Counted from the stretch's first letter, positions 1 to 64,000 are shown. The stretch: 64,000 bases of DNA from Candidatus Latescibacterota bacterium (GCA_965223905.1 CBDCXV010000001.1:1472001-1536000), one strand, 5' to 3'. Notes: generated by a model from the sequence alone, not told the origin. A program made the numbers and translations.

Positions 1-1153
1 CTCCGACGCCTCCAGGGAGCTGCGGGAGTTCGCCGGGCAGACCGGCATGGCGGTCGGAGAGACCCTGGCCGGCCGCGGCGCCATGGCCGCAGAATCCGAG
101 CTCTGCCTGCACTCGTTCGGCATCAGCGGCAACCCCGCGGCGTACCGGATCATCAGCCAGTCCGACCTCGTCATCTGCGCCGGCACCCGGCTGAGCGACT
201 TCGCCACGGGTTCGCAGGCCGCCTTCCACCATCCGGAGGTGAAGTTCATCGGCATCAACGTCGCCGGGCGCGACGCCTGCAAGCAGGGAGCCCTGCCGCT
301 CGTCGCCGACGCCCGCGAGGCGCTGCGCGCCCTTTCGAAGGCCTGCGCCGAAGGCGGCATCAGGCCGGACGCCGCGTACGTCGAGGAGATCGCCACGGCG
401 AGGGAGACCTGGCGGAAACAGAAGGAGAAGGAGATCTACACGCAGGCTCCCGGCGAGGCGATGAGCCAGGGCCACCTGATCGGCATCCTCAACGAAGAGG
501 CGAAGCCGGGAGACACGGTGATCTCGGCCGCGGGCAACCAGCCCGGCGACCTGCACAAGCTCTGGGATACCTCGGGCGGCCGGCACTGCCACCTCGAGTT
601 CGGCTATTCCTGCATGGGGTACGAGATCCCGGCCGGCATCGGGGTGCGCATGGCGCAGCCGCAGGGAGAGGTGTACGTCTTCGTCGGCGACGGCACCTAC
701 CTGATGTGCCCGACAGAGATCGTCACCGCGGTCCAGGAAGGGCTGAAGATCACGGTGATCGTCTCGGACAACCACGGGTACCAGTGCATCAGGGGGCTGC
801 AGCTGGCGACGACGGGGCGGGATTTCGGCAACGAGTTCCGCGCCCGCGACCCGCAGTCGAGGCGCCTGTCGGGCGACTACCTCGACATCGATTTCGCCGG
901 CAACGGCGCCAGCATGGGGGCGCGCTCCTGGCACGTCGAGACAGAGGAGGAACTGCGCGCCGCTCTCAGGGAGGCGCGCGGCGAAACCCGTCCCTGCGTC
1001 ATCGTCGCCGAGATCGAGAAGCACCGGTTCCCGCCCCCTTCCGGCATGTGGTGGGACGTCGAGGTCGCCGAGGTGAGCTCCAACCCCGAAGCGCGGGACC
1101 TGCGGGCGGCGTACGAGCGCGACCGCCGCAGGCAGCAGAGGTTTCACTACTGA
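1..1153 (+). CDS. iolD: 3D-(3,5/4)-trihydroxycyclohexane-1,2-dione acylhydrolase (IolD family, ThDP enzyme), 5' partial
   Basis: IolD-typical segments GTRLSDFATGS, LHKLW, HLEFGYSCMGYEI, ThDP motif GDGTYLM...DNHGYQCIRGLQ and WWDVEVAEVS; frame runs in from the window edge. Confidence 0.9.
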   Translation, partial: SDASRELREFAGQTGMAVGETLAGRGAMAAESELCLHSFGISGNPAAYRIISQSDLVICAGTRLSDFATGSQAAFHHPEVKFIGINVAGRDACKQGALPLVADAREALRALSKACAEGGIRPDAAYVEEIATARETWRKQKEKEIYTQAPGEAMSQGHLIGILNEEAKPGDTVISAAGNQPGDLHKLWDTSGGRHCHLEFGYSCMGYEIPAGIGVRMAQPQGEVYVFVGDGTYLMCPTEIVTAVQEGLKITVIVSDNHGYQCIRGLQLATTGRDFGNEFRARDPQSRRLSGDYLDIDFAGNGASMGARSWHVETEEELRAALREARGETRPCVIVAEIEKHRFPPPSGMWWDVEVAEVSSNPEARDLRAAYERDRRRQQRFHY

Positions 1154-1155
1154 CC

Positions 1156-1929
1156 ATGATCGCCAACCCTGTAAAAGAGGCCTGGAACCGGGGCGAGCCG
1201 GCGGCCGGGTTCAACGTCTTCGAATCGCTGCGCCCCTCGGTCGCCAAGATCGCGGCGCGTGCAGGTTTCGACTTCGTCATGGTCGACACCGAGCACGTGG
1301 TCCACAACGAGGAGACCCTCACCAACTTCCTCGTCATCGCCCGCGACAACGGGCTCGCCCCCTGGGTGACGGTGGTGGCCCCCGAACGCGCCCTGGTGTC
1401 GCGCATGCTCGACGCCGGCGCCCTCGGCATCGTGCTGTCGCACGCCGACACCGCCGAACAGGTGGAGGAGCTGGTGCGCTGGTGCAAGTACGCCCCCGCG
1501 GGGGAACGCGGCCTGGCGCTGGGGGCCAACGCCGGCTACGACAGCAGCGACGTCGCCGCCTACTGCGAGGCGGCCAACGAGGCGGTGCTGGTGATCCCCA
1601 AGATCGAGTCCGCCCGCGCCGTGGAGAACATCGACAGCATCCTCGCCGTCGACCTGGTGGACGGGATCGTCTTCGGCCCGGGGGACCTGGCGGCGAAAAT
1701 GGGGCTGCACGGGCAGTGGGAGCACCCCGAGGTGCTCGCCGCCATGGAGAAGGTGATCGCCGCGGCACTCGCGCGCGGCCTTGCGGTCGAGCCGGCCATC
1801 ATGCCGAAGGACCGGGCCGCGTACGGGCGCGAACGGGAGCGGGGCTGCCTGATCTTCGGCAGCACGAGACAGAGCGAGTACAACCTGCTGCAGGCCGCGG
1901 CGGACAAAGCAATGGAACCTTACAGATAG
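1156..1929 (+). CDS. HpcH/HpaI-family aldolase
   Basis: GFDFVMVDTEH, LDAGALGIV, KYAPAGERG, KIES, FGPGDLA motifs; ATG 2 nt after the iolD stop (the 706 start in the ORF track overlaps iolD). Confidence 0.88.
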   Translation: MIANPVKEAWNRGEPAAGFNVFESLRPSVAKIAARAGFDFVMVDTEHVVHNEETLTNFLVIARDNGLAPWVTVVAPERALVSRMLDAGALGIVLSHADTAEQVEELVRWCKYAPAGERGLALGANAGYDSSDVAAYCEAANEAVLVIPKIESARAVENIDSILAVDLVDGIVFGPGDLAAKMGLHGQWEHPEVLAAMEKVIAAALARGLAVEPAIMPKDRAAYGRERERGCLIFGSTRQSEYNLLQAAADKAMEPYR

Positions 1930-1947
1930 GAGCTCGTACATAACATC

Positions 1948-3201
1948 ATGCTGTTCAACCGCGAGCGCGCCTTCGAGTACATGGACCGCTGCGGCCTCGA
2001 CGCCCTGGTGGCGACGAGCCCGACCAACATCACCTACTTCAGCGACTACTACTGCTGGCTCGACAAGCTGTTCAAGGAGTACATGACCCGGCCCGGCGCC
2101 GGCATCGGGCTGACGCAGCAGTTCGCCCTCTTTCCGCGGCACGGGGAGCCGGCCCTAGTCCTGGTGCCGCTGCTGGCGGCCAACTCCCTCGATTCCTGGG
2201 TGCGGGACGTCCGTTCCGCGGGAGGGGGCGGCTTCGACGATGCGGCCCCGGCCGATCTCCCGCTCAGCGAGCGGCAGCAGTATTTCCTCGAGTTCGCGCG
2301 CGCTCTCGACCCGGGAGCCACCGCGGTCGGCTCCCTGGCGGAGGCGCTGGCCGACCGCGGCGTCGCCGACGGCCGCATCGGCATCGAGTGCGGCAACCTG
2401 CCTGCCGCCACCCTTGCGGAAATCCGCGAGAGCCTGCCGAAGGCGGATATCAGGGACTGCTCCAACCTCATCCTCCTCATCCGCATGGTGAAGGGCTCCG
2501 AGGAGCTCGAGCGCCTGCGCAGCGCCGGCCGCATCGGCGAGGAGGCGGCCACCCGGGTGCTGTCCGGGGCCCGTCCCGGAACGTCGACGCGGGAGATGGT
2601 TGCCGAATACCGCGCCCTGGTGGCGGGCGAAGGGGCCGATCTCGACCACTTCGCCATCTGCGTGCGCGGCCTCGGGCTCTCCACCGAACCGGACGTGACC
2701 CTGCTCGAGGACGACCTCCTCTACACCGACTACGGCTGCGTCTTCGACTACTACTGCTCCGACAGCGGCCAGACCCTGGCGATGCGCGAGCCGAGCGCGG
2801 AGAACCGCGCCCGCTACGAGGGGCTGCGGGACTCGGTAGCCGCCGGCGCCGAGGCGGCGCGCGCCGGTGCGCGGGCTTCGAGCGTCGCCGCGGCCATGAG
2901 CGGCCTGCTGGAGGGGCGCGGAATCACCGGTTCCTTTCCCCACGGCCACGGCATCGGCCTCGAGGTCCGCGACTACCCGATCCTGGTGCCCGACAACGGG
3001 CTGCGCATCCGCGACGACTGCGTCGACGAGCCCTCCGACCTGCCGCTGGAAGCCGGCATGGTGCTCTCCCTCGAGGCCGGCCTGTTCACCCCGGGGGCCT
3101 TCTCCTTCCAGGTCGAGTGCTCCTTCGTGGTCGCCGAGGGGGGCGGCGAGCCCCTGACCCCCCAGGACCGGACCGACCCGATCGTGGGGGTGCGGCCATG
3201 A
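1948..3201 (+). CDS. M24 family (Xaa-Pro peptidase/creatinase-like) metallohydrolase
   Basis: Creatinase-like N-domain (GLDALVATSPTNITYFS), RMVKGSEE, metal ligands D..D (TDYG...SD), HGHGIGLE, LEAG, VE. Confidence 0.85.
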   Translation: MLFNRERAFEYMDRCGLDALVATSPTNITYFSDYYCWLDKLFKEYMTRPGAGIGLTQQFALFPRHGEPALVLVPLLAANSLDSWVRDVRSAGGGGFDDAAPADLPLSERQQYFLEFARALDPGATAVGSLAEALADRGVADGRIGIECGNLPAATLAEIRESLPKADIRDCSNLILLIRMVKGSEELERLRSAGRIGEEAATRVLSGARPGTSTREMVAEYRALVAGEGADLDHFAICVRGLGLSTEPDVTLLEDDLLYTDYGCVFDYYCSDSGQTLAMREPSAENRARYEGLRDSVAAGAEAARAGARASSVAAAMSGLLEGRGITGSFPHGHGIGLEVRDYPILVPDNGLRIRDDCVDEPSDLPLEAGMVLSLEAGLFTPGAFSFQVECSFVVAEGGGEPLTPQDRTDPIVGVRP

Positions 3202-5315
3202 ACCTGCCCGAGCTGTTCGGCAACCTGGCCCCTGGCGCCCTCGTCCGCATCGCCGGCGCCGGCTTTCGCGAAGGCATCCCGGCGCGCGACGCCGACGCCG
3301 GCTGGACCCTCGGGGTCGGCCGGCGTCCGGACGGGGACCTCATCGTCGTCGACTACCAGTGGCACCGCCTCTACCGCATCGCCGGCGACGGCATCCTGCA
3401 CAACTTCGCCGGCGACGGCATCCGCGGCCTGAGCGGCGACGGCGGCCCCGCGGAAGCGGCCCGCTTCAACAATCCCCACGACCTCGCCATCGACAGGCAG
3501 GGCAACCTCTACCTGTCCGACCTCGGCAACCAGGTCTACCGCCGCATCGACGCCGAAACCGGGATCGTCACCCGGGTCGCGGGCAGCGGCAAGGTCGGCC
3601 GCGGCGGGGACGGCGGACCGGCGGTGGACGCCGAGATGGACACCACCTGCGGCATCGCCGTCGCCGCCAACGGCGATCTCTACCTCTCGAGCGAGTGGGC
3701 GGACAACGTCCGCCGCGTCGACGCGAGAACCGGCATCATCGAGCGCTTCGCCGGCCTCGACGCGCGCCACTACCCCTCCGAGCAGGGGAACAGCCGGCCG
3801 GCCGGCGGCCCGGGAATCAGCCTCGGCGGCTACCACGGCGATGGGGGACCCGCCGCGGAAGCGGGCTTCCACCACCCGGAGCACCTCGCCATCGACTCGC
3901 AGGGGGACCTCTACGTCTGCGACAACTCCAACGACCGCATCCGCAGGATCGACATGAAGACCGGCGTCGTCACCACTGTCCTGGGAAACGGGCAGCGCGC
4001 TTCCAACGGCGACGGCGGCCCTGCGGTCGAAGCGAGCACCCTGATGCCGGACGCCATCTGCTTCGACGCCGGCGACAACCTCTACGTCGGCGAGAAGTAC
4101 GGTTTCCGCATCCGCAAGGTGGAGGCCGCCACAGGCATCGTCACGACCCTGGTCGGCAACGGCTGTCCCGGTTTCGGCGAGGAGGGGCTGCCCGGCACCG
4201 AGACGCACTGCAACTCCGTCGAGGCGGGGATCTGGGCCGATGCCGACGGCTCGGTCTACTGGGGGGACTGCTCGGGACGCACGCGCCGCTGCGACGGGGC
4301 CACCGGCATCGTCACCACCGTGCTCGGCGGCACCCACGTGCACGACGGCGAGGCCGCCACCGAGGGCTACATCAACGGCATAGCCGGCATCGACGTCGCC
4401 CCGGACGGGCGCATCTACCTCGCCGACGCCTGGAACCAGCGCATCCGCGTCGTCGAGCCGGCCACCGGCATCATCGGCACCGTGGCGGGGAACGGCGCCC
4501 GCGCCTACGGCGGCGACAACGGCCCGGCCACCGAGGCCTACCTCGGCAACCCGCACGACGTCTCCGTCGACCCGGAGGGCCGCGTCGTCATCGCCGACAC
4601 CCGCCACTCGCACGTCCGCCGCGTGGACCCCGACGGCGTCATCCGCGTCGTCGCCGGCACCGGCCAGGAGTGGGACAAGGGAGACGGCGCCCTCGCCGTC
4701 AGTGCCTGCTTCGTGCAGATCGCCTCGGTCGCCCACGGTCCGAACGGCGACCTCTACATCGGCGACGCGGTCGGCCGCATCCGCAGGGTCGACGCCGACA
4801 GCGGCATCATCACCACGGTGGCGGGGATCGGACTCCCCGGGTACTCCGGAGACGGCGGCGCCGCGGCCAAAGCCCGCATTCACCAGCCGGAGGCGCTCTG
4901 CTTCGGCCCGGACGGCGCCCTGTTCTTCGCCGACAGCAGGCGCCACGCGATCCGCAAGGTCGACGCGGACGGCGTCATCACCACGGTGGCCGGCTGCGGG
5001 GAACCTGGGTTCTCGCCCGACGGCACGCAGGCAACCGAAGCCCGCATCGACGGGCCTTCGGGCGTTGCAGTCGGCATCGACGGGAGCCTCTACTTCTCCG
5101 ACACGAACAACCACTGCGTGCGCCGCGTCGGCGCCGACGGCCGCCTGCGGACCGTGGCCGGCTTCGGCGGCGAGCCGGGGGAGTGCGCCGACGGCGAACA
5201 GGGGACCGCGGCGCGGCTCAACGAACCGAACGCCCTCTGCTTCTTCGATTCCCACATCCTGCTGATCAGCGATTTCGGCAACAACCGCGTCCGCGCGCTG
5301 CGGCTGCCGGACTGA
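3198..5315 (+). CDS. NHL-repeat beta-propeller protein (about 11-12 repeats)
   Basis: Repeated GDGGPAxxA..P..LAxDxxGxLYxxD..N.RIRRID..TG.ITTVAG units; ATGA overlap with the upstream stop. Confidence 0.9.
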   Translation: MNLPELFGNLAPGALVRIAGAGFREGIPARDADAGWTLGVGRRPDGDLIVVDYQWHRLYRIAGDGILHNFAGDGIRGLSGDGGPAEAARFNNPHDLAIDRQGNLYLSDLGNQVYRRIDAETGIVTRVAGSGKVGRGGDGGPAVDAEMDTTCGIAVAANGDLYLSSEWADNVRRVDARTGIIERFAGLDARHYPSEQGNSRPAGGPGISLGGYHGDGGPAAEAGFHHPEHLAIDSQGDLYVCDNSNDRIRRIDMKTGVVTTVLGNGQRASNGDGGPAVEASTLMPDAICFDAGDNLYVGEKYGFRIRKVEAATGIVTTLVGNGCPGFGEEGLPGTETHCNSVEAGIWADADGSVYWGDCSGRTRRCDGATGIVTTVLGGTHVHDGEAATEGYINGIAGIDVAPDGRIYLADAWNQRIRVVEPATGIIGTVAGNGARAYGGDNGPATEAYLGNPHDVSVDPEGRVVIADTRHSHVRRVDPDGVIRVVAGTGQEWDKGDGALAVSACFVQIASVAHGPNGDLYIGDAVGRIRRVDADSGIITTVAGIGLPGYSGDGGAAAKARIHQPEALCFGPDGALFFADSRRHAIRKVDADGVITTVAGCGEPGFSPDGTQATEARIDGPSGVAVGIDGSLYFSDTNNHCVRRVGADGRLRTVAGFGGEPGECADGEQGTAARLNEPNALCFFDSHILLISDFGNNRVRALRLPD

Positions 5316-5334
5316 TGCGACCCGGGGCCGGGCC

Positions 5335-6351
5335 GTGAAGGCGCTGTCGATGCGGTCCCACAAGGCCGGGGATCTCGCCTTGGTCGAGGCGCCGCTCCCG
5401 GAGCCGGGACCCGGCCAGCTCCGCCTCGCGGTGCATGCCGTGGGCATCTGCGGTTCCGACGTCTCCGCGGCGCTGGCCAAGCCGAACTTCGACTGGGTGC
5501 CGCGGCCCCTGGTCCTCGGCCACGAGTTCTCGGGGGTGGTGGACGCCTCCGGCACCGGGGTGAGGGAGTGGGAGCGCGGGCAGCGGGTGAGCGCCCTGTC
5601 GGTCCAGGGGTGCGGCCGCTGCCCTCCGTGCCGAGCCGGCAACACCCAGCAGTGCCCGGACCGGTCCATACTGGGGTTGAGCATGCCGGGCGCCATGGCC
5701 GAGTACTGCCTCGTCGACGCCGCTTTCGCCGTGCCGCTACGCGACGGCCTCAGCCATCTCGAGGGCGCCCTGATCGAGCCGCTCGCGGTAGCCTGCCGCT
5801 GCGTGCGGAAGGGGTGCGAAGCCACCGCCGGGGATAGGGTGGTGGTCTCAGGCTGCGGCATCATCGGGCTGCTGTGCGCCCTCGTCGCCAGGGCCTGCGG
5901 GGCGGGGGTGACGGTCACCGGCATCGCCGCCGACGCCGAGGTGCGGCTGCGCAAGGCGCGGGACCTCTGCATGGCGACCGTTGTGGTGAGTGAGGCGGAG
6001 CCACTGGCGCGGCAGGTTCCCGAGCCGGTGGACATCCTGATCGAGGCCTCGGGCGCCCCCGGGGCCCTGGCCGCGGCTTCGGAGGCGGTCAGGCCGGGCG
6101 GCCTGATCGGGGTGGTCGCCACCTATCCGGGGTCCGTCCCCCTGCCGGCGACCGACCTCGTGCGCCGCGAGCAGCGCCTGCACACCTCCTTCGGATCGAC
6201 GCGGGAGGACTACGAGCAGGCGATGGCCCACCTCGCCGCCGGGGACATCCCCGTCGAGCAGCTGGTCGAGACCTTCCCCCTCGGAGAGGCGCTGGCCGCC
6301 TTCGAGGCATCGATCGCAAAGGCCACGACAAAGGCGGTCCTCATTCCCTGA
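5335..6351 (+). CDS. Zn-dependent alcohol/polyol dehydrogenase (MDR family)
   Basis: GICGSD, GHEFSG, structural Zn site CGRCPPC..C, LIEPLAVA, GCGIIG. Confidence 0.9.
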   Translation: MKALSMRSHKAGDLALVEAPLPEPGPGQLRLAVHAVGICGSDVSAALAKPNFDWVPRPLVLGHEFSGVVDASGTGVREWERGQRVSALSVQGCGRCPPCRAGNTQQCPDRSILGLSMPGAMAEYCLVDAAFAVPLRDGLSHLEGALIEPLAVACRCVRKGCEATAGDRVVVSGCGIIGLLCALVARACGAGVTVTGIAADAEVRLRKARDLCMATVVVSEAEPLARQVPEPVDILIEASGAPGALAAASEAVRPGGLIGVVATYPGSVPLPATDLVRREQRLHTSFGSTREDYEQAMAHLAAGDIPVEQLVETFPLGEALAAFEASIAKATTKAVLIP

Positions 6352-6362
6352 GCCCCGGGGTG

Positions 6363-6388
6363 GGCCCGGATCTGACGGGGTCCGGGCC
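6363..6388 (+). terminator. Possible terminator hairpin after the iol operon
   Basis: GGCCCGGATC-tgacgg-GGTCCGGGCC stem just after the stop at 6351; only a weak U tract follows. Confidence 0.4.
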
Positions 6389-6453
6389 GGGTCACTTTGG
6401 AATGAATGATTTGGGGTTTCCATCTAATCGACTTTTGTGAGGAGTAAACGCTG

Positions 6454-6984
6454 GTGAAACGGCATTCCCTGATCCCCTTGTCTCTGTTGTTTCTTGCTGC
6501 CTGCGGTGGCGAAGACAACCCCGTGGCACCCGACGAGGATCTCGTCGGTTCTTGGGTATTCGACAGTACCGACATGGTCGACGTCATGTTAGCGGGTTTT
6601 GAGGAATCCCTGCGTGATGCGGGTGTTGACCAACGAGATACAAATCGCATTATCGCCGCCTTTCGCGCCGATTTCGAGGTAAGAATGGCAGGACTTCGAT
6701 CGATCATTCGATTCAACGCCGACGGATCCTTCGAGGACGATCAGGGTAACAGCGGGACTTGGAGAGTGGAAGGCAACACTTTGGTCACGGTCGAAGACGG
6801 CGATGAAGAACGAGTCAAGTATTTCGTCGATGGCAATGACCTCACCCTCATCTTTTCGTCCGAGATGTTGCTCGATGTTTTCCGCGAAGATGAAGATCTC
6901 ACTGATGAAGAGGTCGAAGCGCTAGAGGAGATTTTTCGTTTGGACGAGGGCATCAACATTCGATTTTTCTACATGCGCAGGTAA
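6454..6984 (+). CDS. Acidic lipoprotein with a lipocalin-like domain
   Basis: RBS GAGGAG before GTG; lipobox LAAC; LVGSW and GTWRVEGNTL lipocalin-like motifs. Confidence 0.75.
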   Translation: MKRHSLIPLSLLFLAACGGEDNPVAPDEDLVGSWVFDSTDMVDVMLAGFEESLRDAGVDQRDTNRIIAAFRADFEVRMAGLRSIIRFNADGSFEDDQGNSGTWRVEGNTLVTVEDGDEERVKYFVDGNDLTLIFSSEMLLDVFREDEDLTDEEVEALEEIFRLDEGINIRFFYMRR

Positions 6985-7337
6985 CCCAGCTTTGCAACCA
7001 AAAAACGGAGCGGAACCATGAATGTCGCCGAAACCCGCGCTGTGCTGACAGGAAACGCGGTCGCCGTACCCACCACCGTCTGGAAGCGGCCGGGAGTGCT
7101 CGATCCGGAAAGCGAACGCCGGCAACGCCGAGTTCCTGTTCGCCAACGGCATCGCACGCGGCCGTGTACGCCGGCGGCGTCGGCGAGCACCGGCTGTCGG
7201 TCCCAGAAATTCCAGGGCTAGAAGAAGCGACGTGCCCATCCTTCGCGGGGGTAGTTCCACAGCTGGTGCAGGGTTCCTGATGGCCCAGGCAAGGCGCGCG
7301 AGCCTTCCCGATGGCAAATGTCCTTGCGCTCCCGGCT

Positions 7338-8954
7338 TCACGGCTCGCGCGCCAGCGCTTCCCCTGCTGCCCAGGGTCGGCGGCAGGGCATTTCCCGTTC
7401 GTAGAGTGACAGGCGTTCGCGCACCCATCCATATTCGCCCTCAATACCCTCGACGAGCCCCAGTGCCTTCTTCTGCCAGCGCACGGCCTCGTTGAAACGC
7501 CCCAACCCCGCCAGGGCCATGGCCACGGTTTCGGCCGCGGCCACGGTCTCGTCTGCATCGATGGCCTGGCTGGCGATTTCCAAGGCCCGGGGACCGTCCC
7601 GTTGCGCATCCTCCGGGATCGTCGCCAGCAGCCGCGCCAGAAGCAGCCTGAGCCCCCGCCTGTCGGGGAGGGCGCTGGCGCTCTCCTGGACGGAGGCCAA
7701 GGCCTGCCCGAATCGTTCCAGATCGACAAGGGCGCGTGCAACCCCGAAGCGGGCCGGCGCCAGGCCGGGTCCCAGTTCCTGAGCGCGTCGGTAACTCACC
7801 AGCGCCTCCTCGAGGCGCCCGCGGCCGCGCAGCAAATCCCCCAACGCCAAGTGGCCCCGCTCCGAGTCCGGGTCGAGCTCCAGAGCTCGGCGTAGATGTT
7901 CCTCCGCCCTCGCGGAATCCCCATCGCCGGCGAGGGTCCTTGCGAGCAGCACGCGGCTCAGGGCGTAATCGGGGTTGCGTTCCATGAGTTCGTCAAGATG
8001 CGCCTGCGCCTCCCTGCGGCGGCCGAGCCTGAGCAGGGCAGAGGCGAGATTGTAGCGGGCGTAGGGACGATCGGGGTTGGCTGCCACCGCTAGCTCGAAT
8101 TCCCGCACCGCCGCGTCAAAACGACCGCGGCCGGCCGCCATCATGCCGCGCCTGATGTAGACCTGGACGCTCGAGCGCAGATCGCCGACCTCCTCCATGA
8201 GGGGGTCCTCGAAGGCGATCGGAATACTCGCCGGACTGATGGCCTGTTGGAGGTGAGTCCTGGCTCGCTGCGTCTCACCCAGGCTGCGGTAGGCCAGCCC
8301 GAGGGCGTAGTGAATCCGCGAAGCGCGCGGCTGCGCCGCGAGTGCCTTCTCGAGATCCTCGACAGCCCGCGCATAGTCGGCGGATTCGATCGCCACCTGA
8401 GCGCGACCGACAAGGGCCCTGTAACAGCGCGGATCGACATCGAGTGCCTGATGGAAGCGTCCGCGGGCCCTTTGGAGGCGATGCTGTTCGAGCTCTATTT
8501 CCCCCAGCCATACGAGGGTGGGAACGTCGCGCGGACGCAGTGACAGAGCCTGTTCGAAGATCCCGGTGGCGGCAGTGTAATTGCCGAGGGTGCGCTCCAC
8601 GTGTCCGAGAAGATAAGCCCAGCGAAACACCGCCGGACTCTGGGTGCGGGCGTTCAGATAGCAGGTCCGCGCCGACTCCAGGTCCATGTATGCGTGGAAG
8701 ATTTCACCCAGTTTTCCGTAGGCCCGCCCCAGGGAAGACGACGGCACGTCCGCTGCCCGCAGCAGGCTCGCGGTGGCGTCGTGTCGCTCGCGCAACTGCT
8801 GCCGCGGCGACGGGTCGAGACTGGCCAGATCGGGCAACGGGGGCAGGGGCAACAGACCGGCTGGTCGCGCAGTCCCGGTCTGGTCCTTTCCCGGGTGGCA
8901 GCCCGGCGACCAATAGAGCGCCAGCACAGCCACAACAACCTCAATCCGCACCAA
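7338..8954 (-). CDS. Exported TPR protein (CRTAC1-associated type)
   Basis: Many TPR units; C-terminal LARLLAT.P....RDG.RAL motif; hydrophobic N-terminus with a Cys. Confidence 0.85.
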   Translation of the reverse strand: MVRIEVVVAVLALYWSPGCHPGKDQTGTARPAGLLPLPPLPDLASLDPSPRQQLRERHDATASLLRAADVPSSSLGRAYGKLGEIFHAYMDLESARTCYLNARTQSPAVFRWAYLLGHVERTLGNYTAATGIFEQALSLRPRDVPTLVWLGEIELEQHRLQRARGRFHQALDVDPRCYRALVGRAQVAIESADYARAVEDLEKALAAQPRASRIHYALGLAYRSLGETQRARTHLQQAISPASIPIAFEDPLMEEVGDLRSSVQVYIRRGMMAAGRGRFDAAVREFELAVAANPDRPYARYNLASALLRLGRRREAQAHLDELMERNPDYALSRVLLARTLAGDGDSARAEEHLRRALELDPDSERGHLALGDLLRGRGRLEEALVSYRRAQELGPGLAPARFGVARALVDLERFGQALASVQESASALPDRRGLRLLLARLLATIPEDAQRDGPRALEIASQAIDADETVAAAETVAMALAGLGRFNEAVRWQKKALGLVEGIEGEYGWVRERLSLYEREMPCRRPWAAGEALAREP

Positions 8955-8960
8955 GGCAGC

Positions 8961-10715
8961 TCATCTCCCTTCGGACCCGGTCCATTCGCCACTGCCTTCC
9001 ACCAGGACATGGTAGCGGCGCGCGGCGAGTCCCCGCCAGTACTCCCGCCGCCCACTGGGCCAGAGCACTTCCACCCGCGCGGCGGCATCGCCGTCCCCCA
9101 GGCCGAACAGGACCCGGGGGTCGTTCGACGCCAGGTAGCTGGCGGCGGCGCGCGCGCGCCTGACCAGGGCGGCCTTGCCATTCCGCACGAGGGCCACCCT
9201 GCCCCCCGTCACGTCCCGCCCGGAAGGTCCCACCAGACGCACTCCCAACCAGGCGGATCGGGCCCCGACCTGGTTAAGCAGGAGCTGGACGGGGCCGTTG
9301 TTGTTGCTCACCAGGACATCGGTGTCGCCGTCGTTGTCGACATCCCCCACCGCCGCCCCCCGGCTGACATTTGCCTGATTCAGGACCGGGGCCCGCGCCG
9401 TGGCGTCAAGGAACCGGCCCCCCCGGTTCACGAATAGATGATTCCGCTGCGCGAGGGCCAGGGGATCCCCCGCCGCCCGCAGGCTGGGGATGGTCTTGAC
9501 GGCTCCGTTGACGGCGATCAGGTCCAGCCAGCCGTCGTTGTCCACGTCGAGGAAGGCGGTGCCGAAACCGGTGAACCCGAGGCTCGGCGTCCCCAACCCG
9601 GCCGCGGCCGAGCGGTCGAAGAAGAGACCGCGGCCGTCGTTGAGGTAGAGGGTGTTGAACTCCATCCGCAGATGGGTCATGAACAGGTCTTCGTCGCCAT
9701 CGCCGTCGACGTCGCCAGCGTCGACGCCCATGCTCGCCTGCGTGCGTCCCTGCGCGTCGACGGCGCCGCCGCGCATCAAGGCCTCTTCGCGGAGGCGCCC
9801 GTTCCCCTGGTTCATCCACAGCCTGTTGGCGGCCTGGTCGTTGGCCACGTAGATGTCGAGCCAGCCGTTGTCGTCGAAGTCGGCGACGGCGACACCCAGG
9901 CCGGGCCCGGGAGCACCGATCAGCCCGACCTCACCGGAGATATCGGCAAAACCACCGTCTCCGAGGTTGCGCAGCAGCAGGTCCGTCTCCGGCCGGTAAC
10001 TCATCGGCCCGCAGTACTCCGGCGCACCGTGTTCGGTGGCGCATACCTTGTGGTTGGCTGCCCGGAAATCGACGTAGTTGGCCACGTAAAGGTCGAGTAG
10101 CCCATCCTGGTCGTAGTCGACGAAGGCCGCACTCGTCGACCAGCGCGGATCGTCCGTTCCGCTGCCGGCGGCAGCATCGCTGAAGGTGCCGTCGCCATCG
10201 TTGTGCCACAGTTGATTGGGTCCCAGGTTGGTCACGTACAGATCGATCCAGCCGTCCCCGTCGTAATCGCCGGCGGCCACACCCATGCCGTACCCGCAGG
10301 CCGTTATCCGGCTCGCTTCGGTCACGTCTTTAAAGCGCAGTCCGCCCGGGCGATGGACAGAAATCGGCAGGTCATTGCGGTACAGGACGTCGCACGGACG
10401 GTCCTCCTGGGTCAGCGAGGAGAACGCAGGCGACGCATCCTTCGCCCTCAGCTCCCGGCCTTGCACCAGGTAGACATCCAGATCTCCGTCGTTGTCGTAA
10501 TCGAACAGGGCGCCACCGGATCCCATTATCTCACTGATGTAATAGTCGCCCGACATACCGTTGAAATGGAGGAAATCGAGGCCTGACGCCATGGCCCCGT
10601 CAACGAAGATCCCGGCAGCCGACTCGGGGGCTTCGGGAGAGGCCTGGCAACCGGCAAAGGGCAGCAAGGCCGTAGCGAGTGCCGGGAAGATCAGCGCGTT
10701 TTTCGGGGTAAGCAC
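8961..10715 (-). CDS. CRTAC1-family protein (FG-GAP repeats + ASPIC/UnbV domain), probable lipoprotein
   Basis: MGSGGALFDYDNDGDLD, repeated DxDxDG Ca-binding motifs, SRGAAVGD, ASPIC tail SYLASNDPRVLFGLG...WPSG; GTG at 10715 precedes a signal ending FAGC (start inferred). Confidence 0.9.
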   Translation of the reverse strand: MLTPKNALIFPALATALLPFAGCQASPEAPESAAGIFVDGAMASGLDFLHFNGMSGDYYISEIMGSGGALFDYDNDGDLDVYLVQGRELRAKDASPAFSSLTQEDRPCDVLYRNDLPISVHRPGGLRFKDVTEASRITACGYGMGVAAGDYDGDGWIDLYVTNLGPNQLWHNDGDGTFSDAAAGSGTDDPRWSTSAAFVDYDQDGLLDLYVANYVDFRAANHKVCATEHGAPEYCGPMSYRPETDLLLRNLGDGGFADISGEVGLIGAPGPGLGVAVADFDDNGWLDIYVANDQAANRLWMNQGNGRLREEALMRGGAVDAQGRTQASMGVDAGDVDGDGDEDLFMTHLRMEFNTLYLNDGRGLFFDRSAAAGLGTPSLGFTGFGTAFLDVDNDGWLDLIAVNGAVKTIPSLRAAGDPLALAQRNHLFVNRGGRFLDATARAPVLNQANVSRGAAVGDVDNDGDTDVLVSNNNGPVQLLLNQVGARSAWLGVRLVGPSGRDVTGGRVALVRNGKAALVRRARAAASYLASNDPRVLFGLGDGDAAARVEVLWPSGRREYWRGLAARRYHVLVEGSGEWTGSEGR

Positions 10716-10894
10716 GATGGAGTACAGTGGTCCCCCGGCTTTGAGGTTGAAGGGAGCGCCCTGGCGCGCTCGATTGCGGCGGGAAACGGGGCGCCAGGGC
10801 CACCCTCCGGGGCGTGGGAGCGCGGGCAGTGCCGGGTGCTTCGACGCCCGAGTGGGGCAACTTGCGGCCGCGACGCGACACTGGAGCGGTCTAC

Positions 10895-10932
10895 TTGCAA
10901 CGGTAGGACGCGCCAAATAAAGTTAGCTTTAT
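10895..10932 (+). promoter_or_regulatory. Sigma70-type promoter overlapped by an AT-rich palindrome
   Basis: TTGCAA (10895-10900), 17-nt spacer, TAAAGT (10918-10923); inverted repeat ATAAAG-ttag-CTTTAT at 10917-10932. Confidence 0.55.
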
Positions 10933-11062
10933 CAGCCACTGCGAGACATAAGCCCGCCAAGCGGCCGCTGGGGATTCGCCATATGAAACTCGAGTCACCG
11001 ACCGGCGGTCGATGCTCCGACTCCGAGCCTGTTGCGAAGCTTCCCTGAGGTCGTGGGTAACC

Positions 11063-12751
11063 ATGTATTTTGCCGTGGCCATTTCCCTTTTTTTTCTCGT
11101 CGCCTGCGACTTGGGCAACCCGCCCGCCCGCACTTCAACTCCGCAAGCAGCCCCCGTCTTCACCGAGATCGCCAGCGAGCTCGAAATCGAGTTCCGAAAC
11201 GACCGTCCCGCCACGCGGGATCACTTCATGGCCGAGGCCATCGGCCCGGGGGGGGCCATTCTCGATTACGACAACGACGGGGACCTCGACATCTACCTGG
11301 TAAACGGATTTCGCGACGCCGACGGGCACCTGGAAACGGCGGCGGGGGCGAACCGACTCTTCCGTCAGGAGACACCCTCGCGGTTCGTCGATGTGACCGC
11401 CGCGGCCGGTGTCGGGCAGACCGGCTACGGCATGGGGGCCGCCGTCGGCGATATGGACAACGACGGCCTGGTCGACCTGTACGTCGCCAACTACGGGCCC
11501 GACTGCCTCTACCACAACGAGAACGGCCACACCTTCACCGACGTCACCGACCGCGCTGGCATCGCCGCCCCGGGATGGGGCGTCTCGGCCGGGTTCTTCG
11601 ACTATGACAACGATGGCTTTCTCGATCTGTTCGTGACCCGGTACGTGGATTACGATCCCGCGGTACGGGCCATCGACGCCTCCGAAAAGCTGGAGTATCC
11701 ATCGCCGGCCCGGTTCGACGGCCTGCCCGACCTCCTGTTCCACAATCGCGGCGACGGCACCTTCGACGAGGTCAGCGCCCAGGCCGGTCTCGCGTCCACG
11801 CCGGGCCGCGGTCTCGGGGTCGCTTTCATCGACCTCAACGCCGACCAGCTCGTCGACATCTACGTGGCCAACGACGGAGACCCCAATTTCGCCTGGATCA
11901 ACGATCGCTCCGGCCGCTTCGAGGAAAGGGCTCAGGTCCTCGGCCTGGCCGTAAATGGATATGGGCAACCCGAAGCGGGGATGGGCATCGCCCTCGGCGA
12001 CTACGACGAAAACGGCACGGTCGACATCCTGGTGACCCACCTGGTTCAGGAGTCCAACACCCTGTACCGGCAGGTCTCTCCCGGGATCTTCGAGGATGGC
12101 ACCGCCGGTAGCGGGCTGGGCCCGGCCAGCTTCAACTCCACGGCGTTCGGGACCGCCTTCGCCGATCTGGATGGGGATGGAGACATCGATCTGCTGACGG
12201 TCAATGGTCGGGTTACGCGCGCCTTGGCTGCCCGCCGTACCGATGTGAAGGAGCATTGGCGGCAGTACGCGGAGGCCAATCAGCTCTTTCTCAACCAGGG
12301 GCAAGGACGCTATGCGGAACTCCGCTCTCGCGGCGACGAGTTCACAGGCGCCGTCGAAGTCAGCCGAGGACTTGCCCTTGGAGATCTGGACGGGGATGGA
12401 GATCTCGACGTCCTGGTCACCAATGCCAACGGCACCGCCCGCATCTATCGCAACGAATTCCCCGACTCCGGGAACTGGCTGATCGTGCGCGCCGTCGAGC
12501 CCGCTCTGCGGCGCGATGCCTACGGCGCCACCATCACCGTGGTGACATCAGGGAAGGAGAGACAGCGCCTGATGACGCCAACTCGAAGCTACCTGACCAG
12601 CAGCGATCCACGCGCGCACTTCGGCCTCGGCCCGGCGACCGCAGTTGAAGCCATCCGCGTGCAGTGGCCGGACGGCACCCGGGAAGGCTTTCCAGGCGTT
12701 CCGGCGAATCGGGTCGTCGTAGTGCGCAAAGGAGAGGGAGGCAGCCCCTGA
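11063..12751 (+). CDS. CRTAC1-family lipoprotein (FG-GAP + ASPIC/UnbV)
   Basis: Lipobox LVAC; DYDNDGDLD repeats; SYLTSSDPRAHFGLG...WPDG tail. Confidence 0.9.
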   Translation: MYFAVAISLFFLVACDLGNPPARTSTPQAAPVFTEIASELEIEFRNDRPATRDHFMAEAIGPGGAILDYDNDGDLDIYLVNGFRDADGHLETAAGANRLFRQETPSRFVDVTAAAGVGQTGYGMGAAVGDMDNDGLVDLYVANYGPDCLYHNENGHTFTDVTDRAGIAAPGWGVSAGFFDYDNDGFLDLFVTRYVDYDPAVRAIDASEKLEYPSPARFDGLPDLLFHNRGDGTFDEVSAQAGLASTPGRGLGVAFIDLNADQLVDIYVANDGDPNFAWINDRSGRFEERAQVLGLAVNGYGQPEAGMGIALGDYDENGTVDILVTHLVQESNTLYRQVSPGIFEDGTAGSGLGPASFNSTAFGTAFADLDGDGDIDLLTVNGRVTRALAARRTDVKEHWRQYAEANQLFLNQGQGRYAELRSRGDEFTGAVEVSRGLALGDLDGDGDLDVLVTNANGTARIYRNEFPDSGNWLIVRAVEPALRRDAYGATITVVTSGKERQRLMTPTRSYLTSSDPRAHFGLGPATAVEAIRVQWPDGTREGFPGVPANRVVVVRKGEGGSP

Positions 12752-14295
12752 TGGGACCGACCATGCCGATTCATCCCGGGGCGCTCCTCACCGCCATTGC
12801 TCTGGCCGTGCTCCCCGGGTGTCAGCCCTCCCTGCCTGGTCCTCCCACCGTCGAGGTCGAAGGCCTGGCCCCTCTACTCGCGAACGCGATCGAGGAGCGG
12901 CGCGATGAGGTGATGGCGCACCCGGCCTCCGCGGCCGCCTGGGGCCGCCTCGGCATGGTCCTCGACGTGCACGATATCCGATTCCAGGCGGTCCAGTGCT
13001 ACGAACGCGCCCACCAGCTCGATGCGGATGAATTCCGTTGGCCCTACTTCCTCGGCCTGCTGACGAGCAAGTCCGACCTCGACGCCTCCTTCTCCCACTT
13101 TCTGAAGGCTGCGCGGATCAGGGACGACTACGCGCCGTTGTTCATCCATATCGGCCGCGGCCATTTCGAGGGAGAGCGTTTCGAGGAGGCGGCGCGCGCT
13201 TTCGAGCGCGCCATCCAACTGGATGCCGGCATGCATCGCGCTCGTCTCGGCTTGGCGATGGTGGCGCTGGCACGGGACGAACCGGTCAGAGCTCGAGAGA
13301 TCCTCGAGCACGCCCGCGCCCGGGGAGCGGCCGCAGGAGAGATCCACTGGCTGTTGGCGGAGTCATACCGCCGCCTGGGTGACGAAGCGGCCTCGCACGA
13401 GCACTTCCAGCTCGCCCAACCGCTCCGCGTTCTGGAACCCGGGGCCGACCCGATACGCGAGACGATGGTGCGGAACCAGGGCTTGACCCTCGAGATGATC
13501 CGCAAGCGGTGCGATCACCTGATCGGGAGCGGACAGGCGGCAGCCGCTATCGAAGAATGGCAGCGGGCCGCGCGCGCCCAGCCGGGTTCGGCCGATGTCC
13601 TCGCCCATCTGGGCCGCGCCCATGCCCTGGCCGGCCAACTGGAGGCAGCCGTCGCGAACCTCCGCAAAGCGCTGGAGCTCGATTCCCGCCACGTCGATGC
13701 CCAGGTCCTGCTCGCCGATACCTACGTGCAACAGGATCTCGGCCTGGCCGTCGCCGCCTACCGACGCGCGCTGGAGCTCGACCCCGCGCACGCCAAGGCG
13801 AGGTTCAAGCTGGGTTCTCTGCTAGTCGCCACGGATGCCGCGGAAGAGGGACTCGACCACCTGAGGCAGGCTCACCGCGCCCTGAAAAAGGATCTGTCGG
13901 CGCACCGACATTTTCTCCTGATCCTGAAGAATGCGGGACGCTATCGGGAGGCCGTCGAGACCTACCGCCTGGCTCTCGAACAGTTCCCCGGCGATGCCGG
14001 CCTGCAGAGGGGCATGGCCTGGCTCCTGGCCACCTGTCCCGACGACCGCGTCCGCAACGGCCAGGAGGCCCTCGCCTGGGCCAGACAGGCCGCCGAATAC
14101 GCGGCGGATCCCCGGACCTTGGAAACCCTGGCCGCGGCCTACGCAGAAGCGGGGGATTTTCAGGCCGCCGTGAGAAGCGCGACACAGGCCAAGGAACTAC
14201 TGCTGAAAGAGGGCGCAATCTCGGCCGTGGGACAGTTGGATCAACGCCTGGGACTGTACAGGGACGGGAAACCGTACCGCGAACCGCGGCGGTAG
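12751..14295 (+). CDS. TPR lipoprotein, paralog of 7338-8954
   Basis: Lipobox-like LPGC; TPR units; AWLLATCPDDRVRNG motif; TGATG coupling to the upstream gene. Confidence 0.85.
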   Translation: MGPTMPIHPGALLTAIALAVLPGCQPSLPGPPTVEVEGLAPLLANAIEERRDEVMAHPASAAAWGRLGMVLDVHDIRFQAVQCYERAHQLDADEFRWPYFLGLLTSKSDLDASFSHFLKAARIRDDYAPLFIHIGRGHFEGERFEEAARAFERAIQLDAGMHRARLGLAMVALARDEPVRAREILEHARARGAAAGEIHWLLAESYRRLGDEAASHEHFQLAQPLRVLEPGADPIRETMVRNQGLTLEMIRKRCDHLIGSGQAAAAIEEWQRAARAQPGSADVLAHLGRAHALAGQLEAAVANLRKALELDSRHVDAQVLLADTYVQQDLGLAVAAYRRALELDPAHAKARFKLGSLLVATDAAEEGLDHLRQAHRALKKDLSAHRHFLLILKNAGRYREAVETYRLALEQFPGDAGLQRGMAWLLATCPDDRVRNGQEALAWARQAAEYAADPRTLETLAAAYAEAGDFQAAVRSATQAKELLLKEGAISAVGQLDQRLGLYRDGKPYREPRR

Positions 14296-14325
14296 CGGCA
14301 TCCGCGACGGGACCGTCCTCACCGG

Positions 14326-15528
14326 TCACTTCCAGGGGAGCAGCCTGTCGGGCGCGTTCCGATCGATGCTCGCCCCGCGCGGTCGAGGGCCGAGGGGCCG
14401 GATCGGCTCACTGTCGGCGGGACGATAGGGGATGTCCAGGTAGGGTGTATCGATGACTCTGTGGTCCTCGTAGCGGGAGTTCATCACGGCATCGATGACG
14501 CCCGTGGTCAGCAGGGTCCGTTCCGGAGGGTAGGGCGGGACCCCGGTCTGGAAGAAACGCTGGATGTTGCGGCACAGGTAACCGAAGCTGGCGCCCGGAC
14601 CATCGGGCTGAAGGTAGAACTCGGTCGCCAGCGCCTGGCCGTTGACGCGGGCGGCGTAGGCCCAGTCATGGACATACCCGTGCAGCAGCAGGGCGGCGGT
14701 CCCCAGACCGTCGTTGTGCTCCATGAGGAACAGCCTCGGCATGCCGGCATGCTCCTGCATCGAGCCCTCCGGTTTGGCCTCGATGGCGGCGCAAGCCGCC
14801 TCCGCCAGTTCCGGTGACCACAGGCCCCGCTCTGCGGCCGTCCAGACTTCCTCCCCTTCCAGGCACTGCACCGAGCGCACGCCGCTCTCTCCTCCCGAAC
14901 GGCGCTCCACCATGCACTGCAGGGTCTCCAGCGTGTGGTAACCGTAGGCTTCGACCTTGCCGAAACCGATGGCCAGGGCTTCCTCGATCTCGGTTCCGGC
15001 CGGGTGCTCGAGCCAGGGATTGCGCCATGCCAGCGGCAGGCAGGAACCGGCCATCAGGGGAATGTCCAGCTCCGCGGCGCGGTTCCACATCCACAGGGCG
15101 TCGGCGAAATCGCAGGCGAAGTGCTTGTCGTTGAACACGGGCACCGAGCGGCCGCTGTGGCCGAACTCGCCGGCGATCTGCTCGAAGAAGTAACGGCGGG
15201 GATAGACGATTCTCTCGCGCTCGTTCCACGGATAGTCGCCGTGCTCGCCGATCAGGAGCACGGCGTCGACAGCGAGCTTGTTACCGCCAAGAGTGAGAGC
15301 GCTGCGGATGCTTGGGAACACCGGAACGTCGTGCTCGCGAGCCATCGCCATGCCGATGTCGCTGTCGAGGACGTGATCGATGTACAGGGAGGCGACGTCC
15401 ACTTCCGGTGGATACAGCCCCTCGTCCGTGGACATTCCCTTCAGGAATTTGGTGACGATGGCGTCGGCGTGGGAGGCCGCGTAGTAGACCGTGCAGATGG
15501 CCGCTACGCGCAACCGATCAGCCCTCAT
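14326..15528 (-). CDS. Conserved hypothetical protein, possibly a divergent Gfo/Idh/MocA-like oxidoreductase fold
   Basis: RVAAICTVY..SHADAI, DAVLLIGEHGDYP, VFNDKH, YGYHTLE, YPPERTLLTTG; 4-nt overlap with the upstream stop. Confidence 0.65.
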   Translation of the reverse strand: MRADRLRVAAICTVYYAASHADAIVTKFLKGMSTDEGLYPPEVDVASLYIDHVLDSDIGMAMAREHDVPVFPSIRSALTLGGNKLAVDAVLLIGEHGDYPWNERERIVYPRRYFFEQIAGEFGHSGRSVPVFNDKHFACDFADALWMWNRAAELDIPLMAGSCLPLAWRNPWLEHPAGTEIEEALAIGFGKVEAYGYHTLETLQCMVERRSGGESGVRSVQCLEGEEVWTAAERGLWSPELAEAACAAIEAKPEGSMQEHAGMPRLFLMEHNDGLGTAALLLHGYVHDWAYAARVNGQALATEFYLQPDGPGASFGYLCRNIQRFFQTGVPPYPPERTLLTTGVIDAVMNSRYEDHRVIDTPYLDIPYRPADSEPIRPLGPRPRGASIDRNAPDRLLPWK

Positions 15529-16418
15529 CCGCCCTCGCTGCCGCCGCGCTTCTGGGCGAAGATCCAGTCGAGGAGCTCGGGGTTGTCGAAGGCCAGGGGC
15601 CAGACCACGTGTCGCTCCCCCGGATACTCCGTGTACCTGGGGTTCCCCCCCGCCTTCCGGAGCGCTTCGACGATGTCGCGGGAGTAGGCCACCGGCACGG
15701 CGACGTCCTTCTCGCCGTGGAAGGCCCACACCGGGAGGTGGGCGATGGTCTCCGCCAGGGCCGGATCCGCCCCCCCGGCGACGGGGACGGCGGCGGCGAA
15801 CAGGTCCGGGCGGGAGATGATGAAATGCCAGGTCCCGTACCCGCCCATCGATTGACCAGTGATGTAGGTTCTGTCGCGGTCAATGCTGAATTCGCTCTGC
15901 AGCTGTTCGATGAGGGCAAAGACGCTCGAGCTGACGCCCTCCGGTACGGGCAGCGTGGTCTGCTTTTGCCATTTGGCCATGACGCTTTCCTGAACCGAGA
16001 AGCCCCAGTTTTTCTTCGCCGGACATTGCGGAACCAGGACGAAGCAGGGGTAGCGTTCGCGGTTCTCCGGTTTGGCCAATACCTGTGCAGCCCAGGAACC
16101 GGCGACCTGTTTGACGTTGTCCGCTCCCCGCGCGCCAACTCCGGCAAGGCAAACCACGAGCGGGTATTCCTTCCCGGGATCGTAGTCGCGAGGTGGCAGC
16201 AGCCGGTAGCGCAAGGTATCGCCGTCAACATCGCCGTAGGAGCGCGCCTCGAAGAGGGGGACGACGGTCTCCGGGGCTTCCCGCAGAGCGATGGCGAAGC
16301 GATCGGCGGCCTTCATCTCGTCCGCCTTTTCTGCTGCCGGCTCCGTCTCCGAACAGCCGGAAAGGGCGAGAGAGCCGATAATCGACAGCGCCGCGGTCGA
16401 GGAGGTTATTCGCGACAT
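15525..16418 (-). CDS. Alpha/beta-hydrolase (predicted peptidase/esterase) lipoprotein
   Basis: Lipobox LSGC; nucleophile motif GQSMGG; WAFHGEKD; terminal H of the triad. Confidence 0.85.
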   Translation of the reverse strand: MSRITSSTAALSIIGSLALSGCSETEPAAEKADEMKAADRFAIALREAPETVVPLFEARSYGDVDGDTLRYRLLPPRDYDPGKEYPLVVCLAGVGARGADNVKQVAGSWAAQVLAKPENRERYPCFVLVPQCPAKKNWGFSVQESVMAKWQKQTTLPVPEGVSSSVFALIEQLQSEFSIDRDRTYITGQSMGGYGTWHFIISRPDLFAAAVPVAGGADPALAETIAHLPVWAFHGEKDVAVPVAYSRDIVEALRKAGGNPRYTEYPGERHVVWPLAFDNPELLDWIFAQKRGGSEGG

Positions 16419-16434
16419 GCAAGACTCGAGCGGG

Positions 16435-17628
16435 CTACTGCTCCAGACGCCGGTCGATGAATTCGAAGGTGCAGGTCGCCGTTACCTTGGCGGTTGAGGA
16501 GGGCGTCATCGACGCCAGGGTGTCGGCCCGCGATCTCGCCGCCCCGGACGAGGCTTTGAGGCGCCAGCTCTGAACGGTGCGCCGAACACACTCGTTCACC
16601 TCCGCGCTGACGACGGAGGATGAGAGGATCGCAGCTTCCTTCACCAGACCGGATGGGAGGATGGTGAAACGCACGGCGACTTCCCCTTCCGAAGCCTTGC
16701 CGGCGGCGAACTCCTTTTCGAAGCAGCGATTGATATCCGCCAGCTTCGTCTTGGCGAAGGCGTCGATGGCGGTCACGTCGCGAGTGATATCACCGGTGAC
16801 GCTGCCGCTGACTTCGCTGGAGCCGCTCAACCTGGCGCGGGTGACCTGCTCGGCGGCGGCGTGCCATTCCTCCTGCTCCCAGGGCTCGACGGTCGTCCGC
16901 CGATCGAACTCGAAGGACAGGTCGACGGTTTCCAACGGTTTGTCGAAGGCGTTGAACTTCAGGACGAAGTCCCTGATCCGCAGGGTGACCGTCTCGACCT
17001 CCTCTTCGAGGGGTTCGAAGACGATGAATCCTCCGTATTTCTCGCCCTTGAAGATCTTCTCATCGCTCAGGTAGTTGTTCGTCCGCACGATACCCATGCG
17101 CATGTTGAAGCGGTAGTACTCATTGCCGCTGGGTCCCCGGCGTGTCCGGTAGTAGGACTCGAAGTTGTGGCGGGCGGACCCGGCCAGGACGCCGTAGGGC
17201 TCGATGACCTCACCCTTCCGGTTTGTCGTGACCAGGGAGCGCAGCGGCGGCAACTCCACCTTGGCGTGGTTGAGGTTGTGCACGGTTACCCGGAAGACCG
17301 TGAAGCGGTTGCGGACGTACCCCACGCCCGGATCAACGTAGTTGCCGTAGGTGTACGGATTCGAGGAATAGGGTCCCTGGGTGGACTCCAGGGGGAACTG
17401 CCGGTTCAGCGCCTGGTCGGTCATGTGCTCGACATCGATGCGCAGATCCTCCGCCTCGTAGGAGATCACACCGTCCGCTCCCAGGGTGTAGAGCGGTCCC
17501 TGGTCAGCTCTGGAAACCAGGCTGGAGGTGTACTCGAATTTCGGCGGGAAGATGAGCGCGCAGCTCGACAGAAGCGGCAACGCCACCGCCATGCCGGGAC
17601 GCCGAGGAAGCCTGTCCCCCATCCTCAT
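16435..17628 (-). CDS. Lipoprotein with a C-terminal AgmX/PglI (TonB-C-like) domain
   Basis: Lipobox LSSC; C-terminal INRCFEKE..GEVAVRFTILPSGLV..SS...VNECV..VQSWRL signature; start codon choice inferred. Confidence 0.75.
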   Translation of the reverse strand: MRMGDRLPRRPGMAVALPLLSSCALIFPPKFEYTSSLVSRADQGPLYTLGADGVISYEAEDLRIDVEHMTDQALNRQFPLESTQGPYSSNPYTYGNYVDPGVGYVRNRFTVFRVTVHNLNHAKVELPPLRSLVTTNRKGEVIEPYGVLAGSARHNFESYYRTRRGPSGNEYYRFNMRMGIVRTNNYLSDEKIFKGEKYGGFIVFEPLEEEVETVTLRIRDFVLKFNAFDKPLETVDLSFEFDRRTTVEPWEQEEWHAAAEQVTRARLSGSSEVSGSVTGDITRDVTAIDAFAKTKLADINRCFEKEFAAGKASEGEVAVRFTILPSGLVKEAAILSSSVVSAEVNECVRRTVQSWRLKASSGAARSRADTLASMTPSSTAKVTATCTFEFIDRRLEQ

Positions 17629-17635
17629 ATGCCCC

Positions 17636-18847
17636 TCACTGGTTGTAGAAGTCGATCTGCTGTTGGGCAATCGACCCCTTTTGAGTGAGGGCGAAGAGCA
17701 CGAGGTTGATCCCCAGCTTCACGTGGGGCTCGTTCTCGGTTTCCTTCTCCCAGAAGGCCCCGTACCCCTTGTCCGAATAGACCGCGACCAGGCGATCGTC
17801 GAGGTATATCCCCTCCAGCCAGTGAGAGGATCGGCGTCCGGCGCGGTTGAGGCTGGTCCCGACTCCCACCTCCCCGCCGGCGGGAGGACCGCCCAGGTCG
17901 AAGAAGACGTGGTAAATCGGATGGTTGTTCGGGATCCTCTGGAAACGGGCGTCGCGTCCGAGGGCGTGCCTGAACATCTGTCTGAGTGAAGCTTCGGCGG
18001 GGCCGTGGTGCATCTGGGGGAGGTCGTTGTCCGCCACCACGAAGCCTCCGTTGCGCAGGTAGCGCGCCAGGCTCGCGGCCTCGTGCTCGGTCAACTCGAA
18101 GGCCCGGTCCGTGGTGATGTAGACGAATGGCGCCTTGAACAGGTCCTGCGAGTCGAGGTACATCTGGTCGTCCACCTTGGCTTCGATGTTGGTGTGGTCG
18201 TTGATCCAACGGGCCAGTTGGATGATGGAGCGTTTCTTGGAAGGCTCCAGGATGGTCCCCCACGCCAGGCCCAGGTAGACGAATCCGGTGATGTTCCTCT
18301 TGTCCGTCGGGTCCTGGATCACGAGGCTCTTCACTTTGCCGATGTCGAGGGCGGCCAGGTCGAGAAACTCCGTCTCCATGTCGATGCGTTTCTCCGGCTC
18401 CTTCATGCTCGTCAGGGCGATTTGCTCGAACCGCGGAATGCCGACGAGGGCGTCGCCCATATCGCCGCCGCCGATCGAGACGGCGAACTCGGCGCTGCCG
18501 CCCGCGCGCGTCCACTGCATCGTCCCGCTCAGGGCGTTACCGACTGCCCTGCCCGTGACTACGGTCGCGGTGCGGTCGCTGCTGGCGCGGACCACGGGGG
18601 TTCCTTCCGGAACCGACTGCTTGCGGAAGGCGAACTCCCGCACGAGCCGGGGGGCCGGAAGAAAGAAGGGGGTGTCGTCCTCCTCGAATTCGAAGCGCGC
18701 GACGACGCGCTCTTCCTCCACCGGCCGCGTGGCCGTCAACCAGGTGAACACCCCAACGTGGAGCAGGGCGGAGAGGACGAGGCCTGCTCCCAAGAGGCGC
18801 CAGTTGCTCCTGATGACCCTGAGCCTGTCGGATCGGCGCCGCTTCAC
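17636..18847 (-). CDS. DUF4159-domain protein with an N-terminal TonB-like membrane anchor
   Basis: PFVYIT..F.LTEHE..LARYLRNGGFVVAD, HPIYHVFFD, LEGI..DDRLVAVYS, KLGINLVLFALT; N-terminal TM helix containing SALLH. Confidence 0.8.
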   Translation of the reverse strand: MKRRRSDRLRVIRSNWRLLGAGLVLSALLHVGVFTWLTATRPVEEERVVARFEFEEDDTPFFLPAPRLVREFAFRKQSVPEGTPVVRASSDRTATVVTGRAVGNALSGTMQWTRAGGSAEFAVSIGGGDMGDALVGIPRFEQIALTSMKEPEKRIDMETEFLDLAALDIGKVKSLVIQDPTDKRNITGFVYLGLAWGTILEPSKKRSIIQLARWINDHTNIEAKVDDQMYLDSQDLFKAPFVYITTDRAFELTEHEAASLARYLRNGGFVVADNDLPQMHHGPAEASLRQMFRHALGRDARFQRIPNNHPIYHVFFDLGGPPAGGEVGVGTSLNRAGRRSSHWLEGIYLDDRLVAVYSDKGYGAFWEKETENEPHVKLGINLVLFALTQKGSIAQQQIDFYNQ

Positions 18848-21800
18848 AGGTGCTTCCTCGCGATCGAATCACGTCGCCGTTGGGCGAATTCGGACACCTC
18901 GGGGGTGACTTGCGCGTTGCCCATCTCGCCCTCGGCTATGATCTCCTCGAACACGGCCACGGCCTGCTCCCACTCCTCGAGCCGCTGGAGGCAGACGCCG
19001 ACGTTGACCTTGGCAGCGACGCCGCCCGGCGTGTCGGGATAGCGTTTCCACACCTCTTCGAGAGGGATGATCGAGCCGCGCAGCTTGGCTTCGTCCTCCT
19101 CTCCGACCGCCAGGTTGAACTGTTCCATGGCGGCGCTGTACTCCTGGAAGGCGATCGCCTCGAGCAGTTGCGGCAGCACCGCGGTCGCCTCCGCGGCCTC
19201 CGCGGATCCGGGATACTCCTCCTGGATGGCCCTGAACTGGCCGTAGGCGAGCCGGTAATCCCCCGCGTTGAAGCTCATCTCGGCAAGGGTGTAGCGAACG
19301 GCAGGCAGGTGGCGGCCTCGCGGATAGCGTTCGGCGTAGGCCGAGAACGCCCGCGCGGTCTCCTCCGAACCCTGGCCGCCCGACGCGGCACTCGTCAGAC
19401 ACCATGCGATGTTGTACAGCGCGTTCTCGGCCACGGTGCTGGTCGGGTATCGGTCGATCACCGCCTGGTATGTCCGCCGCGCCAGCTCGTACTGCTTCAG
19501 GTTGAACCGGCACTCGCCGGCGCGGAAAAGGGCGTCGACCGCCACGTCCAGTCGCGGAAAGCGCTCGGCGGTTTGGGCAAAATGACCGGCGGCTTCATCG
19601 AAGCGGCTCTGGTTGTAGTAGGCGAAGCCCAGGTAGTACCGGGTGTAGCCGTCGTCCCGTCCGGAGAAATCCTCGAGCAGCTGTGTCAGTCGCCTCACCG
19701 CCTCATCCTGGCGGTCGAGCTGGAGCGCGGCCAACCCGCCCAGAAAGAGGAACTCGGGGGCGTAGAAGCCGCCTGGAAAGCGCTCCTGCCCGCCTGCCGC
19801 CGCGGCCCGGCCCGTGGCCGCATCCTGCAGCTGAATACTGGCGTCGGCGAGGAGGAACAGCGCCTTCTCGGCGACGAAGTACGGACGTTCCGGGGGCAGG
19901 CCTTCCTCTTCGAAATCGAGTTCTTCGATGCGGGCGCAGGCGGCGGCGACCTCGCCGTACCGACCTTCGCGGAAGGAGATCTCGGCCTGCGCCAGGTAGA
20001 GCTCGGCGGTCTCCAATGCCGTTTCCGTTTGCTCCGCCAGTTCTCCGTACAGGTCGAGTGCCTCGCCGAACCTGCCCAGGGAGGTATAGGCCGTGGCCAG
20101 GAGGCGCGGGGCTGAGGCGCGCAACTCGGGGTCGGTCCAGTCGCGCTCGAGGTCGCGCACCGCTTCCGCGATGCGGCCCATTTTAAACAAGGTGACGCCG
20201 CGGCCATACGCCGCGCGTTGTTCCAGGTCGAAGGCGGCGCCGGCGACGGCGGCGTCGAAGTGGGGCAGAGCGGCGGCGTGGTCGCCGAGGCTCGCGTGGC
20301 ATGCTCCCAGCAGGTAGCGGAACAGGGCCAGTGATGGACCATCCTGAGGATCGGCCGAACGGCGCCCGGCCTCCAGCACCTGGACCGCCCGCGCCGGTTC
20401 CCCGTTTTGAAGGAGGATCTGACCGGCTTCCTGGCGCGAGCGGGCGTAGAGGGCTGCCTCCGGGCGCACCTCCGTGAAGCGCTCGGCGGCGGCCGCCCAT
20501 TCGCCGGCTTCCTTCAGGACCACCCCCAGTTCGAAACGGGCGATGTCGGCCTCCGCATCGTCGGAGAATTCGCCGATTACCAGCTCGTAGACGGCCGCGC
20601 CGCCGCCGTATTCCTCGCGGCGGTGATGTAACCGGGCGATCTGGAACAGAGCGCTCTTGCGGTATCCCGCGCTGTCGCCGGCCTCACTGACGCTCGTGAA
20701 GAGGTCGAGCGCTTCATCCAGCTTGGCGCCGTCGTCCTGAAGCTGCAGGGCCAGCGCCAGATTGAAACGCAGTTCGATGTCGAAAGTGGAGCCTGGATAA
20801 GCCGTCAGCGTCTGGCGCAGCTCGGCCTCGGCGCGGCGGTGGTAGTCGAGTCGCTCCTCTTCCGGATGCCGTTCAGCCTCGCGGAACCACGCCCGGGCGA
20901 TCTGCAACCCGACCCCTTCGACGGCGAGCCCCGCCTGGGCGGCGCGCATCTCGTACAGGTCGCGGTAGCGATCGTACTCGCGCACCGCATCTTCGTAGCG
21001 CTCTATCTCGAAATAGCGGTTGGCGAGCAACAGCTGCATGCGCGCCTTGCCGAACGCATCCTGCCGTGCCTCGATCGCCCGGCGGTACACCTCGATGCAG
21101 GCTTTCAGGTCGCCCCGGTCGAAGTGCATGTCGGCGTGCCGCAGGTAGGCGTCCTCGGCCAGTCGGGGCTCTCCGCCGAACTGGGTGGCTACCGTTTCAA
21201 AAGCCTCGGCCGCCCTGTCGTGCTCCCCCAACCTGGCGTAGCACACGCCGATCCTCAACAGCGCCTTGGCCGCCAGTTCCAGAGCCGTTTCGTCGACGAG
21301 TCCGGCGATCTTCTCCCGTTTCATCAACAGGATTTCGCGCTCCGACATCTGGCCGATGCGTTGCGAGTCCACGAGCCGCTGGTACCTCGGGATGGCATCG
21401 GCGTAGCGCTCGAGCCTGAAGTAGGCCTCGCCGAGCTGGAACAGCGCCCGGTTTACCCGGTACCCGGTGGAGAAACGGGCGACGAGCTGCTCGAAGGCTT
21501 CGATGCTGTCGCCGTATTGCTCCATGTCGTAGTAGGCCCAGCCGATGTCGTACATCGCGTTGACGACGTACTTGCTTTCGGGGTAAGCCTCGATCAGCCT
21601 TCGAGCTCCGTCGATGGAGCGCTGGTATTCCTTCATTTTGTACCAACAGGTCACGGCCTGACTCCTGGCCAGGGCCTGGAGGGCCGTCACCGACGACGTC
21701 GCCTCGGTGGCGACGAAAAACTCGGCTGCCTGAGCAAACAACCGCGAAGCCCGGTCCAGATGCCCGGCGCGCTCGACCACGCCTCCCCGGCGCGCCGCCC

Positions 21801-22092
21801 TCCGCAGCTCCTCCTCCGCCATCTTGAAGTGAGCGTTTCCGGTCTGGTACCGGGCCACCTCGAGCAGCGGCGCGCTGATGTCGCCGACGGTGACCAGGAC
21901 CGCATCCGCATCCAAAAAGCGGCTGTCGCTGTCGCCGATCCGACCGTAGCTCTCGATGGCCTGATCGTACGCCCCGGACGAGTAGAATTTCTGGGCGTCG
22001 GCAAAGGACGCACGGAGCTCTTCGCTGGTCGGCGAGAACCGGGTCGCCGCGATCATCGCCACCAGCCCGCCCAGGATTGCCAGCTGGATCAA
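18844..22092 (-). CDS. Large exported TPR scaffold protein (BamD/YbgF-like repeats)
   Basis: Many TPR pairs of the type A.Y.IG.AYY..Y..A..F..L...YP.S; hydrophobic N-terminus; RBS AAAGGA before TTG. Confidence 0.88.
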   Translation of the reverse strand: MIQLAILGGLVAMIAATRFSPTSEELRASFADAQKFYSSGAYDQAIESYGRIGDSDSRFLDADAVLVTVGDISAPLLEVARYQTGNAHFKMAEEELRRAARRGGVVERAGHLDRASRLFAQAAEFFVATEATSSVTALQALARSQAVTCWYKMKEYQRSIDGARRLIEAYPESKYVVNAMYDIGWAYYDMEQYGDSIEAFEQLVARFSTGYRVNRALFQLGEAYFRLERYADAIPRYQRLVDSQRIGQMSEREILLMKREKIAGLVDETALELAAKALLRIGVCYARLGEHDRAAEAFETVATQFGGEPRLAEDAYLRHADMHFDRGDLKACIEVYRRAIEARQDAFGKARMQLLLANRYFEIERYEDAVREYDRYRDLYEMRAAQAGLAVEGVGLQIARAWFREAERHPEEERLDYHRRAEAELRQTLTAYPGSTFDIELRFNLALALQLQDDGAKLDEALDLFTSVSEAGDSAGYRKSALFQIARLHHRREEYGGGAAVYELVIGEFSDDAEADIARFELGVVLKEAGEWAAAAERFTEVRPEAALYARSRQEAGQILLQNGEPARAVQVLEAGRRSADPQDGPSLALFRYLLGACHASLGDHAAALPHFDAAVAGAAFDLEQRAAYGRGVTLFKMGRIAEAVRDLERDWTDPELRASAPRLLATAYTSLGRFGEALDLYGELAEQTETALETAELYLAQAEISFREGRYGEVAAACARIEELDFEEEGLPPERPYFVAEKALFLLADASIQLQDAATGRAAAAGGQERFPGGFYAPEFLFLGGLAALQLDRQDEAVRRLTQLLEDFSGRDDGYTRYYLGFAYYNQSRFDEAAGHFAQTAERFPRLDVAVDALFRAGECRFNLKQYELARRTYQAVIDRYPTSTVAENALYNIAWCLTSAASGGQGSEETARAFSAYAERYPRGRHLPAVRYTLAEMSFNAGDYRLAYGQFRAIQEEYPGSAEAAEATAVLPQLLEAIAFQEYSAAMEQFNLAVGEEDEAKLRGSIIPLEEVWKRYPDTPGGVAAKVNVGVCLQRLEEWEQAVAVFEEIIAEGEMGNAQVTPEVSEFAQRRRDSIARKHL

Positions 22093-22105
22093 AGCCGATC
22101 CTTTC

Positions 22106-24931
22106 TCATTCGTCGAACCCGAGGATGACGTTGAAAAAGAGGGTAATCGTGTCCCAGCTTTCCGCCGCCCGCAACGGGTCGCTGAATCGACGCGACCGCG
22201 TTCGCGCTCCCAGGTTCATCGCCACTTCGTAGCCGAAGTAGGGCGAGCGGTTCGTCAGCTGCAACACCCGGGATTCCTCATCGAGGCTGTTGAATCCGTC
22301 GGCGCGGTCGTCGAGGCGCACGGGCAGGCCCGGCAGGCCCTCCATGCCGAACCACACATGGGTGCGGTCGGACAGCCGGTACTGCACCTTGAAGACCGGC
22401 ATCAGCGTCCATTCATGGGCGAGGTCGACGGGAAGGCTCTCACGGGTGCGGCGCAGCACCAGTCCCTTGCATTGCCCGGTGATCTGCCACTGCCGGGTCG
22501 GCTCCCAAACGTACTCGCTCTTGGCCACCACGGTCAGCAGGGCGAGTCTGTCGGGAGGCTGGTCGCTGCCGTCCGCCAGGTGGGCTCCCCGCTGACGGTT
22601 GACGGCGTACCGCGCATTCCCCCAGAGGCGCAGGCCGCTCGCCGCTCGCCACTCCCCTTCCAGATAATGCTGGCGGTCGACACTGTTCCGCCACTCCAGC
22701 TCATCGCTGAAGATGCGCCGCAGGTAGCGGGGGAATGTTCCCGTTCCCGTCAGCTGCTCGGCGAAGACCTGATACGGGTTCTCGATGTCGTCGTGCAGAC
22801 GCTGGAGCAGGGTCTCGGCGCGGATATAACCCCGGTCCGGGTTGGCCTGCTCGAACGTAACGCGCCCGTACACACTCTCGTTGCGGGCGCCGCTGGCAAT
22901 CCCCTTCGCGTGCAGGCGACCCGCTGACAGCCCGGCCCCATACGGCAGGCGCAGGCGACCGTAGAAATGGGTGCCGCGCTGATCCAGCTCGTACGGATAA
23001 TCCGGACGCAGATCATCCTCGCGCACATCCACGATGCCGTTGTTGTTCCAGTCCCGGCCGTAGGCGAATTGGTCCGACTCGACGTCAAAACGAAGGAACG
23101 GCTCCAGGTAATCCGGCAAGTCGTTGCCGTTCCGGTTCGTGTCCGGTATACCGTCATGGTCCTCGTCCTTGCCGGGGAACACGCCGTCCGGGTCGTATTC
23201 AGGGGATGTGTAGAAGATCGCCGGTCTGTGGCCGTGGCCGATGTCGGGGTAGCGGTCGTTGTCGTCGTTGTCCTCGACGAAACCGCTGTTGTAGTCCTCG
23301 TCCATCGAAAAAACCTCGCCGCCGCTCTCCACCATCTCCCGGCGCCATTGGGCCGTGATGTAGTAGGCGCCGGAGGCGGTGGTACTGCGGTCCCCATTCC
23401 ACTGGCGCAGCGCCCGGGTCTCGCCCAGGGTCCGAAAACCAGGCTGACCGTTGGGATACTGCCTGTACTCGACGCTGCGCGCGTATTCCCATTGCACCCG
23501 GGCGCCGCCGGCCTCCCACGAGCCGTTCAGGCCCCACAGCATGCGGCCGGTCCAGCCACCCACGTTAAGGGTGACCCATTCGAGATTCGACAGGTCCTGC
23601 ACGTTGCCCTGCGACCGCAGCTGCGCCCGGATCCCCGATATCGCCCGGGTATGGCCCTGCCCTCCTTCGTCCAGCCCGGAGATTATCCCGCCTCCGATAC
23701 TCCAGCGGAGCTCCTCGTTCCGGGTCCGCTCGTTGGCCATGAACAGTCCGAAGATATCCACCCGGTAGTCGTTGCCCACCAGCGCTTCGAGTTGCGCTCC
23801 ACTCACCTGCGGCTCGTTGCGCAGGTCATAGTAGAACATGACGACCTCATCGCCGTCCGCCCGCCTCTGCGGGGCTCCCGGAGGCAACGGCTCCACCCAG
23901 CGCAGCAGCTCCGGCAGATTCACGGAACTCTCCACGTCCTCGCCGGCCAGATGGCGCCGCAGGTAGAGCACGTCGGCGTACTTCGTTCCCTCGTCCGCGT
24001 ACAGCGTGCGCCGGAATCCCGAGCGCGTATCGCGGCCGACGGCGGAGGGATTCCGCGCCTTGATGCGCACGATGAACGGCTGCAGGTCGGGGCGCGGTTG
24101 CCCGTTCAGATGCATCCTGACCTCGTTGATGACGGCTCCCGCGACATCGTCGTCGGGCGAATCATCGGCGAACCGCACGATCAGAAAGCTCGGCAATACC
24201 TGAACCGATTGCAGGCCGCCGCGCAGCGCGAAATCGGCCTGGTGGGCGTCGAAGAGATGGAAATTCACCGCCGTCGCCCCCAGCTTCGCTGCGCCCGCCC
24301 GCACCTCGCCGTGTCCTCCGAGCAGCATCGCCGCATCCCGTTGCTTGGCGGCGACGTCGTTTTCTCTCCAGGTCGGTTGCTGGCCGTACAGATCCCTGGA
24401 AACCGGCCCCGTCCAGCGCTGGGCGATGGCGGTGAAACGGGTGTGCCTGGTTTCGGTGTCCAGACGCACGCCGTCGAAACCGGCCAGGCGCAACGTCAGC
24501 GGCGTGAACAGCGTGCGGATCTCGCTCCCGATGATGAGGCCCCCCGCCCATCCTTTGTGAGACTCCTTGGCGACGATGTTGCGCTCGAAGCGGTCCCACC
24601 TCTGCCTGTTTTCCAGCGGCAGGGGGAGGTCCCTGATGCTGCGGGGCTCGATCGAGGCGGTGTTCGTCCTCATCTCCCGCCACCGGTACACGTCGTATCC
24701 CTTGATCAGAAAGTTGCCCATCGGACCGTAATGGTTGACCCTGGAATACCGGCTCGAGTCGGGGATTGCGTAGTCGGTAAAGCTGTAGTCCCGGTAGCCG
24801 GGTCCCGCACGGTAGAGGAAGTCCCTGGCGGCCAGGATTCGGGGCACCCCGGGTGCGTTCTGCGCTCCCGCAGCGCCCACACACCCTATCAGATAGCAGG
24901 CGGCCAGGCATGTCGACCGGACGCCCCTCAT
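22106..24931 (-). CDS. Exported ~940-aa protein, putative outer-membrane beta-barrel with Asp-rich loops (paralog A)
   Basis: Signal peptide ending AGA-Q; DNDDNDRYPD/FPGKDEDHDG/PDYPY cassette; amphipathic strands in the C-terminal third. Confidence 0.7.
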   Translation of the reverse strand: MRGVRSTCLAACYLIGCVGAAGAQNAPGVPRILAARDFLYRAGPGYRDYSFTDYAIPDSSRYSRVNHYGPMGNFLIKGYDVYRWREMRTNTASIEPRSIRDLPLPLENRQRWDRFERNIVAKESHKGWAGGLIIGSEIRTLFTPLTLRLAGFDGVRLDTETRHTRFTAIAQRWTGPVSRDLYGQQPTWRENDVAAKQRDAAMLLGGHGEVRAGAAKLGATAVNFHLFDAHQADFALRGGLQSVQVLPSFLIVRFADDSPDDDVAGAVINEVRMHLNGQPRPDLQPFIVRIKARNPSAVGRDTRSGFRRTLYADEGTKYADVLYLRRHLAGEDVESSVNLPELLRWVEPLPPGAPQRRADGDEVVMFYYDLRNEPQVSGAQLEALVGNDYRVDIFGLFMANERTRNEELRWSIGGGIISGLDEGGQGHTRAISGIRAQLRSQGNVQDLSNLEWVTLNVGGWTGRMLWGLNGSWEAGGARVQWEYARSVEYRQYPNGQPGFRTLGETRALRQWNGDRSTTASGAYYITAQWRREMVESGGEVFSMDEDYNSGFVEDNDDNDRYPDIGHGHRPAIFYTSPEYDPDGVFPGKDEDHDGIPDTNRNGNDLPDYLEPFLRFDVESDQFAYGRDWNNNGIVDVREDDLRPDYPYELDQRGTHFYGRLRLPYGAGLSAGRLHAKGIASGARNESVYGRVTFEQANPDRGYIRAETLLQRLHDDIENPYQVFAEQLTGTGTFPRYLRRIFSDELEWRNSVDRQHYLEGEWRAASGLRLWGNARYAVNRQRGAHLADGSDQPPDRLALLTVVAKSEYVWEPTRQWQITGQCKGLVLRRTRESLPVDLAHEWTLMPVFKVQYRLSDRTHVWFGMEGLPGLPVRLDDRADGFNSLDEESRVLQLTNRSPYFGYEVAMNLGARTRSRRFSDPLRAAESWDTITLFFNVILGFDE

Positions 24932-27705
24932 CCCTGGAACGGCTCCACACCCATCACCAGTCGCAGGAAGAACAGGGACCGATCGATGTCCTGCAGGGCG
25001 CGCCTGCGGTCCTTGAACCTCAGCTTCTTAAGCTGGTAACCCACGTTGAGGGTCATAAGGTGGCCCTGGTAGGTGGAGGTATTGATCAGCATCGCGATGT
25101 AGTCCTCGGAGGAATAGTCCACCTCGCGATTGAGAGGAAAGCGGTACTGGCTTTTTAGGAAGGGCAGCCCCTGAGCACCCGCGCGCAGAGAGGTCCGCGG
25201 CGTCAACGGGTAATCGACCACCGCGATCGGATAGAAAAGACGCTCGGAGATCTCGTTCACCCTGCCCCTGGCGTCCTTCTTCCGGTAAAGCATGTATTTC
25301 ACCTTCGGGGTAATGGTCAGCGAGTGCACTCTCCAGGCGTAATCCGCCCTGAGCACCCATGCCAGCTCGCGCACCGAGTTGCCCGGCTGCAGGGCGGTCT
25401 TGCGCTGCCGATTGAGGGTGTGCTTGAATCGATTGTTGATGTTCAAGTTCCGCACGCGCAGGAACGTGGCATCGAAGTAGGCCGTGTTCGCCCAACTATC
25501 CCTCATCAACAGTTCGTCTTCCACTTCGGCGGTAAAGGAACTGAGGACAAATGAGTTCGGATTCCGGGGGATCGCGTGCTGCTCGAAGAAGGCGAACCGG
25601 GGCGTATCGTCGGCGATGTCGTCGCGGACCCGCTTGAGCGTGTTGGTGATGTTCACCCGGGCGTACGGATAGAGGGGGCGCTGGTAGTTGAGCTTGGCGT
25701 AAGAGACCCGATTGCGCCCGCCTCCCCAGATCCCTTCGACCCGGTAGCGCCCCACGGCCAGTTTGAGATCGTTGGCCGCTTCGAACTCCACGTACAGGTG
25801 GTGTCCTTTGGAGTCGGTCTCGTAGGGATAATCCGGGTCGCGATCGTCCTCGCGGTGATCGATGAGGCCGTTGTTGTTCAGATCGTCTCCCGGAGCGTAT
25901 TCCGGGGGATCGACCTTGTAGAGGAAAAACGGTTCCAGGTAGTCGGGCTCGTTGTTTCCATTTTCGTTCGTGTCCGTGCGGCCGTCCTGGTCCTGGTCCA
26001 GTCCGGGAAAGACACCGTCGATGTCGCCGAAGCTGATGGGTAGAAAGTGGAAATCCGGAAGCAGATCCTTGTCGTCGTTGTCGTCGACCGTGTCCAGCTC
26101 CAGAGTGTCGTTGTAGCGTTCTACCCAGTTGGGTTGGATCTCGCCGGCGAACGGTGCCCCGATGACGTCGGTGTAGGTTCGGAACACGGGACTCTGAACG
26201 GACAGGGAAGTCCCGTAGAGCGGGTCCATTCTAAAGAGCTCCCCGCCCATGACGAAGTGGTCGAACCGCCGTGTCGCGTTGATGTAAAACGCATCCCCGG
26301 TACGCTTTTGCCAACGCTGCCGGCCCAGTCTCGTCGGGTACTGCCGGAAGTCGAAACTGCGCGCCCACTCGGAGCGCACCTGAAAGCCGGAACTCTCGAA
26401 CTCCGCCCGGACGCTGGCTGCGGTTCTCCCGCTCTGCCTGCCGTATTCGAATTCCACCCAGCGCAGGTTGGCGCCGTCCTGGACCTTGCCTTCCTGGGCG
26501 GCGACGTCGTAGAAGTAGGAGGCCTGCTGGCCGAAGCCCCCGGCCCCCGAGGCCAGCGGACGGATTTCGGAGATGCTGATGCGGTAGTCGTTGGCCACCA
26601 GGGCCTTGAAGCGGATGGACTCGATGCCGTCGCGCTCCTGTTCGGGAATCGCGAACCAGTAGATGAGGAATTCGCTGCCGTTGGCCTCGAGGAAACCCTC
26701 GCGCGTCGGATCCTGAAGCGGGAAATCCCCCCGGCCGAACTGGATGTAGGGAGGAATGGCGCGATCGCGTGGGAACAACCGGTCCCAGTTGACGTTGGTT
26801 TGCTCGATTTCGCGGGAATCGTGCCGGGTGATGCTGACCTCGACAAAGGCATCGAGGTCCCCATCGATCTGCATATCGAGAACGCGGGCTCCCTTGCCGT
26901 CGTTCTCGGTGCCATCGCTGACTTTGACGGCGATCAGCATCGGCGGCAAGGTTCCCGTCGAAGGAAGCACCCCCTTCAGGCCGTGGTCGCCCCAGTCGAT
27001 GAAGCTGTCCGTGCGGTTCATGTTCACGTAGGTGAATCTCAGGTTCAGGGCGCCGATCTCTCGATCCAGGTGACCGCCCAGCAGATAGGTCGGCTCCTGT
27101 CGTTTCCCGTGAAAGGCGTTGTCTTCCGGCAACGCCCTGCCCACGAGGAGCTTTGCCTGGTATATGGGAGCGTCGAACCTGGAGGAGATCAGCGAGACCC
27201 TGGTGTTCTTCGTCGCCAGATCCCAACGCACCCCGTTCAAAGCAGCCAGATCGAGCGTGAGGGCGGTGAACTTGGTGCGGATGCGGTCGCCGACGATGAG
27301 CCGGCTGTTCCAGTTCTTGTAGCTGTCGTGAGCCACGACCAGATTGTTCACCCAGTCCGAGTACATGGACCTCGACTGCCCAGCGCTGACGCCGCGCTCC
27401 CCGAAGGCCCTGTTGGACTTGTCGATCAGGCTGCCATCGGTGAGGGCCAGCGATGGCCTGGTCTCCTCGCTGGTCCAGATCGTCGTGCCGCGCATGATGG
27501 AATTGCCCAGGTGATCGAAGACCGGCGCTCTTCTCCGCGACCACGGGTCCACCGCGTACGGGTAATAGCCATGGCGGGCGTAGCTTTCCTCGTAGAACTC
27601 GGCCTCGTCGTAGAGCAGCTGGCACAATCCGCCAGCCGGAATGAAAAGAACCGCCCACCATCCCAGGACGAGGGATCTGAGACCGCCGGCTGTTGGCCCC
27701 GCCAT
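24928..27705 (-). CDS. Exported ~925-aa protein, putative outer-membrane beta-barrel (paralog B)
   Basis: Colinear motifs shared with A and C (GD.IRT.F..LTL..G.RWD, LLGGH, NDYRI, FPGLDQDQDG, PDYPY). Confidence 0.7.
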   Translation of the reverse strand: MAGPTAGGLRSLVLGWWAVLFIPAGGLCQLLYDEAEFYEESYARHGYYPYAVDPWSRRRAPVFDHLGNSIMRGTTIWTSEETRPSLALTDGSLIDKSNRAFGERGVSAGQSRSMYSDWVNNLVVAHDSYKNWNSRLIVGDRIRTKFTALTLDLAALNGVRWDLATKNTRVSLISSRFDAPIYQAKLLVGRALPEDNAFHGKRQEPTYLLGGHLDREIGALNLRFTYVNMNRTDSFIDWGDHGLKGVLPSTGTLPPMLIAVKVSDGTENDGKGARVLDMQIDGDLDAFVEVSITRHDSREIEQTNVNWDRLFPRDRAIPPYIQFGRGDFPLQDPTREGFLEANGSEFLIYWFAIPEQERDGIESIRFKALVANDYRISISEIRPLASGAGGFGQQASYFYDVAAQEGKVQDGANLRWVEFEYGRQSGRTAASVRAEFESSGFQVRSEWARSFDFRQYPTRLGRQRWQKRTGDAFYINATRRFDHFVMGGELFRMDPLYGTSLSVQSPVFRTYTDVIGAPFAGEIQPNWVERYNDTLELDTVDDNDDKDLLPDFHFLPISFGDIDGVFPGLDQDQDGRTDTNENGNNEPDYLEPFFLYKVDPPEYAPGDDLNNNGLIDHREDDRDPDYPYETDSKGHHLYVEFEAANDLKLAVGRYRVEGIWGGGRNRVSYAKLNYQRPLYPYARVNITNTLKRVRDDIADDTPRFAFFEQHAIPRNPNSFVLSSFTAEVEDELLMRDSWANTAYFDATFLRVRNLNINNRFKHTLNRQRKTALQPGNSVRELAWVLRADYAWRVHSLTITPKVKYMLYRKKDARGRVNEISERLFYPIAVVDYPLTPRTSLRAGAQGLPFLKSQYRFPLNREVDYSSEDYIAMLINTSTYQGHLMTLNVGYQLKKLRFKDRRRALQDIDRSLFFLRLVMGVEPFQG

Positions 27706-27706
27706 T

Positions 27707-35772: not shown

Positions 35773-37710
35773 ATGGAGTTTTTCCGCGGACTGCTGGCGA
35801 TCCTCGCCGTGGCGGCCGCGTTGGCCCTCCCGACGGCCTGCGGGCCACAACCGGAGAGGCCGAACGTGGTCGTCCTCCTCATGGACACGCTCAGGGCGGA
35901 TCGGCTCGGCTGCTACGGATACGCCCGGGCGACCAGCCCAGCCGTCGACAGCCTCGCGGCAGCCGGGGTCGTTTTCACCCGCTGTTACGCCCCGTCGGAT
36001 TACACCCAGGCCTCCACAGCTTCGCTCTTCACCGGGAAATACCCGCTTGCGCACGGATATGTGAACTCCAACTACGTGCTCGAAGATTCCAACCTGACCA
36101 TTGCCGAGATCTTCCGCGACGCCGGCTACACCACTGCGGGGTTTATCGCCAACGGCCTCGCGGGCAGAAAGTACCGGATGGATCAGGGCTTCGAGATGTA
36201 TTTCGAGAAGAACAGGGCGTCGGCTCCAGAGTTGTCGGCGGCAGCCACGGCCTTTATCGGTACACAGTCGGCTGCGGGCGGCCCGCCCTTTTTCATGTAC
36301 TTGCATTTCCTCGACGTCCACGATCCACACCGGATTCCCCCCACCCACTTCGGCAGGTTCGCCGACCCGGCCGCCTTCGCGTTCGACATGCAGGATACCC
36401 TGCTGCTGGAGACTTTCGCGATGCGGGCCTGGTGGTCCGTGGTCCAGAAGTGGCGGCCTGGGAAGGAAGGGGAGATCGCCACCTACTTCGACGACTACTC
36501 GGATCTCTACGACGCTTCCATCGCCTACTGGGACGATTCCGTGGCGGCGATCCGGGAGTCGCTGGCCGCGAACGGCTTCGATCGCAACACCATCATCGTC
36601 GTCACCTCCGACCACGGGGAACAGCTTCTTGAGCACGGCTTTTTCGGACACGCCAACTCCGGCTACGAGGTGGGCCTGCACGTCCCTCTCATCCTTTTCG
36701 ACCCCTATGCTGATGGGGGCAATCGCGGCAGACGGCTTTCTCACCTGGTCGGCCTCGTGGATGTTTTACCCACCCTGCTGAACCGGGTCGGGATCGAGGT
36801 TCCCGCGCAGGTTCAGGGTCGGTCGCGCTGGCCGTACGACCCGGCGCCGGAGGGCACCCCCGAAGAGGATGCCGCAACCGTGTACACAGAGGGAACCTTC
36901 TTTAAAAACCGCCCGGTCGGCACCCTGATCCAGTCCTACCGGCAGGGGGACTGGAAGCTCCTCCTTGACCGCTTGCGAGACTCCAAGGAACTCTACGATC
37001 TGCGCCGCGACCCCGGCGAAACCCGGAACCTGTTCGACGCACGGCCGGAGATCGCCTCGAGACTTTTCGACGGCCTGCGGCAACAGTACAACGGGAATCT
37101 CGAGATCTTCGACGCCCGCTCGAGGTCGCCGATGGAACAGGTCGAGGAGAAGCTGGAGGAGCTCCAGTCGCTGGGGTACGTGACCGCTGTGGATCCTCCT
37201 CGTGGGGCCCCGGCCCAGTATTTTCCCATCGCGGCGGCCGATCTGACCCGGTTTGGACCGTTCGGGGACGAGGAAGACCTTCACCTGTTCAATAATGTCG
37301 ATTTCTCCCGTCGTGGCCGAATCGCGCTTGGGCAGATCGTGCGCGGCTGCAGTGAAGACCCCAGTCGCGCCGACACTTCGGGGGTCTGGTTTGACCGGCG
37401 TTCCACTTTCCTTTTGCGGAATGACGGGCGCATGTGGCGCATTTTCTTCGAAATCCTGATCGATCCGCACGCGCCCCTGCACCCGACACGGATCCAGGTT
37501 GAATTCAACGATGCGCCAGGAGAGTCGTTTCGCATCTCCGGCCCCGGGCATCATCGGCTGGAGAGCGCTCTGCCGGCGTCCCTGTGCGCCCCGGGATATT
37601 TCCACGCTGGATTACTGGCCGATCGCCGCTTTGTCCTGCGCGCGGGAACCTCGCCCAGATCAGACCGCTACGCCTCCATAAAAATCCGCCGTGTCGGCCT
37701 GGGGCAGTGA
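35773..37710 (+). CDS. Sulfatase-fold (alkaline phosphatase superfamily) lipoprotein with a Thr-type active site and a C-terminal extension
   Basis: PNVVVLLMDTLRAD, SDYTQASTASLFTG, HFLDVHDPH, SDHGE, HVPL, ELYDL..DPGE, LQSLGY; lipobox-like PTAC. Confidence 0.85.
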   Translation: MEFFRGLLAILAVAAALALPTACGPQPERPNVVVLLMDTLRADRLGCYGYARATSPAVDSLAAAGVVFTRCYAPSDYTQASTASLFTGKYPLAHGYVNSNYVLEDSNLTIAEIFRDAGYTTAGFIANGLAGRKYRMDQGFEMYFEKNRASAPELSAAATAFIGTQSAAGGPPFFMYLHFLDVHDPHRIPPTHFGRFADPAAFAFDMQDTLLLETFAMRAWWSVVQKWRPGKEGEIATYFDDYSDLYDASIAYWDDSVAAIRESLAANGFDRNTIIVVTSDHGEQLLEHGFFGHANSGYEVGLHVPLILFDPYADGGNRGRRLSHLVGLVDVLPTLLNRVGIEVPAQVQGRSRWPYDPAPEGTPEEDAATVYTEGTFFKNRPVGTLIQSYRQGDWKLLLDRLRDSKELYDLRRDPGETRNLFDARPEIASRLFDGLRQQYNGNLEIFDARSRSPMEQVEEKLEELQSLGYVTAVDPPRGAPAQYFPIAAADLTRFGPFGDEEDLHLFNNVDFSRRGRIALGQIVRGCSEDPSRADTSGVWFDRRSTFLLRNDGRMWRIFFEILIDPHAPLHPTRIQVEFNDAPGESFRISGPGHHRLESALPASLCAPGYFHAGLLADRRFVLRAGTSPRSDRYASIKIRRVGLGQ

Positions 37711-37834
37711 TTGGCTCGACCGGGACGCACCCGCTTGGGACGGCACTGTTTCTGCCCTCACTGCCCGATTCCGGTTGCGCCGGTATCGCAGCCGGCGACC
37801 GGCCGCAGTTCATCGAGCCCCTGAACAACCTCAG

Positions 37835-40195
37835 GTGCAGTCCAAACCGGTGTCCTTGCGTCTCCCACACCTCGCCTCCAGCGCGCTGATCTGCTGGATT
37901 GCCCTCCCCTGCGCCGCCCGGGTCGACGGGGGCCCGGAGCAGGCTCTGTCGCGTTTCGCCACCCGGGAGATGGAGCGGCTGGAGACCGTCGGACCGGTGG
38001 TGAAGAGGGCGACTATCTCGCGCTACTTTGCCGCCTATCCACTCCCCACGAGGGAAAGGGAGGTCCAGCGTCTTCTGGGAACGGCGCAACGCATCCTCGT
38101 TGCTTTCGCCGGCAAGCTTCAGACAGCCGCCCGGGAGCGGGTGCGGAAGGATGGGTCCTCCGCCATCGAGCAGGCCCATATCACCGCCGCGGTCGAGAAG
38201 CTGTTGCCCGGCGCTGACAGCCCCTACAAGACCCGCATCTTCTTTCCGCGGGCCCCCCTCGGGGACCAGGTGGAGGTCGAGCTCATGGACCTCCGGGCAT
38301 TCCAGGACACCCCACTTCCCTGGCGCGCCCTCGCTGCACCGATGAGACCGGCGGCGCGCCTTGCCTTCAGGGACGAGGTCGCCCTGGGGGAGTTCGCGGC
38401 GGCGGTGAGCTCCCACGGACTGCTCATCTTCCGGCTGGCGGGGAAGTTCGCCAGTGAAGATTTCAGCCCCGCGGTAACGAGCCCACACCTGCGCAGGGCC
38501 GAGAAAGCGATCGCCCGGCGGGCAGGGAGCGCGGTAACAGAGGCGCCGACCTCCACGGCGCCGGTACCCCTCCAGGTCCGCTTCGTCGACGTCGCCGGGG
38601 CGAACGGCATCCGCTTTCGCCACGTCAGCAGCGACTGGATCTCCCGTTTCCGGCGTTACGGGCCCCTGGCCCCTACCTTCAGCGGTGGCGGCGTTACCGC
38701 CGGGGACCTGGACGGCGACGGGTGGCCGGATCTCGTCTACTGCGGCGGAGAAGGATGCGCGGCATTCAGAAACCAGCACGACGCGACCTTCGAGGAGGTG
38801 ACGGCAGCCAGCCGGATCAATGTTCCCGGCGAGGCCCGAATGAGCCTTGTCGCCGACTTCGACAACGACGGCGATCAGGACCTTTTCATCACCTACGCCC
38901 GCGATACGAACCGGCTCTTTCGCAATGGCGGTGGCGGACGTTTTGAAGACATCACCCCTCAGTCCGGTCTGCGGACAACCGAAGACATCAGCGGCCCCGC
39001 CATCGCCTTCGACCACGACAACGACGGCTCCCTGGACGTCTACGTCGGGAATTTCGGTGACTACCTAAACGGCGCCACGCCGTGGGTCTCACCCGATTCC
39101 CAGAACGCCCAGAGCAATCGCCTGTATCGCAACCTGGGGGAAATGCGCTTCGAAGACGTGACCGATGGCGCCGCCGGCAATACCGGCTGGACCCAGGCGC
39201 TCTCCCACGTCGACTACAACCAGGACGGCTACCAGGACATCTACATCGCCAACGACTTCGGCTCCAACGAGCTGCTCGAAAACCAGGGCGACGGGACCTT
39301 CCGGGCAAGGGGAGAAGCAGGAACCACGGGGGACCGTTTTCACGGCATGTCGGTAGCATTCGCCGATCTCAATCGCGACACCTATGCCGACATCTTCATC
39401 AGCAACATCTGGGGCTGGGTCCCCACCGAGCGCGAGCCCGGCGAAACCAACTCGCTCCTGATCTCCGCGGCGCGGGAAAACGGAGTCAGGTACCGAAGCG
39501 ATCGCAGCCGGATTCCAGGTTTGATCCGGCGCGATACCGGGTGGTCCTGGGCTGCCCTGTTCTTCGACGCCGACAACGACGGCGATGACGATCTGTTCGT
39601 CGCCAACGGTCTCACGGATTACAGCACGGCGCGCCAAGTCCGGCCCCACCCGACGCGTTCCGGCCTTCTGTACCCGGTCTCCCACAACCGCGAGAGAAAC
39701 CTGTTCTTCCTCCATCAGGACGGACTGCTCGAAGTCCCCCCGGAGGTGAGCGGCGCCGAACTGGGCGGCTGCAACTCCCGCGCCATCGCCCTTCTCGACT
39801 ACGACCGGGATGGCGATCTCGATATGGCCCTGAGTACCTTCCATTCCTCGGCGCGCCTGTTCCGCAACGACGGCGCCCCGCGCGCCAATCACTGGCTTTC
39901 CGTGGAGCTCGTCGGCGATCCCGCCCGGGGCGTCAACCGCAACGCCATCGGGGCTCGACTCATCGCTCGCAACGCCGATTCGGGTCTGTATGTCTGGCGC
40001 GCGGTGACGGGAGGCGAGGGATACATGGCGATGAGCACGCTCCCGGTCGGCATCGGTCTTGGTGAGGCCCGCAGCGTCGACCTCGAGATCCATTGGCCGG
40101 GGATGGAACGCCAGGTGGTCGAGGAGATCGCCGCCGAACAGAGGATCCGCATTTACCAGGGCAACCCCGTTTTCGAGAGCATCGACCCTCGCTGA
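37835..40195 (+). CDS. CRTAC1-family protein with an extra helical N-terminal domain
   Basis: FG-GAP DxDxDG repeats and an ASPIC tail (NRNAIGARL, GGEGYM, GLG, WPG); about 200 extra residues after a signal-like segment; start approximate. Confidence 0.85.
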   Translation: MQSKPVSLRLPHLASSALICWIALPCAARVDGGPEQALSRFATREMERLETVGPVVKRATISRYFAAYPLPTREREVQRLLGTAQRILVAFAGKLQTAARERVRKDGSSAIEQAHITAAVEKLLPGADSPYKTRIFFPRAPLGDQVEVELMDLRAFQDTPLPWRALAAPMRPAARLAFRDEVALGEFAAAVSSHGLLIFRLAGKFASEDFSPAVTSPHLRRAEKAIARRAGSAVTEAPTSTAPVPLQVRFVDVAGANGIRFRHVSSDWISRFRRYGPLAPTFSGGGVTAGDLDGDGWPDLVYCGGEGCAAFRNQHDATFEEVTAASRINVPGEARMSLVADFDNDGDQDLFITYARDTNRLFRNGGGGRFEDITPQSGLRTTEDISGPAIAFDHDNDGSLDVYVGNFGDYLNGATPWVSPDSQNAQSNRLYRNLGEMRFEDVTDGAAGNTGWTQALSHVDYNQDGYQDIYIANDFGSNELLENQGDGTFRARGEAGTTGDRFHGMSVAFADLNRDTYADIFISNIWGWVPTEREPGETNSLLISAARENGVRYRSDRSRIPGLIRRDTGWSWAALFFDADNDGDDDLFVANGLTDYSTARQVRPHPTRSGLLYPVSHNRERNLFFLHQDGLLEVPPEVSGAELGGCNSRAIALLDYDRDGDLDMALSTFHSSARLFRNDGAPRANHWLSVELVGDPARGVNRNAIGARLIARNADSGLYVWRAVTGGEGYMAMSTLPVGIGLGEARSVDLEIHWPGMERQVVEEIAAEQRIRIYQGNPVFESIDPR

Positions 40196-43100
40196 TGGAG
40201 AACGCGACAATCCACCGTCTTCTTCCCCTGTTCCTGGCAGCCAGGCCGCTACCGGCATTCCTGCTGCTGCTGGCCATTCGCTCTCCGACTCTCGCGGACC
40301 CGGCCGAAGAAGCTCGCCTGCGGGAAGCGGCGCGCCTGCGCAGCGTGGCCTTGGCCCGCATGGAGGACGGGGAATACGAACGGGCGGCGGATCACCTCGA
40401 AGAGCTCGCCCGCGCCCTCCCCGACAACATCCTGCCCCCGGTCAACCTCGCCATATGCTACTACCGTCTCAACCGTGCCGAAGAGGCCTTGCGCCAGGTC
40501 GAGAGAGCCCGTCAGCTCGACCCCGACAACGCGCGGATGCTGTACACCCTGGCGCGCATCCTCGGGGAGGATCCGGGGCGCGCCAGAGTGTGGCGCGAGG
40601 TGATCGACCACTTCGCCGCAACGCATCCGCGCGACCCGCGGCCGTACTACCTCGAGGCCCGGCACCTGGCGCTGGGGGGGCAGTTCGCCGCCGCGGTGCC
40701 ATTGTTCCAACAGGCTCTGGCGTCGGCGCCGGAGAACCTGGTCCTGCTGGCGGACCTTCTGGTGGCGGCGGCCGAGGCCGCCGATGCGGAGACCACCGCC
40801 GGGGCCCTGTACGGGATCGAGGACCGGCTGAACGGGTTCGAGGGCAGCATGGCCGACTACGCACGGCGCATTCACCCTCTCGTCGAAGCGGGCAAGACCC
40901 AGGGCTTGCGTCCGGCCGCCCGGGTGATGCGCAACCTCCTGCGTCCCACCGAGCTCTACCGGCTGCATCTGGTCCCCCTCACCGGCGTCCGCCAGGCCGG
41001 TGGCGCGGGCCTGTTCCCGCAGCACGACTTCGACCCGCCCCTGCCCGGGAGCATCCAGGGTGGGCAGGACATCGACATAGCCTTCGCTCAGTCCGGCGAT
41101 TTCGCCCGGCTCGACCTCCCGCAAGCGGCGACCTGGAGGGTTGGCCGTCAGCCGGGCCGCGAGCTGATGCTGGGGGCCGGTGATCATGGGCTGGTGGAGG
41201 TGGCGTTTTCCGCGGGGGGTTTCCAGGCGCGCTCGATCGAGCTGCAACCGGCAGCCCGGGGACCCGTGGTCTCCTGCGACATCGACCAGGACGAAATCGC
41301 GGACCTGGTGATTGCCGATCCCGCCCGCGGCGTTCTGGTGTACCATGGTGAGGCCGACGGTTCGTTCGCGCCGGCACGAACGGTGAGCGCCGCCAGGGAT
41401 GGCGATCGGTACGCCGGTCTCTTCCCGCTCGACATCGATCACGAGGGGGACCTGGATCTCTTCGTCGCGGTCGCCCGTGAGGCTGCTGCCGACCTCTATC
41501 TGCAGAACAACGGCGACGGCACCTGGACGGAGCGGGCCGCGGAACTGGGACTCGCCGGCGCCGCCGTTGCCACCACCGATATCGCGGTCGCCGATTTCGA
41601 CGACGACGGCGATCTGGATTTGTTGACCGTCCACCCCACGGGTCACCCGCGGCTTTACCTGAACCACCGCACCGGCGCCTTCGACGACGGCAGCGCCGCT
41701 TGCGGCCTCGATCAACTGCCGGCGGGATATCGGGCCGTCCACACCGCCGACTTCGACAACGACGGGCGCTTCGATCTCCTGCTGTGGGGAGAGGAGGCGG
41801 CCCAGGCGGTGTTCGCGAACCGGGGGGCGGCATTCGAGCCCGTCGCGCTGCCGGGATCCGCAGACGGCGGTTGGAGCAGCGCCGAGGTGGGCGATTACGA
41901 CAACGACGGCGATCAGGATGTCGCCGCCATCGCCGCCGGCACCGGCGAGTTGCTCCTCCTGCGCAATCGCCGCCTGTCATTCCACCTGATCCCCGCGGGG
42001 GGGAGCGCCGCGGGGACTGCCAGCTTGATCGATGGAGACTTCGATGGCGATGGCGATCTCGACCTCCTCGCCTCCGGCCCGGGCGCGAAGCCGCGCCTGT
42101 TCAGCAACCAGGGGGGCAACCGCAACAATTGGGTGAGAATCAGCCTGAAGGGCCTCAACGACAACAACGCGAAAAACAACATTCAGGGTATGTTCAGCCG
42201 GGTGGAAGCCCGGGCAGGCGACTCCTTCCAGGTTCTCCTGGGCAACGGCGGGGTCAACCATCTGGGGCTCGGCGCCCGGCGCGTGGCCGACGTGATCCGC
42301 GTTGTCTGGACCAACGGCCTGGCGCAGAACTGGCAGCTGGTGAGCGCCAACCAGACCCTGGTCGAGGAGCAGGTCCTGAAAGGGTCATGTCCTTTCCTCT
42401 ACACCTGGGACGGCGACGGCTTCGAGTTCGTCACCGATCTCATGTGGCGTTCGCCGTTGGGGATGATCCTCGCCGACGGCTCCCCGGCGCCGCACCAGTC
42501 AGCCCGGGATTTTGTGCTGATACCGGGTGAGCGGCTGCAGCCCGCCGACGGAGAACTCTGGCTGCAGATCACCGAAGAACTGTGGGAGACGGCCTACGTC
42601 GACCGCTGCTACCTGCTCGCCGTCGACCATCCCGCCGCTGTCGAGCTGGTCGTGGACGAGAAGTTCACCCCCCCTCCCTACGCGACCGAGGCGCCCATCC
42701 ACTGGCTCGCCGACCGCCTGCTACCCGTCGCCGCCCGCGACCACCAGGGCCGCAATGTGCTCGCCCAACTCGAACACCGCGACGGCGACTACGTCGACGG
42801 CCTTCCGCTCAGCCGCTACCAGGGACTGACCGAGGGCCACTTCGTCGAGATGACCTTCCCTCAGGTGCCGGCGGGGGAGCGCCTGCGCCTGGTGCTGTGG
42901 GGCTGGATCTTCCCGACCGACACGAGCATTAACTTCGCCCTGGCGCAGGATGGGTCACGCGACCTGAAGGGCCCCAGCCTCGAAGTGCGCGGCGCGGATG
43001 GAGGCTTTCGCGTCCTCTCCCCTTTCATCGGTTTCCCCAATGGCAAGCGCAAGGCGATGGTGGTGGAGTTGACCGACCTCGTCCCGTCCGGGGACCTGAC

Positions 43101-43665
43101 CCTTCGCATCGCGACCTCGATGCAGATCTACTGGGACGCCGCGGCCCTCGCCGTCGGTGAGCCCGAGGCGCTCGCGGTCTCGACGCGGCTCGAGCCGCGC
43201 TCCGCCGAGCTCCACTACCGGGGGTATTCCCGCCTCTACCGGGAAGCGGCCTCCGGCCCCCACCTCTTCGACTACGCGGAAGTCCACTCCGGGCCCAGGT
43301 TCCGCGACATGCGCGGCACCTTCACGCGCTACGGTCCGGTCGCGGAGCTGCTCGCGGACGAAGATGATCGCTATGTAGTCATGAACGCCGGCGACGAGAT
43401 GACGATCCTCTTCGACTCGCCGCCACTCCCCGATCCGCCTCGCGGCTGGCGGCGCGACTACGTCCTCTACACCGACGGCTGGGTGAAGGATGCGGACCTG
43501 CACACCGCGTTTTCGCAGACCGTCGAACCATGGCCTTTTCATGGCATGACGGCCTACCCCCCGGAGTCGGAATACCGCCCGGATGGGTCGGAATATCTGA
43601 CCCGGGTCCTCTCCGACGGGCCTTTCCGCGACGCGCTGAAGGTGCAGGTCGAGTCCGCGGATTGA
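40195..43665 (+). CDS. TPR + FG-GAP + ASPIC/UnbV multidomain exported protein
   Basis: N-terminal TPRs, FG-GAP repeats, VVWTNG, KGSCPFLYTWDG, GWVKDAD, PFHGMTAYP; TGATG coupling. Confidence 0.88.
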   Translation: MENATIHRLLPLFLAARPLPAFLLLLAIRSPTLADPAEEARLREAARLRSVALARMEDGEYERAADHLEELARALPDNILPPVNLAICYYRLNRAEEALRQVERARQLDPDNARMLYTLARILGEDPGRARVWREVIDHFAATHPRDPRPYYLEARHLALGGQFAAAVPLFQQALASAPENLVLLADLLVAAAEAADAETTAGALYGIEDRLNGFEGSMADYARRIHPLVEAGKTQGLRPAARVMRNLLRPTELYRLHLVPLTGVRQAGGAGLFPQHDFDPPLPGSIQGGQDIDIAFAQSGDFARLDLPQAATWRVGRQPGRELMLGAGDHGLVEVAFSAGGFQARSIELQPAARGPVVSCDIDQDEIADLVIADPARGVLVYHGEADGSFAPARTVSAARDGDRYAGLFPLDIDHEGDLDLFVAVAREAAADLYLQNNGDGTWTERAAELGLAGAAVATTDIAVADFDDDGDLDLLTVHPTGHPRLYLNHRTGAFDDGSAACGLDQLPAGYRAVHTADFDNDGRFDLLLWGEEAAQAVFANRGAAFEPVALPGSADGGWSSAEVGDYDNDGDQDVAAIAAGTGELLLLRNRRLSFHLIPAGGSAAGTASLIDGDFDGDGDLDLLASGPGAKPRLFSNQGGNRNNWVRISLKGLNDNNAKNNIQGMFSRVEARAGDSFQVLLGNGGVNHLGLGARRVADVIRVVWTNGLAQNWQLVSANQTLVEEQVLKGSCPFLYTWDGDGFEFVTDLMWRSPLGMILADGSPAPHQSARDFVLIPGERLQPADGELWLQITEELWETAYVDRCYLLAVDHPAAVELVVDEKFTPPPYATEAPIHWLADRLLPVAARDHQGRNVLAQLEHRDGDYVDGLPLSRYQGLTEGHFVEMTFPQVPAGERLRLVLWGWIFPTDTSINFALAQDGSRDLKGPSLEVRGADGGFRVLSPFIGFPNGKRKAMVVELTDLVPSGDLTLRIATSMQIYWDAAALAVGEPEALAVSTRLEPRSAELHYRGYSRLYREAASGPHLFDYAEVHSGPRFRDMRGTFTRYGPVAELLADEDDRYVVMNAGDEMTILFDSPPLPDPPRGWRRDYVLYTDGWVKDADLHTAFSQTVEPWPFHGMTAYPPESEYRPDGSEYLTRVLSDGPFRDALKVQVESAD

Positions 43666-43874
43666 AGCCTTCAGGCCCTGAGCCGGGTCGGGAGGATGGT
43701 CCGGCAGTTTAAATTTACTGATATCATTACCCATGCCGTGTCGCGGAAAGTTGAATGCCGATTCGGGCGTCGGGAGGCACCGGCGGTCGATCCGGCGAGA
43801 TTTATGCGACGCGACACCGGGCATTCCATTCCCGCGGGTCACCCGAGCCGCCGCCGCCGCGCTCCGGGCGACCG

Positions 43875-45803
43875 ATGCGGTCCCTTCAAACAGCCGACGG
43901 GGAAAAGGAGCAGGTGGTACCCAGATTGGTATGGACGCGCTGGTCCGGGCCGGAGATTCTCTTCTACCCCTTGCTCGCCCTCTACATCCGCTACGGGCTC
44001 GACCCGCGGATGCTGTACCATGCATTCGGCATTGTGGTGCCCTACCCGACCTTCCGCACCGGCTGGGCCTTCTTCCAGGAGCATCTGCACCGGCCGGGCG
44101 GGATGGTGGAATACCTGGGGGCCCTGCTGTCCCATGGGTTCAACTATTCCTGGGTCGGTACCGTCATCATCGCGGGAACCGCCTGGTTGATCTGGGCTGG
44201 CACCCGAAGACTCATCGCTGTTGGTTCCGGAGGGACCTCGCAAGGGGGCCCGCTCTGGCTGGCCTACCTGCCGGTAGTTCTCCTCCTGGCAACCTACAAC
44301 GGCTTCGAGCACCCCGTTGCCAGCTACGACCGCTATCCAGGCCCCTTGACGAGCAGTGTCGGCCTTGTGGTAGCCCTGTGGTTCGCTGTTGGCCAGGCAG
44401 CGCTCCCTGTGCGCGGGAGAGGGGCGCGCGCGATCGCGTTCATCGCGCTGAACGCCTTGGCGCATTTCGCCGCCGGTGGTGGGAGCCTGCACTTTGCCCT
44501 GTTGACGGCCATCCACGAGGTCTCCCGCCGCCGCTGGCTCACCTCCGCCGTCTGCTTGCTGCTTGGGGTCGCGATCCCGGCCGCGTTGAGCGGCTACGCC
44601 TATGACCTCATCATCGCCGATGGCTGTACCCGGCTGCTGCCATGGAGTTACTGGACGAAGCCCTGGTCCTACGTTTACGCCGTTTGCACGTACCTTTCCG
44701 TGCCTGCGGTCGTGGCCCTTGCCGCGGCGCGGCGTCGCCTCCCCCTGCCGCGCAGCCTGGGCTCGTGGGCGGTCGTGCCCGGCCCCCCGGCGCGGCTGCT
44801 CGCCCCGCTCCTCCTCGCCATCCTCGGGCTGGCTGTTTCCTTCGATGGTTTTCGGCGGGACTTTTTGCAAATCACCCAACTGTCGCGCCAGCAGAGGTGG
44901 TCGGAGGTCGTGGAGAGAGCGAAAGAGCTGCCTCCCGGTGGATTCCAGCATCCCTATTTCCACCGCGAGACGCTGCGGGCGCTCTACCACATCGGCCGGC
45001 TCGGGGATGAGCTGTTCTCTTTCCCGCACCGCGCCTCCGGGCGCACGGTCCCCTTCCTGTCCCTGCCCAGGGACAGGGAACCCCAGCTGTGGGACCATGC
45101 CCAGATCGCCGACCTCGCCCTCGAGCTGGGCGACGTCAACCGCGCCGAGCACTTTGCACATGAACTGCTCGAGGGCGCCGGAGAGGGCCCGGCGGTGGTT
45201 CACAAGCTCGCCCTCATCAACATGGTCAAGGGGCAGACCGAAACAGCGCGGGTGTTCCTCAACGCCCAGAGCGAATACCTGGTGGGCGGGGGGCAGGGGA
45301 GAAGCCTTTTGCGACGCCTGGAAGAAGACCCCGGACTCGACTCGGACGAGCGGGTGCAGCAGTTGCGGGCCGTCATCTTCCTCGAGGACGATGTCGCGTT
45401 CATCGAAAAGGACCCCGAAGACGCAGAATCGGTGGAGACCCTCATCGCGCTTCTCCAGCGAAACAAAAGGAACAGAATGGCGTTCGAATACCTGTTGGCC
45501 CGATACCTGATGAGTGGCCAGGCGGCCAGGGTCGTCGAGAACCTGGGCCGCCTCGCGGATTTCGGCTACCGGGAGATCCCCCGGCATTACGAAGAGGCGG
45601 TCCTCGTTCACGAGTTGGCGACGGGTGCGAGGGTGAACGTCCCGGGTTTTGCCGTCAGCGAGGATGCGCGTCGGCGCTTCGCGGAATTCAAGAGGATTTC
45701 ACGGCAGTTCAGGAACAACCCCGGAGAGGCGATGAGTCATCTGGCGCCTCGATTCGGACACAGCTTTTTCTTCTATCGCACCTTCGGGCAATCGGGAGTG
45801 TAG
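43875..45803 (+). CDS. DUF6057-like integral membrane protein with C-terminal TPRs
   Basis: PGGMVEYLGALL, several TM helices, GRLGDELFSF, NRMAFEYLLA, IPRHYEEA; start approximate. Confidence 0.75.
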   Translation: MRSLQTADGEKEQVVPRLVWTRWSGPEILFYPLLALYIRYGLDPRMLYHAFGIVVPYPTFRTGWAFFQEHLHRPGGMVEYLGALLSHGFNYSWVGTVIIAGTAWLIWAGTRRLIAVGSGGTSQGGPLWLAYLPVVLLLATYNGFEHPVASYDRYPGPLTSSVGLVVALWFAVGQAALPVRGRGARAIAFIALNALAHFAAGGGSLHFALLTAIHEVSRRRWLTSAVCLLLGVAIPAALSGYAYDLIIADGCTRLLPWSYWTKPWSYVYAVCTYLSVPAVVALAAARRRLPLPRSLGSWAVVPGPPARLLAPLLLAILGLAVSFDGFRRDFLQITQLSRQQRWSEVVERAKELPPGGFQHPYFHRETLRALYHIGRLGDELFSFPHRASGRTVPFLSLPRDREPQLWDHAQIADLALELGDVNRAEHFAHELLEGAGEGPAVVHKLALINMVKGQTETARVFLNAQSEYLVGGGQGRSLLRRLEEDPGLDSDERVQQLRAVIFLEDDVAFIEKDPEDAESVETLIALLQRNKRNRMAFEYLLARYLMSGQAARVVENLGRLADFGYREIPRHYEEAVLVHELATGARVNVPGFAVSEDARRRFAEFKRISRQFRNNPGEAMSHLAPRFGHSFFFYRTFGQSGV

Positions 45804-45806
45804 GAA

Positions 45807-47366
45807 GTGCTCAAACGCAAGTGGATCGCATTCCTGCCGGTGCTGGCCCTCTTGCCGGCGGCCCCCATCTTCTTCGCCGGGGCCGGGGCCAGGCCGGCAG
45901 GCACCGGCGGTTACACCGAGGTTGGACGGCCTCCCGCGCTCCGGCCGGATTACGTCGGCACGGTCATTCCGGCCAACATCGGTCCTCTCAATTTCGCCAT
46001 CCAGGAGCCGGGTGAGCGCTACTTCGTCAGAATGAGCTCTGCGCGCGGCGACGCCCTCGAGATCTCCACCCGGGGACCCAGCGTCGACATCCCCGTCGCC
46101 CCGTGGCGCCGCCTGCTGGAGCTCAACCGGGGGGAGGATCTCTCCCTCGAGATCTACGCCATGGCTTCGGATGGAGGCTGGAGGCGCTACGAGACGGTCG
46201 CGAACCGGATCGCGACCCGGGAGATCGACCCCAACCTCGTCTACCGCAAGCTGAATCCGAACTACAACTTCTGGTCCGACATCGGCATCTACCAGCGCGA
46301 CCTCTCCGGCTTCGACGAATCCGTCGTGCTGCATGGGAGCGCCATGGGAACCGGCTGCGTCAACTGTCACACCTTCAACAACGGCAATCCCGAGCGCATG
46401 TTCGTGGGCATTCGCGGCGGCAGCTTCGATTCGGGCACCCTGCTTGCGGACGAGGAAAAGGTGGACAAGATCGGCGCCAGCTGGGGCTACATGTCATGGC
46501 ATCCAAGCGGCCTGGTAACCGCACAGATCATGATGAAGGTGAGGCAGTTCTTCCACCGCGCCGGGATGGAAGTGCGGGACGTGGTCGATCTCGACGCCGC
46601 CCTCGTCTACTACGACCTGCGCACCCAGGCTCTCAGAACCGCCCCCGGGATATCCGACGACCAGCGCCTGGAGACTTACCCGACGTGGTCGCACGATGGC
46701 AGGCACCTCTACTTCTGCAGCGCGCCCATCCCGTGGAAAGATCGCGACCGGATGGTCCCCGAGGACTACGACCAGGTCAAATACGACTTGCGCCGCGTCA
46801 GCTACGACGTGGAAGCCGACCGCTGGGGGGAGCCGGAGACCGTACTGTCCGCTGACGAGACGGGGTTGAGCATTCTGCTGCCGCGCGTCTCACCGGATGG
46901 TCGTTTCCTCCTGTTCTGCATGACCGAGTACGGCTGCTTCCCCATTTTCCAACCAAGCAGCGACCTCTACATGATGGAGCTGGAGAGCGGCGACTATACC
47001 CGGTTGGCGATCAACAGCGAGTTCTCCGAGTCGTGGCACTCGTGGTCGACGAACGGCTCCTGGATTGCCTTCAGCAGCAAGCGCCGGGGTGGACTGTTCA
47101 CCAGACTGTACATCAGTCACGTCGATGAGGAGGGGAGGGTGTACAAGCCGTTCATCCTGCCGCAGAGGGATCCCCTGTTTTACGACGCCCACCTGAAAGC
47201 CTTCAGCGTACCCGAGTTCACTACCGGTCCGGTCCGAATCGCCCAGAGAGAGATGGCCAGCGCCGCCCGCGGCCCGGCCACCATCGAGGTCGTCAGCCCG
47301 GTCGTCTTCGACTCGACGCCGAGGGCGGGGGCCATGCTGACAGGTTCCCCGGTAGGACAACCTTGA
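45807..47366 (+). CDS. TolB/PD40-like beta-propeller protein with a CxxCH motif
   Basis: PDYVGTVIPANIGPLNF, CVNCH, WHPSG, ETYPTWSHDG, PRVSPDG, ESWHSWS..G.WIAFSSKR, KPFILPQ. Confidence 0.82.
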   Translation: MLKRKWIAFLPVLALLPAAPIFFAGAGARPAGTGGYTEVGRPPALRPDYVGTVIPANIGPLNFAIQEPGERYFVRMSSARGDALEISTRGPSVDIPVAPWRRLLELNRGEDLSLEIYAMASDGGWRRYETVANRIATREIDPNLVYRKLNPNYNFWSDIGIYQRDLSGFDESVVLHGSAMGTGCVNCHTFNNGNPERMFVGIRGGSFDSGTLLADEEKVDKIGASWGYMSWHPSGLVTAQIMMKVRQFFHRAGMEVRDVVDLDAALVYYDLRTQALRTAPGISDDQRLETYPTWSHDGRHLYFCSAPIPWKDRDRMVPEDYDQVKYDLRRVSYDVEADRWGEPETVLSADETGLSILLPRVSPDGRFLLFCMTEYGCFPIFQPSSDLYMMELESGDYTRLAINSEFSESWHSWSTNGSWIAFSSKRRGGLFTRLYISHVDEEGRVYKPFILPQRDPLFYDAHLKAFSVPEFTTGPVRIAQREMASAARGPATIEVVSPVVFDSTPRAGAMLTGSPVGQP

Positions 47367-48802
47367 CCCGTTCGCAAACGACCCTCGCCGATCGGGCAGA
47401 GGCCCCCCGGTCCGTGGCCTCGCCGCGGCGGGAACGTCAATCCGGTTTGACTCGTCGCCGAATGATCAAACAGGGCCTCTGCGGCTGTCTGGCCGGCATG
47501 GCGCCCGGTTTGCTGCTGAACGGCTGCGGCCGCGAGAGCCGACCCCACATCCTTCTCGTCACGCTGGATACCACCAGGGCAGATCATCTGGGATGTTACG
47601 GCTACCCGCGCTCTACGAGCCCGAACCTGGACCGGCTCGCCTCCGAGTCGGTCCTGTACACCCGGGCCATCGCGCCTTCGAGCTGGACACTTCCGTCCCA
47701 TGCAGCCCTGTTCACGGGAAAGTTCACCGCATCCCACGGTGCGCAGTACCACCCGGAAGGACCTCTCCGCCTGAGCGAGGCGATCGAAACCCCGGAATCG
47801 TGGAAGGTGTTTCGCGCCCGCGGACTGGCCCGTGACGAAGTGACCATTGGACGGCTGTTGCAAGAGGCCGGCTACGCCACGGGCGCCGTGCTCGCGGGAC
47901 CGTGGCTGAAGAAGGTATTCGGACTGCACAAGGGGTTCAGCTACTACGACGACTCGTCGATCGGCTCGGTCTCCGGACGTCCCGCCAGCTCGGTCACTGC
48001 CAGCGCGTTGGATTGGATGGACAACAATCGCGGCCGCAGGCTCTTCCTGTTTCTCAACTACTACGACCCCCACAGCCCCTACATCCCACCGGAGAAATTT
48101 GCCTGGACCTTCGTGCCGGCGGGGGCGGATCTGCGCGGCCGCAAGGTCACGCCCGAGGAGCGGGTGGCCCTGTACGACGGCGAAATTCTCTACATGGACC
48201 GCTATATAGGTCACTTGCTGGAAGGGATGAGAGCGGACGGGATGTACGACGATGCACTGATCGTAGTGACGGCGGATCACGGCGAGTTGCTCGGCGAGCA
48301 CGGCAAGTTCGGTCACGGCAACTATCTGTATCAAGAGGAGATCCACATCCCCTTGCTCGTGAAGTATCCCCGCGGTGAAACTCGACCCGGGCGGACCGAT
48401 GCAGCGGTGCAGTTGCCGGACGTGATGGCCATCATCCTCGAGCGGCTCGGGTTGCCCCTTCCTGCCGGGACGCAGGGGGGTCTGCCCCCCGACAGCGGGC
48501 ACCCGCTGGTCGCCGAAGCCTATCCGCTGCCGGTCACGAGCTCCGACGGTCACTGGCGGGCGCTTCTCGAGGAGGACCACAAGCTGCTCTGGAACAGCAA
48601 GGGAGACCACCTGCTCTTCGACCTGAAAGCCGATCCCGGCGAACGAAACAACCTGGTGGCCTCGAAGCCGCGGCGCGCCGACGCCATGATGAGGCGCCTG
48701 AACGGCTACCTGGCCACTCTTCCCGCTCCTGGACCGCCCGGACCGGAGCGCAACCTCGATGAGGAAACCAGGAAGGCACTGGAGAGCCTGGGTTACTTGT
48801 GA
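47363..48802 (+). CDS. Sulfatase-fold enzyme with a Thr-type site and a Tat-lipoprotein signal
   Basis: TRRRMIK twin-arginine-like motif then LLLNGC; LDTTRADH, SWTLPSHAALFTG, YDPHSPY, ADHGE, terminal LESLGYL; start approximate. Confidence 0.85.
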   Translation: MTRSQTTLADRAEAPRSVASPRRERQSGLTRRRMIKQGLCGCLAGMAPGLLLNGCGRESRPHILLVTLDTTRADHLGCYGYPRSTSPNLDRLASESVLYTRAIAPSSWTLPSHAALFTGKFTASHGAQYHPEGPLRLSEAIETPESWKVFRARGLARDEVTIGRLLQEAGYATGAVLAGPWLKKVFGLHKGFSYYDDSSIGSVSGRPASSVTASALDWMDNNRGRRLFLFLNYYDPHSPYIPPEKFAWTFVPAGADLRGRKVTPEERVALYDGEILYMDRYIGHLLEGMRADGMYDDALIVVTADHGELLGEHGKFGHGNYLYQEEIHIPLLVKYPRGETRPGRTDAAVQLPDVMAIILERLGLPLPAGTQGGLPPDSGHPLVAEAYPLPVTSSDGHWRALLEEDHKLLWNSKGDHLLFDLKADPGERNNLVASKPRRADAMMRRLNGYLATLPAPGPPGPERNLDEETRKALESLGYL

Positions 48803-49656
48803 GACCCACCCCCCGGCTGCCCGCGGCCGGAGGGCGTCCTGCGCGGCACCAACCGGAGCGTTGCCATGGCCGCGATCAGCGATATCACCGTCAGCCGGAC
48901 CAGCCATCCGGGACTGGCCTTGGGGTACTCGACGAAGATCCGTCTGAGTCCCGAATCTCTCGCCAGCACAGCGCCCCGGGGTTGCACGAGCGCTCGCCAC
49001 GGGCTCCTCTCCCGTGCCTGGGTGACGCTTTCGCCGCCCGCCGGACCCACGTGGAGGGGAAACGGTTCGAGATGGGCGCCGCGAACCAGGTGCAGCGCGT
49101 GAATCCCGGGTTCGAGAGGGCGCAAGCGCCAGACTATCTGAGCGACTGATGGCTTGCGAACCGTGGCCGTGACCTCGCCGCGGCCGCGCGCCCAGACGAG
49201 TTCGGGCATGGCGCCGGTCCGGTCTCCCCGGGCGGCAACCGCCGTCAGTTCCGCGGTCAGCAGGATGTCGGATCCGCTGGGAATCGGCAACAGTCCGAAG
49301 CGGTGATACGACTGTAGAACCAGAGGGGAAACGATGAGCACGGCGACGAGCAAAGGCGGAAAAAGGGCGCGCACGTAGCGGCCGTTCGCTCGCACCAACT
49401 CCCATTCCGCCCGCAGGAGGACTCCCGGTTCATGGCGGTACAGCCAGATCTCCAACAGGCAGGCGCGCAGATCCCGGCGCGCATCCTCCAGCCGGGCCCG
49501 GTTGAGAAGGCCGTTGAACACCAGGGACGCCGCGACGCCGATCGCGAGGGCAACCGTCACCAGCTGAGCCCCCTCCCCCAGCATGCCCGGGGGGGCCAGG
49601 CAGGCATCGAAAACGGCGTTCTCGAGGCGGTTCAGGTAGTCGATCAGGTTTCCCAC
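48793..49656 (-). CDS. Hypothetical membrane protein
   Basis: Three hydrophobic segments and LLEIWLYRHEP; GTG with GAGGAG upstream; co-oriented with the phosphodiesterase genes. Confidence 0.65.
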   Translation of the reverse strand: MGNLIDYLNRLENAVFDACLAPPGMLGEGAQLVTVALAIGVAASLVFNGLLNRARLEDARRDLRACLLEIWLYRHEPGVLLRAEWELVRANGRYVRALFPPLLVAVLIVSPLVLQSYHRFGLLPIPSGSDILLTAELTAVAARGDRTGAMPELVWARGRGEVTATVRKPSVAQIVWRLRPLEPGIHALHLVRGAHLEPFPLHVGPAGGESVTQARERSPWRALVQPRGAVLARDSGLRRIFVEYPKASPGWLVRLTVISLIAAMATLRLVPRRTPSGRGQPGGGSHK

Positions 49657-49682
49657 GAAGGGGGGCCATTCTCCTCAGGGGC

Positions 49683-49880
49683 TCATTCTATGTACCCCAG
49701 GCCCCGCAAGCGCTCCTGGACCATCTCGTCATCGCCGCTCTCGCCCGTCGCGGCGATCTCCTTCTCGATGCAGTGGTGGACGAACTCCTCGACGCTGGAG
49801 AAACCCGCCTTCTCCACGTGAGCCTTCACCCGTTCCAGCAGTTCCTCATCGAGGACGATCTTGTGCTTGAACAACTTCAT
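49683..49880 (-). CDS. Small CopG/ribbon-helix-helix-like protein with a C-terminal LRGLGYIE motif
   Basis: Strand-helix-helix pattern KIVLDEELLERVK..GFSSVEEFV; GGAG RBS. Confidence 0.75.
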   Translation of the reverse strand: MKLFKHKIVLDEELLERVKAHVEKAGFSSVEEFVHHCIEKEIAATGESGDDEMVQERLRGLGYIE

Positions 49881-49902
49881 GCCGATGCCAACTCCCTCTC
49901 CA

Positions 49903-51966
49903 TCAATGGGGCCAGATGGATGTTCCCCCCTTCATGGGGCCAGGTCGTCCGATGCCGTAATACTCCAGTATGCTGCCCGGTATGTCTCTCAAGTGCGGGC
50001 GAACTTCGGGGCGCAGCGGCAGACTGCTGACCAGGACGCCGGGAACGGTATGGGAGGCCATGCAGTGGTCGCCGCTCCACGCCCACAGATTGTCCTGCAG
50101 CATCCGTGCTTCGATTTTTCCGAGAGCCCCCGCGCCCGAAGACCGGTAACCCCTGGCGTAGCCGATGAGGGCATCCGGGGAGGCGTCGGCTGCCGAGCCT
50201 TCCGGTTCGTCGACACGGTACACCGTCTCAACCACCGGCAGGCGGGAGAGGGGGTCGGCGACGGCGAGGAGCTTCCGGGTAATCTCGGCCAGGGTGGCAT
50301 CCCGATCCTCCGGTTCTACCGCACCCGGATTCTCCCGCCCGCGCAGGTTGAGGTAGAGGGCGTTGAGGCCCAGACCATAGGCTACGGTCTGGCGCCACAG
50401 GATCGCGTCCTTGTCCAGAACCGTCACCCCGTCGGGGTTCACCCCCTCTCCGACCCGGAGGTAGCCCTCGCTCAACAGCCAGGAGTTGAGATTGAAGGAG
50501 CGCTCGTAGGGGGCGAAGCCGTGGTCGGACAGGACCGCGATCGCTCCGTCGCCGCCGATGGATGCCACCGCCTCCCCCAGGAGGTCATCCATGGCCTCGT
50601 ATTCCCTCTCGATGGCATCGCCATGCGGCGCGAACTCCTCCCGGTAACCCGGATGCGAGGGATCGGTCGCGCGCCACAACATGTGACAGACCTGGTCGAG
50701 GCTATGGATGTAGAAGAAAAGGAACCCCTCGGTGAACCGTTCGAGCTCGTGACGCAGCTGTCCTCTCCTCTCCGCAAGCGCCAGCCGGTTCTGGCCGAGG
50801 AACTCTTCGTAATCGAGCACCTCCGCCTCCAGGGCCTTCGTGTCGTCCGGCATGCCCTGCGTGTAGTAAGGTCCGATCGCCTCCTGAAGGCTTGCCGCCT
50901 CGTCCTCCGGTACGGAAATCGGCATGGCCGGGTTGGTTGGATCGAGATTGACCGGAGTCATGTACAGCTGAACCTTCGGTACCACGGCTTTGAGATAGAA
51001 GCGCACGATCCCGGTAAGACGGGTGAGCCGGTAGTCCTCGCGGCCGTAGTCGACCCGCAGCCACCGGCTCCATTCTCCGGGCCGCAACACCGCACGCTGT
51101 TCCGCAAGTACTATTTCCACAGCCCCGGCCGCCGCCGGCACCGAGCCGGCCGGCCCTTCCCGATCGACGTACAGGTGGAACCGGGCCTGTCGCGATCCCT
51201 CGCCGCTATCCGGCCCCAGGATTTGAAGCACCGCCCGCCCGTCGTCGAGGTTCAGGCTCACGATGCGCCCTCCGGGGATGCGCAACTCGCCTCCGGAGCC
51301 CAGGGTCCTGCCACCTTCGTCCATGTGGGCGGGTACCGTGTAGGGAGCTTCCGTGTAATAGGTGAACGTCCCGTAGGTGCCGAGAATGTCCGGGGTCCCC
51401 ATTCCCGCGAAAGCGCGATAACAGGAGCACCCGAACAAGCCCGTCGCCAATCCCTGGGGCGGCGAGGCCGGTGGGAAATTGGCCGGCACCCTGAAAATCG
51501 TCGCCGGGACGCCTGCTTCGATCAGGTAATCCCAGAACGGCCTGCCCCGCCGCTGCAGCTCCATCTCCCCGCCGGCCCCTTTTCTCGACGTCGACAGGTA
51601 GGGGATGAGGGTGGCGGGATCGCGGTGGATGAAATCGAAAATGCCGTGGTCTACCGGTTGCAACCCGGTGATGAACGTGGACCAGGCTACCGGGCTCTGC
51701 GGCGGCATCGTCGTCGCCAGCGGGACGAAACCACCGGACTCGGCAAGCGCCTGGAAATGGGGCATGCGGCCCGTGCCCATGAGCCGGGACAGGATCCGCG
51801 GGTCCATGCCGTCGATGCCGAGCACCAGCAACCGGGGAGCCTCCGCCCCCGAACGGCATCCATCCGCCCCAGGCAGGGAGCCTGCCGCAAGACAGACCAG
51901 CAGGACCGTGCCGATGGCGACCGCCGTCCTCGAGGCGCTACGAGGTGGCGGCCGTCGATCGTCCAT
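49903..51966 (-). CDS. Type I phosphodiesterase/nucleotide pyrophosphatase-family protein
   Basis: LGIDGMD, TTMPPQSPVAWSTFITG, HGIFDF, DQVCHM, SDHGF, WSGDHC; N-terminal hydrophobic signal. Confidence 0.88.
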   Translation of the reverse strand: MDDRRPPPRSASRTAVAIGTVLLVCLAAGSLPGADGCRSGAEAPRLLVLGIDGMDPRILSRLMGTGRMPHFQALAESGGFVPLATTMPPQSPVAWSTFITGLQPVDHGIFDFIHRDPATLIPYLSTSRKGAGGEMELQRRGRPFWDYLIEAGVPATIFRVPANFPPASPPQGLATGLFGCSCYRAFAGMGTPDILGTYGTFTYYTEAPYTVPAHMDEGGRTLGSGGELRIPGGRIVSLNLDDGRAVLQILGPDSGEGSRQARFHLYVDREGPAGSVPAAAGAVEIVLAEQRAVLRPGEWSRWLRVDYGREDYRLTRLTGIVRFYLKAVVPKVQLYMTPVNLDPTNPAMPISVPEDEAASLQEAIGPYYTQGMPDDTKALEAEVLDYEEFLGQNRLALAERRGQLRHELERFTEGFLFFYIHSLDQVCHMLWRATDPSHPGYREEFAPHGDAIEREYEAMDDLLGEAVASIGGDGAIAVLSDHGFAPYERSFNLNSWLLSEGYLRVGEGVNPDGVTVLDKDAILWRQTVAYGLGLNALYLNLRGRENPGAVEPEDRDATLAEITRKLLAVADPLSRLPVVETVYRVDEPEGSAADASPDALIGYARGYRSSGAGALGKIEARMLQDNLWAWSGDHCMASHTVPGVLVSSLPLRPEVRPHLRDIPGSILEYYGIGRPGPMKGGTSIWPH

Positions 51967-54022
51967 TGAAAAGATCTTCCCCCTGCATGTAGGACGGCGC
52001 CTCCACCCCGAACAGCCCGAGAATGGACACGGGGACATCCAGGAGGTTCGGAGCCGCCTTGTCGACCCCGCGGTTGCAGAAGAACACCCCGGGCACCTGA
52101 GCGGGATCGATACAGTGGTCGCCGCTCCAGTGCCTTGTGTTGTCCTCGAAGACGCGGTCCGTGACTTCCCCCTTTGCCCCGTTCCAGGACGCCCGGTAGC
52201 CGGCGTTGTAGCCGACGAGAAGGTCCGGGGCGTCGCGCCTGTATGGACCGTCGAAGTGAGCGTCCGTGTCCCATACCTTGCGGATGGCCTTCCGACCGTC
52301 GTCGTCGATCAGTCCCTCCAGTTCCTCGACCAGTTGTTTCTTCAGCGGTTCGAGTTCCTCCTCCGCGACTATGCCGGACGCCTCCCGTCCGCGCCGGTTG
52401 ATGAAGATTCCGCTCAAACCGAGGGCAAAGGCCCGGGTTCGAGACCAGTCGACCCCTTGAAACCAACGGCCGTTTGAGGCCGCCTCGTCCCGCACACCGT
52501 CCCTCAGGACCAGATAGCCGTTCTCGAGCAGCCATGTATTGAGATTGATCCCCCGCTTGAACGGGCGGAAGCCGTGATCGGAGATCACCATCAGGGTGGT
52601 CTCCGTGTCGGCCCCGAGCTGCTCCATCACCCGACCGACGAGAGCGTCCATGTCGGCGTACATCCGCGGCAGGACATCCTTGAAGGCGGCGACCTCCTTG
52701 CCGGCATTGGCGGGATGTTGTGGGTCCAGGGTGCGGAAGAACATGTGTTGAATCCGGTCCGGTCCGTCGAAGACGCAGACGACGAGACCGTCCCTCGTCC
52801 TCTCCAGGGTGTGAAAGAGCATGCGCTCGCGCTCCCGGTGGAGGGAGGAGGCCTGGTCCAGAAAGGCGCGCTCGTCGATCGCACCGGCATTCAGCGCCTC
52901 GGTGTCTTCCGCCAGGCCGAGGGTGCCGAAGCGGCCGAGACGCTTGCAAAGGTAGGTTGCGTACGAGCCCGGATGTGACAGGGGAAGACTGGGCCGGTCC
53001 GGATCGATCTGGATCGCTGTAACGTACAGCTGCAGGGGTTTGGTGGTGGCCAGGTAGAACCGGCAGATTCCCCCCACCTTGAGGCCGAGCCCCGCCTTGA
53101 AGGACAGCTCCGTCCACGGGGAGTAACGCCGCTCGCTCAACTCGACCCTGCGGCCCGCGTGCGTCAGTACCAGGCCTGCTGATTCGGGATCCAACTCGAG
53201 GTCGATGTCAGCCAGCAGCGGTGCATCGCCGTCGGTGCCGAACGGAGCGGGCGGTCCCGGGATGCGGGCTTGCCCGCGGCCGTCCTGCATGCGGACCCGA
53301 ACCGTGCACCCTGCGCCGTCGGCCCAGGTTCCGGCATCGCCGGACCCTTCCACCAGGCAGGTGAATTCCCCCTGCGTACCCCGCAGATCCGGCACGCACA
53401 TCCCGGCGAGCAGGTGGCCGTTGAAAGGTTCGGGAGGAAAGGTGATCGGCACCCGCAGGATGGAGCTGAAAATCCGCTGCTCCCCCAACAGCTTCCAGAA
53501 GGGTTGGCTGCGCTTGAGGTTGCGTATGCGGGGCTTCGAGATGGGGATGCGCAAAGGGCCGAGCCGCAATCTCCTGCGCGGAGGCGTCACCCGGGCGGAA
53601 GAGAGCACCGGCTGGTAGGTCCGGGGGTCGCGGGTGATGAAGTCGAAGATGTTGTGCCAGGATGCATCGGTGCCGGTAGCGAAAGACGACCACGCTGCCG
53701 GGGTGATGGCGGGAAGGGTGGTCTGCAGGGTCTTGAACGTCCCTTCCTCGGCGAGTCTCCGCAGGTTCGGCAGGCGCCCGTCCCGCATCCAGCGAGCGCT
53801 CAGTTCGGGATCCAGGCCGTCGAGACCGATGACGACAACCCGACGGGCTCGGGACCCCCTGGTTCTACGGAGCCGCAGCCACACATACAGGAATTTTACC
53901 GGCAGAATCAGGATACTGAGAGCGGCCAGCAGCAGGATGAGGACGGTCCAGAAGCTGCCGGCGAGAGCGAAGCCCGCACCCGGGCCGACGTAGGCTTGGG
54001 CGGGGGTGGAAAGGCAGAGCAA
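51938..54022 (-). CDS. Type I phosphodiesterase/nucleotide pyrophosphatase-family protein with an N-terminal AYVGPGAG-TM anchor
   Basis: IGLDGLD, TTLPAITPAAWSSFATG, DRIQHM, SDHGF, WSGDHC; the true start is probably upstream of this TTG. Confidence 0.88.
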   Translation of the reverse strand: MLCLSTPAQAYVGPGAGFALAGSFWTVLILLLAALSILILPVKFLYVWLRLRRTRGSRARRVVVIGLDGLDPELSARWMRDGRLPNLRRLAEEGTFKTLQTTLPAITPAAWSSFATGTDASWHNIFDFITRDPRTYQPVLSSARVTPPRRRLRLGPLRIPISKPRIRNLKRSQPFWKLLGEQRIFSSILRVPITFPPEPFNGHLLAGMCVPDLRGTQGEFTCLVEGSGDAGTWADGAGCTVRVRMQDGRGQARIPGPPAPFGTDGDAPLLADIDLELDPESAGLVLTHAGRRVELSERRYSPWTELSFKAGLGLKVGGICRFYLATTKPLQLYVTAIQIDPDRPSLPLSHPGSYATYLCKRLGRFGTLGLAEDTEALNAGAIDERAFLDQASSLHRERERMLFHTLERTRDGLVVCVFDGPDRIQHMFFRTLDPQHPANAGKEVAAFKDVLPRMYADMDALVGRVMEQLGADTETTLMVISDHGFRPFKRGINLNTWLLENGYLVLRDGVRDEAASNGRWFQGVDWSRTRAFALGLSGIFINRRGREASGIVAEEELEPLKKQLVEELEGLIDDDGRKAIRKVWDTDAHFDGPYRRDAPDLLVGYNAGYRASWNGAKGEVTDRVFEDNTRHWSGDHCIDPAQVPGVFFCNRGVDKAAPNLLDVPVSILGLFGVEAPSYMQGEDLFNGRSTAATS

Positions 54023-54140
54023 AGCGCTCGAGAGGATGCTGAGGAAACGAGCGCACTTGGGGGGACCACGGCGCGTGGTCGTCGAATAGGAAAAACTGTG
54101 ATCGACGTTGGCTATGGTTTTTCCGCCGTGGCTTGCGTCA

Positions 54141-54169
54141 ATTAGTGCCTAAAAAAGATAGTCACTAAT
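54141..54169. promoter_or_regulatory. AT-rich inverted repeat (operator-like) in a divergent intergenic region
   Basis: ATTAGTGCCTA-aaaaaga-TAGTCACTAAT, 11-bp arms with 1 mismatch. Confidence 0.5.
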
Positions 54170-54283
54170 CTATGTGATCGATATTCGCCATTCGCCCCCG
54201 GGCCCGGAGCCTGACGGGTTGTCGATGATGCCACCGCGCCGCCGCCGGGCGCAGGCGATCGGTGGCTTCAAAGGAGGTCAATC

Positions 54284-56668
54284 CTGATCCGACCAACGTT
54301 TTCCCACGCATGGACCGCCTTCGTCGGTCCGTTTCTCCTGGCGTCTCTCGCAATCGTGCGGCACGCGGGCGCCCTGGTCATCGTCGATGACGGCAAGCCG
54401 CGGGCGGTCATCGTCACGGCGGCGCAACCGAGCGCCTCTGCTACCCGGGCGGCGGACGAGCTGCGGCATTTCATCGCGCTGATGTCGGGCGCCGAGCTGC
54501 CGCTGTACGCCGGGGCCGAAGACGTGCCCCGGCGCGAAAGAGGCCGCCCTCGCCTGCTCGTCGGACACTCCGACGCCGTGCGGCAACTCGGCGTCGCACC
54601 ACCGGCCGGACAGGACCTCGACGCCACCCGCGAGGGCTTTCTGCTGCGGACGATCGGCAGTGACGTCGTCATCGCCGGCAACGAGGAGGCGTTCTACCGC
54701 GGCACGGAGTACGCCGTCTACGAGCTGTTGGAACGCCTCGGATGTCGATGGTATTTCCCCGGAGAGTTCGGTCAGGTCGTCCCGCGCCAGGGAACGATCT
54801 CGATCCCTGACCTCGATCTGCAACAGGCTCCCTCCTTCGTCGTCCGCAATATCTGGATGTCCGGGTGGGCCGACGAGACCGGGGACCACGGAGACTGGCT
54901 CATCCGCAACAAGGGCACTATGGCCCTCCCCTTCGCCTTCGCCGGCGACGGCTCCATCGGCCGCCTTGCGCCCCCGGAGATCTACGAGGAGGTGCACCCC
55001 GAGATCTACGCCATGGGCAGGGACGGGCGCCGTCATTCCCGGGGCCCGAACGGCGAGCTCCACTTGACCATGCTGTGCGTCACGAACCCGCTGACCGTCG
55101 AAATCGCCGCGCGGACCATCCTGGATTACTTCCGCGACCATCCCGGCGCGAACAGCTACGGGTTCTCGGCCCCGGACTGGTCGCCCCGCTGCTACTGCGA
55201 CCTCTGCGTTGCCGCCGATCACGCCTTCGCCCTCGACAGCGGTCTCCAGGATTCGATCTCCGACGCCTATTTCAACTTCGTCAACAACGTGGCTCACGAA
55301 GTCACGGCGGACTACCCGGACCGCTACATCGTCATCCTCGCCTACGACAACCGCGTGCGCCCGCCAGAGGGGCTGGACAAGCCCTGGAACCGCAACATCA
55401 TCGTGCAACTGGCCCGGCTCGGAATCAGCGCCCTGCGTCCTATCGTCGAACCAGGCGATCTGTACGCGCGCCGCCGCAAGCGGACGATCGAGGCCTGGGC
55501 CCGTATCGGCCCGAAGCTGATCATCTACGACTACGATCCCCACGGCTCGCTGAACCGCATGCCGTTCTGGAACGTCCATTCCATTCGCGAAAACCTGCCC
55601 TTCTACCACCGGCACGGCGTCGTCGGTTTCACCACCGAAGGGCACAATACCTTCCTGCGCACGGGGCTCAACTACTACATCCGCACCCGTCTGATGTGGG
55701 ACGTGGAGGCGGATGTCGACGCCCTTCTCGACGATTTCCACGCGCGCTTTTTCGGGCCTGCCGCACCGCCGATGAGGCAGTTCTTCGAAGAGATCGAGGG
55801 CATGCTGGCCGCCTCGCCCGAGCACATGACCTGGCATTCGCGTCTGGGGAACTGGACCCGCATCTACCCGCCTGACAAGACTCGGGCGCTTGGCCGTCAC
55901 CTCGACCGCGCCACCGGTCTGGCCGACACCCCCCGGCGCCAGAGACGCGTCGCCGCCTGCCGGGCCCTGCACGAGTACATGGTGACCTACCACGAGATGG
56001 TGATTCTGCTGCAGGAAGGCCGCTACGGCGATGCCATGGCCAGGCTGGAAGCCCTGAACCTTCCCGTCGAGGCGGCCCGGAGCATTCAGCCGGGCTTGCT
56101 GCCTCCGGACCCGGACTGGGTCCTCGACGACGACAGGGGGCTGAACAGCTGGCGTCTCTACATCGACGCCTTCGCCCAGCGCGACGGCGGCGCGCTCGGG
56201 CGCAAAATCCTCCTCGGACCGGCAACCGCGCAGTTCCGTACTGATGTCCATGACGAGGGCCTGTTCGAGCAATGGCATCTGGACGCGGTGGCCACCCGGC
56301 TGGGTTGGGACCGGATCCCGGTGACCCGCGACTGGACCCAGAGCGGCTACCGCGACGCCGAGGGGTACGCCTATTCAGGTCTGGGGTGGTACCGTTTCGC
56401 CATGGCCGTCCCCCAACTGCCGCAAGGTGCCGTGGCGCAGTTGTACATACCCCTGGTGTACGCCGGCAAGTTATGGGTCTGGGCCAACGGCCACCTGGTC
56501 CATTCACCGACGGACGAACTGCACAGATTCGGCACCGACATCGATGTCTCGCGCTGGCTGGAGCCCGGCCAGGAGAACAGCTTCACGTTCCGAATGGTCG
56601 GCACCTGGGACCGCGCTCAGCGCCACGGCCTGGCGGACAGGTGGTTGCTCTGGTCGCCCCATCGATGA
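54284..56668 (+). CDS. DUF4838-domain exported protein (GH20/GH67-like N-domain, C-terminal galactose-binding-like domain)
   Basis: AADELRHFI..MSG, GTEYAVYELLERLGCRWY, HPEIYA, LCVTNP, LAY, LMWD..D..LLDDF..FFGPAA, YSGLGWY; start inferred at CTG behind AAGGAGGT. Confidence 0.8.
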   Translation: MIRPTFSHAWTAFVGPFLLASLAIVRHAGALVIVDDGKPRAVIVTAAQPSASATRAADELRHFIALMSGAELPLYAGAEDVPRRERGRPRLLVGHSDAVRQLGVAPPAGQDLDATREGFLLRTIGSDVVIAGNEEAFYRGTEYAVYELLERLGCRWYFPGEFGQVVPRQGTISIPDLDLQQAPSFVVRNIWMSGWADETGDHGDWLIRNKGTMALPFAFAGDGSIGRLAPPEIYEEVHPEIYAMGRDGRRHSRGPNGELHLTMLCVTNPLTVEIAARTILDYFRDHPGANSYGFSAPDWSPRCYCDLCVAADHAFALDSGLQDSISDAYFNFVNNVAHEVTADYPDRYIVILAYDNRVRPPEGLDKPWNRNIIVQLARLGISALRPIVEPGDLYARRRKRTIEAWARIGPKLIIYDYDPHGSLNRMPFWNVHSIRENLPFYHRHGVVGFTTEGHNTFLRTGLNYYIRTRLMWDVEADVDALLDDFHARFFGPAAPPMRQFFEEIEGMLAASPEHMTWHSRLGNWTRIYPPDKTRALGRHLDRATGLADTPRRQRRVAACRALHEYMVTYHEMVILLQEGRYGDAMARLEALNLPVEAARSIQPGLLPPDPDWVLDDDRGLNSWRLYIDAFAQRDGGALGRKILLGPATAQFRTDVHDEGLFEQWHLDAVATRLGWDRIPVTRDWTQSGYRDAEGYAYSGLGWYRFAMAVPQLPQGAVAQLYIPLVYAGKLWVWANGHLVHSPTDELHRFGTDIDVSRWLEPGQENSFTFRMVGTWDRAQRHGLADRWLLWSPHR

Positions 56669-57987
56669 TGGTTCGAACCCCTCGCGACTCTGGAAGGTGG
56701 CTCTTGCGGCGCCTCCGGACAGGGCCGGGCATTCTCATCGCCGCCCTGGCGGCGGCGGGGACCATCCTGTTCGAACCCGTGGCATCGCCGGCCGAAGAGG
56801 TCAGAAGGCTGCCGGTCGACGAGTATGTGAGCCGGATGAAGGCGGGCTGGATCGGCCAGATGGTCGGAGTGGGCTGGGGCGCTCCGGCCGAGTGGACCTC
56901 CCTGGGGGCGATCATCCCGCCGGAGAAGGTACCGCCCTGGGAGCCAAGGCTGGTCAACCAGTTCGGCCAGGACGATCTCTATGTCGAGATGACTTTCCTC
57001 CGAACCCTGGAGCTGTTCGGGCTGGGAGTGTCGGCGCGCCAGGCCGGAATCGACTTCGCCAACAGCGAGTACGAGCTGTGGCACGCGAACAAGTCCGGCC
57101 GGCGCAACCTGCGCAACGGAATCTCGCCCCCCGATTCGGGACATCCCCGGTTCACCGCGCACTCAGACGACATCGACTACCAGATCGAGGCGGACTTCGC
57201 CGGGCTCATCGCCCCTGGAATGCCGAACAGGGTGATCGAGCTGGGCGAAAAGTTCGGCCGCCTGATGAACCATGGCGACGGCTTGTACGGCGGTCAGTTC
57301 GTCGCTGGCATGTACGCGGAGGCCTTCTTCGAGGACGACATCGTCGCCATAATCCAGGCCGGGCTGAGCTGCATTCCGCGGCGCAGCCAGTACGCCGGGA
57401 TGGTCCGCGACGTGCTTGAATGGTACGCCGAAGAACCTGACCATTGGACCGCGACCTGGGAGCTGGTCGAGGCGAAGTACCACAAGGATGAAAACTACAC
57501 CCACGCCGCCTGCAGCATGCCGGGCGCCGAGGGGGATTTCAGCATCGACGCCAAGCTCAACGGCGCCTACATACTCATCGGCCTGCTCTACGGTGAAAAG
57601 GACCCGGATCGCACCATGACGCTGGCGCTCCGCTGCGGGCAGGATTCGGACTGTAATCCATCCAACGCCGGGGGCATCCTGTTCACCACGATGGGGTACG
57701 AGAATCTGCCGGAGCGCTTCACGTCAGCTCTCGATCTCGACACCAGGTTCAGCCACACCCCCTACGACTTCCCCAAACTGATCGAGGTGTCCCAAGCGCT
57801 GGCCAGACAGTCGGTGGAACGCAGCGGCGGCCGCATCGAGGCCGCCGCGGACGGTCGCGAAGTGTTCGTCATCCCCGTGGCCCCGGCCGCGCCCAGCGCC
57901 CTCGAGCAATCGTGGAAACCCGGTCCCCCCGCCAACAGCAGATACACCGGGGAAGAGCTCGCCAGAATCACCGTGATCGAGGAATAG
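56665..57987 (+). CDS. ADP-ribosylglycohydrolase-fold protein with an N-terminal signal/TM segment
   Basis: GWIGQMVGV.WG.P.E, QDDLYVE, DIDYQIEAD, GQDSDCNPSN; ATGA overlap with the upstream stop. Confidence 0.82.
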   Translation: MMVRTPRDSGRWLLRRLRTGPGILIAALAAAGTILFEPVASPAEEVRRLPVDEYVSRMKAGWIGQMVGVGWGAPAEWTSLGAIIPPEKVPPWEPRLVNQFGQDDLYVEMTFLRTLELFGLGVSARQAGIDFANSEYELWHANKSGRRNLRNGISPPDSGHPRFTAHSDDIDYQIEADFAGLIAPGMPNRVIELGEKFGRLMNHGDGLYGGQFVAGMYAEAFFEDDIVAIIQAGLSCIPRRSQYAGMVRDVLEWYAEEPDHWTATWELVEAKYHKDENYTHAACSMPGAEGDFSIDAKLNGAYILIGLLYGEKDPDRTMTLALRCGQDSDCNPSNAGGILFTTMGYENLPERFTSALDLDTRFSHTPYDFPKLIEVSQALARQSVERSGGRIEAAADGREVFVIPVAPAAPSALEQSWKPGPPANSRYTGEELARITVIEE

Positions 57988-58245
57988 CGATCGGAGCCGG
58001 GGAGGATCATGGGGCGGACCGCGGCCTGGTGCGCACCCCTCGAACCTGCGCCCGACTCCCGTTGACCGTCCACCGGTGAACGGGTTCTGACGGGGGCCGG
58101 TCCCGAACCGGGACCCGGGCACCGCTTGTGCCGCGGAATGGCGTCAGGTATTTTGCCCGAAAACGCCGGAATTCGTACGGATCACGCGCTGAACCGCGGT
58201 CCCCGGCTGGCTTTCAACAATCTTGCTACGATACGGAGAGACGGG

Positions 58246-58923
58246 ATGGAGACGGTCGGCGAACTATGGGCCTCGATGGCGATCACGGGCAAGGCGGTGG
58301 TCGTCGTCCTTGCCGCCCTGTCGGTCTACTCGTACGCCGTGATGGTCGATCGCTATCTGACCTTGCGGACCCACCGCAGGCATGCGAACGCTTTCGCCGA
58401 AAGCGTGCAGAGCATCAGGGACCCCGACCAGATTCTCGGCACCGCCGGCGCCAGCGCCGAGGAGGGCAGGAACGCCCTCGCATCGGTAGTCGAAGCGGGC
58501 TTGCAGCATTACAGGTTGCTGCTCGAGGACAGACAGCCGGAGTCCGTCATTGTCGAGGGGGTCGATGAGGCGGTCAGCCGCGAACTCGACGTGGCGGTCA
58601 TCAACCTGCGGTTTCGGCTCAGCGGCATGGCGACCATCTCGGGAGTGGCACCCTTCCTGGGTCTGTTCGGGACCGTTACCGGTCTGATCTCCGCATTCTC
58701 GGCCATCGCGGAGACCGGTTCCGGGGGTCTGGCGAGCGTTTCCGGCGGCATCTCCGAGGCCCTCGTAACCACCGTTATCGGTCTCTTCGTGGCCGTACCC
58801 GCCCTCTGGGCCTACAACTACTTCATGAACAAGATCGAAGTGATGACCGTCGAGTTGGACAACGCCGCGACACTCATCGTCGGCGGGGCCGTTCGCCACG
58901 CCCTGCGTCCCGACGGGGCCTGA
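58246..58923 (+). CDS. exbB: MotA/TolQ/ExbB proton-channel protein
   Basis: ATISGVAPFLGLFGTV.GLI.AF, GISEALVTT..GL.VAVPA. Confidence 0.9.
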   Translation: METVGELWASMAITGKAVVVVLAALSVYSYAVMVDRYLTLRTHRRHANAFAESVQSIRDPDQILGTAGASAEEGRNALASVVEAGLQHYRLLLEDRQPESVIVEGVDEAVSRELDVAVINLRFRLSGMATISGVAPFLGLFGTVTGLISAFSAIAETGSGGLASVSGGISEALVTTVIGLFVAVPALWAYNYFMNKIEVMTVELDNAATLIVGGAVRHALRPDGA

Positions 58924-58936
58924 CTCGAGAGGTGCC

Positions 58937-59371
58937 ATGCCCCGCCGCTACCGCCATCGCCGTCGCGTTGCCGGACACGCCAAGCGCCAGAACCCGATGC
59001 CGGACATCACGCCGGTCGTCAACGTGGCACTCGTGCTGCTGGTCATTTTCATCATTGTAATGCCGATCATTCGCGAGGGGATCGAGGTCGCCACGCCCAG
59101 GGCCGACCACGCCGACCGGATGAAGGACGCCGCCGAGCAGTTGGTGGTGCTTTCGATCACCGAGCAGGGTGCTCTCTACGTCAATCTGACACCGGTCGAA
59201 AGGAGCCAGCTCAAGGATCAGCTGGCGCTGGCCTACCGGGGTCAGGAGGGCAATCCGATCATCATCAAGGGAGCCCACAACCTGCCGTATCAGGAGATTC
59301 TCGAGTTGATGGAAACGTGCCAGCGGATCGGGGCGCCCGCCGTCGACCTGCTCGCCAGGAAGGGACGTTAG
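58937..59371 (+). CDS. exbD: ExbD/TolR family protein
   Basis: DITPVVNVALVLLVIFII TM segment (Asn where the family has a conserved Asp); periplasmic IIKG..LPY..I..LM. Confidence 0.85.
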   Translation: MPRRYRHRRRVAGHAKRQNPMPDITPVVNVALVLLVIFIIVMPIIREGIEVATPRADHADRMKDAAEQLVVLSITEQGALYVNLTPVERSQLKDQLALAYRGQEGNPIIIKGAHNLPYQEILELMETCQRIGAPAVDLLARKGR

Positions 59372-59772
59372 TGGCACGCAAGCGCCGCTCTCTGGGCCAG
59401 CTGAACTCGAGCATCAACGTCACCCCCATGGGGGACGTGGCGCTCTGCCTGCTTCTCGGTTTCCTGGTCATTACTCCGATAATCATCGAATCCCTCGTCG
59501 CCAATCTACCCCGGGCCGGCGTCGCTTCCGGTCAGCTTACGCGCGATCCCGTAGTCGTGGTGACGGCCACGGGCCAGATCCTGATCGACGACCGGGAGGT
59601 GGCTTTCGAGGATCTGCCGAAGAAGATCGCCGAGCTGTTTCCTCCCGAGATGGCGCTGGCAGCCGAGCGCAAGGTGATGTTCAGCGCTTCGGGAGAACTC
59701 GAGTACCAGGAGGTGATCCGGGTGCTCGATACCCTGCGCGCCCACGGCGTGGAGACATTCGGGATCCGCTAG
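59371..59772 (+). CDS. exbD: ExbD/TolR family protein
   Basis: INVTPMGDVALCLLLGFLV with the conserved TM Asp; Y..V..VLD.LR..G; TAGTG overlap. Confidence 0.85.
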   Translation: MARKRRSLGQLNSSINVTPMGDVALCLLLGFLVITPIIIESLVANLPRAGVASGQLTRDPVVVVTATGQILIDDREVAFEDLPKKIAELFPPEMALAAERKVMFSASGELEYQEVIRVLDTLRAHGVETFGIR

Positions 59773-59959
59773 TTTCCGGTCGCAGGAAATTCATTGCATT
59801 CTTCCGGCGCCGATCCATCCCGTCCCGCGGCGTTGCCTTCGCTCTGGTACTCCCCCGGCAGGACTCGCTCAGGCGCCTTGCGAGCCGGGCGCCCAGGCGG
59901 CCGAATTTCGTCAATCCCTTTCCGAGACAGGACACTGTATTTCAAGCAAGAGAAAGCCC

Positions 59960-61174
59960 ATGAAAATCACCCATGCCGAAGTTGTCCCCATATATCCGCG
60001 GCTGGCCGAGCGCTACCGCGATCGCAAAGTCGATCTCTACGGCATTGACCACCGACTCGTCTACAAGGTGCATACGGACAATGGACTGGTGGGTTACGGC
60101 GACGTGCGCACGCGACCCGGACGAATCCATTCCAATGCCGACCTGGAACGGTTGATCGGTCGCGATCCGTGTGATTTCATCAACAATCCCAAAACGGACG
60201 ATCTCGGCGGGGCGTTCTACGATGTGGTAGGCAAGCATCTCGAGGCGCCTGCCTACAAACTGATGGGGGGACAGAAGCTGCGGGAGGCGGTCAAGGTGGC
60301 GGCGTGGACGCGACCCGCGTCGCCGGAGCAGTTCCGGGACGAAGTGGGGCGAGCGGCGAACGAAGGCTATATGGTCTTCAAGATGCATTCCAGCAGCTAC
60401 CATGACGTCATCGAGCAGACGCGCCTGGCCGAAGAGGTGGCGCCGGCCGGTTTCAAGATTCACTGGGACTTCAACGCCCACCGCACCCTGGCAGCCGTGC
60501 TTCCCCTGGTAAAGCAGCTGGAGCGGGACCATCCGATCGTCGGGTTCATCGAAGATCCCATGGAGCGCACCGACCTCGACGGCTGGCGACGGCTGCGGGA
60601 GCAGACCAGCATCCCCCTTGTCATGCACGTTCCACGCCTGGGCGGCGGCCAGGAGATGCTCGACGGAACGGCGGACATCTACATGATCGAGTCGGGAGGC
60701 CGCGGATTGGCCAGCGGCCTGGCATACAGCAGGCTCAACATCCAGACCATTATCCAGCACGAAGCCGGAACCCTCGGAAAGGCGATGGCGCTGCACCTGG
60801 CTGCCGTTTTGCCAACGGCTACCGGACACACCATCAACCTGGACGATCAGTATGAGGAAGATTACACCACCGGGCGCATTCCCGTAATCGAGGGATTCTC
60901 GCCGGTGCCCGAAGGTCCTGGCCTCGGTTTCGAGGTAGACGAAGGGGAGATAGCGCGCCTGGCGGCGAACAGGCCGATTGAAAGGCCCCGGTTCATCGGC
61001 GTCCTGCACATGCCGGGCGGTCACACGTTCTACGGTCCGGGGCGCATAGCGCCATACGGAGAAGAGGGCACCGTCCGCGGCTTCAGGTCGGAAATCTGGG
61101 AAGAGGACGGCTCGTCCGAGTTCGAGCAGACCTACGAGCGTGTGCAGAAGGAAGGGCGGATTCTGGCCGAGTGA
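59960..61174 (+). CDS. Enolase-superfamily (mandelate racemase/muconate lactonizing-like) enzyme
   Basis: VHTDNGLVGYG, YD..GK...PAYKLMG, KMH, WDFN, IEDP, VPEGPGLGFEVD. Confidence 0.85.
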   Translation: MKITHAEVVPIYPRLAERYRDRKVDLYGIDHRLVYKVHTDNGLVGYGDVRTRPGRIHSNADLERLIGRDPCDFINNPKTDDLGGAFYDVVGKHLEAPAYKLMGGQKLREAVKVAAWTRPASPEQFRDEVGRAANEGYMVFKMHSSSYHDVIEQTRLAEEVAPAGFKIHWDFNAHRTLAAVLPLVKQLERDHPIVGFIEDPMERTDLDGWRRLREQTSIPLVMHVPRLGGGQEMLDGTADIYMIESGGRGLASGLAYSRLNIQTIIQHEAGTLGKAMALHLAAVLPTATGHTINLDDQYEEDYTTGRIPVIEGFSPVPEGPGLGFEVDEGEIARLAANRPIERPRFIGVLHMPGGHTFYGPGRIAPYGEEGTVRGFRSEIWEEDGSSEFEQTYERVQKEGRILAE

Positions 61175-61228
61175 GAATCGCCTTGGCGCCGCCGCATTTC
61201 CGGGCGGCACCGTATCCCAAACTCAGGG

Positions 61229-63169
61229 TCACCGGCTTCCGACCTGGCCATCGATACCCGAGCCCCACGGCAGCGCGTATGTGGGCCGGTTCGCGAACCG
61301 GCGCAGGCCGCACAGCATCCGCAGGCTGGTCGACGGCGGCAGGATGACCTTGAGATGGGACCCTTCCACGCTGATGGAGTGCCTCTTCCAGGAACGTTTG
61401 TTGCGCAGCCAGATGCCGGCGTGGCGCTCCAGGCCCTCGCGGTCCTCTTCCTCATAGGTCGCCGCGGTGAAATGGTGCTCGCCAAAGGCCCCCGCCTGAA
61501 CGATCAGAGTCCGCGTTCGCGAGGCGCTCAGGTTCACCAACTCGATACCGACGCGATCGGCCCCGATTTCGTCCACCAGCGCCGCCACATCCTGAGGCAG
61601 CCCCGGGCGGCGGCGCTCGTGGTCGAAATAGCGCACCAGTCCCCGCAGCAGACCGCCGTTGTAGACCGGTTGCGGCGAGCCCATCGTAACCTGGGTGAGA
61701 CCCTTGACGACCACCGGGTTGGGCGGCCATCTGCTCTCTTCGATGATGGTGGCTTCGTCGCGCCCGTCCAGGCGCATATTCTCGAACATGGCGGAGACGA
61801 AGCGGTACTCCGCTTGCAGCCGTTTGACCGGCCAGTCGGGGTTGGCGCCCTCGTAGTACTGGAAGCGAGCCTCGAGGTTGCCGCTGCTGCGATCGGCGGC
61901 ACTCTCAACCTCGTTCCAGTCACTATCCCGCTCCCCGTCGCGCAGCCGCAGGATCATCTCGCGGTCGCGAGGGTCCATGGAGGTGTGGTAGAGCCTGCCA
62001 AGCCACTGCAGATCCATCGCTTTGTAGTCCACCCAACCTTCCCCCGGCATCACCCGGGCAGGCACGAGCAGCTGGCCGTCCTGGCGCCTCTTCGCCATGC
62101 GCAGCAAAAGCTCGATTTGAGACCGGATCAGCTCCAGATAGCCAAAATCACCCGTCAGCAGCACGCAGCATTCGGAAGCGATGGTCGCGGCGAGAAAGGC
62201 GTTGCGCGCCGAGTTGCGGCTGTTCCAGCCGTACCAGCCGCCCCACCATTGGCCGCCGCGGCGTTCGCCGACGATGCCCGACGGTCCGACGTTGTCGGGG
62301 ATGATGCCGTTGTTGGCGCGGGTGTGTTCCAGCCATGCCTCGGTGTAGTCGAGCACCCACTGCCGATAGCGCTCATCAGCAGTGTAGAGGTAGGCATTCG
62401 TCATCAACGCCGTGCAGGCCAGGTTGTCGGGGATGTCCGCCCGCAGGACTACTTCGTCGAAGAGACGGCAGATCTCCTCGCGCCGGCTGTCCTCCTCGAA
62501 CCAATCGTCCTCCAGGTCCGGCACCAGCGGATGGAGGTTCGACCTCTGGGCGTGACCGCGGGCGACGCCCCCGGGGTAGTAGGCCGGGTCCAGGGCGCGC
62601 TTGACGAATTCGGGCTCGGCGTGGAATTGGGGCCCCATGCTGCCGTGAAACGGGGACCGGATCACTCTGTGTTCGACGTCGTAGTTGGGCACTTCCGGAT
62701 CGTCTCCCAGGTACAGGTCGGCAAACCGCCGGGCGCGATCGACGTTTTCGCCACGCGCCGGGTCGACGAGCCCCAGGGAGTAGAAGGACTGGTTGCCCTC
62801 GCCCATGTGGAACCAGTCGCTCTGCTTGAAATATTCATCATGCAGCTCGGCCAGGTATTTCGGGTGTGCGCCCGCTCCGTGCGGAGCGGTGGCTCCATCG
62901 TCGTAGAGGCGTGTGATGCCGTTCCACTGGGCGAGGGCAAGCTTCCCAATGCGGTCGCTGCCGCCGAGTGCATAGAACAGTCCCCGGTAGGAATGGGCTT
63001 CGTAGGCGTCGTCCGCGTCCTGTACGTTCAGAGGGGTGCCGTCCGGCCTGTCGTACTTCCGCGCCGCGTACTCCGTAGCCTCCCCCATGAAATCGATCAA
63101 TTGACGTTGAATCAGCGCCCAGGAGGGGAGGGGATGCAGGTTGCGCGCCAACACAGCAGGGCCGGTCAT
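61229..63169 (-). CDS. Conserved hypothetical cytoplasmic protein (possible alpha/alpha-toroid fold)
   Basis: 646-aa ORF with realistic composition: DDAYE, DWFHMGEG, IPDNVG..G, WWGGWYGW, RRPGLPQDVAALV, QAGAFGEH. Confidence 0.75.
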   Translation of the reverse strand: MTGPAVLARNLHPLPSWALIQRQLIDFMGEATEYAARKYDRPDGTPLNVQDADDAYEAHSYRGLFYALGGSDRIGKLALAQWNGITRLYDDGATAPHGAGAHPKYLAELHDEYFKQSDWFHMGEGNQSFYSLGLVDPARGENVDRARRFADLYLGDDPEVPNYDVEHRVIRSPFHGSMGPQFHAEPEFVKRALDPAYYPGGVARGHAQRSNLHPLVPDLEDDWFEEDSRREEICRLFDEVVLRADIPDNLACTALMTNAYLYTADERYRQWVLDYTEAWLEHTRANNGIIPDNVGPSGIVGERRGGQWWGGWYGWNSRNSARNAFLAATIASECCVLLTGDFGYLELIRSQIELLLRMAKRRQDGQLLVPARVMPGEGWVDYKAMDLQWLGRLYHTSMDPRDREMILRLRDGERDSDWNEVESAADRSSGNLEARFQYYEGANPDWPVKRLQAEYRFVSAMFENMRLDGRDEATIIEESRWPPNPVVVKGLTQVTMGSPQPVYNGGLLRGLVRYFDHERRRPGLPQDVAALVDEIGADRVGIELVNLSASRTRTLIVQAGAFGEHHFTAATYEEEDREGLERHAGIWLRNKRSWKRHSISVEGSHLKVILPPSTSLRMLCGLRRFANRPTYALPWGSGIDGQVGSR

Positions 63170-63488
63170 TGCTGTTCCACCGTCATCGAGCGCTCCGGTT
63201 CGCAGACCGACAAGAGCTGCGAAACCCGACTACTGTCGTTGAAAATGTCTGGCCGCCGGTGGGGGTGCCTCCCGGTTTGCAACTCTTCCGGCGCGTCCGC
63301 GTGAGGCTGGCCGGAGGTTGGAGTGTCCGACGCCGACGTTGGCGTCGATCGGGACCGTTTGAAACTGATTTCCCCGGTCAATTGCACTTCCCGCAGTTTT
63401 GACCGCCCTGATGCGGTTGTCGGTGTGTCGGTGATCCGGGGAGGCGGACTGAGCGACGGAACCGGTGTAGCGCCCGCGCCTGAAACAG

Positions 63489-63521
63489 CGCATTGCGCAT
63501 CGCCGCATTGCGCATCGCCGC
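63489..63521. repeat. 15-bp tandem repeat (2.2 copies)
   Basis: CGCATTGCGCATCGC twice, then CGC. Confidence 0.7.
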
Positions 63522-63938
63522 GGGCTGTTCCAGATTGTTCGGCCTTCACCAGCCGGAAACCCCGGTCCCGGGACAGGCCTCGCCGTGCCACCAACCCCAT
63601 CCGTCAACAACGATGTCGATTTTCTTGGAACCCTTCGTGGTTGTCGACCGCATCAATAGCAGGGGTCACAGCGCCGTCGACGTCCACGGCTTTTCGCCAA
63701 TAGCGCGCAGGATCGGCGGGGGCATTCCGCTCCGCCGGTGCGGAAATAACATAGCGGTGAGGGGACAGCAGGTCGATCAGTTCAAGCCGCTCGCCCGGTG
63801 CGGCCATCAGGCGGGCGTGCAGCAAGCCGGGGTTCACCAGGCGGTGAAAATGCCCCCTGGAAAGCCAGGCTCCCCCGTGCCGTCGACGGTCGAGATCGTC
63901 CCGTCCGGGGTCAAAGTGGTCCGAAAAAACGCTTCGGT

Positions 63939-64000
63939 ATGAAGACGAAACTTCCCCTGGTCACCCTCCTGGCGGCAGTGTGCCTCCTTCTCGATCCTCC
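63939..64000 (+). CDS. Start of a probable exported protein (3' partial)
   Basis: MKTKLPLVTLLAAVCLLLDP reads as a signal peptide running off the window. Confidence 0.5.
   Translation, partial: MKTKLPLVTLLAAVCLLLDP

Follow-up and report, generated by a model that had tools for sequence, protein, structure and literature searches.

The tandem paralogs and their module

Three tandem paralogous genes lie on the minus strand of the window, which is the whole stretch of 64,000 nucleotides analysed here from a Candidatus Latescibacterota bacterium. In the order of reading, they are paralog C (27707-30427; 906 aa, with a GTG start), paralog B (24928-27705; 925 aa), which serves as the reference for residue numbering, and paralog A (22106-24931; 941 aa). 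C is also recorded at 906 aa in the protein collection (P0237). The three genes are co-directional and translationally coupled. The spacing from the stop of C to the start of B is 1 nt, the start of A overlaps the stop of B (ATGA), and 13 nt lie between the stop of A and the start of the next gene.

The three proteins align from end to end in pairwise BLASTP, with an identity of 31% between C and B (E 8e-100), 28% between B and A (E 3e-91) and 26% between C and A (E 1e-73), a similarity far beyond chance. The original prediction had aligned them by eye over their full length, and the motifs that it listed (LTL..G.R.D, LLGGH, SDDSP.D, NDYR, G.VQD.SN..WV and G.QGLP) are present in the three-way alignment. 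Each protein begins with a signal peptide, as had been proposed; the leaders read as a basic stretch followed by a hydrophobic one, ending in A or C and then Q. Across the family, this A|Q junction has Gln at the aligned position in 215 of 361 sequences and the preceding Ala in 122 of 261. At the C-termini, the quoted strands FFNVILGFDE, FFLRLVMG and FFIQVRAL are present, and the caveat that a terminal Phe is missing also holds, the last residue being non-aromatic in A (...GFDE), B (...EPFQG) and C (...VRAL). Among 274 gene-called family proteins, 76 end in an aromatic residue, and the median number of residues after the last strand is 2 (range 0-6).

The triplet stands in a conserved module of eight genes, encoding two surface proteins with type IX secretion (T9SS) tails, C, B, A, a TPR protein, a DUF4159 protein and a TonB_C-type lipoprotein. 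Start and stop codons within the module overlap or almost touch. The surrounding TPR, DUF4159, TonB_C lipoprotein and T9SS cargo genes were absent from the original prediction, and they change the likely purpose of the putative barrels. That the barrels and their neighbouring genes form a functional unit is, in our judgement, very likely.

The first gene of the module (32877..34832, minus strand) encodes a 651 aa secreted protein with a type-A-like T9SS C-terminal sorting domain (TIGR04183, 29.6 bits against a cut-off of 23), also matched by FlgD_ig and CHU_C; no recognisable domain was found in its body. In at least nine C-B-A loci, a homolog immediately precedes the 740 aa gene, and some A-like singletons have one upstream as well. 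The second gene (30405..32627, minus strand), whose final 23 nt overlap the start of C, encodes a 740 aa lectin-like surface protein with an N-terminal lectin-like region, an F5/8 type C (CBM32-like) domain and a CHU_C/FlgD-Ig T9SS domain (Pfam F5_F8_type_C, E 3.9e-10; CHU_C, 29.2 bits, GA 27). Its profile retrieves lectins (E 4e-10), CBM32 modules and the C-terminal domains of FlgD and PorU from the PDB, and neither Pfam nor this profile search found a catalytic domain. Homologs of this protein occur in 48 of 73 public loci.

Downstream of A follows a 1082 aa TPR protein (18844..22092, minus strand) with an N-terminal hydrophobic anchor or signal, to which many TPR families match, including the YbgF-like and BamD-like repeats of NCBIfam. 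Next comes a 403 aa protein (17636..18847, minus strand) composed of an N-terminal TM helix, an acidic and Pro-containing linker and a DUF4159 head (E 2.1e-29), the latter matching an uncharacterised protein in the PDB (4i66, E 8e-7). The helix (LSALLHVGVF) carries a His, as expected for a TonB-type helix. This His is present in 6 of 7 homologs examined, with the S-x3-H pattern shared by the window and its two closest orthologous loci (L001 and L002). The DUF4159 protein is a candidate for a TonB/TolA-type force transducer. The last conserved gene (16435..17670, minus strand) encodes a lipoprotein of about 390 aa with an LLSSC lipobox and a C-terminal domain of TonB_C or AgmX-PglI type (TonB_C, 26.6 bits, GA 24.6; NF033768, 56 bits, cut-off 40), and is not a membrane-anchored TonB. 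Among the 73 public loci, homologs of the TPR protein adjoin family barrels in 30 and those of the DUF4159 protein in 25, and TonB_C lipoprotein homologs are found in 36.

Family, clades and gene order

Clustered at 50% identity, the family comprises 1200 representatives. Neither Pfam nor NCBIfam has a model for it, the sources consulted give it no name, and full-text literature searches found no published description of it. The 7.9 Mb Latescibacterota genome holds 35 full-length copies, and a first look at genomes from the window's own family gave 10 to 95 candidates per genome in 63 of 63 sampled, counts that are only an approximate indication of copy number. Single genes account for 11 of the 21 family clusters in this genome. 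Lineage-specific pairs and triples occur, a KSB1 genome has one copy, and the genome reached through locus L014 contains the triplet alone, with no further family members.

Phylogeny and co-occurrence, the check proposed along with the original prediction, show three orthologous clades that are kept together. An IQ-TREE phylogeny with 85 members separates the 14 C-, 14 B- and 14 A-position proteins, each set lying on one side of a branch with an SH-aLRT of 100. The C clade (n=24) and the B clade (n=25) both have a support of 1.0, and the A-position proteins lie within a wider clade that includes many singletons. C is directly upstream of B in all 21 loci having upstream flank, and a third family copy lies downstream of C-B in 22 of 22 loci, with 0.7-5.8 kb of other genes between A and C-B in 9 of them. 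The C-B order is kept across deep divergence, and two- and three-barrel arrays have arisen several times independently. C, B and A are therefore old paralogs retained in tandem, as the claim of an old triplication had it.

The stronger claim, that the three are obligate subunits of a hetero-oligomer, is not supported. With 11 of 21 clusters being single genes, a single copy in KSB1 and lineage-specific pairs and triples, hetero-oligomerisation is not obligatory for the fold. Such single genes and lineage-specific duplicates, which had been named as evidence against the claim, occur in the family as a whole; the C-B-A triplet itself consists of three retained clades, and a hetero-oligomer of A, B and C would be plausible. 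A precedent is found in the paralogous tandem barrels GltB and GltA, for which PMC4488436 reports mutual stabilisation and interaction. An obligate hetero-trimeric channel, with one copy each of A, B and C side by side in the manner of a porin trimer, is nevertheless improbable. In its favour are the three translationally coupled clades that stay together, the genome with the triplet as its sole family members, and a weak similarity to SlpA, whose barrel is homotrimeric and has insertions that bind metal (PMC9388160). However, singletons and the single KSB1 copy speak against a need for three different subunits, A is often apart from C-B and groups with singleton paralogs, and there are 0 columns in which all three ortholog groups reach a conservation of 75% with a residue that differs from group to group.

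Covariation and the fold

Residue covariation was computed by mfDCA from 413-417 sequences (Neff about 330-350) in B numbering. It yields a continuous chain of antiparallel pairings between sequence-neighbouring segments, extending from residue 115 to 918. Every one of the 16 ladders at or above 5 SD joins neighbours, bridges one of the two inserts, or is the closure 141-918. This closure (5.8 SD) is the best partner of the last strand and couples it to the second strand. It is specific for the antiparallel register, scoring 2.86 against 0.63 for parallel, with a maximum of 2.32 in a column-shuffled control, which is a single column shuffle that removes the phylogenetic signal too. The main hairpins reappear with only 315 full-length sequences. 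At the lower threshold of 4 SD, 8 of 40 ladders connect non-neighbouring segments, and an earlier covariation pass gave the N-terminal segment 28-40, which is without an amphipathic pattern, as the partner of the last strand. Hydrophobic alternation exceeds the 90th percentile in 13 of 24 putative strands. Covariation suggests 22-23 strand segments after an N-terminal domain of about 85 residues, the strand count being approximate. A chain of next-neighbour antiparallel pairings with a closure is the topology of a transmembrane barrel, rather than that of a sandwich or a propeller. The most likely architecture, to judge from these couplings, is a closed barrel of about 22 strands with the N-terminal domain of about 85 residues and two large inserts.

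The beta-rich insert of B (residues ~229-427; 26425..27021, minus strand) was placed by covariation between two barrel strands. It is bridged by the ladder 222-434 (7.7 SD) and has pairings of its own at 262-376, 267-406 and 366-417, so that the inserted beta domain claimed from sequence inspection is backed by covariation. The second insert (residues ~495-629; 25819..26223, minus strand) is rich in Asp and Asn, with a D+E+N fraction of 0.32 and the motifs DxDxDG, NNNG and PDYPY, and is bridged by the ladders 490-633 and 483-641. Conservation peaks in this insert in all three groups, A, B and C, with the invariant columns concentrated there, and the insert probably binds calcium, as its Asp-rich motifs suggest.

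Profile evidence for the fold is sparse. Pfam and NCBIfam scans of A, B and C gave no domain match, and the family profile found no similarity among solved structures in the PDB, which should include SlpA. The only named family with repeated matches, weak and below the gathering threshold, is SlpA_C (PF21620), which was absent from A, B and C themselves in the Pfam scan. It appears below threshold in 9 of 54 scanned homologs (best 26.6 bits against a gathering value of 35), in the precomputed matches of 14 of 120 A-type homologs and twice among the genome's own family members, always to the model region 200-323. One single homolog weakly matches Autotransporter and DUF3570. Among named language-model clusters, the closest is a TonB-dependent-receptor-like barrel at 0.89, which is a lead only. 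Plug and TonB_dep_Rec domains are missing from A, B and C in the Pfam scan, and the genome has 27 canonical Plug-domain matches, 0 of them at a family locus. An hhalign comparison of the family with 23 of the genome's own TonB-dependent transporters returned a probability of 0.6%, with no profile similarity. SlpA of Deinococcus radiodurans (PMC9388160) is likewise a very large single-chain barrel with long insertions, which in SlpA include metal-binding sites. Unlike SlpA, the paralogs have no SLH domain or coiled-coil stalk, and their barrel would have about 22 strands, compared with 28-30.

That the family consists of outer-membrane barrels is likely on these grounds, and the proposal of an outer-membrane barrel with an inserted domain agrees with the topology derived from covariation. 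It is very improbable that the proteins are instead secreted or periplasmic beta-rich calcium-binding proteins, whose tandem copies would be plain duplicates without joint function. The non-aromatic C-terminus, the lack of any Pfam, NCBIfam or PDB match, the frequency of Asp-rich calcium-type motifs in soluble and surface proteins, and the sandwich-like ladders between non-neighbouring strands would all suit such proteins. They would not account for about 22 segments that pair strictly with their next neighbours in antiparallel fashion, the last of them being coupled to the second, for named weak similarities and a language-model cluster that point only to barrels, or for a C-B order conserved over deep divergence. 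SurA-like PPIase genes adjoin the family as well; they occur in 6 of 12 satellite loci, in 3 of them directly after the barrel, and also after barrel pairs in public loci.

Cargo, motor and possible function

The triplet is apparently part of a cell-envelope machine that has no published description. The gene order ties it to T9SS cargo. Of 20 ORFs tested that immediately precede a family gene or array in this genome, 18 have a CHU_C/FlgD-Ig T9SS domain at their end, and the window's own upstream ORF is likewise T9SS-tailed, in addition to these. Among 127 family genes in public loci, 44 stand behind a tailed gene of the 740 aa type and 43 behind a further member of the family. Neither precedes the remaining 40, of which 6 are without flank and some stand after enzymes. 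B never has a cargo gene of its own, and arrays of two or three barrels share one. The genome encodes SprA, PorU and a PorV-like gene, and in the 18 tails tested, neither the type A nor the type B cut-off of NCBIfam is reached. The original prediction had offered cargo-specific shuttles as the other option besides obligate subunits, and its cargo specificity is favoured, as family genes usually follow a T9SS-tailed gene. Overall, it is supported in part: its old tandem paralogs stand, its barrels fit the covariation and its cargo idea has gained weight, and the singletons leave no place for an oligomer that is obligatory for the fold.

A passive role, in which the barrel does no more than accept and retain the tailed product of the upstream gene, with neither transport nor energy coupling, is a doubtful explanation. 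The order of tailed protein and barrel recalls the T9SS pairs of Flavobacterium johnsoniae, where PMC12618676 describes a type B cargo (CTD-protein) gene directly before the gene of its outer-membrane PorP/SprF-like (or PorV/PorQ-like) shuttle, with many pairs per genome. A search of the present genome with curated PorP/SprF models found nothing at or above cut-offs, only small PorP/PorV-like ORFs; the control for PF11751 was empty too, and the absence found with that model is weak evidence. However, PorP/SprF shuttles have about 300 aa and the family about 900 aa, with no detectable similarity to PorP/SprF or PorV. Pfam and NCBIfam scans of A, B and C gave no match to PF11751, TIGR03519 or NF033709, and hhalign of the family against a PorP/SprF-like ORF gave a probability of 0.2%. 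Tails under the type A and B cut-offs and several barrels per cargo gene, with B lacking one everywhere, also depart from the published pairs. Deep-branching modules have a small PorV/PorP-like barrel of their own, encoded after the cargo and before the giant barrel, which seems to fill the role there, so that tail docking may not be the task of the giant barrel. Passive holding would also leave the linked TPR, DUF4159, TonB_C and ExbBD genes unexplained.

A link to a motor is suggested by related loci. Two paralogous modules in this genome have an ExbB-ExbD(-ExbD) set immediately after the TPR gene, and ExbB/ExbD genes are found in 11 of 73 public loci, 5 of which are C-B-A loci. Locus L014 has the order C, B, A, TPR, DUF4159, TonB_C, ExbB, ExbD, ExbD. 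The module in the window has no adjacent motor gene, the nearest ExbB-ExbD-ExbD set lying 28 kb off, and L001 and L002 show no ExbB or ExbD match within their flanks. PMC12204202 describes operons in which a TPR gene is combined with tolQ, two tolR genes and a transducer whose head is of a non-TonB kind. These operons and the Agl-Glt system of Myxococcus (PMC3169522) share with the present module a giant TPR protein, a TonB_C protein and a His-bearing single-helix inner-membrane protein with an alternative head.

The barrels might instead serve in adhesion or gliding of the Agl-Glt type, as a platform linking a proton motor to surface lectin adhesins for movement on, or attachment to, polysaccharides, but this too is quite unlikely. 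The parts are similar (a TolQR-like motor, the TPR protein GltD of ~1191 aa and the TonB-domain protein GltG; PMC3169522), GltB and GltA are paralogous tandem barrels (PMC4488436), and the AgmX/PglI tail model recognises the TonB_C domain of the window at 56 bits (cut-off 40). However, the match to the GltG model is 31.8 against a cut-off of 650 and concerns the C-terminal domain only, and no GltD or GltE model matches the TPR protein, so that the Glt-specific NCBIfam models remain unmatched. The head here is DUF4159, rather than vWA or TonB_C, the barrel family is another and much larger one, T9SS cargo is included, and the Glt barrels are small and OmpA-like, unlike those of the family. The 35 copies, their different lectin partners and their catabolic surroundings look substrate-specific, and not like one motility apparatus.

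The reading that we prefer is that of a motor-linked machine which captures glycans and takes them up, with the barrels as its platform in the outer membrane, a tentative proposal that we would place somewhat short of even. The canonical T9SS of the cell would export the tailed surface proteins, which would remain docked on the barrels. The barrels would act as substrate-specific gates through which the captured glycans pass into the periplasm, and the platform would be coupled to an ExbB-ExbD-type proton motor via the DUF4159 transducer, the TPR protein and the TonB_C lipoprotein. The constant neighbours C and B would probably associate as a hetero-oligomer of two, to which A would be more loosely joined as a third member. 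The uptake reading is suggested by the lectin/CBM32-like, non-catalytic 740 aa partner, by 35 copies with tailed partners of their own, and by the catabolic genes of the satellite loci.

The family links three themes usually investigated separately: how T9SS cargo is sorted, how Ton/Tol-type systems transduce force, and how uncultured members of the FCB group use polysaccharides. Should the barrels be energised glycan gates with T9SS-displayed lectin lids, they would represent a second, independent answer to the problem that SusCD solves, and explain the feeding of a phylum abundant in sediments, soils and sponges. Should they form a motor-driven adhesin platform, the Glt-type principle would extend far beyond the Myxococcota. 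In both cases, the conserved C-B pair offers a tractable system for the study of specialisation among paralogous giant barrels.

In its broadest form, the glycan-uptake reading would extend to the Latescibacterota as a whole, and to KSB1 with its single copy. It would describe a modular system of glycan capture and import that arose independently of SusCD, with T9SS-displayed lectins docked on a new class of plug-less barrels that have about 22 strands and inserts binding calcium, and with a core driven by an ExbB-ExbD motor through the TonB-like DUF4159 transducer. C-B(-A) would be its ancestral hetero-oligomeric platform, the lectin-barrel satellites would be substrate-specific add-ons, and only the core copies, with the giant TPR protein as scaffold, would be motor-driven. 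Taken in all its parts, this form is unlikely. In the SusC/SusD systems of Bacteroidota, a surface glycan-binding protein is encoded beside a large outer-membrane barrel, in dozens of substrate-specific copies among glycoside hydrolases and sulfatases. The lectin-barrel pairs are similarly multiplied among catabolic genes here. Unlike in SusC/SusD, Plug and TonB_dep_Rec domains are missing from the barrels, and a T9SS-tailed lectin takes the place of the SusD lipoprotein as the binding protein. The satellite loci hold GH32/43 genes, a BNR sialidase-like protein, UxuA, an FGE-sulfatase and DUF6785/6784 polytopic membrane proteins.

Triplication, clades and reach of the family

Three tandem paralogs, termed C, B and A, are encoded on the minus strand of the window, at 27707-30427 (C, 906 aa with a GTG start, found in an identical 906 aa form, P0237, in the protein collection), 24928-27705 (B, a 925 aa ORF) and 22106-24931 (A, a 941 aa ORF). 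They align from end to end, C with B at 31% identity (E 8e-100), B with A at 28% (E 3e-91) and C with A at 26% (E 1e-73), which confirms the original prediction of three divergent tandem paralogs, and the motifs quoted there are present in the three-way alignment. The genes are packed in an operon-like manner. The gap from the stop of C to the start of B is 1 nt, the start of A overlaps the stop of B (ATGA), and 13 nt, containing a GAAAGGA stretch, lead from A to the next gene, while the start of C overlaps the 3' end of the upstream gene, encoding a 740 aa protein, by 23 nt. A promoter and terminator scan of 15300-35200 gave counts at shuffle level (3 vs 2.4 and 11 vs 13.2). A terminator-like hairpin lies at 32836-32855 (-), within the 249 nt gap between the genes of the 740 aa protein and a 651 aa protein; such sites are no commoner in the region than in shuffles.

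Phylogeny separates the three positions. A FastTree built from 162 members groups the middle genes of triplets in one clade (n=25, support 1.0) and the upstream genes in a separate one (n=24, support 1.0), and it places the downstream genes in three subclades inside a wider clade (n=47, support 0.86) which also holds many singletons. In an IQ-TREE analysis (LG+G4, 85 rows), each position group (14 proteins each for C, B and A) makes up one side of a branch with an SH-aLRT of 100, though 43 ungrouped rows may fall within these groups. Gene adjacency was counted in 22 public loci matched through their B-type gene. A C-type gene is directly upstream of B in all 21 loci in which the upstream flank is present, and a third family member is downstream of B in 22/22, abutting in 13, at 0.7-2.1 kb in 5 and at about 5.7 kb in 4; in these last 4, B and the third member are separated by the TPR, DUF4159 and TonB_C genes described below. 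Since the clades are supported, and the C-B and third-member adjacencies recur in this manner, the triplication is old and retained, with C-B as its invariant pair; the expectation that A, B and C are co-occurring orthologous clades is thus borne out for this triplet. Arrays of two or three barrels also arose independently elsewhere in the tree (a trio on contig C2 of the window's own genome, the L040/L064 type and the L045/L055 pair type).

The family is large and unnamed. None of the three proteins matches any Pfam or NCBIfam model, and the relatives found through a word-indexed search (112 for B, 123 for A, 51 for C) are called 'hypothetical protein' wherever a source names them. An HMMER scan of 1.84 billion cluster representatives yields 1200 members at E <= 0.001 and 413 at <= 1e-30, and at least 612 stretches coding for a relative are present when each species is represented by a single genome. 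By label, the best 73 of these loci comprise 53 Latescibacter* and 15 Gemmatimonad* MAGs, with one each from KSB1, Zipacnadia, Planctomycetota, Myxococcales and 'uncultured'. In the genome of the window itself (7.9 Mb in 11 contigs, 93.6% complete), 35 full-length members are distributed over 21 clusters, of which 11 are singletons, 6 are pairs and 4 are triples. Within the phylum, the family is present in 94 of 151 sampled genomes, including 63/63 of the window's own taxonomic family, and is found in 0/30 and 0/19 sampled genomes of two sister families. A KSB1 genome has a single copy, and a 3.7 Mb genome reached through public locus L014 has the C-B-A triplet as its only members. Near several satellite lectin-barrel pairs of the own genome (L099, L100, L102, L103) are transposase genes (DDE_3, IS66, IS21/IstB, IS91-type) and two reverse transcriptase (RVT_1) genes, which may be related to the spread of the family within the genome.

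Full-text literature on the outer membrane, T9SS, TonB and polysaccharide utilization of Latescibacteria, and on T9SS in Latescibacter, KSB1, Gemmatimonad and Fibrobacter, yielded no description of the family or of its gene module. A 2015 genomic survey of Latescibacteria mentions, in its available portion, only non-specific porins and Plug-domain receptors (PMC4454575). The barrel family is new, whereas the parts are related to known systems, namely T9SS cargo paired with a shuttle barrel, Ton/Tol-type motors accompanied by TPR proteins and by alternative transducers, and, in an excerpt of PMC9388160, SlpA, a giant barrel with metal-binding inserts.

Covariation and the predicted barrel

Contacts were derived by mean-field DCA from 577 family sequences aligned to the family profile. 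The versions used here are gauge-corrected and exclude the gap state, which keeps gap artefacts from dominating the signal. They reveal a chain of antiparallel hairpins, seen again with only the 315 full-length sequences. With the full alphabet, residues 628-925 (numbering of B; 417 sequences, Neff 348) form an unbroken hairpin chain, with pairings 634-656, 653-668, 668-692, 689-741, 744-758, 756-787, 785-804, 800-830, 828-844, 844-869, 867-892 and 888-914. An analysis restricted to the putative strand columns (413 sequences, Neff 328) gives 16 ladders at >=5 SD, every one of which joins sequence neighbours, bridges an insert or pairs the second strand with the last; at >=4 SD, 8 of 40 ladders link non-neighbours. 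Ladder 222-434 bridges an insert at 7.7 SD. Ladder 141-918, joining last and second strands at 5.8 SD, is the best partner of the last strand and specifically antiparallel (2.86 vs 0.63 parallel), and it exceeds the maximum of 2.32 in a column-shuffled control, a single shuffle which also strips phylogenetic signal. Segment 28-40 was set aside as a partner of the C-terminus, being not amphipathic and giving a parallel signal as strong as the antiparallel one.

This topology is typical of a barrel, and the predicted structure is a closed transmembrane barrel of about 22 strands, probably preceded by a domain of about 85 residues. Two putative inserts interrupt it, a beta-rich one at about 229-427 and an Asp/Asn-rich one at about 495-629; the latter region is the most conserved part of A, B and C alike. 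Hydrophobic alternation lies above the 90th percentile in 13 of the 24 putative strands. Weaker support for a barrel comes from repeated sub-threshold matches of the family to the SlpA_C barrel model, each confined to positions 200-323 of that model, from weak matches of one homolog to the Autotransporter and DUF3570 barrel models, and from the SurA-like PPIase genes adjoining many family genes. In a language-model atlas, the family falls in unnamed clusters, the nearest named one being DUF6029, a TonB-dependent-receptor-like barrel (0.89, a lead only, in line with a barrel); hhalign found no similarity between the family and the DUF6029-like ORF of the own genome. Against a barrel stand the C-terminal residue, non-aromatic in A, B and C and aromatic in 76/274 family members, and a sequence-profile search of the PDB without a real match to any solved structure; its only match, a restriction enzyme at E 0.006, is spurious. 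The hhalign comparisons with PorP/SprF, with DUF6029 and with the TonB-dependent transporters of the own genome, all negative, also count against it. The SurA-like PPIase genes, some of them TPR-fused, lie directly after satellite barrels or barrel pairs (L100, L102, L104, L105, L106, L108 and L109 in the own genome; public loci L003, L045, L048, L054, L055, L056 and L067) and resemble dedicated chaperones.

The eight-gene module, its tailed proteins and the motor link

The triplet lies in the middle of a conserved module of eight co-directional genes, which combines the barrels with T9SS-tailed surface proteins, one of them lectin-like, and with TPR, DUF4159 and TonB_C proteins. The first gene encodes the 651 aa protein with a type-A-like T9SS tail, and the second the 740 aa protein, in which a lectin-like N-terminus, a CBM32/F5-8C domain and a CHU_C/FlgD-Ig tail were found and no catalytic domain. 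Barrels C, B and A follow as genes three to five. The last three genes encode a TPR protein of 1082 aa, a 403 aa protein that has a single helix at its N-terminus and a DUF4159 head, and a lipoprotein with a C-terminal domain of the TonB_C/AgmX-PglI type. Among the best 73 public loci, homologs of the last three adjoin family barrels in 30 (TPR), 25 (DUF4159) and 36 (TonB_C).

A canonical T9SS (SprA, PorU and a PorV-like gene) is encoded in the own genome, together with at least 50 tailed proteins. There, 18 of the 20 tested ORFs that immediately precede a family gene or array have CHU_C and/or FlgD-Ig at their end; the two exceptions are a DUF6785/6784 membrane protein and an ORF with an F5/8C match only. 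CHU_C exceeds the Pfam threshold in 11 of the 20, and because 0/18 tested tails reach the NCBIfam type A or type B cut-offs, the tails represent a divergent class. Of 127 family genes in public loci, 43 follow another family gene, 44 follow a tailed gene of the 740 type and 40 neither, the last comprising 6 without flank and others behind a 651-type tailed gene or enzymes. In deep-branching clades (KSB1 locus L038, L039, L053 and two modules of the own genome), tailed gene and giant barrel are separated by the gene of a small PorV/PorQ/PorP-like barrel, about 300 aa long, which scores 35.7 bits against PF11751 (cut-off 22.3) and 33-67 bits against NF033709 (cut-off 90).

A link with ExbB/ExbD is frequent. 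Two deep-branching modules of the own genome have ExbB and ExbD genes directly after the TPR gene, ExbB adjoins the TPR gene on contig C3 of the same genome, and ExbB, mostly with one or two ExbD genes, is present in 11 of the best 73 public loci, five of them C-B-A loci. The gene order in L014 is C, B, A, TPR, DUF4159, TonB_C, ExbB, ExbD, ExbD. No motor gene adjoins the module of the window itself, where the nearest ExbB-ExbD-ExbD set is at 58126-59772 (+), 28 kb from the triplet, with a 265 aa ExbB (MotA_ExbB, E 1.8e-30) and two downstream ExbD-like ORFs at 58937-59371 (+) and 59317-59772 (+). This set could serve as the motor of the module, or it may be no more than the general Ton system. 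In the DUF4159 protein, the helix (LSALLHVGVF) recalls the SHLS-motif helix of TonB/TolA; its His recurs in 6 of the 7 homologs examined, and the window shares S-x3-H with its two closest orthologs. A full-text literature search on DUF4159 gave only the Pfam database paper.

Several other genes surround the module. A sulfatase gene at 35005-37710 (+) is divergent from it, with homologs that are also module neighbours in L001, L003 and L023. Many FG-GAP/ASPIC (UnbV) repeat proteins, some TPR-fused, are encoded at 8961-10916 (-), 11012-12751 (+), 37691-40195 (+) and 40093-43665 (+), and recur beside other family modules of the own genome (L105, L110, L111, L114). The window further encodes DUF6057 and DUF4838 proteins and two members of the type I phosphodiesterase family, at 43755-45803 (+), 54356-56668 (+) and 49903-54022 (-); in L071, a family singleton likewise has a DUF4838 protein encoded ahead of it.

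Glycan import and rival readings

As a working model, the barrels would be located in the outer membrane, the tailed surface proteins would be exported by the T9SS of the cell and then stay docked on the barrels, and an inner-membrane proton motor would be mechanically coupled to this platform. The purpose we favour, tentatively and with somewhat less than even confidence, is glycan capture and import. It is favoured because the 740 aa partner is lectin-like and shows no catalytic domain, because satellite loci hold GH32/43, a BNR sialidase-like protein, UxuA, FGE-sulfatase and polytopic DUF6785/6784 membrane proteins, and because an N-terminal domain, about 22 strands and Ton-type partners resemble a TonB-dependent transporter. 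The likeness is one of predicted plan and not of sequence, as hhalign found no similarity to 23 TonB-dependent transporters of the own genome. A passive anchor or shuttle of the PorP/SprF kind (excerpt of PMC12618676) is a possible, if doubtful, alternative; the tailed genes upstream of the barrels would suit it, and hhalign detected no similarity between the family and a PorP/SprF-like ORF. A platform for adhesion or gliding resembling Glt (PMC3169522 and PMC4488436, both in excerpt), with which a motor-coupled barrel would agree, is unlikely; the lectin-barrel pair exists in dozens of divergent copies, like nutrient systems and unlike motility machines, a further reason for preferring import.

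The strict A-B-C hetero-trimer of the original prediction has the retained triplet on its side and is nonetheless improbable, given that singletons are abundant, being 11 of the 21 clusters in the own genome, and that the fold does not require a hetero-oligomer, so obligate subunits are not called for. A hetero-oligomer of C with B is plausible, because their adjacency is invariant, their genes are coupled and, in the available part of PMC4488436, GltB/GltA offers a precedent. A non-membrane fold, with which the non-aromatic termini and the PDB result would agree, is very improbable beside the covariation evidence.

DUF6785/DUF6784 proteins with 9-16 hydrophobic segments adjoin four family clusters of the own genome (L097:12239-14242, L103:17351-19348, L108:2-2104, and L075), and are candidate inner-membrane permeases.
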